Part shown: in pieces, positions 1 through 34,233 of the stretch
How positions within the stretch are numbered: the stretch's first letter is position 1
How the letters are laid out: every line of letters begins with the position of its first letter
Assembly (NCBI GenBank): GCA_046754205.1
Contig: JBHHVK010000001.1
Location: forward strand, 1 to 34,233
Source of the DNA: Thermodesulfobacteriota bacterium
GTDB lineage: Bacteria; Desulfobacterota; GWC2-55-46; JBHHVK01
DNA length: 34,233 nt
Direction of reading: 5' to 3'
Program-made: the position numbers and the translations under genes
Notes under the pieces: model-generated
Database searches by the model: none
Seen by the model: the letters and a program-made list of their open reading frames with translations, nothing else
What the model was told of the DNA's origin: nothing

Positions 1-802
1 CCGTAAGGCGGCGGGTGATGTAGGGGAGCCACTCCGGGCCGTAGGGGACGTAGACGCGCATATTATACCCCTCGGCCGCGAGCCCCCGCTGGAGCGTCCT
101 CTTTATCCCCAGGAGCATCTCGAAGTCGAAGGCGTCGCGGGGGATTCCCTTTATCTCGGCGAACCTCTTCGCCTCGTCGATGAGGGCCTCGTCATGGGTG
201 GCTATGGCTGGCCGGTTGCCCTTCGTAAGGAGCTCCTTCATCAGGCAGTCGAAGTTCCTGTCCACCGCGCCCTTGTCCCGGAAGGCGACGTCCGGCCCTT
301 CCTTGTAGGCGCCCTTGACGAGCCTTACGCTTACGCCCTCTTTTATGAGCCTGGCCACGTCGCCGCCGCTCCTGTAGAGATAGCTCTGAACCGCCACCCC
401 GACGTTATCGTACTTCCTCCTGAGCCTTACGACCAGGTCGATGGTCCTCTCCGTGTAGACGGCCCTCTCCATGTCCACGCGGACGAAGTTTCCGAGCTCC
501 CCGGCCCTTCTGACCACGGCCTCGGCGTTTTCCATGGCGAGCTCGTCGGAGAGGTCGAGCCCCAGGTGGGTGAGCTTCAAGGAGACCGAGGCGTCCACGC
601 CGGTCCGGTCAATCTCGCCCAGAAGGGCCAAGTACTCCGCCACGGACCTGCGGGCGTCCGAGGCGTCTTCGACGTTCTCGCCGAGCACGTCGATGGAGGC
701 GGATATCCCGTCGGCGTTGAGCGCTCTGGCCGCCTCGATGGCGTCGGCCCGCTTCTCGCCGGCGATGTACCTGCGGGCGAAGTAGAATAGAAAGTCCTTC
801 AT
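1..802 (-). CDS. Proline dehydrogenase (monofunctional, FAD-dependent PutA-type); 3' end runs off the window
   Basis: Absent from the ORF track because it is open at the window edge. Manual reverse-strand translation from ATG 802-800 gives MKDFLFYFARRYIAGEKRADAIEAARALNADGISASIDVLGE..SLKLTHLGLDLS..VRVDMERAVYTE..QSYLYRSGGD..VRLVKGAYKE..ATHDEALI..FEMLLGIKR..VYVPYGPEWLPYITRRL. These blocks match the conserved blocks of bacterial PRODH (for example the Thermus enzyme, from memory). Codon usage is typical of this window. Confidence 0.9.
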   Translation of the reverse strand, partial: MKDFLFYFARRYIAGEKRADAIEAARALNADGISASIDVLGENVEDASDARRSVAEYLALLGEIDRTGVDASVSLKLTHLGLDLSDELAMENAEAVVRRAGELGNFVRVDMERAVYTERTIDLVVRLRRKYDNVGVAVQSYLYRSGGDVARLIKEGVSVRLVKGAYKEGPDVAFRDKGAVDRNFDCLMKELLTKGNRPAIATHDEALIDEAKRFAEIKGIPRDAFDFEMLLGIKRTLQRGLAAEGYNMRVYVPYGPEWLPYITRRLT

Positions 803-815
803 CCCGTACCGCCGT

Positions 816-2144
816 TCATTTTACGGAGTCGATAAAATCCATGACCACGCCCCGGAGCCCGGGCGTCTCCATGTCCTCGACCTCGTACCTCACCCGCACC
901 ACGGGCCTTGTGACCTTTATCAGTCCGGTGAGGTTCACCGGGGTGGCCACGATGACCACGTCCGAAGGGGTGGCCGCTATCGTGCTTTCGAGGTCCCTTA
1001 TCTGGGCCGGTGAGTAACCCATGGCCGGGAGTATCTTTTCGATATGGGGATACCTCCTGAAAGTCTCCTCCATCGAGCCCCTGGCAAAGGGTCTCGCGTC
1101 CACGGCTTCGGCCCCGTACCTTTCGGCCGCGCGGAGGCCGGCTCCGAAGCCCATGCCGCCGTGGGTCAGCGTGGGGCCGTCTTCGACGACCAGCGCGGTC
1201 CTGCCCCTGAGGGCGGCCTCGGCCTCGGCTCCCCCCGCGTCGATTACGGAGGCCGTCCTTATTATCCTCGCCCCGGGGTTGACGGCCCTGACGCTCCGGA
1301 TGATGGCCTCGGAGCTCTCCGGCGGGGCCGCGTCGGCCTTGGCGACCACCACGACGCCGGCCCTTCTGAGGTTGGCCTCGCCGGGCCACCATCCGAGCTC
1401 GGCCCCGGGGCGGAGCGCGTCGGCGAGGCAGATGTCGAGGTCCGGCCTTATGAAGGGCCCGTCGTTGTTGCCCCCGTCCCAGACGACCACGTCCCCCTCC
1501 TCTTCGGCCTCGTCGAGCACGGCCCGGTAGTCGACCCCGGCGTATACGACGTATCCCGCCTCGACGAGCGGCTCGTACTCCTCGCGCTCCTCGATGGTGC
1601 ACCGCGCCGCCTCCAGGTCGGCCGGGGAGGCGAACCTCTGGACGCGGGCCCCGGCGAGGTCGCCGTATGGCATGGGGTGGCGTATGACCACCGGCACCAG
1701 ACCTGCCTCCCTCAGGACCCCGGCCACGAACCTCGTGGTCCCGCTCTTGCCGCAGCCCGTCCGGACGGCCGTGACGCTTATGACCGGCTTCGTTGACTCC
1801 AGCATCGTCGCCCCGGGCCCGGGCAGGGTGAACCCCGCCCCCTGTGAGGCGGCAACGGAGGCGAGCCTCATGACGTGGCCGAAGGAGACGTCCGAGTAGG
1901 AGAATACGACCGTGTCTATATGCTCTGACCCCAGAAGCCCGGCGAGGCGCTCTTCCGGGTGGATGGGTATGCCTTCGGGGTATAGCGGGCCGGCGAGAAG
2001 CGGTGGATAGGTCCTATCGGTGATGTAGGGTATCTGGGCCGCGGTGAAGGCCACGACGCGCACCGAGGGGTCGTCGCGGAAGAGGCAGTTGAAGTTATGG
2101 AAGTCCCTGCCGGCGGCGCCCATTATGAGGACCCTTTTCTTCAT
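816..2144 (-). CDS. Cyclic 2,3-diphosphoglycerate synthetase-like P-loop protein (COG2403 'predicted GTPase' family)
   Basis: 442-aa ORF with N-terminal MKKRVLIMGAAGRDFHNF and a P-loop GCGKSGTT. The overall layout matches my recollection of the cpgS/COG2403 family. RBS AAGGAGG lies 7 nt upstream of ATG 2144. It ends 13 nt before the PRODH start. Confidence 0.7.
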   Translation of the reverse strand: MKKRVLIMGAAGRDFHNFNCLFRDDPSVRVVAFTAAQIPYITDRTYPPLLAGPLYPEGIPIHPEERLAGLLGSEHIDTVVFSYSDVSFGHVMRLASVAASQGAGFTLPGPGATMLESTKPVISVTAVRTGCGKSGTTRFVAGVLREAGLVPVVIRHPMPYGDLAGARVQRFASPADLEAARCTIEEREEYEPLVEAGYVVYAGVDYRAVLDEAEEEGDVVVWDGGNNDGPFIRPDLDICLADALRPGAELGWWPGEANLRRAGVVVVAKADAAPPESSEAIIRSVRAVNPGARIIRTASVIDAGGAEAEAALRGRTALVVEDGPTLTHGGMGFGAGLRAAERYGAEAVDARPFARGSMEETFRRYPHIEKILPAMGYSPAQIRDLESTIAATPSDVVIVATPVNLTGLIKVTRPVVRVRYEVEDMETPGLRGVVMDFIDSVK

Positions 2145-2185
2145 GGCTCACCCCTCCTTAAGGATATCCGGCGGGATGGGGGAAA

Positions 2186-4552
2186 TCAACCCCCGGCCCC
2201 CCCGGCGTCTCCATCGGCGTCAGCTCCCTCCTTCGCCCCGTCTTCGTCTTCGGAGGTCTTTTTCCTGCCGGGCCCGGGCAGGCGGAGGGTCTTTTCAAAG
2301 GGCGGCAGGTCGGCGGTGTTGGCCATGAGGGCGTACTCGCCGGTCTGGTCTATTACCTTCAGGCCCGGGAGGCGGGCGAGCTCGGCCACCCTCGCCTTCG
2401 ACGTTATGACGATGAGTTTTTTCCCTTCCTTGAACCCCTCCAGGACGTCGATATTGGCCCGTTCGACCTTCAGGAACCCGCCGCGCGAGTAGAAGGCGAT
2501 GGAGGGCCGGTTTATCTCGTAAGTGGCTAACTCGGCCTCGCCGCGGAGCCCCCTTGCGTAGACCGAGTAGTCGTGGAGGGTCGACTGGAGGTACAGGCTC
2601 GCCACCGGCACGGCCTCGACCCGGAGGAACATGAGTAGCAGGGCCGCGGCGGTGAAGAGTCCCGCGAGGCCCCGGCGGGCGTTGCCGTATGCGACGATGC
2701 CGGAGCCGGCGGCGAGCAGGAATATCGCCCCGAGCGAGTAGAAGAACCAATCGGGTATCGCCACGGCGAACTCCACGTCGTGGAAGGGCAGGAGGATCAA
2801 CGCGGAGGCCGCCACGATGGAGGCGATGGTCAGGACGAAGAGGCCAGGTCTCTTCCTGCTCTCCTTCACGGAGAGGATGTCATTCATCACGAGCCCGGCC
2901 ATTATCGACATGGCCGGATATATAGGGAAGATGTAGTTCGGGAGCTTGGTCCCGGCGGCCGTGAAGAAGGCGAATATGAAGATGCACCACAGGGCGGCGA
3001 AGAGATGGAGCCCCCCGGTCCTGCCTGTGAGCTCGCCCGCCGCCTTCTTGAGCGAGGCGGGGAGGAAGACCATCCAGGGGAAGAAACCTGCGATTATGAC
3101 GAGCAGGTAGTAGTAGACCGGGCCGCCGTGGCTCGACACCACCCCGGCGTAACGCTTGATGTGGTGCTTTATGATGAACTGGTCTATGAACTCGTAGCCG
3201 TTTACCGAGTATTCGAGGAGGAACCACGGGGCGGCGATGGCGACGAAGAGGGCCAGGTGGGACGGTCTCACGGCGTGCCTGAGCCTTCCGAGGTTGAAGG
3301 ACGCCGCGAGGTAAAGGAAGGCGACGGCCGCCGGGAAGAGGAGCCCTATCACCCCCTTGGTGAGCACGGCCCCCGCGCTCGCCGCCCAGGCCAGGGCGTA
3401 CCACCGGCGTCCGCCGGAGCGGACGCCGAGGTAGAAGGCGTACAGGGAGGCGGCGACAAAGAAGGTGAGCGTCATGTCGGTCACCGCCGAGTGGGAGTAG
3501 ACGAAGAACTCGAGGTTGGTCAGCAGCGCGATGGACGAGAGATAGGCGGCCCTGTCCCCCTTGAGCTTCCTTACGAAGAAGAAGGTCATGAGGACGAGCA
3601 GGACGCCGAAACCCGCTGATGTAAACCTGGCGGCGAACTCCGTGGCGCCGAAGGCGCCGAAGGCCGCGCTCATCAGCCAGTAGATGAGTATGGGCTTGTC
3701 GTACCTCGGCAGGTAGTTGTACGTGGGGGTGATGAAGTCCCATGTATCGAGCATCTCGCGGGCGGCCTCGGAGAATACCGCCTCATCGACGTCGAAGAGC
3801 AGGAACCCCCCGGTCTTGAAAAAGGATATGAAGATGGTGAGGAAGACGAGGCCCGCGAAGAACCAGTGCGTGAGGGGGGCAAGGCCTACCCGCGCCGCGC
3901 CGGCCCCTTTGGCCCTCCCGGCCCTCAAGGCTTCCCCCGTCCCCCCGGCTATGAGGTGCCCCGCCGCGACGCCCAGGATGGCCCCGCCGGCGACGTCCGA
4001 GGGGTAGTGGGACCCGAGGCCGACGCGCGCGAGGGCCACGCCAAAGGCGAGGACGTAGAAGACCGCGGCATACCTGGGGAACCTCCTCGCCAGGACGAAG
4101 GCGAGGGCGAAGCTCACCGTGGCGTGGCCCGAGGGGAAGGAGTTGAACCTTCCCGTGAGGTCAAAGAACGACGGCTCGCCGAGCAGGTGGACGATGGCCT
4201 GGGGCCCCTGCGAGGGCCTGGGGCGCTCGAAGGCGGCCTTCAGGAAGTGGACCGCGGCGCTTCCGAGGAGTATCGAGAAAAACCCGCCGGACCCCGCCCT
4301 GGCGATGTTGTCCGACCCCTTGAGCCAGCCGTAGACGTAGAGGGCCAGGCAGATGACAGTAAGCGTAAGGCCGTTGCCGAGGGCGGAGAAGACCTCGAAG
4401 ACGGGCGAGAGCCGCCCGGCCCCCGCCGCACCGCCGGCCCAGGGGTCGAAGGCCACGGAAAGGGGTAAGGTGATGACGAGGGCCGCGACGGCTATTATCT
4501 TTTGAAGGGAAGGTTGGCCGGAGGAGGTCGGAGTGTTACTCGACATTAACAA
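2186..4552 (-). CDS. Fusion protein: N-terminal PAP2 lipid phosphatase plus C-terminal ArnT/PMT-like GT-C glycosyltransferase (COG1807 type)
   Basis: All three PAP2 motifs are present: KAAFERPRP (Kx6RP), FPSGH, and ARVGLGSHYPSD (SRx5Hx3D variant). They are followed by GT-C hallmarks: FDVDEAVFSEAAREM (the acidic DE motif of the first periplasmic loop) and YDKPILIYWLMSAAFGAFG, then many TM helices. The start overlaps the aminotransferase stop by 17 nt (alternative Met at 4546). Confidence 0.85.
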   Translation of the reverse strand: MLMSSNTPTSSGQPSLQKIIAVAALVITLPLSVAFDPWAGGAAGAGRLSPVFEVFSALGNGLTLTVICLALYVYGWLKGSDNIARAGSGGFFSILLGSAAVHFLKAAFERPRPSQGPQAIVHLLGEPSFFDLTGRFNSFPSGHATVSFALAFVLARRFPRYAAVFYVLAFGVALARVGLGSHYPSDVAGGAILGVAAGHLIAGGTGEALRAGRAKGAGAARVGLAPLTHWFFAGLVFLTIFISFFKTGGFLLFDVDEAVFSEAAREMLDTWDFITPTYNYLPRYDKPILIYWLMSAAFGAFGATEFAARFTSAGFGVLLVLMTFFFVRKLKGDRAAYLSSIALLTNLEFFVYSHSAVTDMTLTFFVAASLYAFYLGVRSGGRRWYALAWAASAGAVLTKGVIGLLFPAAVAFLYLAASFNLGRLRHAVRPSHLALFVAIAAPWFLLEYSVNGYEFIDQFIIKHHIKRYAGVVSSHGGPVYYYLLVIIAGFFPWMVFLPASLKKAAGELTGRTGGLHLFAALWCIFIFAFFTAAGTKLPNYIFPIYPAMSIMAGLVMNDILSVKESRKRPGLFVLTIASIVAASALILLPFHDVEFAVAIPDWFFYSLGAIFLLAAGSGIVAYGNARRGLAGLFTAAALLLMFLRVEAVPVASLYLQSTLHDYSVYARGLRGEAELATYEINRPSIAFYSRGGFLKVERANIDVLEGFKEGKKLIVITSKARVAELARLPGLKVIDQTGEYALMANTADLPPFEKTLRLPGPGRKKTSEDEDGAKEGADADGDAGGAGG

Positions 4553-5816
4553 GGGCCTCCTCGAAGACGTCGAGCGCCCTGTCCATCTCTTCCGCGGTGA
4601 TGACGAGCGGCGGCATCAGCCTGGCGACGTTGCCGTGGGTCCCGCATTCGACGATTATTACCCCCTTCGAGAGGCACTCTTTCAGGACGTGGTCGAGCCT
4701 TTCGGGGTCCGGTTTCCTGTCGTCGGAGACGAACTCCACCCCTATCATGAGCCCCATGCCGCGCACGTCCCCGAGGAAGGGGAACCGTCCCTGCATGGCC
4801 TTGAGCCTGCTGGTGGCGCTTTTTCCCACCTCGAGGGCGCCCTCGATCATGCCTTCGGACTCGATGGCCTCGATGGCGGCGAGAGAGGCCGCGCAGGCCA
4901 CAGGGTTGCCCCCGAAGGTGGTGCCGTGCGCCCCGGGGGGCCAGGAGGACATTATCTCGCGGGTGGAGCCCACGGCGCTCAAGGGAAAGCCAGAGGCGAT
5001 GCCCTTGGCCATCGTCATGATGTCGGGGGTGATGCCGAAGTGCTCGCAGGCGAACCAGCGCCCGGTCCTGCCGAAGCCGGTCTGAACCTCGTCGGCCACC
5101 AGGAGTATCCCCTCTCTCGTGCAGAGGTCCCGGAGGCGCGTGAGAAACCCTGCGGGGGGCACCACGTATCCGCCTTCGCCGAGGACCGGCTCTATTATCG
5201 CGCAGGCCACCTCGCGCGCGGGTATCTGGTGGGTGAATACCGCCTCGAGGCGGTCGAAGCACTCGACGGAGCACGACCCCGGGTCCCGGCCCACAGGGCA
5301 CCTGTAGCAGTACGGGTAGGGGGCGTGGTAGACGGACGGCAGGAGCGGGAGGTACCCGCCCCTGTACCTCGACGACGAGGAGGTCAGCGCGAGCGCCCCG
5401 GTGGTGCGCCCGTGGAAGCTCCCTGTGAAGGCTACGATGCCCTGGCGGCCCGTGGTATGGCGCGCGAGCTTAACGGCCCCCTCCACGGCCTCGGCCCCGG
5501 AGTTGGAGAAGAAGAACATCTCGATATCCCCCGGGGCGATGCGGGCGAGCGTCCTGGCGAGCTCCGCTATCGGGCGGTACTGGAAGATGCAGCCGGCGTG
5601 CACGAGCTCACCGGCCTGGGCGCGCGCGGCCTCGACGACCCGGGGGTGGCAGTGGCCGACGTTGGCCGTGGCCAGCCCGGCCGTGAGGTCCATATAGGTC
5701 ACGCCGTCCTCCCCTTCCACGTATATCCCGTGGGCGCGGGTGGCCACGATGTCGGTGTGGAAGACAAGGGCGGAGGTGAGATGGCTCCGCGCCGTCTGTC
5801 GGGTGTCGAAGTCCAT
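4536..5816 (-). CDS. Class-III PLP-dependent aminotransferase (GabT / ornithine / acetylornithine aminotransferase-like)
   Basis: 426 aa with SNSGAEAVEGAVKLAR, DEVQTGFGRTG, the PLP-lysine region DIMTMAKGIASG, and GTTFGGNPVACAA. These are standard class-III aminotransferase blocks. Substrate cannot be assigned from sequence alone. Confidence 0.9.
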   Translation of the reverse strand: MDFDTRQTARSHLTSALVFHTDIVATRAHGIYVEGEDGVTYMDLTAGLATANVGHCHPRVVEAARAQAGELVHAGCIFQYRPIAELARTLARIAPGDIEMFFFSNSGAEAVEGAVKLARHTTGRQGIVAFTGSFHGRTTGALALTSSSSRYRGGYLPLLPSVYHAPYPYCYRCPVGRDPGSCSVECFDRLEAVFTHQIPAREVACAIIEPVLGEGGYVVPPAGFLTRLRDLCTREGILLVADEVQTGFGRTGRWFACEHFGITPDIMTMAKGIASGFPLSAVGSTREIMSSWPPGAHGTTFGGNPVACAASLAAIEAIESEGMIEGALEVGKSATSRLKAMQGRFPFLGDVRGMGLMIGVEFVSDDRKPDPERLDHVLKECLSKGVIIVECGTHGNVARLMPPLVITAEEMDRALDVFEEALVNVE

Positions 5817-5884
5817 GGGATGAGTTGGGGGCGGGCTTCAGGTGTTATGCACTTTTCAGGGAGGCCGCGCCCGCAGCGCCGTCC

Positions 5885-6139
5885 TCAGTCGGAGTCCACG
5901 GGCTGGGGCTCGCACAACATCGAGTCATAGATGGCGAGCCTGCCGCACTTCTTGCAGATGTACTCCAGCTTGTCGAGCATGCGGGTGCAGACGTGCCTGG
6001 CGTCATTGACCGTCTTGCCGCAGAACTCGCACTCGAACGGGACCGCTCCCTCGTTGGGGTGGCAGACATGGCCCCTGCCGCTTGCAGTGGCCTTGCAGGT
6101 GGGGCATGGAAAGGTCTCTACGTATTTTATGTCCGTCAT
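5885..6139 (-). CDS. Small Cys-rich metal-binding protein with three CxxC..(H)xC pseudo-repeats (rubredoxin-knuckle-like)
   Basis: MTDIKYVETFPCPTCKATASGRGHVCHPNEGAVPFECEFCGKTVNDARHVCTRMLDKLEYICKKCGRLAIYDSMLCEPQPVDSD. I chose ATG 6139 over the track's GTG 6160 because AAGGGAG lies about 11 nt upstream of the ATG. It starts 45 nt downstream of the erythrin-like gene's stop codon. Confidence 0.65.
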   Translation of the reverse strand: MTDIKYVETFPCPTCKATASGRGHVCHPNEGAVPFECEFCGKTVNDARHVCTRMLDKLEYICKKCGRLAIYDSMLCEPQPVDSD

Positions 6140-6183
6140 CTGTCCTGAGGCTCCCTTCACGGTTTATAAGGCCTTGACCGACC

Positions 6184-6693
6184 CTAAGCGGCGCCGCCGT
6201 AGAGCTTTTTCGAGAGCCCCGTGAGCCGCTTTACGTGGTCCTTCTCCTGCTCGATGAGCCTGGCGAGCACCTCCCTGTCCTTTTCGAGTATCATCCTCTG
6301 GAGCTCGTAGTAGAAGAGGAGGGAGTCTTTCTCCATGTCTATGGCCATCCTTATCGCCTCTTTTCCGTCAGCGACCGACAGGGCCAGCTCAGCGCCCCTG
6401 TCGGGGTTGGTGAAGACCTCGGTGTCGGCGATGGCCCTCAGGTACCTTGCCCCTTCCTCGGCGTAGGGGTCGTAGCCCTCCTTCCACGCCTCTTCGTCGG
6501 TAAGCCTCTTGAGGTCGTTGAAGACGACTATGTGCTGCTCCTCTTCACCGGCGAGGACCTCGAAGAGCTCCTTCAATTCGGGGTCGGTGGAGGCCTCTCC
6601 CGCGGTCGTGTAGAACTTGAGGCCGTTTTCCTCTATCCTGACGGCCATATCGAGGATCTCTTTTCCGGAAAAATGGACCGGGTCCATCGGCAT
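6184..6693 (-). CDS. Rubrerythrin/erythrin-family ferritin-like diiron protein (no rubredoxin domain)
   Basis: 169 aa forming a two-fold repeated four-helix pattern with diiron ligand motifs. First half: MAVRIEENGLKFY..LAGEEEQH. Second half: MAIDMEKDSLLFY..LIEQEKDH. RBS AAGGAGGAC lies directly upstream of ATG 6693. Confidence 0.8.
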   Translation of the reverse strand: MPMDPVHFSGKEILDMAVRIEENGLKFYTTAGEASTDPELKELFEVLAGEEEQHIVVFNDLKRLTDEEAWKEGYDPYAEEGARYLRAIADTEVFTNPDRGAELALSVADGKEAIRMAIDMEKDSLLFYYELQRMILEKDREVLARLIEQEKDHVKRLTGLSKKLYGGAA

Positions 6694-6722
6694 GTCCTCC
6701 TTGTCGCTTTGGATTGGGGGGG

Positions 6723-6750
6723 ATTATATCAAAAACGCCGTTGAAAGCAA
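6723..6750 (-). promoter_or_regulatory. Sigma70-type promoter for the erythrin-like / Cys-rich gene pair
   Basis: On the minus strand: -35 TTGCTT (6750-6745), 16-nt spacer, -10 TATAAT (6728-6723). It sits about 30 nt upstream of the start codon, in an AT-rich gap. Confidence 0.6.
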
Positions 6751-6769
6751 AAGAATAGTTTTGCGCCCG

Positions 6770-6817
6770 AAAAACCCCGCCGGGGAGCTGAAGGCCGGCC
6801 GGGCGGGAGGGAGGGGC
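6770..6817 (-). terminator. Probable intrinsic terminator after the aldehyde dehydrogenase gene
   Basis: The minus-strand transcript reads CCCGCC..GGCCGGCC..GGCGGG followed by GTTTTT (the A-run 6770-6774 on the plus strand). The stem is GC-rich but imperfect. Confidence 0.4.
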
Positions 6818-6829
6818 CGACCCTGCGGC

Positions 6830-8332
6830 CTACCGCCCCTCGTCCATCTGGGCCTTCTGGAGGCGTCCGGAGAAGTCCCGGTATACGGCCTTCCAACGGG
6901 TGAAGGTGTCGAGCGCCCCGCCGCGGCCCCCGGCCTCCTTGCGGCCCGTTCCGCTCTTCTTGAACCCCCCGAAGGGGAGGTGGACCTCCGCGCCTATGGT
7001 GGGGGCGTTTATATAGACGACCCCGGCGTCGAGGTCCCTTTCGGCCACGGCCGAGTTGTTCACGTCCCGGGTATAGATGGACGAGGAGAGGCCGTAGTCC
7101 ACGTCGTTGGCTATATCTATGGCGTGGGAGAGGCCGCCGGCCTTTATGACCGCGACCACCGGGCCGAATATCTCCTCGGCGGCTATGCGCATCTCCGGGG
7201 TCACGTCGGTAAAGACGGTGGGCTCGATGAACCAGCCGCGGCCGAGCTCCCCGTCGGTCCTCCGTGAGCCGCCGAGGGCGAGCGTGGCGCCTTCCCCCTT
7301 GCCGATCTCTATGTATTCGAGGACCTTGTTCATCTGTTCCTCGTTTATGAGCGGGCCGACCTCGGTGGCCGGGTCGAGGCCCGGGCCGAGCCTGAGCCCG
7401 CGGGCCGCGTCGATGAACGCCTCGAGGAACCTGTCGTGGACCGCCTCGTGGACGATGACCCTGCTGGTGGCGGTGCACCTCTGCCCCGTCGTTCCGAAGG
7501 CGCCCCAGAGGGCGCCTTCGACGGCGAGGTCTATCCTCGCGTCGTCCATGACGATTTCGGGGTTCTTGCCCCCCATCTCGCAGGATACCTCCGTGCCGAG
7601 GGCGGCGCACCCGGCGGCGATGGCCCCGCCCACGGCCGACGAGCCGGTAAAGGAGACCCCGTCCACGCCCCGGTGCGCGGCGAGGCGTTCGCCCACGGCG
7701 TCCCCCGTGCCGTGCACGAGGTTCAGGACCCCGGCGGGGATCCCGGAGGCGACGAAGAGCTCCACCAGCCTGGCGGCGGCCACGGGCGTATGGCTCGATG
7801 GCTTGAATACGACGGTATTTCCGGCGGCCAGGGCCGGGAATATCTTCCAGGCGGGGATGGCCGTGGGGAAGTTCCAGGGGGTTATGAGCGCGAAGACCCC
7901 GACCGGGACCCTCACGGACTTGCAGTCCTTGTCGGGGAGCTCCGAAGGGACCGTCTCCCCGGCCATTCGCCTGCCTTCGCCGGCCATGTAGTAGCCGATG
8001 TCTATGGCCTCCTGCACGTCGGAGAGGCCTTCGGCGAGTATCTTGCCCATCTCCCTGGTTACGAGGCGGCCGAGCTCCTCCTTTTCCCTTACGAGAAGCT
8101 CCGCGGCGCGGAAGAGTATCTCGCACCTTCTCGGGGCCGGCGTGTCCCGCCACTTCTTGTAGGCCCCGCGGGCGGCCTCCACGGCGAGGTCCACGTCGGC
8201 TGTGGCCGAAGCCGGCACGACCCCGACCACGTCGTCCCTGTCCGCCGGGTTTCTGCTCTCGAGCATGGCGCCCGAGCGGGCGTCCACCCACTCGCCGCCT
8301 ATGAGGTTCTTTGCTTTAGCTGTGCCGGACAT
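6830..8332 (-). CDS. NAD(P)+-dependent aldehyde dehydrogenase (semialdehyde / P5C dehydrogenase-like)
   Basis: The start is trimmed to ATG 8332 (MSGTAKAKNLIGGEWVD) with RBS GGAGGGAGG just upstream; the track's extension to 8533 crosses the promoter. ALDH hallmarks are present: FALITPWNFP, catalytic Glu in EMGGKNP, catalytic Cys in GQRCTA, and EEIFGPV. Confidence 0.9.
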   Translation of the reverse strand: MSGTAKAKNLIGGEWVDARSGAMLESRNPADRDDVVGVVPASATADVDLAVEAARGAYKKWRDTPAPRRCEILFRAAELLVREKEELGRLVTREMGKILAEGLSDVQEAIDIGYYMAGEGRRMAGETVPSELPDKDCKSVRVPVGVFALITPWNFPTAIPAWKIFPALAAGNTVVFKPSSHTPVAAARLVELFVASGIPAGVLNLVHGTGDAVGERLAAHRGVDGVSFTGSSAVGGAIAAGCAALGTEVSCEMGGKNPEIVMDDARIDLAVEGALWGAFGTTGQRCTATSRVIVHEAVHDRFLEAFIDAARGLRLGPGLDPATEVGPLINEEQMNKVLEYIEIGKGEGATLALGGSRRTDGELGRGWFIEPTVFTDVTPEMRIAAEEIFGPVVAVIKAGGLSHAIDIANDVDYGLSSSIYTRDVNNSAVAERDLDAGVVYINAPTIGAEVHLPFGGFKKSGTGRKEAGGRGGALDTFTRWKAVYRDFSGRLQKAQMDEGR

Positions 8333-8400
8333 GACGGGCCTCCCTCCGCTGTGGTCGCGGTGACGGTCGTTGGCCTCAAGGGCCTGGAAATTCCGATGAA

Positions 8401-8429
8401 AGTATATCAGAGAGGTCGCGGGCCCGCAA
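8401..8429 (-). promoter_or_regulatory. Sigma70-type promoter for the aldehyde dehydrogenase gene
   Basis: On the minus strand: -35 TTGCGG (8429-8424), 17-nt spacer, -10 TATACT (8406-8401). This predicts a 5' UTR of about 60 nt. Confidence 0.5.
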
Positions 8430-8620
8430 GGCGGGCGGGGGTCGGTTTTTTTCCGGAAGGGGGTTCGCTCTAATCTTCCCTTAATCTTGGCGTCCCTATA
8501 ATGGTAGTCACGCAAGCAGGTTTTTGCGCCCACCTACCCGGCCCGCCATGAGGCGGCGCCCGGTTTTCAATACGCGGCTGTAAGACGCCGGTCCTAAAAA
8601 TCCCGCCCAAGCACACCTCA

Positions 8621-8656
8621 GGGAAAAGGGAGGGGAGGTAAACGGCCCCTCCTCCC
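8621..8656 (-). terminator. Intrinsic terminator after the 465-aa membrane protein gene
   Basis: The minus-strand transcript reads GGGAGGAGGGG-CCGUUUA-CCUCCCCUCCC followed by UUUU. On the plus strand this is stem 8628-8638 / 8646-8656 and A-run 8624-8627. The stem has one mismatch and one G-U pair. Confidence 0.55.
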
Positions 8657-8685
8657 TTCCTCATCCCTGTCTCATCGTTGGCGGC

Positions 8686-10083
8686 CTACTTGCCGGAAGA
8701 CCCGGTCCGGCCGCGGGCAAGGAGCACCAGGACGGTGAAGAAGAGCACCGGCAGATAGGTCATGGTGTTCCTCTGGAGCCCCGTGGCCTCGGTGACGGCG
8801 GAGAACTCGACGAGCAGGTAGACCACGAGGAACATGGAGATGACCGAGAGGACGATTACGTAGAGGTACCTGACCGGGGAGCCGAGGACGTCCTTTCTGC
8901 GCCACAGGGTCAGCGCGATCCAGAAGGGGAAGATGAGGTTGTAGTTGGCCCTCAGGAAGAAGTCCCTGGCGATTACGGGCAGCACCTGCCAGTGGACCCC
9001 GTGCGCCTCCGGGTACTTGGGGTCCGAGAGGAGGGCGATCCCGGCCTCCCCGCCGCTGTGGCCGAAGCCGAGGCCGTTTACCGCCTTGAATGCCATCCAT
9101 GGGCCCATGAGTATCACGCAGGGGATGAGAAACGCGGCGAGCCCGGCGACGACGGGCTTTTTTTCGCTTGCGAGGTGGACGGCCAGGGCGGCGCCGATGG
9201 CGATGAAGAAGAAGAGCCCCTCGTTCTTTGTAAGCGCGCCCATGGAGACGAAGAGCCCGGCCAGGGCGAGCAGGTCCCTGTTCCCGCCCCTCAGGTAACC
9301 CCAGAAGGCCGCCGTGCCGGCAAGGCCGTAATAGGCGAGCGGCAGGTCGGAGTAGGCCGTCGTGCCGTGGTAGGTGAGGAGCGGGACGCCCGCGAGGAAG
9401 AAGACCCCGGCGAGGGCGCCGAGGCGGCCCGCCTCCCTCGCGGCGGCGAAGTAGAAGGTCCCGAGGAGCCCGAAGAAGTAGAAGATCGCCCAGGACTTGG
9501 CGTAGACCTCGTGGAACTCGCCGAGCCAGAGCGCCGTCCATGTCTGGAGCAGGGGGTTTAAGAGCGGGTGTCCGAGAAACCTGTAGCCAGCGCCGAAGTA
9601 GAACTCGCTCGTCCTGTCGAGCAGAAGCCCCCGGTCGTAGAAAAAGACCTTCCCGGCCGTGGACCAGTGGTTCCATGCGTCCCAGCTGAATATGGGCCTC
9701 GCCGTGCCCTCGTAGAAGACGAAGGCGAGCTTCGCGGCTACCCACACCCCCATGATGATGGCGAGGTAGAGCCGCCACCCCGCAAGCCCCGGGCCGGCGG
9801 GGCGGGACGCCCTGAAGGGGCTCTTCCCATCCCGGCGGGTGAGGTAGTAGAAGAACCCGGCTACGGCCCCAGCCCCGGCCGTTATGACCGGCGCGCCGAA
9901 GGGGACCCCCGCCACCCCCGCAAGGAACATCACGAAGGTGACTATCCCGGCGCCCGCCCCGTAGCCGAGTGCGAGCTTTTCGAGCATCCCGGACCGGGGG
10001 TCGTCGCGCAGGAAATAACCCACGACGAGGTAGCCGCAGCCCGTGGGCAGGAGCAGGGCGATGGCCGTCGAGAGGGCGCTCAT
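8686..10083 (-). CDS. Polytopic inner-membrane protein, GT-C-fold glycosyltransferase-like (function uncertain)
   Basis: 465 aa with roughly 12 hydrophobic helices and loop motifs SWDAWNHW and ALTKNEGL that resemble GT-C / ArnT-like enzymes. The start ATG (10083-10081) overlaps the upstream gene's TGA (10082-10080) as ATGA, which suggests translational coupling. Confidence 0.5.
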   Translation of the reverse strand: MSALSTAIALLLPTGCGYLVVGYFLRDDPRSGMLEKLALGYGAGAGIVTFVMFLAGVAGVPFGAPVITAGAGAVAGFFYYLTRRDGKSPFRASRPAGPGLAGWRLYLAIIMGVWVAAKLAFVFYEGTARPIFSWDAWNHWSTAGKVFFYDRGLLLDRTSEFYFGAGYRFLGHPLLNPLLQTWTALWLGEFHEVYAKSWAIFYFFGLLGTFYFAAAREAGRLGALAGVFFLAGVPLLTYHGTTAYSDLPLAYYGLAGTAAFWGYLRGGNRDLLALAGLFVSMGALTKNEGLFFFIAIGAALAVHLASEKKPVVAGLAAFLIPCVILMGPWMAFKAVNGLGFGHSGGEAGIALLSDPKYPEAHGVHWQVLPVIARDFFLRANYNLIFPFWIALTLWRRKDVLGSPVRYLYVIVLSVISMFLVVYLLVEFSAVTEATGLQRNTMTYLPVLFFTVLVLLARGRTGSSGK

Positions 10084-11276
10084 CGGCGCCCCCCTTCCCC
10101 CGTCCCATTGGCCCCCCCGGCCTCGTCGACCTCTTCGTAGAGGGCGGCCCGAGGGCCGAGGCGCGCGACCTCCCTTACCGGATAGGCTACGACCTCAAGA
10201 CCTTTTCTGAGGGTCAGGGTGGCGGGGTCGTAGACCGTGCCGTCGTCGAAGACCCAGATGAACCGGGCCCTGTCGGAGGTCATGACCGGCAGGAGGAAGT
10301 ACTTGGCGAGCTGGCCCATGGTATCGCCCGGGGGCCTTACGGCGGGCCGGACCGGCGCTCCCTCGGGGACCGTGGACTTCACGAGGTCGATGAAGTCGAG
10401 GAAGACGTCGAAGTCCCTGTGATAGATGCCGAAGCGGTCGGCGGTCCTCTCCCTCGTCTCCCTGCCCGACAGGGCCTCGATGTCTCTGCCCCACATGACC
10501 AGCCAGTTGTAGTCCATCCTCAGGGTGTAGAGCGCGCCGCCGGCCATGAAGGCGATGAACGCCGCCCGCGCGACGAGCCCCCCGGTATCCACGGCGGCCT
10601 GCGAGGCCCTTCGAGAGTAGACGGAAGCGGCGGCGGCCGCCGCGAAGACGAGGGCCATGAAGACGTACAGGGCCGTAAGGAACGACACCGGGCCCACCCT
10701 CGGGGTCTTTACGTTGCTCACGGTTGCGGCCCTGGTGTCTATGAACTCCACGTCCCAAAACCCCGTCCACCAGGCCCTGAGGAGCCCGGCGGGCCCGGGC
10801 TCGTCTATGCGGACGAAGTCCACCTCCAGCGGTGAGAGACTTTTCGTGGTGTCCGGGAACTGGATGACGACCCGGTCGTAGGTGCGCCCCCCCCGCGGGG
10901 AGAGGCCGCCGAGGTAGATTCGAATGTCCCGGAACCCCTCCGTGGGGACTATATCGAAGAGCCTTCTGTCGATGTCGCGTCCGGCTACGAGCCCCACCGC
11001 GGCGGCCCCCCTTACGGGGCTCTTTATCCTCAACATCAGGACCTTGCCCCGGGCGTCGAACCCGACGGCCGGGGAGACCATCGTCGGCCGGGTCCCCGTG
11101 ACCCGGAGGGCCCGGTCCGTAAGCACGGCCCCGGCCGCCCCGGAGAGGACCCAGCCGGCAAGCCCATTTGAGCGGTCGAAGTCCCAGGCGTACTCCCGCG
11201 CCCCGGCAAAGGCCGGCAGGGCCAGGAGGATAAGGAGCGACAGGATGATGGCTCGCGCCACTGGGCCTTTCGTCAT
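10080..11276 (-). CDS. Secreted / membrane-anchored hypothetical protein, partner of the GT-C-like protein
   Basis: The start is trimmed to ATG 11276 (MTKGPVARAIILSLLILLALPAFAGA, signal-peptide-like). The region upstream in the track ORF is AT-rich with atypical codons. The protein has a periplasmic domain of about 200 aa, then hydrophobic helices (VSFLTALYVFMALVFAAAAAA, LVARAAFIAFMAGGALY), then a soluble C-terminal domain. I recognise no family. Confidence 0.55.
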   Translation of the reverse strand: MTKGPVARAIILSLLILLALPAFAGAREYAWDFDRSNGLAGWVLSGAAGAVLTDRALRVTGTRPTMVSPAVGFDARGKVLMLRIKSPVRGAAAVGLVAGRDIDRRLFDIVPTEGFRDIRIYLGGLSPRGGRTYDRVVIQFPDTTKSLSPLEVDFVRIDEPGPAGLLRAWWTGFWDVEFIDTRAATVSNVKTPRVGPVSFLTALYVFMALVFAAAAAASVYSRRASQAAVDTGGLVARAAFIAFMAGGALYTLRMDYNWLVMWGRDIEALSGRETRERTADRFGIYHRDFDVFLDFIDLVKSTVPEGAPVRPAVRPPGDTMGQLAKYFLLPVMTSDRARFIWVFDDGTVYDPATLTLRKGLEVVAYPVREVARLGPRAALYEEVDEAGGANGTGEGGRR

Positions 11277-11409
11277 AAATGCAATATGCTGCGTTCTCGG
11301 TCGGTTTGACAATATCAATAGGGCCTTTGGAGGGTGGATGGGGATTTTAGCGCGGGGGACGCCACCGGCGCGCCGGCATGCGGCGGAGGGGCTCATGGGG
11401 GAGGGGGCT

Positions 11410-12141
11410 TCAGACGCCTTTGCCGTCGAGGAACCCGGAGAGCTTGGCCCTGTCCTTGTCCTCCATGCAGACTATCCTCAGGGCCATCCCGGGGTACTTG
11501 TCCCCCCAGGACTCGTTGTCGGCCACCCAGGCGACCTTGCCGAGGAACTTTATGACGGGCTTTATCAGTCCGTTGGGCAGCTGGAGCTGCACATCGAGGA
11601 CGGCGCCCCGGGGATGGACGGCCTCGGAGCTGAGGAAGACGCCGCAGCGGCTCAGGCTCGTCACCATGCCGTCGGATGTCTTGAAGACTTCCGCCTGGCG
11701 GCCCTTCCTGAATTGCTTGAAGCGCGCCTTGAGGCCCACCTCGACCCTCTCGAAGAGCCTCCTGCTCGTCTCGCTGCCCCTCTGTCCCTCCTTCTCGACC
11801 TCCAGGCGGAGCTGCTTTTTGGCGGCCGCCTCGTCGGTGTGGATGTCAAAGGCGGGGAGGACCTTGTGGACCTGAAAGACGTCGAGCACCTCCGGGCCCA
11901 CGTCGGTGAGCTTTACCACCCAGCCGTTTCTCCTTATCTTCCTGACGGCGTTTACGAGGATGGCGATGCCGCTCCCGTTTATCGAGCGCAGGCCCTTGAA
12001 GTTCCAGACGAGATTCTCGCTCGTGTGGTCGCACCCGCACCCGAGGGCCTTCTCTATGGAGCCGTGGGCGTTGAGGTCGAAGTCTCCCTCGAAGTCGAGC
12101 ACGGTCATGTTCTCTTCCTGTCTTGCGCTTATGCTGAGCAT
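11410..12141 (-). CDS. STAS domain (anti-sigma antagonist / MlaB-like fold) fused to a C-terminal PilZ (c-di-GMP receptor) domain
   Basis: STAS part: MTVLDFEGDFDLNAHGSIEKAL..LVWNFKGLRSINGSGIAILVNAVRKIRRNGWVVKLTDVGPEVLDVFQV. PilZ part: RRLFER (RRxxxR), then 27 residues later TSLSRCG (D/NxSxxG with a non-canonical first residue), and a PilZ-like C-terminus. I prefer start 12141 because GGGAG lies 10 nt upstream. The track's upstream extension, including the ATG at 12210, has AT-rich codons atypical of this window. Confidence 0.75.
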   Translation of the reverse strand: MLSISARQEENMTVLDFEGDFDLNAHGSIEKALGCGCDHTSENLVWNFKGLRSINGSGIAILVNAVRKIRRNGWVVKLTDVGPEVLDVFQVHKVLPAFDIHTDEAAAKKQLRLEVEKEGQRGSETSRRLFERVEVGLKARFKQFRKGRQAEVFKTSDGMVTSLSRCGVFLSSEAVHPRGAVLDVQLQLPNGLIKPVIKFLGKVAWVADNESWGDKYPGMALRIVCMEDKDRAKLSGFLDGKGV

Positions 12142-12419
12142 CGCGGGCGTGCTCCCTGTAGGGGGTTGAGAATGATCTTCTTTTATCTTATCAATATTTC
12201 GGCGCGCCATCAAGACAAGTTGAGTTTTTTGTGTTAGAGTCAGACTGAAATCTTGCGCCACCTTTCGTCCCAGGGCCCTTTGCGCCAGCTGTCCTTCACG
12301 ACACTCAAGTCGCCGACCAACTGGGCCGATAAAAGTATATACGGACTTCACGAGACATGCACCTGGAGCGGCGACCCCGCGGCCGGCCGGCTCAGGGCGT
12401 TTTTCATACGGCGGTTTTC

Positions 12420-13205
12420 ATGATCAAGGTAGAGAACCTCTATAACCGTTACGGGGCCATAGTCACGGCCAACAACATCTCCTGCAGGTTCGACGACAGG
12501 AAGGTAACGGTAATCCTCGGTGGGAGCGGGTCGGGCAAGTCGACCATGCTCAAGCACCTCGCGGGCCTGGAGCGGCCCGATTCCGGCAGGGTGATCTTCA
12601 AGGGCAGGGACGTGACCGCGCTCGGCAAGGCCGAGCTTTACGAGCTCCGAAAGGAGATGGGAATGCTCTTTCAGGGGGCCGCGCTCTTCAACTCCATCGA
12701 CGTCTACGACAACGTGGCCTTCCCCCTGAGGGAGCACACGACGCTCCCCGAGGACGTCATAGAGACGATCGTCAAGATAAAGCTCGAGATGGTGGGGCTC
12801 CGCGGCGTGGAGAGGATGATGCCGTCCCAGCTCTCGGGCGGTATGACCAAGAGGGTGGGGCTTGCCAGGGCCATAGTCATGGACCCCAACGTGGTCCTCT
12901 ACGACGAGCCCACCAGCGGGCTCGACCCCATCTCCACGGGCGTCATAGGAAAGCTCATCCTCGACCTCAACCGCAAGCTCGGGGTCACATCCATAGTGGT
13001 CTCCCACGACATCGAGTCGGCCTTCAAGATAGCGGACAAGATAATAATCCTCTTCTACGGCGACATAATCTCCGAGGGCACGCCCGAGGAGATACGAGAG
13101 AGCCAGGACCCCAAGGTCCGGCAGTTCATAACAGGGTCTCCGGACGGCCCTATCCCGTTCAACCTTACGGACAAGGACTTCCTCGAGGACATACTCGGGG
13201 CGTAG
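12420..13205 (+). CDS. mlaF: Mla/Ttg2 phospholipid ABC transporter, ATP-binding subunit
   Basis: The start is trimmed to MIKVENLYN. Walker A GGSGSGKST, Q-loop LFQGAALF, signature LSGGMTKRVGLARA, Walker B VVLYDEPTSGLD and H-loop VVSHD are all present. It sits in mlaFED synteny. Confidence 0.92.
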   Translation: MIKVENLYNRYGAIVTANNISCRFDDRKVTVILGGSGSGKSTMLKHLAGLERPDSGRVIFKGRDVTALGKAELYELRKEMGMLFQGAALFNSIDVYDNVAFPLREHTTLPEDVIETIVKIKLEMVGLRGVERMMPSQLSGGMTKRVGLARAIVMDPNVVLYDEPTSGLDPISTGVIGKLILDLNRKLGVTSIVVSHDIESAFKIADKIIILFYGDIISEGTPEEIRESQDPKVRQFITGSPDGPIPFNLTDKDFLEDILGA

Positions 13206-13215
13206 GGGGCAAGAC

Positions 13216-13998
13216 TTGCAGGTTCCGATGGAAGACACGATAGCCCTTTTCGGCAGAGAGGCCTTGAGGACGGTGCAGGTCCTCGGCAGGGCCGGGGCGT
13301 TTCTGGCCCAGGCCCTCGGCCAGGCCGCCAGGCCTCCATGGAGGCTCGGCCGCATCGTCAAGGAGATAGAGTTCATAGGGGCCAGGAGCTTCCTCATTAT
13401 CTTCGTCACCGCGCTCTTTACCGGCATGGTCCTCGGCCTCCAGGGCTACTACACCCTCAATAAGTTCGGGGCCGAGGGGGTCCTCGGCTCGGCCGTGGCG
13501 CTGTCGGTCATAAGGGAGCTCGGCCCCGTGCTCTGCGCGCTGATGGTCACGGGCAGGGCCGGCTCGGCGATTACGGCGGAGATCGGCATAATGAAGATAA
13601 CCGACCAGATGCCGGCACTCGAGATGATGGCCATAGACCCCGTGGGCTACGTCATAAGCCCCAAGGTCATCGCAGCGCTCATAGCGCTGCCGCTGCTTAC
13701 GGCCTTCTTCGACATCCTCGGCATCGCCGGCGGTTACCTCGTCGGCGTGAAGCTTCTCGGCGTGAACGAGGGCGCCTACTTCGGCGAGATGATCTCGGCC
13801 ACGGGCTTTCACGACATATACGGCGGGATCATAAAGTCGGTGACATTCGGGGGGCTGATAGCCTGGATATGCACCTTCGTCGGCTACACCGCGACCTCCA
13901 CCACCGAGGGGGTGAGCCGGGCCACGACGAACGCGGTGGTGGCGACTTCACTGACCATACTGGTAACGGACTATATATTGACTTCCATGCTCCTTTAG
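13216..13998 (+). CDS. mlaE: Mla/Ttg2 ABC transporter permease
   Basis: 260 aa with MlaE-family blocks: GARSFLIIFVTALFTGMVLGLQ, IRELGPVLCALMVTGRAGSAITAEIG, MKITDQMPALEMM. The start is TTG 13216 or ATG 13228. Confidence 0.9.
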   Translation: MQVPMEDTIALFGREALRTVQVLGRAGAFLAQALGQAARPPWRLGRIVKEIEFIGARSFLIIFVTALFTGMVLGLQGYYTLNKFGAEGVLGSAVALSVIRELGPVLCALMVTGRAGSAITAEIGIMKITDQMPALEMMAIDPVGYVISPKVIAALIALPLLTAFFDILGIAGGYLVGVKLLGVNEGAYFGEMISATGFHDIYGGIIKSVTFGGLIAWICTFVGYTATSTTEGVSRATTNAVVATSLTILVTDYILTSMLL

Positions 13999-14014
13999 GT
14001 CCCGGGAGGTAACC

Positions 14015-14452
14015 ATGTTCAGCAAAAAGACGGAAATGACGGTGGGCCTTTTCATGATCGTCGGTATCGTTGCCCTGGTATATCTCTCGGTATCCCTCGG
14101 CAATATCGACATCCTGGGCTCCAGCAAGTATTCGGCCACGGCGCTCTTCGACTCCATCACTGGGCTCAAGAAGGGGTCGACGGTGGAGATAGCGGGCGTC
14201 GAGGTCGGCAAGGTGAAGGACATACGCCTCGAAGACGACATGGCGCTCGTGGAGATGAATATCGACAGGGACGTAAAGCTCTCCGACGACACCATAGCGT
14301 CGATAAGGACCAAGGGGGTGATAGGGGAGAAGTACATAAAGCTCACGCCGGGAGGGTCCGAAGACCTGGTCGGAGAGGGAGGGACCATCATAGACACGGA
14401 GAGCGCCATCAGCCTCGAGGAGCTCATAAGCAAGTACATATTCGAGAAGTGA
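14015..14452 (+). CDS. mlaD: MCE-domain substrate-binding subunit
   Basis: 145 aa with an N-terminal TM anchor (TVGLFMIVGIVALVYLSV), then an MCE domain (LKKGSTVEIAGVEVGKVKDIRL..ASIRTKGVIGEKYIKLTPG). Confidence 0.9.
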   Translation: MFSKKTEMTVGLFMIVGIVALVYLSVSLGNIDILGSSKYSATALFDSITGLKKGSTVEIAGVEVGKVKDIRLEDDMALVEMNIDRDVKLSDDTIASIRTKGVIGEKYIKLTPGGSEDLVGEGGTIIDTESAISLEELISKYIFEK

Positions 14453-14510
14453 CGCCCTTTTTGAGATATACTAAGGACAGAGGAAGAAACGTTCAGGGGG
14501 TATTATAGAT

Positions 14511-15392
14511 ATGAGGAACCAGCGCGCCTTGGCGAAACTCGCAGTCTTTCTGTTTCTGGCCCTTGGGGCCTTTTGTTTTCTCCCCGGAGGCGCTCCGGCC
14601 GAAGCGGCCGAAGCGACCGGGGGGGCAGGGTGGGCAGTGGGTACAGGGGGGGGAGAGGCAGTCCAGGTGGCCCAGTGGGAGGGGGAGTTCTGGGTAGAGC
14701 CGGACAAGGGCGCTGACAAGGAGGCCGGCCAGGAGGATGACGCTGAGTTCGACGAGTTCGAAGAGGAGTTCGACGAGGTTGGCACGATCGCCGACCCCCT
14801 CGAACCCTTCAACCGCGCCGTCTTCATCTTCAACGACAAGCTCTATTTCTGGCTGCTCAAGCCGGTGGCCCGCGGTTACGCCTTCGTGGTCCCCGAGCCG
14901 GGCAGGGTGGCCATAAACAGGTTCTTTAGCAACCTCTATACCCCGATACGCCTCGTCAACTCGGTTTTGCAGTTCAAGTTCAAGTACGCGGGCACGGAGC
15001 TGGCGAGGCTCGGGATCAACTCCACCATAGGCGTTCTCGGCTTCATGGACCCGGCGCGCGACAGGTACGGCATATACCTTCACAAGGAGGACTTCGGCCA
15101 GACCCTCGGCCGCTACGGCGCAGGGCCGGGGTTCTTCCTGAACCTGCCCCTCTTCGGCCCCTCGAGCGCAAGGGACGGGATCGGCATGGCCGGGGACTTT
15201 TTCATGAACCCCCTTACCTACATCTTCTATAACGAGGCCACGGCCGGCCTGGCCGTGAGCGCCTCGGACAGGGTGAACAACACGAGCATCAATATCGGCG
15301 TCTACGAGGACCTCAAAAGGGACGCCCTCGACCCCTATACCTTCATAAGGGACGCATACCACCAGCACCGCGAAGACCTGGTAAAGGAGTAA
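14511..15392 (+). CDS. mlaA: MlaA/VacJ family outer-membrane lipoprotein with a long Gly/acidic N-terminal linker
   Basis: VacJ blocks are present: DPLEPFNRAVFIFNDKLY, RFFSNLYTPIRLVN, INSTIGVLGF. An N-terminal hydrophobic leader ends in a Cys. An insert of about 70 aa (GGAGWAVGTGGGE..EDDAEFDEFEEEFDE) precedes the conserved core. Confidence 0.88.
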   Translation: MRNQRALAKLAVFLFLALGAFCFLPGGAPAEAAEATGGAGWAVGTGGGEAVQVAQWEGEFWVEPDKGADKEAGQEDDAEFDEFEEEFDEVGTIADPLEPFNRAVFIFNDKLYFWLLKPVARGYAFVVPEPGRVAINRFFSNLYTPIRLVNSVLQFKFKYAGTELARLGINSTIGVLGFMDPARDRYGIYLHKEDFGQTLGRYGAGPGFFLNLPLFGPSSARDGIGMAGDFFMNPLTYIFYNEATAGLAVSASDRVNNTSINIGVYEDLKRDALDPYTFIRDAYHQHREDLVKE

Positions 15393-15413
15393 GCTCGAAT
15401 GAGGAGGAAGGAG

Positions 15414-16010
15414 ATGAGAAAACCGGCAAGGCTCGTCTTGATAACCGTCCTTTTGGCGCTTTTCGCCTCCGCGCCCCTGGCGCACGCGGGCGAGACCACC
15501 GCCATGGTGAAGGCCACCGTCGATGAGGTGGTCGCGATCCTCAAGGACCCGTCGCTCAAGGGGTCGGACAAGACCGTCCAGAGAAGGGACAGGATCAGAG
15601 AGGCCATAAGGAAGCGCTTCGGCTTCGAGGAGATGGCAAGGCGCTCGCTGGGCAAGCACTGGAAGGCGCTCTCCGGAGACCAGCGCCGTGAGTTCGCGGG
15701 ACTCTTCGGCCGCCTCGTCGAGAACTCCTATATCAACAAGGTGGAGGGGTACAGCGACGAGAAGATAGTCTACGAGGAGGAGCGGACCGTAAAGAACACC
15801 TCGATAGTCAAGACCATGCTCATAACTTCAAAGGGCACGGAGATACCCATCCACTACAAGCTGGTGAACCGCGCCAGGAAGGGATGGGTGGTCTATGACA
15901 TTGTCATAGAGGGGGTGAGCCTCGTGAGAAACTACAGGTCCCAGTTCGCATCGGTCATGAGGAACTCCACGTACCAGGACCTCGTGGCGCAGCTCAAGGC
16001 CAAGCTCTGA
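15414..16010 (+). CDS. mlaC: Periplasmic lipid-binding protein MlaC/Ttg2D
   Basis: Signal peptide MRKPARLVLITVLLALFASAPLAHA, then MlaC blocks (FGFEEMARRSLGKHW..F..LVENSYINK, WVVYDIVIEGVSLVRNYRSQF). I prefer ATG 15414 over 15399 because AGGAGG lies 6 nt upstream of it. Confidence 0.88.
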   Translation: MRKPARLVLITVLLALFASAPLAHAGETTAMVKATVDEVVAILKDPSLKGSDKTVQRRDRIREAIRKRFGFEEMARRSLGKHWKALSGDQRREFAGLFGRLVENSYINKVEGYSDEKIVYEEERTVKNTSIVKTMLITSKGTEIPIHYKLVNRARKGWVVYDIVIEGVSLVRNYRSQFASVMRNSTYQDLVAQLKAKL

Positions 16011-16025
16011 CCCTATGCCCCGGCA

Positions 16026-16104
16026 GGGGGCAAAGGGTCAGGTGGGTATAAAGGGTCAGGGGGGGGTATAAGGGGGCAGGGGTATCGGGGGGCGAGGGGA
16101 CGGG
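16026..16104 (+). repeat. G-tract-rich imperfect tandem repeat in the mla 3' UTR
   Basis: Three degenerate units: AAGGGTCAGGTGGGTATA (16033-16050), AAGGGTCAGGGGGGGGTATA (16051-16070) and AGGGGGCAGGGGTAT (16071-16085), followed by further G-runs. There are about 10 runs of G3 or longer within about 80 nt, all on the sense strand. Confidence 0.8.
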
Positions 16105-16126
16105 AGTGTAAGGACTCCGCAAGGAC

Positions 16127-16165
16127 GGGGCCGGCTTCAATTGAAGCCGGCCCCGTTTTCTTATT
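16127..16165 (+). terminator. Intrinsic terminator of the mla operon
   Basis: Perfect 14-nt arms GGGGCCGGCTTCAA / TTGAAGCCGGCCCC (16127-16154), followed by GTTTTCTTATTT. Confidence 0.85.
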
Positions 16166-16257
16166 TCCCCCGGTCCCGGGGCCGCCTCCGGGCGGGTCCG
16201 TGCCGCCATTTCGCGCGGCCGGCGGAGGTTAAAAATGGACCGACGGCAAAAAAACTC

Positions 16258-16286
16258 TTGACAATAGGTCCGGGATGTCATAAATA
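16258..16286 (+). promoter_or_regulatory. Sigma70-type promoter of the cytochrome oxidase operon
   Basis: -35 TTGACA (16258-16263), 17-nt spacer, -10 TAAATA (16281-16286). This predicts a leader of about 220 nt before ATG 16511. Confidence 0.6.
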
Positions 16287-16510
16287 GGATGAAACAAAAA
16301 GGGTCTTATTAGTCTTTTATCGTGGTCTTCCGCTGAAGCCCCCTCCGGGGAGGGCCGCGGAATACTCGACAGGCGGCGTGCCTTGCCCGGCGCCCCGGGC
16401 AGGTGGCGGTCTCAACTTTCGAGATGATGACGGACAAAGGGCCCGGCGAGTTCCAACCTTTCCAGACACGAAAGACCTCAATATCCAGACCAGATAAGGA
16501 GGTATGAGTC

Positions 16511-17293
16511 ATGCAGGCACCTGCTACCGGACACGAGGAAGAATGGGAGACAAGTCCATGGCCGCTGATACTGAGCCTCGGGATACTCTTTCTCGCCCCA
16601 TTCACCTTCTCCCTGTACTTCGTCTATGACAAGCCGACACTTGCGGTGGTCTCTCTGGGCATAGGCGTCCCCCTGGTGTTAATCTCCGTAATCGGCTGGC
16701 TCAGGGAGGCCGTCGAGCACTCCCACATGCACGTACACCTCCACGGCGAGGAGCTTGGCTACGGCATCGACGCCATGCCCTTTTTCATCATCGCCGAGGC
16801 CTTCATATTCGTGGCCTTCTTCGCCACCTACTGGGTAACGAGGCTTTCCGCCCCGGAGTGGCCGCCTGCGGGCACGCCCCATCTGCCGGTGCTCATCCCG
16901 ATCATCATGACGGTGCTCCTGGTCTCATCGAGCGTCACCGTCCACGCGGCCGAGCACCAGCTCGTCCACAAGAACAACAACTCCGGGTTCATCTTCTGGC
17001 TCGTCATCACCATGCTCCTCGGCCTCGGCTTTCTCGGCCTCTCGATAAACGAGTGGAGCACCCTGTTCGGCGAGGGCTTCAACTTCAGGACCAACATATA
17101 CTCAACGGCCTTCTTCAGCATAACAGGCTTCCACGGCTCCCACGTCTTCGTCGGCCTGGCGATGTTCGTCTGCGCCCTCCTTCCCGCACTCTGGGGCAGG
17201 GCCAACAAGACCTTCATGCAGGCGGTGGGCTTCTACTGGCACTTCGTCGACATAATCTGGTTCTTCGTCGTCTCCCAGATCTACTTCTGGTAG
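16511..17293 (+). CDS. ctaE: Haem-copper oxidase subunit III with an N-terminal extension of about 90 aa containing two TM helices
   Basis: Subunit III blocks are present: FFIIAEAFIFVAFFATYW, FFSITGFHGSHVFVGL, GFYWHFVDIIWFFVV. RBS AAGGAGG lies upstream. The N-terminal region (SPWPLILSLGILFLAP..VVSLGIGVPLVLISVIGW) is extra relative to the 5-TM core. Confidence 0.9.
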   Translation: MQAPATGHEEEWETSPWPLILSLGILFLAPFTFSLYFVYDKPTLAVVSLGIGVPLVLISVIGWLREAVEHSHMHVHLHGEELGYGIDAMPFFIIAEAFIFVAFFATYWVTRLSAPEWPPAGTPHLPVLIPIIMTVLLVSSSVTVHAAEHQLVHKNNNSGFIFWLVITMLLGLGFLGLSINEWSTLFGEGFNFRTNIYSTAFFSITGFHGSHVFVGLAMFVCALLPALWGRANKTFMQAVGFYWHFVDIIWFFVVSQIYFW

Positions 17294-17320
17294 GCCCTGG
17301 ATAAAAGGCGGTTAAAGCAG

Positions 17321-18142
17321 GTGTATACGAGGTTTTTAGCGCTCATCGCCATAACGGTCCTCCTGGGGGCCGACCGGGCCCGCGCCGAGTACGGCCGGAC
17401 CACGGATACCCAGATCGACCCCTCGGTGGTGATGATAGATGAGGACAGCTATCTCGGCGCGAAGGTGGACCCGGGGTACCGCTTCCTCGCCTTCGATGGC
17501 CGGGAGTTCACCATGGGCGACATGCTCGGCAGGCCGCTCGTCCTGATTCTCTCTTACTTCGACTGCGACGGGGCCTGCCCCACCATCAACTCCGGGCTCA
17601 GAAAAACCCTGAAGGGGGTTGAAGGGTACGCCCTCGGCGCCGACTACAGCGTCCTTACCGTCTCCTTCGACGCCGAGGACACAAAAGACGACATCGGGAT
17701 GTTCGAGAAGAAGGCCGGCATCGGCGCCGCCGAGAGGGGGGACTGGCGCGTGGCGGTCATGAAGGACCCCGCGGACATAGAGAGGCTTACCGGCAGCGTC
17801 GGCTTCAAGTTCTTCTGGTCCAAGAGGGACAAACTGTTCGTCCACTCGAGCGTATACATCTTCCTGTCCCCCGAGGGCAGGGTCACCAGGTACCTCTATT
17901 CCGCCATGGCCGGCCCGCGCGACGTGGAGGTGGCCATAGCCGAGGCCGGGTTCGGCAACCCCGGCAAGTCCAAGGTAAAGGACCTGACGGACCTGCTTCT
18001 CGTGGCCTGCTACAGCTATAACTTCAAGGAAGGTAGATATACGCTTAACTATCCCCTCTTCATCGCAACGGGCTCCCTCGCCGGGGGCCTTGCACTTATA
18101 GGGCTTTCAATAGTCATCTCCAAAAAAAAGGCACGGAGGTAA
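17321..18142 (+). CDS. sco: SCO1/SenC-family copper chaperone (thioredoxin fold) with a C-terminal TM anchor
   Basis: GTG start. SCO motif LILSYFDCDGACP (CxxxCP), with the conserved His in LFVHSSVYIFLSPEGRV. It lies between the oxidase subunit genes. Confidence 0.85.
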   Translation: MYTRFLALIAITVLLGADRARAEYGRTTDTQIDPSVVMIDEDSYLGAKVDPGYRFLAFDGREFTMGDMLGRPLVLILSYFDCDGACPTINSGLRKTLKGVEGYALGADYSVLTVSFDAEDTKDDIGMFEKKAGIGAAERGDWRVAVMKDPADIERLTGSVGFKFFWSKRDKLFVHSSVYIFLSPEGRVTRYLYSAMAGPRDVEVAIAEAGFGNPGKSKVKDLTDLLLVACYSYNFKEGRYTLNYPLFIATGSLAGGLALIGLSIVISKKKARR

Positions 18143-18146
18143 GGCC

Positions 18147-18899
18147 ATGACCGGGCGATTCCATAGACTTACACTCTTCTTGCTGCCGCTTTTCCTCGTA
18201 GTCCCGGCCGCCGCCGCTTTCGCCTATGAGCAGGCGGGAGAGGGGGGGCACGGTGCGGGCATGCGCGACCCGGCGGTCGGGTTCGAACACCTCTGGCGCG
18301 AGGTGCTGTGGGACATTACCATCATCGGTGTCGGATTCGCATTGGTCGCCGTCTACCTGATGATCAAATACAGGAGAAAGAGCCCCGGCCAGGAAGGCGG
18401 GGGGCCGAGGCTCACGCTGGTCCAGTCCCTTACCTGGGCGCTCATACCAGTCTTCATATTCATGGCGGACGACATATACCTCGCCGCCAAGGGGTGGACC
18501 CTCTGGAACGAATACAGGAGGGTCCCCGACGGGGCCTACGAGGTGGAGCTCAAGAGCGCCATGTGGAGCTGGAACTTCACTCACGAGGGCGGGGTGGAGG
18601 CCACGAACGAGCTCCGTGTCCCGGCGGGCCGCCCGGTGCTCGTGAAGATGACGAGCATGGACACGGTGCACAGTATGTACCTGCCCGACTTCAAGGTCAA
18701 AGAGGACTCCATGCCCGGACGCATAACGTACCTCTGGTTCCTCCCGAAGGAGCCCGGAGAGCACCTGATAACCTGCGCAGAGTACTGCGGCATGCTCCAC
18801 TCGAGCATGATTGGCAAGGTGATAGCCATGCCCGAGGAGGAGTTCTTCAGCTGGCTTCACGAGGAGCAGCGTAAAGTTAAAGGAGGTACTCAGTCATGA
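18147..18899 (+). CDS. ctaC: Cytochrome c oxidase subunit II (CuA; no fused cytochrome c domain)
   Basis: CuA ligands are present: VHSMYLP ... CAEYCGMLHSSM (H..CxExCGxxHxxM). There is no CxxCH motif anywhere in the protein. The stop overlaps the ctaD start (ATGA at 18896-18899). Confidence 0.92.
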   Translation: MTGRFHRLTLFLLPLFLVVPAAAAFAYEQAGEGGHGAGMRDPAVGFEHLWREVLWDITIIGVGFALVAVYLMIKYRRKSPGQEGGGPRLTLVQSLTWALIPVFIFMADDIYLAAKGWTLWNEYRRVPDGAYEVELKSAMWSWNFTHEGGVEATNELRVPAGRPVLVKMTSMDTVHSMYLPDFKVKEDSMPGRITYLWFLPKEPGEHLITCAEYCGMLHSSMIGKVIAMPEEEFFSWLHEEQRKVKGGTQS

Positions 18900-20485
18900 G
18901 CGCACAGGGAGGCTTCGGCAAGACCTTGAAGGAGTGGATATTCTCCACTGACCACAAGAAGATCGGGGTGATGTACCTTATCGGGTCGCTGGCGGCCTTC
19001 GCCATAGCCGGGCTCATAGCGCTCCTCATAAGGATCGAGCTCTCCAAGGTGGGGCCCACGCTGACGGACAACCCCAACACCTACAACGTCTGGCTCTACT
19101 TCCACGGCGCGGCCATGATCCTCGGCTTCCAGATACCGGCGCTCACGGGGTTTTTCGCCAATTACCTCATCCCTCTTCAGATAGGGGCGAAGGACGTGGC
19201 CTTCCCGAGGCTCAACGCCTTCAGTCTCTGGCTCTTCTGGGCGGGGATAATCCTGGCGCTCCTGACCTTCGTCATACCCGATCCCCCGGACATCATGTGG
19301 ACCGGCTACCCCCCTTACTCGATAATGACGCCGGGCAATACGGCCATGTACACCTTCACGGTCCTGATCCTCGGCTTCGCCTCGATAGCGGGAGGCATCA
19401 ACCTCATAGTCACCATAATAAACATGCGCGCCCCGGGCATGACCTGGGGCAAGCTCAACATCTTCGTATGGGCCACCCTCGGGGCGTTCCTCATCCAGCT
19501 CGTCTTCGTCCCGGTGCTCGGCAGCGCCGTCACCATGATCACCTTCGACAAGTACCTGGGGACGAGCTTTTTCAGCCCCGGCAACGGCGGTGACGTGCTC
19601 CTCTATCAGAATCTCTTCTGGTTCTACTCCCACCCGGCGGTCTACGTCATCCTGCTGCCCTTTATCGGGATAATCTTCGAGATAGTCGCCACCTTCGCCA
19701 GAAACAGGATATTCAACTACAGGGTGGCCGTCTACGGCGGCATCTTCGGGGTCGTCGCCATCTCCGGAGAGGTCTGGATCCACCACCTCTACACCTCGGG
19801 CATGCCCAACTGGATAAGGATAGGCATGATGATCTCCACGCTCATGATAAGCGTGCCCGTGGGGCTTCTGGTCATAAGCCTGGTGGGGACGCTGTACAGG
19901 GGGGCCATCGAGTACAAGACGCCCATGCTCTACGCGGTGGGCTTCATTTTTCTCTTCCTCATAGGGGGCCTTACGGGCATACCCCACGCCCTGGCCGCCC
20001 TCGACCTTCAGCTGCAGGACACCCACTTCGTGGTGGCACACTTTCACTACGTCATGGCGGTCGCGGGCACCTTCGGCATCATCGGGGGCGTCTACTACCT
20101 CTTCCCCAAGATGAGCGGCAAGATGTACAACGAGGGGCTCGGAAAGCTCGCCTTCGTCTTCACCTTCATAGGGGCCAACCTGACCTTCTTCACCATGTTC
20201 ATCGTCGGACTGAAGGGCATGCCGAGGAGGTACTTCGACTACTCCCAGATGCCGCAGCTCGAACACCTCCATCAGATAGTCACCCTCGGGGCCTTCATAC
20301 TCGGCTTCGGAGTTCTTCTTACCTTCATAAGCTGGATACACGGGCTGGTGGCGGGCAGGAAGGCCCCGGACAACCCCTGGGGCTCGAGGTCGCTCGAGTG
20401 GACGACGAGCACACCTCCCGGGCCCGGCAACTGGCCCGAGGTGCCGAACTGCGAGGACTTCGATCCCTATGGATACGGCTCCTGA
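18896..20485 (+). CDS. ctaD: Cytochrome c oxidase subunit I, A2-type
   Basis: Canonical blocks are present: STDHKKIGVMYL, helix VI FWFYSHPAVYVILLP (the YSHPxV signature of A2-type enzymes, rather than GHPEV), WIHHLYTSG, and FVVAHFHYVM. Confidence 0.95.
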   Translation: MSAQGGFGKTLKEWIFSTDHKKIGVMYLIGSLAAFAIAGLIALLIRIELSKVGPTLTDNPNTYNVWLYFHGAAMILGFQIPALTGFFANYLIPLQIGAKDVAFPRLNAFSLWLFWAGIILALLTFVIPDPPDIMWTGYPPYSIMTPGNTAMYTFTVLILGFASIAGGINLIVTIINMRAPGMTWGKLNIFVWATLGAFLIQLVFVPVLGSAVTMITFDKYLGTSFFSPGNGGDVLLYQNLFWFYSHPAVYVILLPFIGIIFEIVATFARNRIFNYRVAVYGGIFGVVAISGEVWIHHLYTSGMPNWIRIGMMISTLMISVPVGLLVISLVGTLYRGAIEYKTPMLYAVGFIFLFLIGGLTGIPHALAALDLQLQDTHFVVAHFHYVMAVAGTFGIIGGVYYLFPKMSGKMYNEGLGKLAFVFTFIGANLTFFTMFIVGLKGMPRRYFDYSQMPQLEHLHQIVTLGAFILGFGVLLTFISWIHGLVAGRKAPDNPWGSRSLEWTTSTPPGPGNWPEVPNCEDFDPYGYGS

Positions 20486-20515
20486 CGGCTCGGGGCGCGT
20501 TAAGCAGCGGAGGCG

Positions 20516-21427
20516 ATGATGTTCAGAACGGATGCGATAACACCGAAGCTCGGTCTCATGCTCGGCTCGACCGTGCTCTTCACCTATCTTCTGATGGTCA
20601 TGGGGACTTTCGTCACCTCGACGGGCTCAGGGCTCGCCTGCCCCGACTGGCCGCTCTGCTACGGCTCGGTGGCCCCGCCGCTTGAGCTCTCCATCTGGTT
20701 CGAATGGGGGCACAGGCTCCTCGGGGGCATTACGGGCGTGCTCATAATATCCTCCACGCTCCTGGTCTGGAAGTACCAGCGGGGGATGCCGAGGGCGCTC
20801 ACCGCCGTTATCCTCGCCTTCCTCGCCGTTGCGGTCTTGCTCGGCGGGGTCACGGTGCTCCTCGAGGCCCCGCTCCTCGAGGGATTCGCCCACGTGGCCG
20901 TGATATCCACCCACCTGGTGATAGCCACGCTGGTGCTCACCTGCCTCGTCTTTACGCTGAGATACGTCGTCGGCTCCGGGGCGGACACTTCGATGAGATA
21001 TCTGCCCTACCTCTTCGGGGCGGTCTACCTGCAGGTCATATTGGGCATCCTCGTCCGGTACTCCGGCGCCACGCTCGCCTGCCCGGACTTCCCGCTCTGC
21101 AACGGCGCGGTCGTGCCCGATTTCACCGGCTACGCCGTGGCGCTCCACTACACTCACAGGGTGCTCGCCCTGTTGATATTCCTCGCCGCGGGGGCGGCCC
21201 TCCTGAGGGCCGTAAGGGGCGGTGGCGGGAAGAGGACCGCCGCCGTGGTCTTCGCACTTGTCTCCTGCCAGGCGGTCTTCGGCATGCTCGTGGTCCTTAC
21301 GGGCATGTTCCTGCCGGTGATAATCATGCACGGCGCAACCGGTTTCATGCTCCTCGGCTATCTCGCCTACCAGTCCATGCCCCTGCTCTTCGGCGCGGGA
21401 GCGGAAAGGAGCCCGGTACGGTCATGA
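20516..21427 (+). CDS. ctaA: Haem A synthase (COX15/CtaA)
   Basis: STGSGLACPDWPLCYG and a second half ATLACPDFPLCNG, with the conserved His residues (EWGHR, YTHR). RBS GGAGG is present. The stop overlaps the ctaB start (ATGA at 21424-21427). Confidence 0.9.
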   Translation: MMFRTDAITPKLGLMLGSTVLFTYLLMVMGTFVTSTGSGLACPDWPLCYGSVAPPLELSIWFEWGHRLLGGITGVLIISSTLLVWKYQRGMPRALTAVILAFLAVAVLLGGVTVLLEAPLLEGFAHVAVISTHLVIATLVLTCLVFTLRYVVGSGADTSMRYLPYLFGAVYLQVILGILVRYSGATLACPDFPLCNGAVVPDFTGYAVALHYTHRVLALLIFLAAGAALLRAVRGGGGKRTAAVVFALVSCQAVFGMLVVLTGMFLPVIIMHGATGFMLLGYLAYQSMPLLFGAGAERSPVRS

Positions 21428-22320
21428 ATAACGAATACGCCGCACACAGGGCCGAAGCCTTCGGGGGTCCGGTCGCCGACTACCTGATACTCACCAAGCC
21501 CGGCATAGTGGGGCTCGTGCTCGTCTCGACGCTGGCCGGGGTATATCTCGGCGGCAGGGGGATGGTGGAGCTGCCTCTCATGCTCTGGACGCTTGCCGGC
21601 GTGGGGCTCGCCACCGCCGGCTCGGCCATGCTGAACAACTACATCGACAGGGACATAGACAGGCTCATGCCCAGGACGTCGTCGAGGGCGCTCGCCGCCG
21701 GCACCGTACGGCCCGCCCTGGCGCTCGCCTCGGGTGTCGCGCTCGTCGCGCTCTCCGCGGCCCTTCTCGCCCTTGAGGTCAACGTCCTTACGGCGGCCCT
21801 CTCGGCCGCGGCCGTTTTCTTCTACGTCGTCCTCTACGGGATGCTCATGAAGAGGAGGACCTCCTGGGCAAACCAGGTCGGGTGCGTGGCCGGGGCGCTC
21901 CCCCCTGTGCTCGGGTACGCCGCGGCCACGGGCACCGTGCCGCTCGAGGCCGTGGCGCTCTTCGCGCTCGTCACCTTCTGGCAGCAGCCCCACGCCCTGA
22001 GCCTCGCGCTCAAGTACAGGGACGAGTACGCTGCCGCCGGCATACCGGTGGTCCCGGTGGCGCTCGGGGTTTCGAGGACGAAGACGAGGATCGCCCTGTA
22101 CACCGCCCTCTTGCTGCCCCTGTCCATAGTCCCCTATCTCCTGGGCATGACTGGCACGGTCTATCTCCTTGCGGCCCTGCCGCTCGGGGCGTTCTACCTG
22201 GCCCTGGCCGTGAGGTTTCTCGCTTCGAAGCGGAGCACGGACATGTTCCTCTTCTTCTACTCCATCGTCTATCTCACCAGTGTCTTCACGGTCATGGTGG
22301 CGGACATGAGGATCATTTAA
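21424..22320 (+). CDS. ctaB: Protohaem IX farnesyltransferase (haem O synthase)
   Basis: The true start is ATG 21424 (MNNEYAAHRAE..DYLILTKPGIV). UbiA-family motif NNYIDRDIDRLMPRTSSRAL is present. The 5' 720 nt of track ORF 20704..22320 is an out-of-frame read-through of ctaA. Confidence 0.92.
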   Translation: MNNEYAAHRAEAFGGPVADYLILTKPGIVGLVLVSTLAGVYLGGRGMVELPLMLWTLAGVGLATAGSAMLNNYIDRDIDRLMPRTSSRALAAGTVRPALALASGVALVALSAALLALEVNVLTAALSAAAVFFYVVLYGMLMKRRTSWANQVGCVAGALPPVLGYAAATGTVPLEAVALFALVTFWQQPHALSLALKYRDEYAAAGIPVVPVALGVSRTKTRIALYTALLLPLSIVPYLLGMTGTVYLLAALPLGAFYLALAVRFLASKRSTDMFLFFYSIVYLTSVFTVMVADMRII

Positions 22321-22338
22321 AAGAGAGGTATACCGGAG

Positions 22339-22455
22339 ATGTCGAACGCCAAGTCCGATGACTCAAGGAAAAAGCAGAAGAGCGCCCTTGTAATAGGCCT
22401 CCTTGTGCTCTTCAACTTCATCGTCGTCTGGGTGGTGCTCGCCTGGAGGCTCTGA
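22339..22455 (+). CDS. 38-aa single-TM micro-protein (not in the ORF track)
   Basis: Manual translation: MSNAKSDDSRKKQKSALVIGLLVLFNFIVVWVVLAWRL. RBS AAGAGAGG lies about 10 nt upstream. Codon usage is typical of this window. The stop overlaps the next start (TGATG at 22453-22457). The layout (charged N-terminus plus one TM helix) resembles the 34-aa subunit IIa of Thermus ba3 oxidase. Confidence 0.6.
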   Translation: MSNAKSDDSRKKQKSALVIGLLVLFNFIVVWVVLAWRL

Positions 22456-22859
22456 TGGGCCTGGAGTGGGCGCTCGCCACGGCAAGCCAGGCGGCGATAG
22501 CCGCAAGCGGGCTCCTCGTGGCCGCGGGCGTGGTCCTGGTAAGGCTCGGCCACCGGGACCTCCACAGGCGCGCCATGCTCACGGCCTGCGCCTTCGCCGT
22601 GGTCTTCGTCGTCCTCTACGTGGCAGGCTCGACGCTCTTTCCCCCGGAGCGGTACTCGGGCGGCATGAGGCGGCTCTTCTATTCGCTCCTCTGGTCTCAT
22701 ACCCTCTTGTCGCTGGTAAACCTCCCCCTTGCCGTCGTAACGGTCTACCTCGCCTTCAGGGGCAGGTTCGACCGCCACAGGCGGGTGGCGCCCTTTACGG
22801 CCGGGGTCTGGATGTACGTGGCCGCCTCGGGGTGGACGATATTCCTCATGAACGGATGA
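22455..22859 (+). CDS. ctaM: DUF420 / CtaM-like 4-TM membrane protein (oxidase biogenesis-associated)
   Basis: 134 aa with four TM helices. Conserved-His pattern: GHRDLHRRAM, LLWSHTLLSLVNLPL, FDRHRRVAPFTAGVWMYV. This matches my recollection of DUF420. It sits downstream of ctaA-ctaB. Confidence 0.7.
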   Translation: MGLEWALATASQAAIAASGLLVAAGVVLVRLGHRDLHRRAMLTACAFAVVFVVLYVAGSTLFPPERYSGGMRRLFYSLLWSHTLLSLVNLPLAVVTVYLAFRGRFDRHRRVAPFTAGVWMYVAASGWTIFLMNG

Positions 22860-22874
22860 TGCGGGCCTGACGCC

Positions 22875-24284
22875 ATGTTCGATAGATGTGAAAAGAGCAC
22901 GAGGAGACTCCTTCTCGGCTGGCTGGGGCTGGCGGTCTTCTCGCTCCTCTTCGCCGGGCTTTTCGCCATACTCATAGTGCTGGCGAGGACCCCGGGGGTG
23001 GAGGGGCTCCTTGCCGTGGGCCGGGACTACGTCTACGTGGGCCTTGTGGGGCACGTGGTCCTCGCCTTCGTCATCTGGTTTCTCGCCTTCGAGGGTTTCC
23101 TCTGGGTCTATACGACGACGGCCTTTATCGGCCACGCCGAGGCCTCGGCTGGCCTCGGCTTCGCCTCTCTCGCCCTTTCGGCCCTCGGGGTCGGCCTCGT
23201 GGTCGTCTCGGCCGCCGGGGGGCTCGGCGCCCCGGTGCTCGCCAACTACGTCCCCGTGCTCATGACCCCCTGGTTCTACGCGGGGCTCGCGCTCTTCGCC
23301 GCCGGCATAGTCGGGACGATCGCAAACTCCTTTGCTACGGCGTGGAAGGCGCGCCGCGCGGGCGCGGTCCTCCCGGCCCCGGCCTTCGGCATGATGGTGG
23401 CCGGCGTGGCGGTCCTTACGGCCTTCGTCTGCTTCGCCCTGGTCGGCTGGTTCCAGTGGCGGGCCGGGGGGGCAATAGACTTCGAGCGCCTCAACTGGGG
23501 CGGCGGCCACGTCCTCCAGTTCGCCAACACCGTTGCCGTCGTATCGGTGTGGCTCTACCTCTCGGAGAAGGCCTTCGGCCCCGGGGGCGTGCTCGTCGGA
23601 GGCCGGACGGCCAGGGCCCTCTTTCTCGTCTACCTCGCCTTCATAATCCCGGCCCCATTCATATACATCTTCGGCGACCCCTCGGCCCAGTCCCACCTCG
23701 ACGCCTTCACCTGGCTCATGCGCTGGGGCCACGGCCCCTCCACCGGGCTTTTCATCCTCGCCGGGCTTTACGCGATTATCCGCAGAGGAGAGTTCCCCTG
23801 GAAGGACCCGGTCTTCTCCTCGCTCCTCCTCTCCATGATCATCTACGTCGTGGGAGGGTTGATCGCCATGGACATCCGCGGGGTGAACACCAAGATACCG
23901 GCGCATTACCACTCGGTAATAGTTGCCATCACCATAGCCTTCATGGCCGTATTCTACCTCGTCATGCCGCTCGTGGGCAGGAGGGTCTGGAGCGGCCGGA
24001 TGGCCTCGGTTCAGCCGTACCTCTACAGCTTCGGGATAGTGCTCTTCGTCGCCGGCCTTTACGTCGCCGGTTCCTACGGCATGGAAAGGAAGGCGATGGC
24101 CGGGGCGCAGAACCTCGACACCTTCTGGAAGACCTTCGGCATGGCGCTCATGGGCTTCGGGGGGCTGGTGGCCATCTCCGGCGGGGTGACCTTCGTCTGG
24201 AACGCTCTGATGAGCCTCTTTTCGACCTCGGCGAGGCGTAGGCCCTCCGGCGGGCATTTGCCCTTGACCGGGGGCGCCCGTTAA
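22875..24284 (+). CDS. Divergent B-family-like haem-copper oxidase subunit I paralog that apparently lacks the CuB site
   Basis: 469 aa with 12 predicted TM helices. By-eye alignment to Thermus ba3 subunit I (recalled from memory) gives: GLVGH60VVL ~ GLTLH72GVL (haem b ligand). WGGGH212VLQF ~ WWTGH233PIVY (one CuB His kept, the cross-link Tyr replaced by Phe216). PAPFI263Y264IFGDPS ~ PVGFH282H283QFADPG (both helix VII CuB His lost). EFPWKDPVF ~ ALPWDNPAF. IPAH344YH346 ~ VPGH384FH386 (both haem ligands kept). No subunit II gene is adjacent. Confidence 0.7.
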   Translation: MFDRCEKSTRRLLLGWLGLAVFSLLFAGLFAILIVLARTPGVEGLLAVGRDYVYVGLVGHVVLAFVIWFLAFEGFLWVYTTTAFIGHAEASAGLGFASLALSALGVGLVVVSAAGGLGAPVLANYVPVLMTPWFYAGLALFAAGIVGTIANSFATAWKARRAGAVLPAPAFGMMVAGVAVLTAFVCFALVGWFQWRAGGAIDFERLNWGGGHVLQFANTVAVVSVWLYLSEKAFGPGGVLVGGRTARALFLVYLAFIIPAPFIYIFGDPSAQSHLDAFTWLMRWGHGPSTGLFILAGLYAIIRRGEFPWKDPVFSSLLLSMIIYVVGGLIAMDIRGVNTKIPAHYHSVIVAITIAFMAVFYLVMPLVGRRVWSGRMASVQPYLYSFGIVLFVAGLYVAGSYGMERKAMAGAQNLDTFWKTFGMALMGFGGLVAISGGVTFVWNALMSLFSTSARRRPSGGHLPLTGGAR

Positions 24285-24320
24285 TGGTATTTATTGAAAA
24301 AGAGTGAATGACGCCGAACT

Positions 24321-24394
24321 GCGGGCGTAATTCAATGGTAGAATGGAAGCTTCCCAAGCTTCATACGTGGGTTCGATTCCCATCGCCCGCTCCA
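24321..24394 (+). tRNA. tRNA-Gly (anticodon CCC)
   Basis: Manual cloverleaf: acceptor GCGGGCG/CGCCCGC, D stem ATTC/GAAT, anticodon stem GAAGC/GCTTC with loop TTCCCAA, variable loop ATAC, T arm GTGGG-TTCGATT-CCCAT, discriminator T, and an encoded CCA. Confidence 0.93.
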
Positions 24395-24402
24395 TATTAA
24401 AA

Positions 24403-24425
24403 CCCTCCCGGCCGGGAGGGTTTTT
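24403..24425. terminator. Bidirectional intrinsic terminator between the tRNA and the convergent lyase gene
   Basis: Perfect hairpin CCCTCCCGG/CCGGGAGGG (24403-24420), flanked by TTTTT on the plus strand and by an A-rich run upstream (TTTTAAT on the minus strand). Confidence 0.8.
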
Positions 24426-24471
24426 GAATTAAAGCCCCGTAGGTTGGGTCAGCGGAGCGTAACCCGACAGG

Positions 24472-25632
24472 TCAAAGCCCCCCCAGCGCCCCGCATATCC
24501 TATCCACCGCCCCCGCGACGACCGGCCTCGGGTAGGCGAGGTTCATCCTGAAAAACCCCTCTCCCCCGGGGCCGAATATAGAGCCCGGCGTGAGCGCCAC
24601 CCGGGCCTTATTAATGAGTAACTCCTCCATCTCCGTTTCTCCGAGGCCGAAACCACGCAGGTCGAGCCACCCGAGGTACGTCCCCTCAAGGGGGGCCACC
24701 CACACCCCGGGGAGCTTCTCGGCCAAACGCCCCCGCATAAGAGAGTAGTTCCCGTGGATGTACTCGACGAGCTCCCCGGCCCAGGGACCGCACCTGGAGT
24801 ATGCCGCCTCGCAGGCCACGGCCCCGAGCACGTTGGGACGGCCGAGCCCCGCCCGCACCAGAACGTCCTCGAACCTCTCGCGGAGGCCCGGCTCGGAGAT
24901 GATGACGTTACCCACCTGAAGCTCGGCCGTGTTGAAGGTCTTCGACGGAGAGGTGCAGGTGACCGTCACGCGCGCGGCCTCGTCCGAGAGCGACGCCGTG
25001 GGGGTGTGCCGGTGGCCTGGCATCACGAGGTCGAAGTGTATCTCGTCGGATACGATCGTTATCCCCCTTTCGATACAGAGCTCCACCAGGGTCCTCAGCT
25101 CCCCTTCGTCCCAGACCCTCCCCACCGGGTTGTGCGGGCTTGAGAGTATGAGGAGCTTCGTGCGCTCGTCGGCCTTCTCGGCGAGCCCCTCGAGGTCCAT
25201 CCGGTACCTTCCGTCCGCGAGCTTCAGGGGGTTAAAGAGGATCTTCCGCTCGTTATCGGTCACGGCGTGCATGAAGGGGTAGTATACCGGGGGCTGGAGG
25301 ACGACGTGATCCCCGCGCTCGGTATAGGCCTGCACGGCGAGGTACAGGGCCGGTATCACCCCCGGGGTTATGAGCACCCATTCCTTCTTGATAGGCCAGC
25401 TGAAGCGCTCCGAGCACCAGGCCGAGAGCGCCGCGTAGTAGCTCCCGGGCACCTCGGTGTATCCGAATATCCCGTGTCGCGCCCGTTCGATGACGGCGTC
25501 TATCACCTCCCGCGGGGCCCGGAGGTCCATGTCGGCGACGGTCATCGCCGTTACCCCCCGCTCGGCGTGGCCCGCCCACTTCGCCGAGCCCGTGCCCGCC
25601 CTATCTATTATCTCGTCGAATTCGCGCGCCAT
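24472..25632 (-). CDS. patB: PatB/MalY-type PLP-dependent C-S lyase (aminotransferase class I/II fold)
   Basis: The start is trimmed to ATG 25632 (MAREFDEIIDRAGTGSAKW), with GGAG 9 nt upstream. Family blocks are present: ADMDLRAP, SPHNPVGRVW, the PLP-Lys region TSPSKTFN, and FFRMNLA. Confidence 0.85.
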   Translation of the reverse strand: MAREFDEIIDRAGTGSAKWAGHAERGVTAMTVADMDLRAPREVIDAVIERARHGIFGYTEVPGSYYAALSAWCSERFSWPIKKEWVLITPGVIPALYLAVQAYTERGDHVVLQPPVYYPFMHAVTDNERKILFNPLKLADGRYRMDLEGLAEKADERTKLLILSSPHNPVGRVWDEGELRTLVELCIERGITIVSDEIHFDLVMPGHRHTPTASLSDEAARVTVTCTSPSKTFNTAELQVGNVIISEPGLRERFEDVLVRAGLGRPNVLGAVACEAAYSRCGPWAGELVEYIHGNYSLMRGRLAEKLPGVWVAPLEGTYLGWLDLRGFGLGETEMEELLINKARVALTPGSIFGPGGEGFFRMNLAYPRPVVAGAVDRICGALGGL

Positions 25633-25657
25633 CTCTTTTGTCTCCGCCTCCGGTCCT

Positions 25658-25686
25658 TTTGTACCAGCGCCCTGGCCGCCTGTCAA
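25658..25686 (-). promoter_or_regulatory. Sigma70-type promoter for the patB-like gene
   Basis: On the minus strand: -35 TTGACA (25686-25681), 17-nt spacer, -10 TACAAA (25663-25658). Confidence 0.55.
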
Positions 25687-25713
25687 GAGGGGGGGCGGGG
25701 GGCCCGGAAACCC

Positions 25714-25742
25714 TTGAATCCTCTGCCGACATTATATATAGT
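25714..25742 (+). promoter_or_regulatory. Sigma70-type promoter for the 147-aa orphan gene
   Basis: -35 TTGAAT (25714-25719), 17-nt spacer, -10 TATAGT (25737-25742). RBS GGGAG lies downstream, before ATG 25781. Confidence 0.55.
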
Positions 25743-25780
25743 TATGCATTGACCTGAATAAATAACTGCGGGAGCAAAGG

Positions 25781-26224
25781 ATGAAGATAGAGATAGACGT
25801 CGGTGAGCCGAGGGACTTTGACGCGGGCGGAGGCGCCACGGTCATTTCTGGCACGGTGAGGGAAGACCTCTCGGGCGAGAGGGAAATCGAGGAAGACCCC
25901 AGCGTCTCCTTCACCCTCCAGGCCACGGGCTCGAAGGGCAAGACCGTGGAGCCCCGGACCTACAAGGAGTTCTGGTTCGTGGCCGACACCCCCCCGGTCG
26001 AATGCGGCGGAATAAGGTTCAAGAGTTTACTGATGACGCCGAGGTACAGGTCTAAGAAGTCCCCGGTGGAGCTTCTGGCAAAGGGCCGAGAGGTCGTGGT
26101 CAACGCCATCTGGCGCCGCGACGGCGAGGGCTGGGACGCCCCGTCCGTGGAGGCGGCCCGCGAGGGGACCCTCGACGTCGAAGGGGTGATAATCGCCAAG
26201 GTGACGAAGGCCGAAGTGCAGTGA
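25781..26224 (+). CDS. Hypothetical cytoplasmic protein, no family recognised
   Basis: 147-aa ORF with codon usage typical of this window, its own promoter and an RBS. No signal peptide, TM helix or motif that I recognise. Confidence 0.6.
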   Translation: MKIEIDVGEPRDFDAGGGATVISGTVREDLSGEREIEEDPSVSFTLQATGSKGKTVEPRTYKEFWFVADTPPVECGGIRFKSLLMTPRYRSKKSPVELLAKGREVVVNAIWRRDGEGWDAPSVEAAREGTLDVEGVIIAKVTKAEVQ

Positions 26225-26532
26225 CCTCTTGAAAGTACTCGCCTTTTTGTCCCTGTTGTGAGCAGGGTCACATATCGAGGCTCGACCGTACAGGTAGAAT
26301 CAGCCGTTGTAGTCCACCCGGGGCCATAGCGATGGAATAAGGCGGAGGACGCGCCCGGCGGCTCTAATGGGGCTTTAATGTTCGTTCCCTTATCGTTAGG
26401 GGGTGGTGGTCCGTCCAGGGCCGAGTGCATATGATTAACGGAGTCGTTGTCAGGGACACAGGCGGTCCCGGGGGGAGGGGGCGTGTATTCCTCTTGCCAC
26501 CGGACGTACTGAACAAAGCAAGGAGAGAAGGC

Positions 26533-27747
26533 ATGGCGTCATTCGGAAGGAAGTATCTTTACGGCTTGCTGGCCTGCGCATTGGCGCTTGGCCTGTGGGC
26601 GGGCCTGGGCGGCAACGCCCTCGCCAAGGGGGGGAGCGCTTTCAAGTGGAAGACCACCTTTCAGTCTGAGTTTCTCTATGACAGCAACATCTATAAACTG
26701 TCGGACACCCAGATAAGCAGGCTCGACGCCAACAAGGCCGCGGACAGGACAAGCGGCCGCTTCAACGACATGAAGTCCGCCGATGACTTCATCTTGACCC
26801 CGCGCCTCAAGGTCACTCTTTCTACCCCGGGTCTCGGCGGCAAGGAACTCAAGATCAGCCCCAACGTACTCTATAATCTATATCTGCAGAGCCAGAAGAA
26901 GAGCCACCTCGTCTCCGGGCTCGACCTGCGGCAGACGGTCGGGGCCCACGACACGCTGGGCCTGGACTTCAAGTACGCGCCCAACGTCTTCAAGAAAAAC
27001 TACCTGACAGGCACGACGAACCCGTCCGGGCCGGTCCTGGACAGTGAAAGGATCTACGGGGCGGCCACGTACGACCGTATCGACGTCGAGGCCTCTTACC
27101 GCCACCGGCTGTGGAAAAAACCCGGCGGCAAGGCGGGTTCCACGGGGATCGAAAAGGTATACGGCACGGCCACGGTCGGGCTCCAGAGCAAGGAATACGA
27201 CGCCCCCTTCAGGAACCGCAACGAGGACTCGATCCTCGGAGGCGCCGGCCTCGACCTTGAATTCGGCAAGGGGGCCGTCCTCGCCTTCAGCTACCTCTTC
27301 AAGAGTATCAATACCCCGACCGACCCCGAGATCCTGATCCGCAACGAGACCGACTTCGGTGTAGACCTCAACGCGGATGGAGACGCCCTGGACCTCGACG
27401 TCGCGACCGTGCAGAGGGTGAACCGCTCGCGCTTAGAGCATAAGCTCGGGGTAAAGTTCAAGGGCGATATCAACGATCAATGGGAAGGGTTTTTCAAATA
27501 CGACATCCGTCTGCAGGATTACCAGTCGACGGAGACCTTCGACGTCACGCGCATCGACCGCCAGGACTTCCGCCACAGGTTCGGCCTCGGCTTTAAGGGG
27601 GACTACGGCAGCCACTGGACCCTCGGGTTCGAGGGGCGATACACCATCGAGGACGCCGATAGGGCCGGACTGGCGACCGTAAACCAGGCGGAGCAGAAGT
27701 CATATAACAGGTACGAGCTCGGGGCCACCCTCTCGTACAGGCTCTAG
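26533..27747 (+). CDS. Outer-membrane beta-barrel protein (exopolysaccharide-locus-type barrel)
   Basis: The start is trimmed to ATG 26533 with RBS AGGAGAG. Signal peptide MASFGRKYLYGLLACALALGLWAGLGGNALA. The rest shows an alternating amphipathic strand pattern with aromatic girdle residues (FQSEFLYDSNIY, LGLDFKYAPNVF, WTLGFEGRYTI, YELGATLSYRL). Confidence 0.7.
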   Translation: MASFGRKYLYGLLACALALGLWAGLGGNALAKGGSAFKWKTTFQSEFLYDSNIYKLSDTQISRLDANKAADRTSGRFNDMKSADDFILTPRLKVTLSTPGLGGKELKISPNVLYNLYLQSQKKSHLVSGLDLRQTVGAHDTLGLDFKYAPNVFKKNYLTGTTNPSGPVLDSERIYGAATYDRIDVEASYRHRLWKKPGGKAGSTGIEKVYGTATVGLQSKEYDAPFRNRNEDSILGGAGLDLEFGKGAVLAFSYLFKSINTPTDPEILIRNETDFGVDLNADGDALDLDVATVQRVNRSRLEHKLGVKFKGDINDQWEGFFKYDIRLQDYQSTETFDVTRIDRQDFRHRFGLGFKGDYGSHWTLGFEGRYTIEDADRAGLATVNQAEQKSYNRYELGATLSYRL

Positions 27748-27791
27748 GCGGCCCCGGGGCCGCAGGGACCATAACAGGGAAGGCAGCGGAC

Positions 27792-28961
27792 ATGGAAGAA
27801 GCAAGAAAACGGGTCCTCTTCACCGGATACGCGCCGATTCACTTCGTCTGCTTCCTTCCGGTCTACAGGCTGCTGGCCGCCGACCCCAGGGTCGAACTCT
27901 TCCTCTCCGGCGGGTTCAAGCGGACCGACCATGACGAGGTGACCTTCAGCCTCGAAGGCTTCTATGACCCCTTTCCCGTGGACCAGAGCCGGGTCTTGCC
28001 CATAGAGGAGGTCAGGCGCCAGGACTTCGACGTACTGGTCTCGGCGCACCTGTCGGACACCCTCTTCCCCCGGTCCGTAAATAAGACGGTGCAGATATTC
28101 CACGGCGTCTCCTTCAAAAACCTCTCGGTCAGGGAGAAGGCCCTGCGCTTCGACCTGCTCTGCCTGCCCGGCCGGTATCATTCCGAGCTCTACCGCAGAC
28201 AGGGGCTAGTTCGGGGCGACGGCCCGGTCTGCCTCCTTACCGGGCTGCCCAAGGTGGACGCCCTGGCGACCGGAGACCTGGACCGCGACGCCGTGCTTCG
28301 CGGCGCCGGGGTGGACCCGGGTCTTCCCACCATCCTCTTCGCGCCCACGGGAGACAAGCACAACGCCCTGGACACCATGGGCCCGGAGGTGATACGGGCC
28401 GTGGCGGAACAGGGGTCGTGGAACCTCTTGATAAAACCTCATGACCATCCCAAGCGGGACGTCGACTGGTTCGCCGAGCTTGCGCCGATGGAGAGCGACC
28501 GTGTCCGCCTCGTCAGGGACAGGGACATCATACCTTACCTCTTTGCCGCGGACCTCCTAATGACGGACGCCTCGTCGGTAGCCGTCGAATACACGCTCAT
28601 GGACCGCCCCATCGTCTTCATAGACGTCCCCAAGCTCTTCAAGAAGCTGCGCAAGCGGGCGCCGGCACTTGACCTCGACACCTACGGCCGGAAGATAGGC
28701 GTCGTGGTGAAGAGCCCTGAAGAAGTGGTCGCGGCCGTGTCCTCTGGCCTCGCCCACCCGGAAAGGGAGGGGGATATAAGAAGGGCCATGGCGACCCATG
28801 TCTTTTACGCGCCCGGGGGGGCGACGGAAAGGGTGGCCGGCGTGGTCCTCCATGCGGCCGGCCTCGCCCCGGGGCTGCCCGGGGACGTGGAGGTCCTCCG
28901 GCCCGAGGATGAATCCGGAGGCGCCCCCGATGGTTCCGGCGCCGTCTCCGGCGGCGGCTGA
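27792..28961 (+). CDS. TagF/TagB-family CDP-alcohol phosphotransferase (CDP-glycerol glycerophosphotransferase-like)
   Basis: Family blocks are present: VQIFHGVSFKN (catalytic His region), ILFAPTGD, LLIKPHDHP, and LLMTDASSVAVEYTLMDRPIVFID (compare LITDYSS..D....KP.IFF). The C-terminal tail is Gly/Pro-rich. Confidence 0.8.
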   Translation: MEEARKRVLFTGYAPIHFVCFLPVYRLLAADPRVELFLSGGFKRTDHDEVTFSLEGFYDPFPVDQSRVLPIEEVRRQDFDVLVSAHLSDTLFPRSVNKTVQIFHGVSFKNLSVREKALRFDLLCLPGRYHSELYRRQGLVRGDGPVCLLTGLPKVDALATGDLDRDAVLRGAGVDPGLPTILFAPTGDKHNALDTMGPEVIRAVAEQGSWNLLIKPHDHPKRDVDWFAELAPMESDRVRLVRDRDIIPYLFAADLLMTDASSVAVEYTLMDRPIVFIDVPKLFKKLRKRAPALDLDTYGRKIGVVVKSPEEVVAAVSSGLAHPEREGDIRRAMATHVFYAPGGATERVAGVVLHAAGLAPGLPGDVEVLRPEDESGGAPDGSGAVSGGG

Positions 28962-29023
28962 CAGGGCGCCGCACCGGCCTAGTCAGTCCTCCCCCTGTTG
29001 GAGCAACCCGAAGGCTTGCCTGG

Positions 29024-30763
29024 ATGTGGACCAAAAAGAAAAAGCAGCGGGCGATTGACGCCATCATCACCTATGGGGGTCCGCACAGGCGGCGGCTCGT
29101 GCGGGGCGGACTCGCGACCATAGGCGTGGTGTTTTTCCGTCTGGCGATGCCATGGCCTCTGCGCGGCGTGGTGGAGGTCGTCTTCCCGAGGGGGTCGCAC
29201 AGCGGAAGACTCATGGTGGACTACCTTCCCGGCTGGGGAGACCCGGTGCTGTGGCTGGGCGGCGTCTATCTGCTCCTCGCCCTGGGGCTCGGCGTCTCCG
29301 AGTACATTCAGCGAGTCGACATCATGAGGTTCGCGGCCGGCACGGTCCACGACATGCGCGCGGCCGCGGTGAGGGCGGCGAAGTGGCTGCCCCTTCAGGA
29401 ACGGGCGACCTCGGGCGACCTCATCGCGCGCATCATCGGGGACAGCGCGCGGATCAAGGCCGGCCTTTCCGGCATCATGGTCCACGGCCTGCAGAACGGG
29501 TTGCTCTTTCTCGCCGTCTGTCTGTTGCTGCTCTACATATCCCTTCCTCTCGGGATGGTCTTCCTGGTGGCGGGCGTCATCGCTCTTTATATCGGGCTTA
29601 CGACTTCAACCCCGGTGGCCGAGACCGCGAGCAAGCATAGGAGCAAGGAGGGGGACTACGCGGCCGCGCTTCAGGAGGGGTTGGAGACCGGCGGGCTGGA
29701 CCTTCAGCTCGAGGAGCTCAACTCGTCGAGCGCGCGCAAGGAGGTGAAGACGACACGGCTTATCGCCCGTTCGTCCCTCTTCATCCACGTGGTGCTGGCC
29801 GCCGCGGTCGGGCTGGCCCTGTGGGTGGGGGCCAAGGGGGTGACGGCCGGGATGATAGCGCCGGGAGAGCTCTTCCTCTTCATCGCCTACGCTCTTACGG
29901 TCCACCGCCGCATGGTACAGGTAGGGCGCCAGTCCGCCCGCACGGGAAAGGTCCTGGCCTGCGCTAACCGGATAGGCAGCATCATCAGCAACGCCGCCTC
30001 AGCCGGGGCCCGGCGGCCGACCGCGCCTGACATGGCGCCGCTCGAATCGGGGCTCCGCCTCGAAGAGGTCAAGGTCGCTTCCGACGGGGGCCGCGGCGGC
30101 AGGCCGAGGCTCCGCCGTACGGACCTGAGCGTCCATCCCGAAACGCGGGTAGCCGTGCTCGGGTCCATCGGCTCCGGCAAATCGACGCTTCTCCGCGTCC
30201 TGGCCGGGGTGGAGACCCCGGATAAGGGAAAGGTATTCTGGGACGGGGAAGAGGTGTCGAAAAAGGAGGGGACCCTCGCGTCCAGGGTCGCCTACCTTCG
30301 CCAGTATCCGGTCTTTCCACCGACCCATATCTGGAAGACCATCGGCCTCCGGGAACCGGGCGCGTTGACGGTCGAGCAGGAGGAGACCCTGCGGCGCATC
30401 GAAGCCTGGAAGGTGATTCAGAGCTTTAGCAAGGGGGTGGAGAAGAAGGTGGGCTCGAGCAGCATCTCCAGAAACGAGGCGCGCATCCTGCGCCTGGCCG
30501 GCATCCTTCTGGGAAGCGGGTCGTCGGTGTGGCTGCTGGACAACCCGGTGCAGGGGTTCGCGCGCAAGAGGGCCAAGCGGTGCCTGGGTGAAATCCTCAA
30601 ATGCGCGACGGACCGGACGGTGGTGATAGCCCTTGCCGAGCCGCTCCTTCTCGACCGCTTCGACCGGGTGCTCTTTCTGCGCGGCGGGAAGGTCCGCTTC
30701 GACGGGACCCCGGCCGAGTGGGAAGAGTGGAGACGCGCCCAGCGGCGGAGAGTACAATCCTGA
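29024..30763 (+). CDS. ABC exporter half-transporter (6-TM domain plus NBD) with a degenerate ATPase site
   Basis: The TMD has 6 helices of the exporter type. In the NBD, Walker A GSIGSGKST and Q-loop LRQ are intact. The signature LSGGQ is replaced by ISRNE (nt 30464-30478). Walker B reads VWLLDN, with Asn507 (nt 30542-30544) in place of the catalytic Glu. The H-loop His is replaced within VVIALAEP. Confidence 0.8.
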   Translation: MWTKKKKQRAIDAIITYGGPHRRRLVRGGLATIGVVFFRLAMPWPLRGVVEVVFPRGSHSGRLMVDYLPGWGDPVLWLGGVYLLLALGLGVSEYIQRVDIMRFAAGTVHDMRAAAVRAAKWLPLQERATSGDLIARIIGDSARIKAGLSGIMVHGLQNGLLFLAVCLLLLYISLPLGMVFLVAGVIALYIGLTTSTPVAETASKHRSKEGDYAAALQEGLETGGLDLQLEELNSSSARKEVKTTRLIARSSLFIHVVLAAAVGLALWVGAKGVTAGMIAPGELFLFIAYALTVHRRMVQVGRQSARTGKVLACANRIGSIISNAASAGARRPTAPDMAPLESGLRLEEVKVASDGGRGGRPRLRRTDLSVHPETRVAVLGSIGSGKSTLLRVLAGVETPDKGKVFWDGEEVSKKEGTLASRVAYLRQYPVFPPTHIWKTIGLREPGALTVEQEETLRRIEAWKVIQSFSKGVEKKVGSSSISRNEARILRLAGILLGSGSSVWLLDNPVQGFARKRAKRCLGEILKCATDRTVVIALAEPLLLDRFDRVLFLRGGKVRFDGTPAEWEEWRRAQRRRVQS

Positions 30764-30808
30764 GTGGCGACAGGGCCGGGGCCTTATTGAAATAGGAGGG
30801 GGATTCTG

Positions 30809-32062
30809 ATGCAAGCGGTAATACTCGCGGCGGGTTTCGGGAGCCGGTTGGAGAGGGTGTCGGACGGCATGCCGAAGTGCCTGCTTCAGGTCGGAGGGCG
30901 TCCTCTGATCGAACATCAACTGGAGGCCCTTCACGACGCCGGTATCGGCAGGATACTCGTAGTGGTCGGCCATAAGGCCGATGAGGTGCGCAAGACCCTC
31001 GGAAACCGGGTCGAGTACATCGAGAACACCCGTTACGACAAGACGAACAGCATCTATTCCCTCTGGCTTGCAAGGGACTGGGTCAATGGCCCCATGGTCC
31101 TTCTGAACTGCGACCTCCTCTTCCATCCGGACATACTGGACCGCCTTCTGTCAAAGGGCGGGAATGCGCTGGCCTTCGACTCCACGTCGACCAAGGGCAA
31201 GGAGCAGACGAAGGTGGCCGTAAGGGAAGGCAAGGTCATAGACCTCGGCAAGGACCTCGCTCCCGAGCTGGCTCGCGGTGAAAGCCTGGGACTCTTGAGC
31301 TTCGACGCCGCCGGGGTCCATTCCCTCTTTTCCAGGGCCCACGCCCTGGTCCAGAACGAAGGTGAAAACAGCTGGGTCATCGAGGCGGTCCGGTCGGTAT
31401 GCTCGGACGTCGATATGCGGGCGCTGAACGTGGCCGGGTCGGCATGGGTGGAGATAGATTTTCCGAACGACCTTGAGCGCGCCCGCAAGGAGGTCTGGCC
31501 CGCCATACAGAGCAGCCACTGGAAGAGGACCATATACTGGAGGAAGACGAAGTACGTAGTCATGGCGCTCGTCACGGCGGCCCTTGTCTCCACCGGTCTG
31601 GTTATCGGTTCCTATTCCGGGCCCGAAAAGGTCGCCTGGACCTACGAATCCCCTCCCGGGGCCGAGAGGGCGATACTGAAGGTCTCAAAGGGGCACCAGA
31701 GGTGGTGGATGTCGTCGCGGGAAAAACCCATGAGCGTGGTGATCGACGGCCCTTCGCAGGTGCGTATCGACGTGCGGCTCCTGATGCCGCCGGGCACCGC
31801 CGAGCCGGGAAGGTACGTCGTCGAGGTCGCGCTCGATGGTAAGCCCGTCACCTGGCAGAGCTTCAAGGCCACCCCGGACCTGGACTCCTCCCTCCCGGAC
31901 TGGGTCGTGGGAGACCGGGACCGGGTCAGGCTGGAGATACCCGAGGGCGGCCACTCGGTCGAAGTCGGCCTGCTGGCGGGCACCAGCGACAGGTTCCTGG
32001 CGCGCATAGGCTACCCCGAGCCCGTCTCACCCGATGGAAACCTCGAAGAGAATAACGAGTAG
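30809..32062 (+). CDS. LicC/IPCT-like cytidylyl (nucleotidyl) transferase fused to a TM helix and an extracytoplasmic domain of about 150 aa
   Basis: N-terminus: MQAVILAAGFGSRL..MPKCLLQV.GRPLIEHQLEAL..ILVVVGHK..NSIYSLWLA..WVEIDFPNDLERA, which is very similar in pattern to LicC-type CTP:phospho-alcohol cytidylyltransferases. Residues about 249-269 (YVVMALVTAALVSTGLVIGSY, nt 31553-31615) form a TM helix. The C-terminal domain is unrecognised. RBS AGGAGGGGG is present. Confidence 0.75.
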   Translation: MQAVILAAGFGSRLERVSDGMPKCLLQVGGRPLIEHQLEALHDAGIGRILVVVGHKADEVRKTLGNRVEYIENTRYDKTNSIYSLWLARDWVNGPMVLLNCDLLFHPDILDRLLSKGGNALAFDSTSTKGKEQTKVAVREGKVIDLGKDLAPELARGESLGLLSFDAAGVHSLFSRAHALVQNEGENSWVIEAVRSVCSDVDMRALNVAGSAWVEIDFPNDLERARKEVWPAIQSSHWKRTIYWRKTKYVVMALVTAALVSTGLVIGSYSGPEKVAWTYESPPGAERAILKVSKGHQRWWMSSREKPMSVVIDGPSQVRIDVRLLMPPGTAEPGRYVVEVALDGKPVTWQSFKATPDLDSSLPDWVVGDRDRVRLEIPEGGHSVEVGLLAGTSDRFLARIGYPEPVSPDGNLEENNE

Positions 32063-32113
32063 CGGTCTTTGCCGGAAGGCCGTTTTACCGAATAGACCAT
32101 GCAAGGGGGCGTC

Positions 32114-32533
32114 ATGAAGAGCTACAGGAAGGAGCTTGCCTTCAACATACCCGCGAGGCGGGGGTTCGTGAACATAACCCCCGACGTCGAGGCCGCCCTT
32201 GCCGAAAGCGGCGTCGTCGAGGGCCTCGCGCTCGTAAACTCCATGCACATCACCTCGTCGGTCTTCATAAACGACGATGAGCCGGGCCTGCACGGCGACT
32301 TCGAGGCCTGGCTCGAGGGGCTCGCCCCCCACGAGCCCGTAAGCCGCTACAGGCACAACGACACGGGCGAGGACAACGGCGACGCCCATCTGAAGCGCAC
32401 GGTGATGGGCAGGGAGGTCGTGGTCGCGGTGACGGGCGGACGCCTCGACCTCGGCACCTGGGAGAGGATCTTCTACGGCGAGTTCGACGGCAGACGCAGG
32501 AAGAGGCTCCTCGTAAAGATAATCGGAGAGTGA
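32114..32533 (+). CDS. yjbQ: YjbQ/UPF0047 family protein (secondary thiamine-phosphate synthase-like)
   Basis: Family blocks are present: [59 protein letters not shown] prefer ATG 32114 because AGGGGG lies upstream. Confidence 0.85.
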
Positions 32534-32676
32534 TCGTCCGTGGACTCACGCCTGAATTGTAAAAGACAGCGCTGCATCTATCGGTCAACGTCAGACGATG
32601 TGAGGGGTCCTTCCTGTAACGGACAATTGTAATTCTCGCCTGAATAGTGTATATTTCAGAAGATAATTATGAGTAT

Positions 32677-32700
32677 GGTGGGCTGTGCCCACCAGTTTTT
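32677..32700 (+). terminator. Intrinsic terminator-like hairpin
   Basis: GGTGGGC-tgt-GCCCACC followed by AGTTTTT. It lies in the AT-rich spacer after yjbQ, immediately before the left REP hairpin. Confidence 0.6.
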
Positions 32701-32706
32701 CCACGC

Positions 32707-32731
32707 GGGTTCAGGTTTTCAACCTGAACCC
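32707..32731. repeat. REP-like palindromic hairpin, left flank of the RAYT gene
   Basis: GGGTTCAGGTT-TTC-AACCTGAACCC, with 11-bp perfect arms. Confidence 0.85.
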
Positions 32732-32757
32732 TAAAGTTCATAACTGAAAAAAAGCCC

Positions 32758-33261
32758 ATGCCATCGATAAGGATTCCGAGAGACGCTTCCTCTGGTTACT
32801 ACTTCCTTACCTTCACGGTGCGTAACTGGTACTATGTCCTCGACAGGCACAACCGTTTTGAGATACTCGGCGACGCGCTGAAGTTCTCGATAGAGAAAAA
32901 GTCCCTCAAGCTCTACGCCTATGTCTTCATGCTCAACCACCTGCACCTCGTCGTCTCTTCCCCCGACGTAGTTGGATTCGTCAGGGACTTCAAGAGGCAT
33001 ACGTCTAAGGAGATGCTCAATAACATCACCGCAACAGAGCCGGATGTCCTCAAGCTTTTCGAGGTAGGAGGGGGGAGGCACGAGTTCTGGGCAAGGACGA
33101 ATATGCCGAAGTCCGTAGAGGGCGAGGGGTTTCTATTGCAGAAGGTCGACTACATCCACAAAAACCCTGTGCGCAAGCAGTACGTGATGAGACCGGAGGA
33201 TTGGGTATGGTCGTCGGCGAATTCTGAGAGCGAGGTTCCCGTCGAGCCTTTGCCGGTATGA
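32758..33261 (+). CDS. REP-associated tyrosine transposase (RAYT; IS200/IS605-type Y1 HUH transposase)
   Basis: HUH motif in FMLNHLHLVV and catalytic Tyr motif in VDYIHKNPV. The 167-aa size is typical of the family. The gene is flanked on both sides by near-identical palindromes. Confidence 0.88.
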   Translation: MPSIRIPRDASSGYYFLTFTVRNWYYVLDRHNRFEILGDALKFSIEKKSLKLYAYVFMLNHLHLVVSSPDVVGFVRDFKRHTSKEMLNNITATEPDVLKLFEVGGGRHEFWARTNMPKSVEGEGFLLQKVDYIHKNPVRKQYVMRPEDWVWSSANSESEVPVEPLPV

Positions 33262-33267
33262 ATTACA

Positions 33268-33292
33268 GGGTTCAGGTTTCAAACCTGAACCC
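33268..33292. repeat. REP-like palindromic hairpin, right flank of the RAYT gene
   Basis: GGGTTCAGGTTTCAAACCTGAACCC. The arms are identical to the left copy. The flanking bases (..cgcGGG on the left, CCCgca.. on the right) show that the two copies are in inverted orientation. Confidence 0.85.
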
Positions 33293-33404
33293 GCAAGGGA
33301 TAAATCAAGGCGTTACGTTTGGTCGCCCATATAACTCATTTTATCTGAATATAACACGTTTTTTCTCGGGATGGGCAAAGAAACGGGCAAAGCTGGGGAA
33401 TGTG

Positions 33405-33461
33405 TTGACAGAGCACAAAGGTTGTGATAAAAATCCTTTACTTGGTTGGTAAAGGATTTTA
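33405..33461 (+). promoter_or_regulatory. higBA promoter with an overlapping palindromic operator
   Basis: -35 TTGACA (33405-33410), 17-nt spacer, -10 TAAAAA (33428-33433). A perfect 12-bp inverted repeat AAAATCCTTTAC-N7-GTAAAGGATTTT (33430-33460) overlaps the -10 box and the RBS. Confidence 0.6.
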
Positions 33462-33463
33462 TA

Positions 33464-33799
33464 ATGGATATAGAATTCAAAACAAACCGCCTGGCAAAGA
33501 TCTTCAACTCAGAGGACCAGCTCTATAAGGCATACGGCAAGAAGACAGGGGCAATTATAATGCGTCGCCTCATCCTCTTGTTGGCTGCTGGTACTTTAGA
33601 GGATGTCCCACATACCCCACCAACACGAAGACATCAGCTGTCAGGGGCTAGAAAAGGAGAGTATGCAATTGATGTGGGTAAGAAGGATAGACTGATCTTC
33701 AAACCAGCCCACAACCCGTTACCGCTGAAAGAGGACGGTGGGTTAGACTTAAAGAGGGTTACGAAGATTATAATCTTAGGTGTGGAGGACTATCACTAA
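33464..33799 (+). CDS. higB: HigB-type toxin (RelE/ParE superfamily, 'killer protein' family)
   Basis: The protein ends in ..IIILGVEDYH, the characteristic C-terminus of HigB-family toxins (compare Proteus HigB ..NYEDYH). Core LSGARKGEYAIDVGKKDRLIF aligns with LKGDR.G.WSI.V..NWRI.F. I prefer ATG 33464 because AAAGGA lies 7 nt upstream. The toxin-first gene order is typical of higBA. Confidence 0.8.
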   Translation: MDIEFKTNRLAKIFNSEDQLYKAYGKKTGAIIMRRLILLLAAGTLEDVPHTPPTRRHQLSGARKGEYAIDVGKKDRLIFKPAHNPLPLKEDGGLDLKRVTKIIILGVEDYH

Positions 33800-34233
33800 T
33801 GGCCCATTCAGGAGGAAATCGTTTTAAACCAGACTATGCCATTCACCCAGGAGAAATTATTGAAGAGACCCTTCAGGCTAGAGGAATAAAGCAAAGTGAT
33901 TTTGCTAAATGGTGTAGTCTGTCTGAAAAGACCGTTAGTCAAATCATCAATAAAAAGGCACCTGTTTCACCTGAAACAGCAATACAATTTGAGCGTGTAT
34001 TGGGTATTGCGGCTCATATCTGGAATAACTTAGATTCTTTTTACAATCTCCATCTGGCTCAGCAGAAGTCTCGGAAGAACCTTGAGAAGACTATCAGTTG
34101 GGCCCAACAGTTCCCTGTTAAGAAACTTGCTGACTGGAATTTTATTAGCAAGCCAGACGACAAGGTTGATGCTGTAGAACAATTGCTCAATTTTTTTGGT
34201 GTAGGCTCTGTGCATGCATGGGAAGAGCACTAT
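33799..34233 (+). CDS. higA: HigA-type antitoxin (XRE-family HTH) with an extended C-terminus; 3' end runs off the window
   Basis: Not in the ORF track because it is open-ended. Manual translation: MAHSGGNRFKPDYAIHPGEIIEETLQARGIKQSDFAKWCSLSEKTVSQIINKKAPVSPETAIQFERVLGIAAHIWNNLDSFYNL.., which follows the HigA HTH pattern (HPGE..L.E....G......A......T.S.I.N.K....P..A..L....G....W.NL). The start overlaps the higB stop (TAATG at 33797-33801). Confidence 0.8.
   Translation, partial: MAHSGGNRFKPDYAIHPGEIIEETLQARGIKQSDFAKWCSLSEKTVSQIINKKAPVSPETAIQFERVLGIAAHIWNNLDSFYNLHLAQQKSRKNLEKTISWAQQFPVKKLADWNFISKPDDKVDAVEQLLNFFGVGSVHAWEEHY

Follow-up and report, generated by a model that had tools for sequence, protein, structure and literature searches.

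What becomes of a subunit I homologue of the haem-copper oxidoreductases (HCO) when most of its copper ligands are gone, and whether such a protein can still function, is the question raised by the last gene of a cox/cta operon in a Thermodesulfobacteriota bacterium (contig JBHHVK010000001.1, of which the 34,233 nucleotides analysed are called the window in the following). The binuclear centre formed by a haem and metal B defines the superfamily and, in its latest survey, the active-site histidines are fully conserved in all HCO families but gNOR, in which one is changed (Murali et al. 2024, PMC11214002). The 469-residue product of the last gene, for which, as for its family, the name HCOL is used here, breaks this defining rule. 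A preliminary description, made from the nucleotide sequence, had drawn attention to three tightly packed genes at the end of the operon and had proposed that the third encodes neither a conventional oxidase nor an NO reductase (NOR).

The cox/cta operon and its terminal genes

All features considered here lie on the forward (+) strand. A strong terminator-like hairpin (17 bp stem and T run, 16122..16159) ends an Mla operon upstream and bounds the cox transcription unit on its 5′ side. Then follow, in this order, the genes for cytochrome oxidase subunit III (COX3, 16511..17293; Pfam PF00510, E 2.1e-28); a SCO1/SenC-like protein with a weak match (17321..18142; Pfam PF02630, 24.1 bits versus a cut-off of 22.8), found at the same position in loci L086-L091; the cupredoxin subunit II of an A-type oxidase (COX2, 18147..18899; Pfam COX2, E 4e-14, and TIGR02866), which is the sole subunit II in the window; a canonical A2-type CoxI (COX1, 18896..20485; Pfam COX1, 451 bits; TIGR02891, 578 bits); the haem A synthase CtaA (20516..21427; Pfam COX15-CtaA, E 3.5e-34); and the haem O synthase CtaB (21424..22320; TIGR01473 cyoE_ctaB, 276 bits versus a cut-off of 210.3, and Pfam UbiA), the ATG of which overlaps the stop codon of ctaA. 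The CoxI protein keeps all six histidines and the tyrosine, with the motifs ‘FYSHPAVY’ (A2-type), ‘HH’ and ‘HFH’. The Pfam and NCBIfam matches bear out the earlier view that a complete A2-type oxidase and ctaA-ctaB precede the three terminal genes, which were themselves confirmed at 22339-22455 (a 38-residue micro-protein), 22455-22859 (a DUF420 protein) and 22875-24284 (HCOL; NCBI MFQ5464310.1). On its 3′ side the array is closed by a tRNA-Gly(CCC) gene (24321..24394), 37 nt past the HCOL stop codon, beyond which an aminotransferase gene is oriented convergently. An antisense open reading frame of 646 codons (22317-24257) was rejected as a gene, being a high-GC shadow of HCOL.

Fold and superfamily membership

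HCOL exceeds, weakly, the cut-off of the Pfam COX1 profile (PF00115; 64.9 bits versus 34.8, where the window CoxI reaches 451 bits), so that the significant COX1 match on which the preliminary description had made its reading depend is present. The AlphaFold2 model (pLDDT 90.1, pTM 0.91) contains 12 long helices; its best Foldseek match is T. thermophilus ba3 oxidase (1EHK_A, E 5e-10, TM 0.76), and ba3, bo3, aa3, cbb3 and cNOR structures are each retrieved with probability 1.00. Together with the profile match to ba3 subunit I described below, these results place HCOL in the superfamily, nearest the B family, as had been proposed. A single-sequence search of the PDB gave no match to HCOL, the family profile being required, and no NCBIfam model matches it at E ≤ 0.01. 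In databases the family is labelled as a cbb3 oxidase. This label is wrong: beside the lack of any NCBIfam match at that threshold, ccoO and ccoP genes are missing, and cbb3 (CcoN-type) structures rank under those of the B and A families in the Foldseek comparison.

Haem and copper ligands

The ligand columns were checked in three ways, namely with a profile built from 40 family members and searched against the PDB, with a MAFFT L-INS-i alignment of the HCOL family, ba3, 18 eNOR-like proteins and four A-type CoxI, and with the AlphaFold2 model and Foldseek; conservation was counted over 83 distinct HCOL homologues. The only PDB match of the profile is T. thermophilus ba3 subunit I (E ~1e-17), with H60 paired with ba3 H72, H212 with H233, I263-Y264 with H282-H283, and H344 and H346 with H384 and H386. 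MAFFT L-INS-i agrees with these columns and places F216 under ba3 Y237; the alignment made by eye for the preliminary description, residue numbers included, proved exact.

Eight residues (H60, H212, Q215, H344, Y345, H346, R405 and K406) are 100% conserved. His60 (codon 23052..23054), in helix II, corresponds to an axial ligand of the low-spin haem, and His344-Tyr345-His346 (23904..23912), in helix X, to the high-spin and low-spin haem ligands, each present in 83/83 sequences. Bis-His coordination of the low-spin haem by H60 and H346 and a proximal His, H344, for the high-spin haem are thereby predicted, and both haem sites, with one helix VI histidine, are kept throughout the family as they had been read in the single sequence. 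Arg405-Lys406 (24087..24092; 83/83) aligns with the ‘PRR’ pair of ba3, which we take to bind the haem propionates.

At the copper site the picture is different. Of the three histidines of a CuB/FeB site (one from helix VI, two from helix VII), H212 alone survives, within His212-Val-Leu-Gln215-Phe216 (23508..23522; placed by two alignments) and within the best-conserved segment of the protein, W208-G-G-G-H212-x-L-Q215. The invariant Q215, at H+3, is aligned with ba3 V236, a residue that presumably lines the active-site ligand channel. The columns of the helix VII His-His pair are occupied by Ile263-Tyr264 (23661..23666): all homologues have a hydrophobic residue (I/F/V/L/Y) at position 263, and at position 264 there are 67 Tyr, 14 Phe and two His, so that Tyr264 (81%), like Asp268 (78%), falls short of universal. 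Phe216 (79/83) stands at the position of the tyrosine that is cross-linked in the active site of O2-reducing HCO, and no other invariant Tyr was found in helices VI and VII of the 83 homologues. The preliminary description had noted the Ile-Tyr and Phe substitutions in this one protein and had asked whether a shifted pair, H274 or H286, might take the place of the missing histidines; no shifted histidine rescues the metal site, because neither is conserved (of the 83 homologues, 43 have Tyr and 25 have His at position 274, and the H286 column is mostly Leu). The ligand losses are family-wide and, therefore, rule out both a conventional O2 reductase and every NOR type described so far, a conclusion that the preliminary description had anticipated. 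By inspection of the alignment, the ba3 K-path residues Y244, Y248, T312 and T315 face non-polar residues of HCOL, and S309 alone faces a polar one, Ser289.

Distribution, ancestry and relation to known systems

The HCOL search returned 826 matches; relatives are found in at least 578 species-level genomes, and 695 clusters (50% identity) match HCOL at E ≤ 1e-30. Members are frequent among Thermodesulfobacteriota, Nitrospirota and Methylomirabilota of the subsurface, Betaproteobacteria of soils, SAR324 and symbionts that oxidise sulfur. HCOL is, in short, an intact, widespread and uncharacterised family related to oxidase subunit I.

In several lineages HCOL is encoded beside genes that carry GHxSQQ and HH, as in eNOR, a B-family-derived NO reductase (Hemp & Gennis 2008; Murali et al. 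2024, PMC11214002). The products of these eNOR-like neighbour genes are its nearest sequence relatives (25-31% identity): BLASTP with HCOL gives 97-136 bits with them, 39 bits with ba3 and 29 bits with A-type CoxI, and with the HCOL profile the scores are 167-212 bits versus 67. The helix VI motif GHxxQ..N is common to both groups. By these sequence comparisons HCOL arose from an eNOR-like lineage, and it is a functional membrane protein, rather than a decayed one, from the eNOR-like branch of the B-family haem-copper oxidoreductases.

The two groups are also alike in their 12-helix fold, haem ligands, lack of the cross-linked Tyr and linkage to ctaB, ctaA and sco genes, CtaA being encoded in many eNOR operons (Murali et al. 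2024, PMC11214002). However, eNOR is recognized by a Gln exactly at the position of the cross-linked Tyr and by three metal-B histidines (PMC8756737 Table A4), whereas HCOL has Phe in that column, with the Gln one residue before, and Ile-Tyr for His-His; moreover, eNOR has a cupredoxin subunit II and HCOL has none of its own. With T. thermophilus ba3 subunit I (PDB 1EHK, 1XME) the haem ligands and the Arg pair align, but ba3 H282, H283 and Y237 are without counterpart, and HCOL has neither the subunit II nor the subunit IIa with which ba3 is associated. The gNOR family resembles HCOL in having a substituted active-site histidine; there, one His is changed to Asp and the metal-binding triad is kept (Murali et al. 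2024, PMC11214002), while HCOL loses two, to non-ligand or weakly ligating residues, with no Asp in those columns.

The closest precedent is OccS of ‘Ca. Dechloromonas occultata’, which is reported to retain H94, H411, H413 and H276 but not Y280 nor, mostly, H325/H326, and to be devoid of D and K channel residues (Szeinbaum et al. 2020, bioRxiv 10.1101/695007). Compared by this published description rather than by sequence, the ligand pattern is that of HCOL. However, the gene for OccS ends a cluster of 19 genes in which multihaem cytochromes c abound, and no CxxCH-rich genes were found near HCOL, betaproteobacterial loci included; nor is Dechloromonas among the best 120 matches to a betaproteobacterial HCOL seed. 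Apart from OccS, the subject of a brief note, the literature search for CuB-less or copper-free HCO homologues found nothing relevant.

Gene neighbourhood and fusions

The most constant neighbour of HCOL is haem O synthase, which is adjacent, overlapping or fused. Its gene lies no more than 400 nt downstream of HCOL in 39/70 loci, and 59/86 loci contain it at some position; the enzymes encoded beside HCOL pass the TIGR01473 cut-off, and one representative is a fused HCOL-UbiA protein. Other fusions join HCOL to cytochrome b (P0132), to SCO1 and to a periplasmic TPR domain resembling CcmH/CycH; the SCO1 fusion could indicate that HCOL still binds copper, at a remodelled site, which counts against a haem-only pocket. 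A small cytochrome c with a signal peptide is encoded downstream of HCOL in 29/64 loci, and CytB-Fer4-FlpD genes are found directly upstream in Betaproteobacteria and nearby in Nitrospirae. SCO1-like genes are often near; a NorQ/CbbQ-like ATPase and a ResA/TlpA-like redoxin accompany HCOL in Nitrospirae, and CtaA adjoins it in Gamma- and Betaproteobacteria. Substitution of CtaA by HCOL as haem A synthase was considered and rejected, as both occur in these two groups and in the window. ScdA_N, DUF1858, NifU, Mrp and thiol-peroxidase-like (stress-related) genes occur near some loci; a literature search on the DUF1858/ScdA contexts found nothing relevant.

Genes for eNOR-like subunits II and I stand directly upstream of HCOL in 9/70 loci, and many others have them within 10 kb; this association spans Delta- and Betaproteobacteria, Nitrospirae and SAR324. 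In L022 the HCOL-ctaB module comes after an A-type oxidase, and in L036, L037, L044, L046 and L051 after eNOR-like genes; HCOL is thus placed beside two HCO types in the fashion of an accessory gene (L022 vs L036/L051). Among the loci with at least 8 kb on each side, a second HCO is nearby in 11/23, and in most close relatives HCOL forms an operon with ctaB and cytochrome c with no other HCO within 10 kb. Such ‘solo’ operons resemble a minimal terminal-reductase operon; an A-type oxidase is encoded as well in both ‘solo’ genomes for which this could be examined (L008 with L090; L026 with L089). In line with the preliminary description, no cupredoxin subunit II adjoins HCOL, the COX2 of the window being part of the A2 set and the ‘solo’ loci having none.

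The micro-protein and DUF420

The two small genes before HCOL belong together. The first (22339..22455) is absent from the NCBI annotation of the contig, as had been remarked, and encodes a 38-residue single-helix protein whose N-terminus is basic, whose helix contains an Asn and whose C-terminal motif is L[AS][WS]R[LF]; no Pfam or NCBIfam family matches it. Its stop codon overlaps the start (TGATG) of the second gene (22455..22859), which encodes a four-helix protein of 134 residues, correctly recognized earlier as DUF420/CtaM-like (Pfam PF04238, E 1.8e-32, covering profile positions 3-129 of 130). About 25 close clusters of this DUF420 protein are found at the end of A-type cox-ctaAB operons, and the seven micro-protein homologues that were aligned each lie immediately 5′ of DUF420 where A-type cox-ctaA-ctaB operons end; HCOL is missing from no fewer than two of these operons (L090, L091).

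The preliminary description had likened the micro-protein to ba3 subunit IIa and had treated the three genes as a trio; the first view is not supported, and the second holds for one lineage. In its size and its one helix the 38-residue protein resembles ba3 subunit IIa; unlike it, it occurs without HCOL or any B-type subunit I. Since it always precedes DUF420, with or without HCOL, it does not behave like IIa and is not an IIa-like partner of HCOL; it is a real, conserved micro-protein and the partner of DUF420. The trio is confined to this single lineage: a search that started from DUF420 recovered it in the window, L086, L087 and L088 only, in two gene orders, and DUF420 does not adjoin HCOL in the other 85 loci examined. 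Co-occurrence of HCOL with ctaA, ctaB and DUF420, for which a survey had been suggested, holds as a constant feature for ctaB, in some lineages for ctaA, and not for DUF420 beyond this lineage. CtaM of Bacillus and Staphylococcus is required for active aa3 oxidase (PMC8239418), and the micro-protein/DUF420 pair is a new candidate two-component module of oxidase assembly.

Possible functions of HCOL

Tentatively, we prefer to read HCOL as a working redox protein that carries two haems, requires haem O or A and has a pocket of the haem-only kind, lined by His and Gln. The invariance of H60, H344, Y345, H346, R405 and K406, with the conserved W208-Q215 segment, argues for a working haem pocket. 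The same reading is favoured by the size of the family, the alignment of Q215 with ba3 V236, the predicted fold, the eNOR-like ancestry, the link to haem O synthase, the cytochrome c and b partners, the ‘solo’ operons and the stress-related genes nearby. Haem b would occupy the low-spin site and a farnesylated haem the high-spin site, with no conventional CuB; the farnesylated haem would be haem O or, given CtaA (the case in this window), haem A. Electrons would enter on the periplasmic side from a c- or b-type cytochrome, and a small ligand (NO, O2 or peroxide) may be bound or turned over at the predicted haem-only pocket, probably lined by His212, Gln215 and Tyr264. Proton pumping would not be expected, because the ba3 K-path residues, compared by inspection, are unconserved. 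In the window, HCOL is probably co-transcribed with the A2-type oxidase, ctaA, ctaB and micro-protein/DUF420 genes, with which it would share the supply of haem. Among the roles listed in the preliminary description, a new dihaem enzyme and a haem-handling scaffold are ranked above a sensor.

It is possible, and is put forward with greater reserve, that HCOL represents a copper-free, haem-only catalytic class within the superfamily. Such a dihaem enzyme of the membrane would take electrons from cytochrome c or b and work at a His/Gln/Tyr pocket over a farnesylated haem; it might dioxygenate or reduce NO, reduce peroxide or scavenge O2 at a low level. To our knowledge, nothing like it has been described for the haem-copper superfamily. 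We also know of no HCO that catalyses without a metal-B site, which counts against reading HCOL as a dihaem enzyme, as does a neighbourhood made up largely of biogenesis genes (CtaB, CtaA, SCO1, DUF420, the NorQ/CbbQ-like ATPase and the ResA/TlpA-like redoxin). The UbiA, SCO1 and periplasmic TPR fusions suit an assembly role equally well. Further points against it are the placement of HCOL beside two HCO types, the A-type oxidases of the ‘solo’ genomes and the incomplete conservation of Tyr264 and Asp268.

Indeed, HCOL might be a biogenesis factor for haem-copper enzymes with the appearance of a subunit I, which is the main alternative, though a rather doubtful one. Such a factor would take farnesylated haem from CtaB/CtaA, or hold subunit II or cofactors during maturation, in the service of a nearby eNOR-like or A-type HCO, and would be Surf1- or CtaM-like where those factors are missing. 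HCOL is nearly always found amid the assembly genes just listed, with CtaB directly downstream in more than half of the loci (the 39/70 given above); genuine oxidase operons, however, carry ctaB and sco too, hence the neighbourhood does not discriminate. The operon cyoABCDE is an example. While the three fusions just named, the occurrence of one HCOL-ctaB module behind both types of HCO and the A-type cox operons of the ‘solo’ genomes all favour a biogenesis factor, the c- and b-type cytochrome partners and fusions indicate electron transfer, and the operons of most close relatives have no other HCO at hand. Furthermore, both haems of an HCO are buried within the 12-helix bundle, a poor design for a hand-over chaperone, and it is not obvious why a scaffold would need an invariant low-spin site, Arg/Lys pair and distal His/Gln.

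That HCOL is an extra, non-catalytic or electron-relaying subunit, forming a heterodimer with a real eNOR-like or A-type subunit I, is improbable. It would accord with the position of HCOL behind eNOR-like subunits II and I, with its origin in the eNOR-like lineage and with the known homodimer of a B-family oxidase (7DEG), but a second HCO is absent near most loci (of those with sufficient flanks, only the 11/23 above have one) and the HCO partners are of two unrelated types. More improbable still is that HCOL senses O2 or NO in the membrane through its haem: this would agree with a polar, conserved distal pocket that has no catalytic metal and with the NO- and Fe-S-stress-type genes nearby, yet neither an output domain nor an adjacent signalling gene is conserved (an Rrf2 regulator is found upstream of some cox operons only), and a 12-helix dihaem scaffold with cytochrome partners seems excessive for sensing. 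An artefact, be it a decaying CoxI duplicate or a mis-alignment masking a normal His-His pair, could be suspected from the low Pfam COX1 score (65 bits), the high GC content and the many overlapping reading frames, but is refuted by a gene that is whole, and has invariant motifs, in 83 species or more, the 695 matching clusters at 50% identity, the confident structure model (pLDDT 90.1), the agreement of three independent alignments, the unconserved H274 and H286, and a sequence much nearer to eNOR-like proteins than to the window CoxI.

Implications

The family has gone unnoticed because earlier HCO classifications filtered such sequences by design, that of Sousa et al. 2011 having discarded sequences lacking these ligands. 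Thousands of HCOL genes are instead named ‘cbb3-type cytochrome c oxidase subunit I’ in metagenome-assembled genomes of nominal anaerobes and denitrifiers, a label that inflates the capacity for aerobic respiration inferred for these organisms. Because HCOL branches from the eNOR-like lineage, it also informs the interconversion of O2 and NO reductases. As a large family under strong purifying selection, in which two histidines and the tyrosine have been dropped and the haem sites kept, HCOL is a natural experiment on the haem-copper scaffold without copper.

The oxidase operon and its flanks

HCOL, the 469-aa homologue of haem-copper oxidase (HCO) subunit I, is encoded on a contig of a Thermodesulfobacteriota MAG, at the end of an array of nine closely packed plus-strand genes, found 3' of a strong terminator-like hairpin (16122-16159) that ends the Mla operon: COX3 (16511-17293), a SCO1-like gene (17321-18142), COX2 (18147-18899), an A2-type COX1 with the motif FYSHPAVY (18896-20485), CtaA (20516-21427), the haem O synthase CtaB (21424-22320; TIGR01473, 276 bits), an ORF of 38 aa (22339-22455), a DUF420 protein (22455-22859; E 1.8e-32) and HCOL itself (22875-24284). 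The latter carries the NCBI label 'cbb3-type cytochrome c oxidase subunit I' (MFQ5464310.1), and the 38-aa ORF is, as the preliminary description had stated, missing from the NCBI annotation of the contig. On the same strand, tRNA-Gly(CCC) (24321-24394) begins 37 nt past the HCOL stop, with a convergent aminotransferase gene beyond it; no terminator-like site is present in these 37 nt, and the cox operon and the tRNA may share a transcript.

In three related cox operons, an Rrf2-family regulator (NsrR/IscR-like) is found directly 5' of COX3 (L089 215-664, L090 445-885 and L091 1-243); it is absent from the window, in which the Mla operon and its terminator precede COX3. An antisense ORF of 646 aa (22317-24257, minus strand) runs through nearly the entire stretch of DUF420 and HCOL; nothing supports it as a gene, and a shadow ORF due to high GC is the best explanation. 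Rubrerythrin, a typical oxidative-stress defence of anaerobes, is encoded on the minus strand (6184-6693), about 10 kb away from the operon of the aerobic-type A2 oxidase. At the contig end (32700-34233), GC falls from about 0.63 to 0.46, and this segment, which carries an IS200-like Y1 transposase fragment (32758-33261) and a HigB-like toxin (33446-33799), is probably mobile or foreign.

Fold and active-site residues of HCOL

The Pfam COX1 profile match that was looked for is present but weak (64.9 bits, versus 451 for the CoxI of the window); no NCBIfam model matches HCOL, and as a single query it found no sequence in the PDB. A profile of 40 family members matches there only subunit I of the Thermus thermophilus B-family oxidase ba3 (E ~1e-17), pairing HCOL H60 with ba3 H72, H212 with H233, I263-Y264 with H282-H283, H344/H346 with H384/H386, and R405-K406 with the 'PRR' pair. 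A separate MAFFT alignment, which took in ba3, 18 eNOR-like proteins (B-family-derived subunits I with Gln at the Tyr position) and four A-type CoxI, gives the same ligand columns and sets F216 beneath ba3 Y237. The AlphaFold2 model of HCOL is confident (pLDDT 90.1, pTM 0.91, 12 long helices); its top structural match is again ba3 (1EHK_A, E 5e-10, TM 0.76), followed by Aquifex ba3, bo3, aa3, cbb3 and cNOR at lower rank.

Conservation was counted over 83 distinct homologues, each from a different species. H60, H212, Q215, H344, Y345, H346, R405 and K406 show no variation, the residue at 263 is hydrophobic throughout, and that at 264 is Tyr 67 times, Phe 14 times and His twice; neither H274 nor H286, the candidates for a shifted His pair, is conserved. 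Thus, since the alignments agree and the pattern is conserved across the 83 homologues, the original assignment of Ile263-Tyr264 to the CuB His-His columns and of Phe216 to the cross-linked Tyr position is confirmed, and the whole family shares the loss of the Tyr and of two metal-B histidines. The HCO fold of HCOL is intact and under strong constraint: both haem sites are kept, and a distal His and a Gln are invariant. Two shorter, divergent members of 413 and 436 aa (L087 5644-6885 and L088 5564-6874) have GHIQQ in helix VI and, in helix VII, IPFVTDP; the family thus tolerates further change around the former metal site, with the His, a Gln, HYH and the R-K pair retained.

The micro-protein and DUF420

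The window's layout, with micro-ORF, DUF420 and HCOL, recurs exactly in the locus of the closest HCOL relative (L086, 63% identity), where a 40-aa ORF precedes DUF420. Further loci were found by searching outward from DUF420: L087 and L088 have CtaB, a divergent HCOL, an ORF of 39 or 43 aa and DUF420; L090 and L091 end in CtaB, micro-ORF and DUF420, without HCOL; L089 is cut off by the contig end. Seven micro-proteins have in common a basic N-terminus, a single Asn-containing helix and a C-terminal L[AS][WS]R[LF], and the stop of each abuts or overlaps the DUF420 start. Because these features are conserved in all seven and the ORF is present where HCOL is absent, the micro-protein is genuine and, in cox operons of the A type, a conserved partner of DUF420. 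Its proposed role as a IIa-like partner of HCOL has to be abandoned, as it precedes DUF420 in L090 and L091 without HCOL; the three-gene arrangement stands in so far as L086 repeats it, but is a lineage-specific juxtaposition.

Distribution and ancestry

A first search returned 826 HCOL-related proteins, and at least 578 genomes, each representing one species, carry a relative. At E<=1e-30, HCOL matches 695 clusters formed at 50% identity, and a betaproteobacterial member used as search seed gave 5452 matches. The hosts include Deltaproteobacteria/Thermodesulfobacteriota, Nitrospirota, Methylomirabilis, SAR324, Thiodiazotropha symbionts, Casimicrobiaceae and other Burkholderiales, and Magnetobacterium. 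In two MAGs, a solo HCOL and an A-type cox operon are found on separate contigs (L008/L090 and L026/L089).

By far the nearest relatives of HCOL are the eNOR-like genes that often adjoin it, with BLASTP scores of 97-136 bits (39 versus ba3, 29 versus the CoxI of the window) and HCOL-profile scores of 167-212 bits (67 versus ba3). These neighbours keep the His-His pair and read G-H-(S/P)-S-Q-Q-I-N, Gln at the cross-linked Tyr position being a published eNOR diagnostic (PMC8756737); the G-H-x-x-Q..N pattern is common to them and HCOL, which most likely originated by duplication inside the eNOR-like lineage.

At L051 7644-9702, L036 2109-4165 and L037 7656-9729, a cupredoxin subunit II is paired with a subunit I that has GH(S/P)SQQINV and His-His, Gln again standing at the Tyr position; such pairs also occur in L044, L046, L048, L050, L057, L063, L064, L066, L074, L075 and L080. 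They are common in MAGs of Deltaproteobacteria, Nitrospirae, SAR324 and Betaproteobacteria, usually with ctaB and sco nearby. Annotated as cytochrome c oxidase, they are probably unrecognised NO reductases.

Genomic neighbourhood and electron partners

Seed proteins were searched against the ORFs of 85 loci, with precomputed annotations for several. The recurrent neighbourhood consists of two arms: a rightward one, with an optional CoxII-like and eNOR-like subunit I, HCOL, haem O synthase, optional SCO1 and a small signal-peptide cytochrome c; and a divergent one (25/53 loci), with NifU, a ferredoxin, a four-helix 'COX1 fragment' with an HxH motif, DUF1858, ScdA_N and Mrp/ApbC. Haem O synthase is encoded within 400 nt 3' of HCOL in 39/70 loci and anywhere in the locus in 59/86, every one tested passing the TIGR01473 cut-off; cytochrome c follows HCOL in 29/64. 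In L022, an A-type oxidase takes the slot held elsewhere by eNOR-like genes. Gammaproteobacteria have CtaA divergent from HCOL, and Betaproteobacteria the order CytB-Fer4-FlpD, HCOL, CtaA. In Nitrospirae (L035, L039, L041, L042, L043 and L084; e.g. L084 10196-12287), a rhodanese gene is divergent upstream of HCOL, and HCOL precedes a CbbQ/NorQ-like AAA ATPase, a redoxin resembling ResA or thiol peroxidase, and a conserved 116-aa protein of no family; no NorD-like partner was seen in these loci. Overall, HCOL has genomic ties to the synthesis of haem O and, frequently, to cytochromes of the c or b type.

The 'COX1 fragment' (about 140 aa; L081 6554-6994, minus strand) matches COX1 helices X-XI only (Pfam profile positions 342-400) and keeps H-x-H (IHVHFNLLGW). 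It is also found in L001-L012, L016, L019-L024, L036, L037, L044, L046, L051, L058, L062, L082, L083 and L085, its operon being divergent either from HCOL or, where eNOR-like or A-type genes come before HCOL, from these, and looks like a putative haem-binding mini-protein within an Fe-S assembly or repair set.

Natural fusions join HCOL to UbiA, cytochrome b (P0132), SCO1 (with one extra helix and a CPDTCP motif) or a periplasmic TPR domain, the HCOL motifs being retained in all. Large proteins combining an N-terminal cytochrome b domain, a 2x[4Fe-4S] ferredoxin and an FlpD/MvhD-like domain (L075 8245-9873 and 5575-7587; L078 3308-5260 and 5863-7494; L084 1876-3996 and 5308-7386) have their genes directly 5' of HCOL in Betaproteobacteria; in Nitrospirae these lie in its vicinity, accompanied by a NuoF-like (Complex1_51K) gene. 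Together with P0132, these proteins suggest an unexplored cytoplasm-membrane electron route.

Possible functions of HCOL

We tentatively read HCOL as a working dihaem redox protein, dependent on haem O or A, whose ligand pocket would contain haem only and which would accept electrons from a cytochrome and would not pump protons. The main rival is a biogenesis or haem-handling factor serving neighbouring HCOs, a role to which the surrounding assembly genes, the fusions with UbiA, SCO1 and TPR and the occurrence of HCOL beside HCOs of two types point; this reading is somewhat less likely. Against it stand haem sites that are buried and conserved throughout, the cytochrome partners, and the presence of ctaB and sco in genuine oxidase operons as well. 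That HCOL serves a neighbouring HCO as accessory subunit is improbable, and a haem-based sensor would be more surprising still. An artefact, be it a decaying duplicate or a mis-alignment, is scarcely credible.

Relation to described haem-copper oxidases

According to Murali et al. 2024 (PMC11214002), gNOR is the first among the HCO families in which one active-site histidine is replaced, these residues being otherwise completely conserved, and Sousa et al. 2011 discarded sequences missing any of the six histidines. The only near-match in a literature search for precedents was a brief note, with no functional work, on OccS of 'Ca. Dechloromonas occultata' (bioRxiv 10.1101/695007), for which the same ligand pattern is reported; unlike HCOL, its gene is within a multihaem cytochrome cluster. 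On the basis of these comparisons, HCOL is rated as a very widespread, undescribed HCO family whose active site is radically reduced and which is systematically mis-annotated as cbb3 oxidase.

Follow-up and report, generated by a model that had tools for sequence, protein, structure and literature searches.

A four-gene module of diderm bacteria with a probable role in activating a phospho-alcohol and moving the product towards the outer membrane

Four co-directional open reading frames, spaced by 44, 62 and 45 nt, lie on the forward strand of the stretch analysed here (the window, the first 34,233 nt of a Thermodesulfobacteriota contig of 63% GC), and each of them shows the high GC3 expected of a genuine gene.

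26225 to 26532, + strand: non-coding region 5′ of G1, with the ribosome-binding site AAGGAGAG
26533 to 27747, + strand: G1, 404 aa, signal-peptide outer-membrane beta-barrel
27792 to 28961, + strand: G2, 389 aa, CDP-alcohol phosphotransferase of the TagF/TagB fold (PF04464)
29024 to 30763, + strand: G3, 579 aa, exporter-type ABC half-transporter of the MsbA/CydC type (ABC_membrane transmembrane domain plus nucleotide-binding domain)
30809 to 32062, + strand: G4, 417 aa, nucleotidyltransferase of the LicC/PntC/IPCT clade, then a single TM helix and a periplasmic beta-sandwich
32676 to 32694, + strand: strong intrinsic-terminator-like hairpin, the first 3′ of the locus

The start of G1 at 26533 is placed by its ribosome-binding site and by the deposited 404-aa protein; a search of the upstream region gave no convincing sigma-70 promoter. 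A UPF0047/YjbQ gene (32099-32533) lies between G4 and the hairpin and may be co-transcribed with G1-G4 in the window. It is not adjacent to the module at other loci and thus falls outside the conserved part.

An earlier note on this DNA had taken these four genes as one locus with exactly these limits, and had proposed neighbourhood conservation as a check. The open reading frames are exact, and the order G1-G2-G3-G4 is repeated in 36 loci of at least five diderm phyla (Thermodesulfobacteriota, Planctomycetota, Myxococcota, Gemmatimonadota and Bacteroidota). Since the flanking genes of these loci are unrelated, the arrangement is not due to chance. Among the loci surveyed, the barrel-containing module is found only in diderm phyla, and the carriers are mainly MAGs of sediment, soil and marine origin. 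An ABC_membrane-type exporter follows G2 in 75 of 83 related loci, among which clustering found no further recurring gene family. The absences on which the note had relied also stand: the 34-kb window holds no Kps, Wza/Wzc, TagD or TagO/TagA gene, and next to the locus there is no glycosyltransferase, the sole PMT_2/GT-C-type protein in the window (a PAP2-PMT_2 fusion) being 22 kb off. TagGH and LicD are absent from the window as well. Across the 83 loci, no Kps-type group 2 capsule genes recur, no lipid-synthesis genes (Spt, Lpx, etc.) are linked to the module, and no priming enzyme is found in the module or recurring nearby. Distant loci, in cyanobacteria and others, have no barrel and often no ABC protein, and carry an additional APH-family kinase, as LicA in the Lic pathway, which suggests scavenging of the alcohol. 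Our literature search found no paper on the four-gene module.

G1 opens with a hydrophobic segment that forms a signal peptide (residues 1-31, cleavage after A-L-A) and ends with S-Y-R-L, which resembles a beta-signal; it has no match in Pfam or NCBIfam. Its AlphaFold2 model, made from an alignment of only 10 sequences, is a beta-barrel of about 14 strands (pLDDT 73.6, pTM 0.70), so that the signal-peptide barrel read earlier from the sequence is borne out. Foldseek matches of the model to OmpG, CymA and FadL are generic (E 1e-7, TM about 0.5 or less), and G1 is predicted to be a monomeric barrel of their size. The barrel gene stands immediately 5′ of G2 in at least 36 loci. One loop of G1 is conserved in 10 homologues.

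27346 to 27393, + strand: acidic loop of G1, residues 272-287, E-x5-D-x-N-x-D-x-D-x2-D

In these homologues E272, D278, N280, D282, D284 and D287 are invariant or nearly so. The segment is the long loop after strand 9, predicted to be extracellular but with low pLDDT; it resembles a DxDxDG Ca2+-binding loop and may bind Ca2+.

The assignment of G2 to the TagF family was confirmed by profile search: PF04464 is matched with 60 bits (cut-off 22.1; E 2.7e-16), and the motifs H104-G-V-S-F-K-N and K-P-H217-D-H219-P-K are present, H217 being the counterpart of TagF H584 in the profile alignment. Structure profiles matched are TagF 3l7i (E 2e-9), TarL 8va1 and, weakly, Cps3D 8qoy (E 3e-4), while the NCBIfam equivalogs TagF, TarF, TarL and TarB gave E 0.004-0.08, far under cut-off. 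Hydropathy finds no TM segment. G2 is 60-77% identical between phyla and its N-terminal domain is invariant too, so that the acceptor would be conserved across phyla.

G3 contains PF00664 and PF00005, and its nearest NCBIfam models are CydC/CydD, LssB and MsbA, each with a score below cut-off. Its ATPase motifs are as follows.

30161 to 30187, + strand: intact Walker A, GSIGSGKST
30461 to 30481, + strand: degenerate signature S-I-S-R-N-E-A in place of L-S-G-G-Q/E-R, kept in the window's clade
30527 to 30547, + strand: degenerate Walker B V-W-L-L-D-N-P, with Asn for the catalytic Glu
30623 to 30643, + strand: H-loop region V-I-A-L-A-E-P, which has no histidine

The protein is thus the degenerate ABC protein that had been described. 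In the window's clade the ATPase lacks the catalytic Glu, the H-loop His and the signature glycines, and Walker B ends in D-N, D-S or D-D. In contrast, a sister clade in Gemmatimonadota and Bacteroidota, which shares the gene order of the module, has all three motifs canonical (signature L-F-S-G-G-E-R, Walker B ending D-E, H-loop V-T-H-D), so the ancestral role would be active export.

G4 consists of three parts, of which the last two support the earlier reading of a periplasmic domain on the cytidylyltransferase.

30809 to 31462, + strand: residues 1-218, cytoplasmic nucleotidyltransferase of the LicC/PntC/IPCT clade
31556 to 31612, + strand: residues 250-268, TM helix by hydropathy, preceded by the K/R-rich stretch HWKRTIYWRKTKY
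31637 to 32017, + strand: residues 277-403, predicted periplasmic beta-sandwich (AF2 pLDDT about 90-95)

Residues 1-230 match PF12804 (E 1.6e-18), and the best NCBIfam score of the N-domain is with the IPCT domain NF041135 (E 3.8e-29, below cut-off). PDB profiles rank PntC 6pd1 (2.4e-27) before LicC 1jyk (4.9e-23) and IPCT 4mnd/2xme (1e-16), and Foldseek returns PntC (2e-21, rmsd 2.2). The motifs are G-x-G-S-R-L and an E132-x-T-K ... G147-K-D-L pair common to IPCT; the position of the amine-binding Glu104 of PntC is aligned with Asn100. Judged by these similarities, the domain is closest to enzymes activating 2-aminoethylphosphonate, inositol-1-phosphate or phosphocholine, and not to TagD. A long helix (219-266) spans the TM region in the AF2 model, and the positive-inside rule suggests an N-in/C-out topology. 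The C-domain, with the motifs Q-x-W-W, G-P-x3-R-x3-R, P-G-R-Y-V-V-E-V, V-G-D-R-D-R and P-x-G-x-H, has no match in PDB sequences (E<=10) or Pfam. Its family is undescribed; relatives form 171 clusters in 1.84 billion representatives, and the domain is also seen in signal-peptide proteins of about 300 aa with two tandem copies. Barrel and long G4 occur together in 36 loci, neither occurs in 20, long G4 alone in 5, and the barrel with a short G4 in none (Fisher p 8.5e-12, with counts taken without phylogenetic correction).

How does such a set of genes compare with described systems? The wall teichoic acid pathway of Firmicutes likewise activates an alcohol-phosphate with CTP, employs a PF04464 GT-B phosphotransferase at the cytoplasmic face of the membrane and exports through an ABC protein; among solved structures its TagF (3l7i) and TarL (8va1) are the closest to G2. 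However, its cytidylyltransferase is of the TagD type (PF01467), not of PF12804, it exports through two-component TagG/TagH instead of an ABC_membrane half-transporter, and the module has neither a TagO or TagA primer enzyme nor an LCP ligase, while its diderm host adds a dedicated outer-membrane barrel. Gram-negative group 2 capsules also place a TagF-fold enzyme in a diderm: Cps3D, Cps7D and Bcs3 turn CDP-glycerol or CDP-ribitol into a surface phosphodiester polymer, but these are large multi-domain proteins that require a poly-Kdo glycolipid from KpsS/KpsC, a transition transferase, KpsMT and KpsED (PMC11666461), all absent from the window and not recurring in the 83 loci. The Lic (LicA/B/C/D) phosphocholine and Pnt aminoethylphosphonate pathways (PMC6697681) share the clade and fold of the G4 N-domain, PntC being its best solved match, but the transferase of the module is TagF-fold and not LicD, genes for Ppm, Ppd or an AEP transaminase are lacking, and a TM helix and periplasmic domain like those of G4 are not known from LicC or PntC. 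In (hyper)thermophile IPCT/DIPPS (4mnd, 2xme), a cytidylyltransferase with the same substrate-side E-x-T-K...G-K-D-L is fused to a membrane part, which is, however, a CDP-alcohol phosphatidyltransferase; in the module the transferase is the separate TagF-fold protein. G3 resembles ABC_membrane-type exporters (MsbA, PglK, CydDC, NdvA/ChvA) in domain architecture and best family similarities. To our knowledge, described degenerate sites in ABC exporters are one of two sites in heterodimers, whereas a homodimer from the single G3 gene would carry two.

Two further precedents concern single units. Flagellin Type A modification in C. difficile also pairs a nucleotidyltransferase, FtaB (CD0242), with a TagF-like phosphotransferase, FtaD (CD0244), acting through a CDP-activated small molecule, and adds one N-methyl-phosphothreonine, as reconstituted in vitro (PMC10714395; bioRxiv 10.64898/2026.02.12.704994). 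Its target, however, is a cytoplasmic glycoprotein; FtaA, FtaC and a glycosyltransferase are needed besides, and the system includes neither an ABC protein nor a periplasmic domain or barrel. Caulobacter, also a diderm, has a ceramide diphosphoglycerate pathway (CpgD/CpgA; PMC12275187, PMC9393093) in which a CTP-dependent nucleotidyltransferase helps to equip a lipid of the outer membrane with an anionic phosphodiester head group, but CpgA is an integral membrane transferase of the PgsA type (PMC9393093), the genes lie within a sphingolipid cluster, and the pathway has no ABC protein or barrel dedicated to it.

We favour, at a rough probability of 0.4, a self-contained envelope module working in four steps. 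By homology, the G4 N-domain, tethered to the inner membrane, would join CTP and a small phospho-alcohol or phosphonate into a CDP-alcohol; the module encodes neither a kinase nor an alcohol-phosphate synthase, so the precursor of the donor must be supplied from outside it. G2, as a peripheral membrane protein, would then move the alcohol-phosphate to a hydroxyl of the membrane-bound acceptor with release of CMP. We have a slight preference for repeated transfer, by which a short, anionic chain of phosphodiesters would grow on a common lipid anchor and make the product teichoic-acid-like. A G3 dimer would take the product across the inner membrane, probably via ATP binding, very slow turnover or an unlinked partner, as its catalytic Glu, H-loop His and signature glycines are lost. 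Finally, the G4 beta-sandwich may receive or guide the product towards G1, whose barrel with its conserved acidic loop may give access to the outer membrane or cell surface. CTP activation followed by TagF-type transfer, the logic proposed in the earlier note, is the natural reading of PF04464 and the LicC/PntC/IPCT clade, and the export parts do differ from described systems as it had claimed. Its polymer of teichoic-acid type is not supported, given that the FtaB/FtaD precedent is a single non-polyol unit and that G2 is below all Tag/Tar equivalogs, nor is a polyol as the activated group, given the nearest relatives of G4. Known exporters of teichoic-acid and capsule polymers are moreover of the Wzm/Wzt type (TagGH, KpsMT), the ATPase of the window's clade looks catalytically dead, which is odd in an exporter, and the 130-aa periplasmic domain is too small to span the periplasm alone.

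It is possible, if somewhat doubtful, that after the same activation G2 adds only a single phospho-X head group (phosphocholine, phosphoethanolamine, aminoethylphosphonate, phosphoinositol, a phospho-amino acid or a phospho-acid) to a lipid or glycolipid conserved in the envelope, for instance a lipid A/core precursor, ceramide or diacylglycerol-type lipid. The module would then decorate and traffic a lipid, with MsbA-like G3 flipping it and the G4 C-domain and G1 aiding its arrival or insertion at the outer membrane. G3 does belong with MsbA, CydC and PglK, handlers of lipids and lipid-linked groups; PntC, LicC and IPCT all supply single-unit transfers; and a priming enzyme is missing from this small module. 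In length G2 also matches TagB and TarF, which add a single unit. FtaB/FtaD (PMC10714395; bioRxiv 10.64898/2026.02.12.704994) and CpgD, which provides CDP-glycerate for a sphingolipid head group (PMC12275187), are precedents. Yet lipid-synthesis genes are linked in none of the 83 loci, known lipid head-group transferases are of the CDP-alcohol phosphatidyltransferase/PgsA type (CpgA; PMC9393093) or LicD/EptA type and not TagF-fold, and a dedicated barrel about as large as OmpG and CymA, channels for solutes and oligosaccharides, fits a hydrophilic chain no less well than a lipid.

Could the product be soluble instead? The IPCT of the di-myo-inositol-phosphate pathway gives the best NCBIfam score of the G4 N-domain and shares its E-x-T-K...G-K-D-L, and small solutes are typical cargo of ABC_membrane-type exporters and 14-strand channels; G2 might couple CDP-X to a soluble alcohol-phosphate, and G3 and G1 might release the resulting di-inositol-phosphate, diglycerol-phosphate-like solute, signalling or chelating compound to the periplasm or medium. 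This is unlikely, as the DIPPS partner domain is absent, TagF-fold enzymes are known for membrane-bound or macromolecular acceptors, carriers are mostly sediment, soil and marine MAGs and not hyperthermophiles, and a solute would give little reason for tethering the synthetase to the membrane or for its periplasmic domain. Also unlikely, in our view, is that the genes are neighbours sharing no export route, G1 being an alcohol uptake channel or unrelated porin, G3 a non-transporting scaffold or regulator, and the modified target not leaving the cytoplasm or inner membrane. The lost ATPase residues, the likeness of G1 to the uptake channels CymA, OmpG and FadL, and the distant loci, which function without barrel and often without ABC protein and whose kinase points to scavenging, would agree with it; against it, the barrel is tied to the periplasmic domain and never found with a short G4, the transmembrane domain of G3 is exporter-type with a catalytically canonical sister clade of identical gene order, and the four-gene order is preserved across phyla. 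Taken as the favoured envelope module, G1-G4 probably activate a phospho-alcohol, attach it to a membrane-bound molecule and pass the product on in the direction of the outer membrane; the route would differ from those of described teichoic-acid and capsule systems.

How far can the four genes be regarded as one unit, as the earlier note proposed? Their reading frames, together with the first strong terminator-like hairpin 3' of them, are as follows:

26533-27747 (+): G1, outer-membrane beta-barrel, ORF of 404 aa
27792-28961 (+): G2, TagF-family enzyme, ORF of 389 aa
29024-30763 (+): G3, ABC half-transporter, ORF of 579 aa
30809-32062 (+): G4, nucleotidyltransferase with a TM helix and a periplasmic domain, ORF of 417 aa
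32676-32694: terminator-like hairpin, after the UPF0047/YjbQ gene

The window is a contig of 34,233 bp from a Thermodesulfobacteriota MAG, and the deposited proteins are 100% identical to it. The four ORFs are separated by 44, 62 and 45 nt, and their high GC at third positions is that of genuine genes in this contig. The ATG of G1 at 26533 has a good ribosome-binding site upstream, and a search for a sigma-70 promoter 5' of this gene gave no convincing match. When relatives were scanned with one genome per species, 198 relatives were obtained and 80 loci were kept. Mapping on 83 related loci found the order G1-G2-G3-G4 in Thermodesulfobacteriota, Planctomycetota (including Ca. Uabimicrobium), Myxococcota, Gemmatimonadota, Bacteroidota and unclassified MAGs, while the genes flanking the module vary between loci. 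If all ORFs of the 83 loci are clustered, only five families are widely recurrent; four of them are G1-G4, and the fifth, which has no match to G1-G4, is taken to be spurious overlapping ORFs. The families that rank next occur in at most 11 loci each and are lineage-specific housekeeping genes; a Pfam scan of recurrent neighbours returned Rieske, FTR, GCS2, UDP-glucose dehydrogenase and two-component system proteins. Thus, G1-G4 are a single unit, and that they form one functional envelope module based on CDP-alcohol chemistry is likely, with a probability near 0.8.

Two adjacent ORFs were considered as further members and rejected. The codon-biased ORF of 147 aa just 5' of the locus (25781-26224, +) has neither a Pfam or PADLOC match nor a homologue in any of the 83 loci, and UPF0047/YjbQ (32099-32533) adjoins the module in the window only.

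Residues 90-353 of G2 match PF04464 (Glyphos_transf) at 60 bits, above the Pfam gathering cut-off of 22.1, and the same domain is present in all the G2 homologues listed. A profile of 14 homologues, compared with solved structures, finds TagF (3l7i, E 2e-9), TarL and the capsule polymerase Cps3D. TagF has two catalytic or pyrophosphate-binding histidines, H444 and H584. H217 of G2, in an invariant K-P-H-D-H-P-K, aligns with H584, and H104, in an invariant H-G-V-S-F-K-N on the N-terminal side of the aligned stretch, resembles the family motif H-G-x-P-L-K and may correspond to H444. The NCBIfam equivalogs of TarF, TarL and TarB score 12-16 bits (E 0.006-0.08) against G2, below their cut-offs of 500-1000, and G2 has no TM segment. 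Homologues are numerous (60-77% identity, more than 120 clusters), and because this identity holds for the whole of G2, N-terminal half included, any acceptor would have to be shared by many phyla.

The donor would come from G4, whose N-terminal nucleotidyltransferase (residues 1-218) matches PF12804 at 67.9 bits and carries the nucleotide-binding motif G-x-G-x-R-L at its N-terminus. By profile it finds PntC (2.4e-27), LicC (4.9e-23) and IPCT (1e-16) in the PDB, and by Foldseek it superposes on structures of this clade with an rmsd of 2.2-3.1 Å; the nearest solved structures by profile and fold are PntC (6pd1/6pd2), the inositol-1-phosphate cytidylyltransferases (4jd0, 2xme, 4mnd) and LicC (1jyk). 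The domain thus belongs to the LicC/PntC/IPCT clade of PF12804 cytidylyltransferases. The clues to its substrate point in two directions, PntC being the closest match by fold while an E-x-T-K...G-K-D-L motif is shared with IPCT. PntC is an aminoethylphosphonate cytidylyltransferase with an amine-binding Glu104 (PMC6697681), at the position of which G4 has Asn. Against NF041135 (IPCT/DIPPS) G4 scores 101.9 bits, with a cut-off of 580, over profile positions 1-217, the IPCT half only; the CDP-alcohol phosphatidyltransferase domain of IPCT/DIPPS is missing from G4.

In the AlphaFold2 model of G4 (pLDDT 87.6), the nucleotidyltransferase is followed by a long helix and then by a confident beta-sandwich (residues 277-403). 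Inside the helix a single TM segment is predicted (residues 250-268), with a K/R-rich stretch on its N-terminal side, which agrees with the periplasmic domain that had been suspected on this enzyme. What kind of domain is it? A profile of the sandwich finds nothing in the PDB at E<=10; Pfam gives scattered sub-threshold matches to F5/8 type C, PPC and MalQ_N only, with no match to HlyD or another family, and 20 sequences of the domain searched at E<=1 gave no OstA/LptC match. Foldseek with the full-length model is dominated by matches of the N-domain. A search of 1.84 billion representatives with the sandwich retrieved 171 clusters. Among them are unannotated proteins of about 300 aa (P0264, P0286, P0290 and about 100 similar clusters) with a signal peptide and two tandem sandwiches of this type, marked by the motifs G-P-x-x-[IL]-R ... 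Y ... D-G ... P-x-G-x-H, and further architectures of 683 aa and of 751 aa, the latter with NTP_transf_3 and HEAT repeats. The signal peptides on the tandem proteins support an extracytoplasmic location of the sandwich in G4.

G1 has a signal peptide and no family match in Pfam or NCBIfam. Its model, built on ten sequences (pLDDT 73.6), is a beta-barrel, which we read as 14-stranded because long loops follow the odd strands; one long loop contains a conserved acidic motif, E-x5-D-x-N-x-D-x-D-x2-D. Foldseek returns generic monomeric barrels, OmpG, CymA and FadL, at TM about 0.5, and no fold match to Wza, AlgE, PgaA, BcsC or LptC/LptA is among the best 50 matches listed. The barrel goes together with the long form of G4: among scorable loci, 36 have both and 20 neither, a long G4 occurs without a detected barrel in five, and no locus combines the barrel with a short G4 (Fisher p 8.5e-12, phylogeny ignored). 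Loci without the barrel are found in cyanobacteria, Craurococcus, Entotheonella, Actinomycetota and some Planctomycetota, and their nucleotidyltransferase is short and cytosolic.

It is to be noted that 11 of these distant barrel-less loci, cyanobacterial and Craurococcus ones included, and no others, have an APH-family kinase, whose relatives (viomycin kinase at E 0.003, LxmK at 4e-11) are uninformative as to substrate. In Chlorogloeopsis fritschii PCC 6912 (L068, 3792-8159), the kinase and the short nucleotidyltransferase are accompanied by two TagF-like genes, and the locus adjoins a GDPD phosphodiesterase and an MFS transporter. Four further loci from cyanobacteria or Craurococcus (L043, L045, L066, L075) have a short nucleotidyltransferase, the kinase and a TagF-like gene.

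G3 has the architecture of an ABC_membrane exporter, a PF00664 transmembrane domain (47.5 bits) and a PF00005 nucleotide-binding domain (62.9 bits) on a single chain; its closest similarities are to CydC/CydD, LssB and MsbA. The nucleotide-binding domain lacks the features of a competent ATPase: the Walker B Glu is missing (L-L-D-N-P), so is the H-loop His, and the signature is S-R-N-E-A instead of LSGGQ. Two motif states follow the clades, within an identical gene order:

Thermodesulfobacteriota, Planctomycetota, Myxococcota (clade of the window): signature S-R-N-E-A-like; Walker B L-D-[N/S/D]-P; H-loop without His
Gemmatimonadota, Bacteroidota: signature L-F-S-G-G-E-R; Walker B L-L-D-E-P; H-loop V-T-H-D

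As these states are divided by clade and Walker A is intact in the clade of the window, the degeneracy is real, conserved and derived. The family assignments of the earlier note were right for G2, G3 and the N-domain of G4 once profiled, and the ABC protein that it called degenerate is so clade-wide. An anti-phage defence role was also considered and set aside, PADLOC having given trivial P-loop matches for G3 only.

Is the module a variant of a known system? In its chemistry it is like wall teichoic acid synthesis and the TagF-like polymerases of group 2 capsules. However, a Pfam scan of every plausible gene of the window, and the recurrent families of the 83 loci, contain no TagD-type cytidylyltransferase, TagO/TagA primer enzymes or TagGH, and KpsM/KpsT, KpsE/KpsD and KpsS/KpsC are likewise absent from the 34-kb contig and from the recurrent families, in agreement with the earlier note, which had seen no standard capsule or teichoic-acid genes beside the locus. 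The module falls outside both systems on the features tested, equivalog-level match included. Capsule genes, primer enzymes, a partner ABC protein and a kinase or synthase for the alcohol-phosphate may still lie elsewhere in the genome, beyond the 34 kb covered. It differs from the Lic/Pnt pathways in lacking LicD, Ppm and Ppd, and no LicD, LicA kinase or LicB permease is found in the window; it differs from type I secretion in lacking an HlyD-type fusion protein and a TolC-type channel, G1 being a monomeric barrel that is not TolC-like. An analogy with Caulobacter CPG2 was dropped, CpgA being PgsA-type and not TagF-like. The export side consists of a degenerate-ATPase ABC_membrane half-transporter, a small dedicated barrel and a periplasmic domain carried by the donor-synthesising enzyme, and a full-text search of the literature found no description of this gene set or of a counterpart to its export side.

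The rest of the window encodes proline and P5C dehydrogenases, aminotransferases, rubrerythrin, an Mla operon, a cytochrome oxidase cluster and, as the only Rfam match, a tRNA-Gly (24321-24394). A 788-aa fusion of PAP2 phosphatase and PMT_2/ArnT-like GT-C glycosyltransferase domains (2186-4552, -) resembles enzymes that modify lipid A or glycolipids; its distance from the locus is 22 kb, and in other genomes it has no linkage to the module. The ORFs at 8686-10083 and 10080-11396 (both -; 465 and 438 aa) overlap each other and are codon-biased; they have no Pfam match and adjoin a STAS-domain protein (11410-12351, -), itself divergent from the Mla operon. The cytochrome oxidase/CtaA/CtaB cluster contains a canonical CoxI (18896-20485, PF00115 E 5.6e-135) and ends, after DUF420 (22455-22859), in a second, very divergent COX1-like membrane protein (22875-24284, +, PF00115 E 8e-18). 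Right after the terminator, GC falls from about 63% to 46% (32600-34233). This end of the contig encodes an IS200/Y1-type transposase-like protein (32758-33261) as well as a HigB-like toxin (33446-33799) and is probably a small island, either mobile or of the toxin-antitoxin kind. Long antisense ORFs, such as that of 646 aa at 22317-24257 (-), were rejected as high-GC artefacts, being low in GC3 and overlapping real genes.

What, then, may the module make? From family memberships, motif states, predicted topology and co-occurrence we infer the catalytic and transport steps as follows. At the inner membrane, the N-domain of G4 would activate a small phospho-alcohol or phosphonate as its CDP derivative, G2 would pass the alcohol-phosphate to a membrane-bound acceptor, G3 would carry the product across the inner membrane, and the periplasmic domain of G4 with the barrel G1 would relay it outwards, as far as the outer membrane or the cell surface. 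A polymer on a lipid is a possible product that we put at somewhat below even odds, and TagF/TarL and the capsule polymerases (PMC11666461) are precedents for chain-making. It is also possible, with a somewhat lower probability, that G2 adds a single unit as a lipid or glycan decoration, as C. difficile FtaB/FtaD do with one N-methyl-phosphothreonine (PMC10714395; bioRxiv 10.64898/2026.02.12.704994). Chain and single unit thus both have a precedent. A secreted soluble phosphodiester as the product is improbable, and that the four genes are not an export unit is very improbable. The interpretation in the earlier note stands as regards the single unit, the families and the non-canonical nature of the export parts, while 'polymer' and 'teichoic-acid-like' go beyond the evidence.

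The module also invites a bolder, and unlikely, proposal: several poorly studied diderm phyla may own a minimal envelope-spanning 'teichoic acid' route for an anionic phospho-alcohol chain, from a membrane-tethered cytidylyltransferase through a TagF-fold polymerase, an MsbA-type ABC protein without ATP hydrolysis and the periplasmic sandwich of G4 to a 14-strand barrel. If true, surface polymers would have a fourth way of export, in addition to the Wzx/Wzy-dependent, ABC(Wzm/Wzt)-dependent and synthase-dependent pathways. A cytoplasmic donor-synthesising enzyme whose fused periplasmic domain co-varies with the barrel suggests a device coupling synthesis to export, and the canonical and fully degenerate ATPases within one gene order are a natural experiment on an ABC exporter without hydrolysis. 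As it consists of four genes with no recurrent accessory genes, the module suits heterologous reconstitution, by which this widespread, compact and unstudied system could be tested directly. Should the module make a phosphodiester polymer for the surface, or an anionic lipid for the outer membrane, diderm biology would gain a new envelope component with a new export route; the carriers are Thermodesulfobacteriota, Planctomycetota, Myxococcota, Gemmatimonadota and Bacteroidota MAGs, from phyla whose envelope chemistry is almost unexplored.
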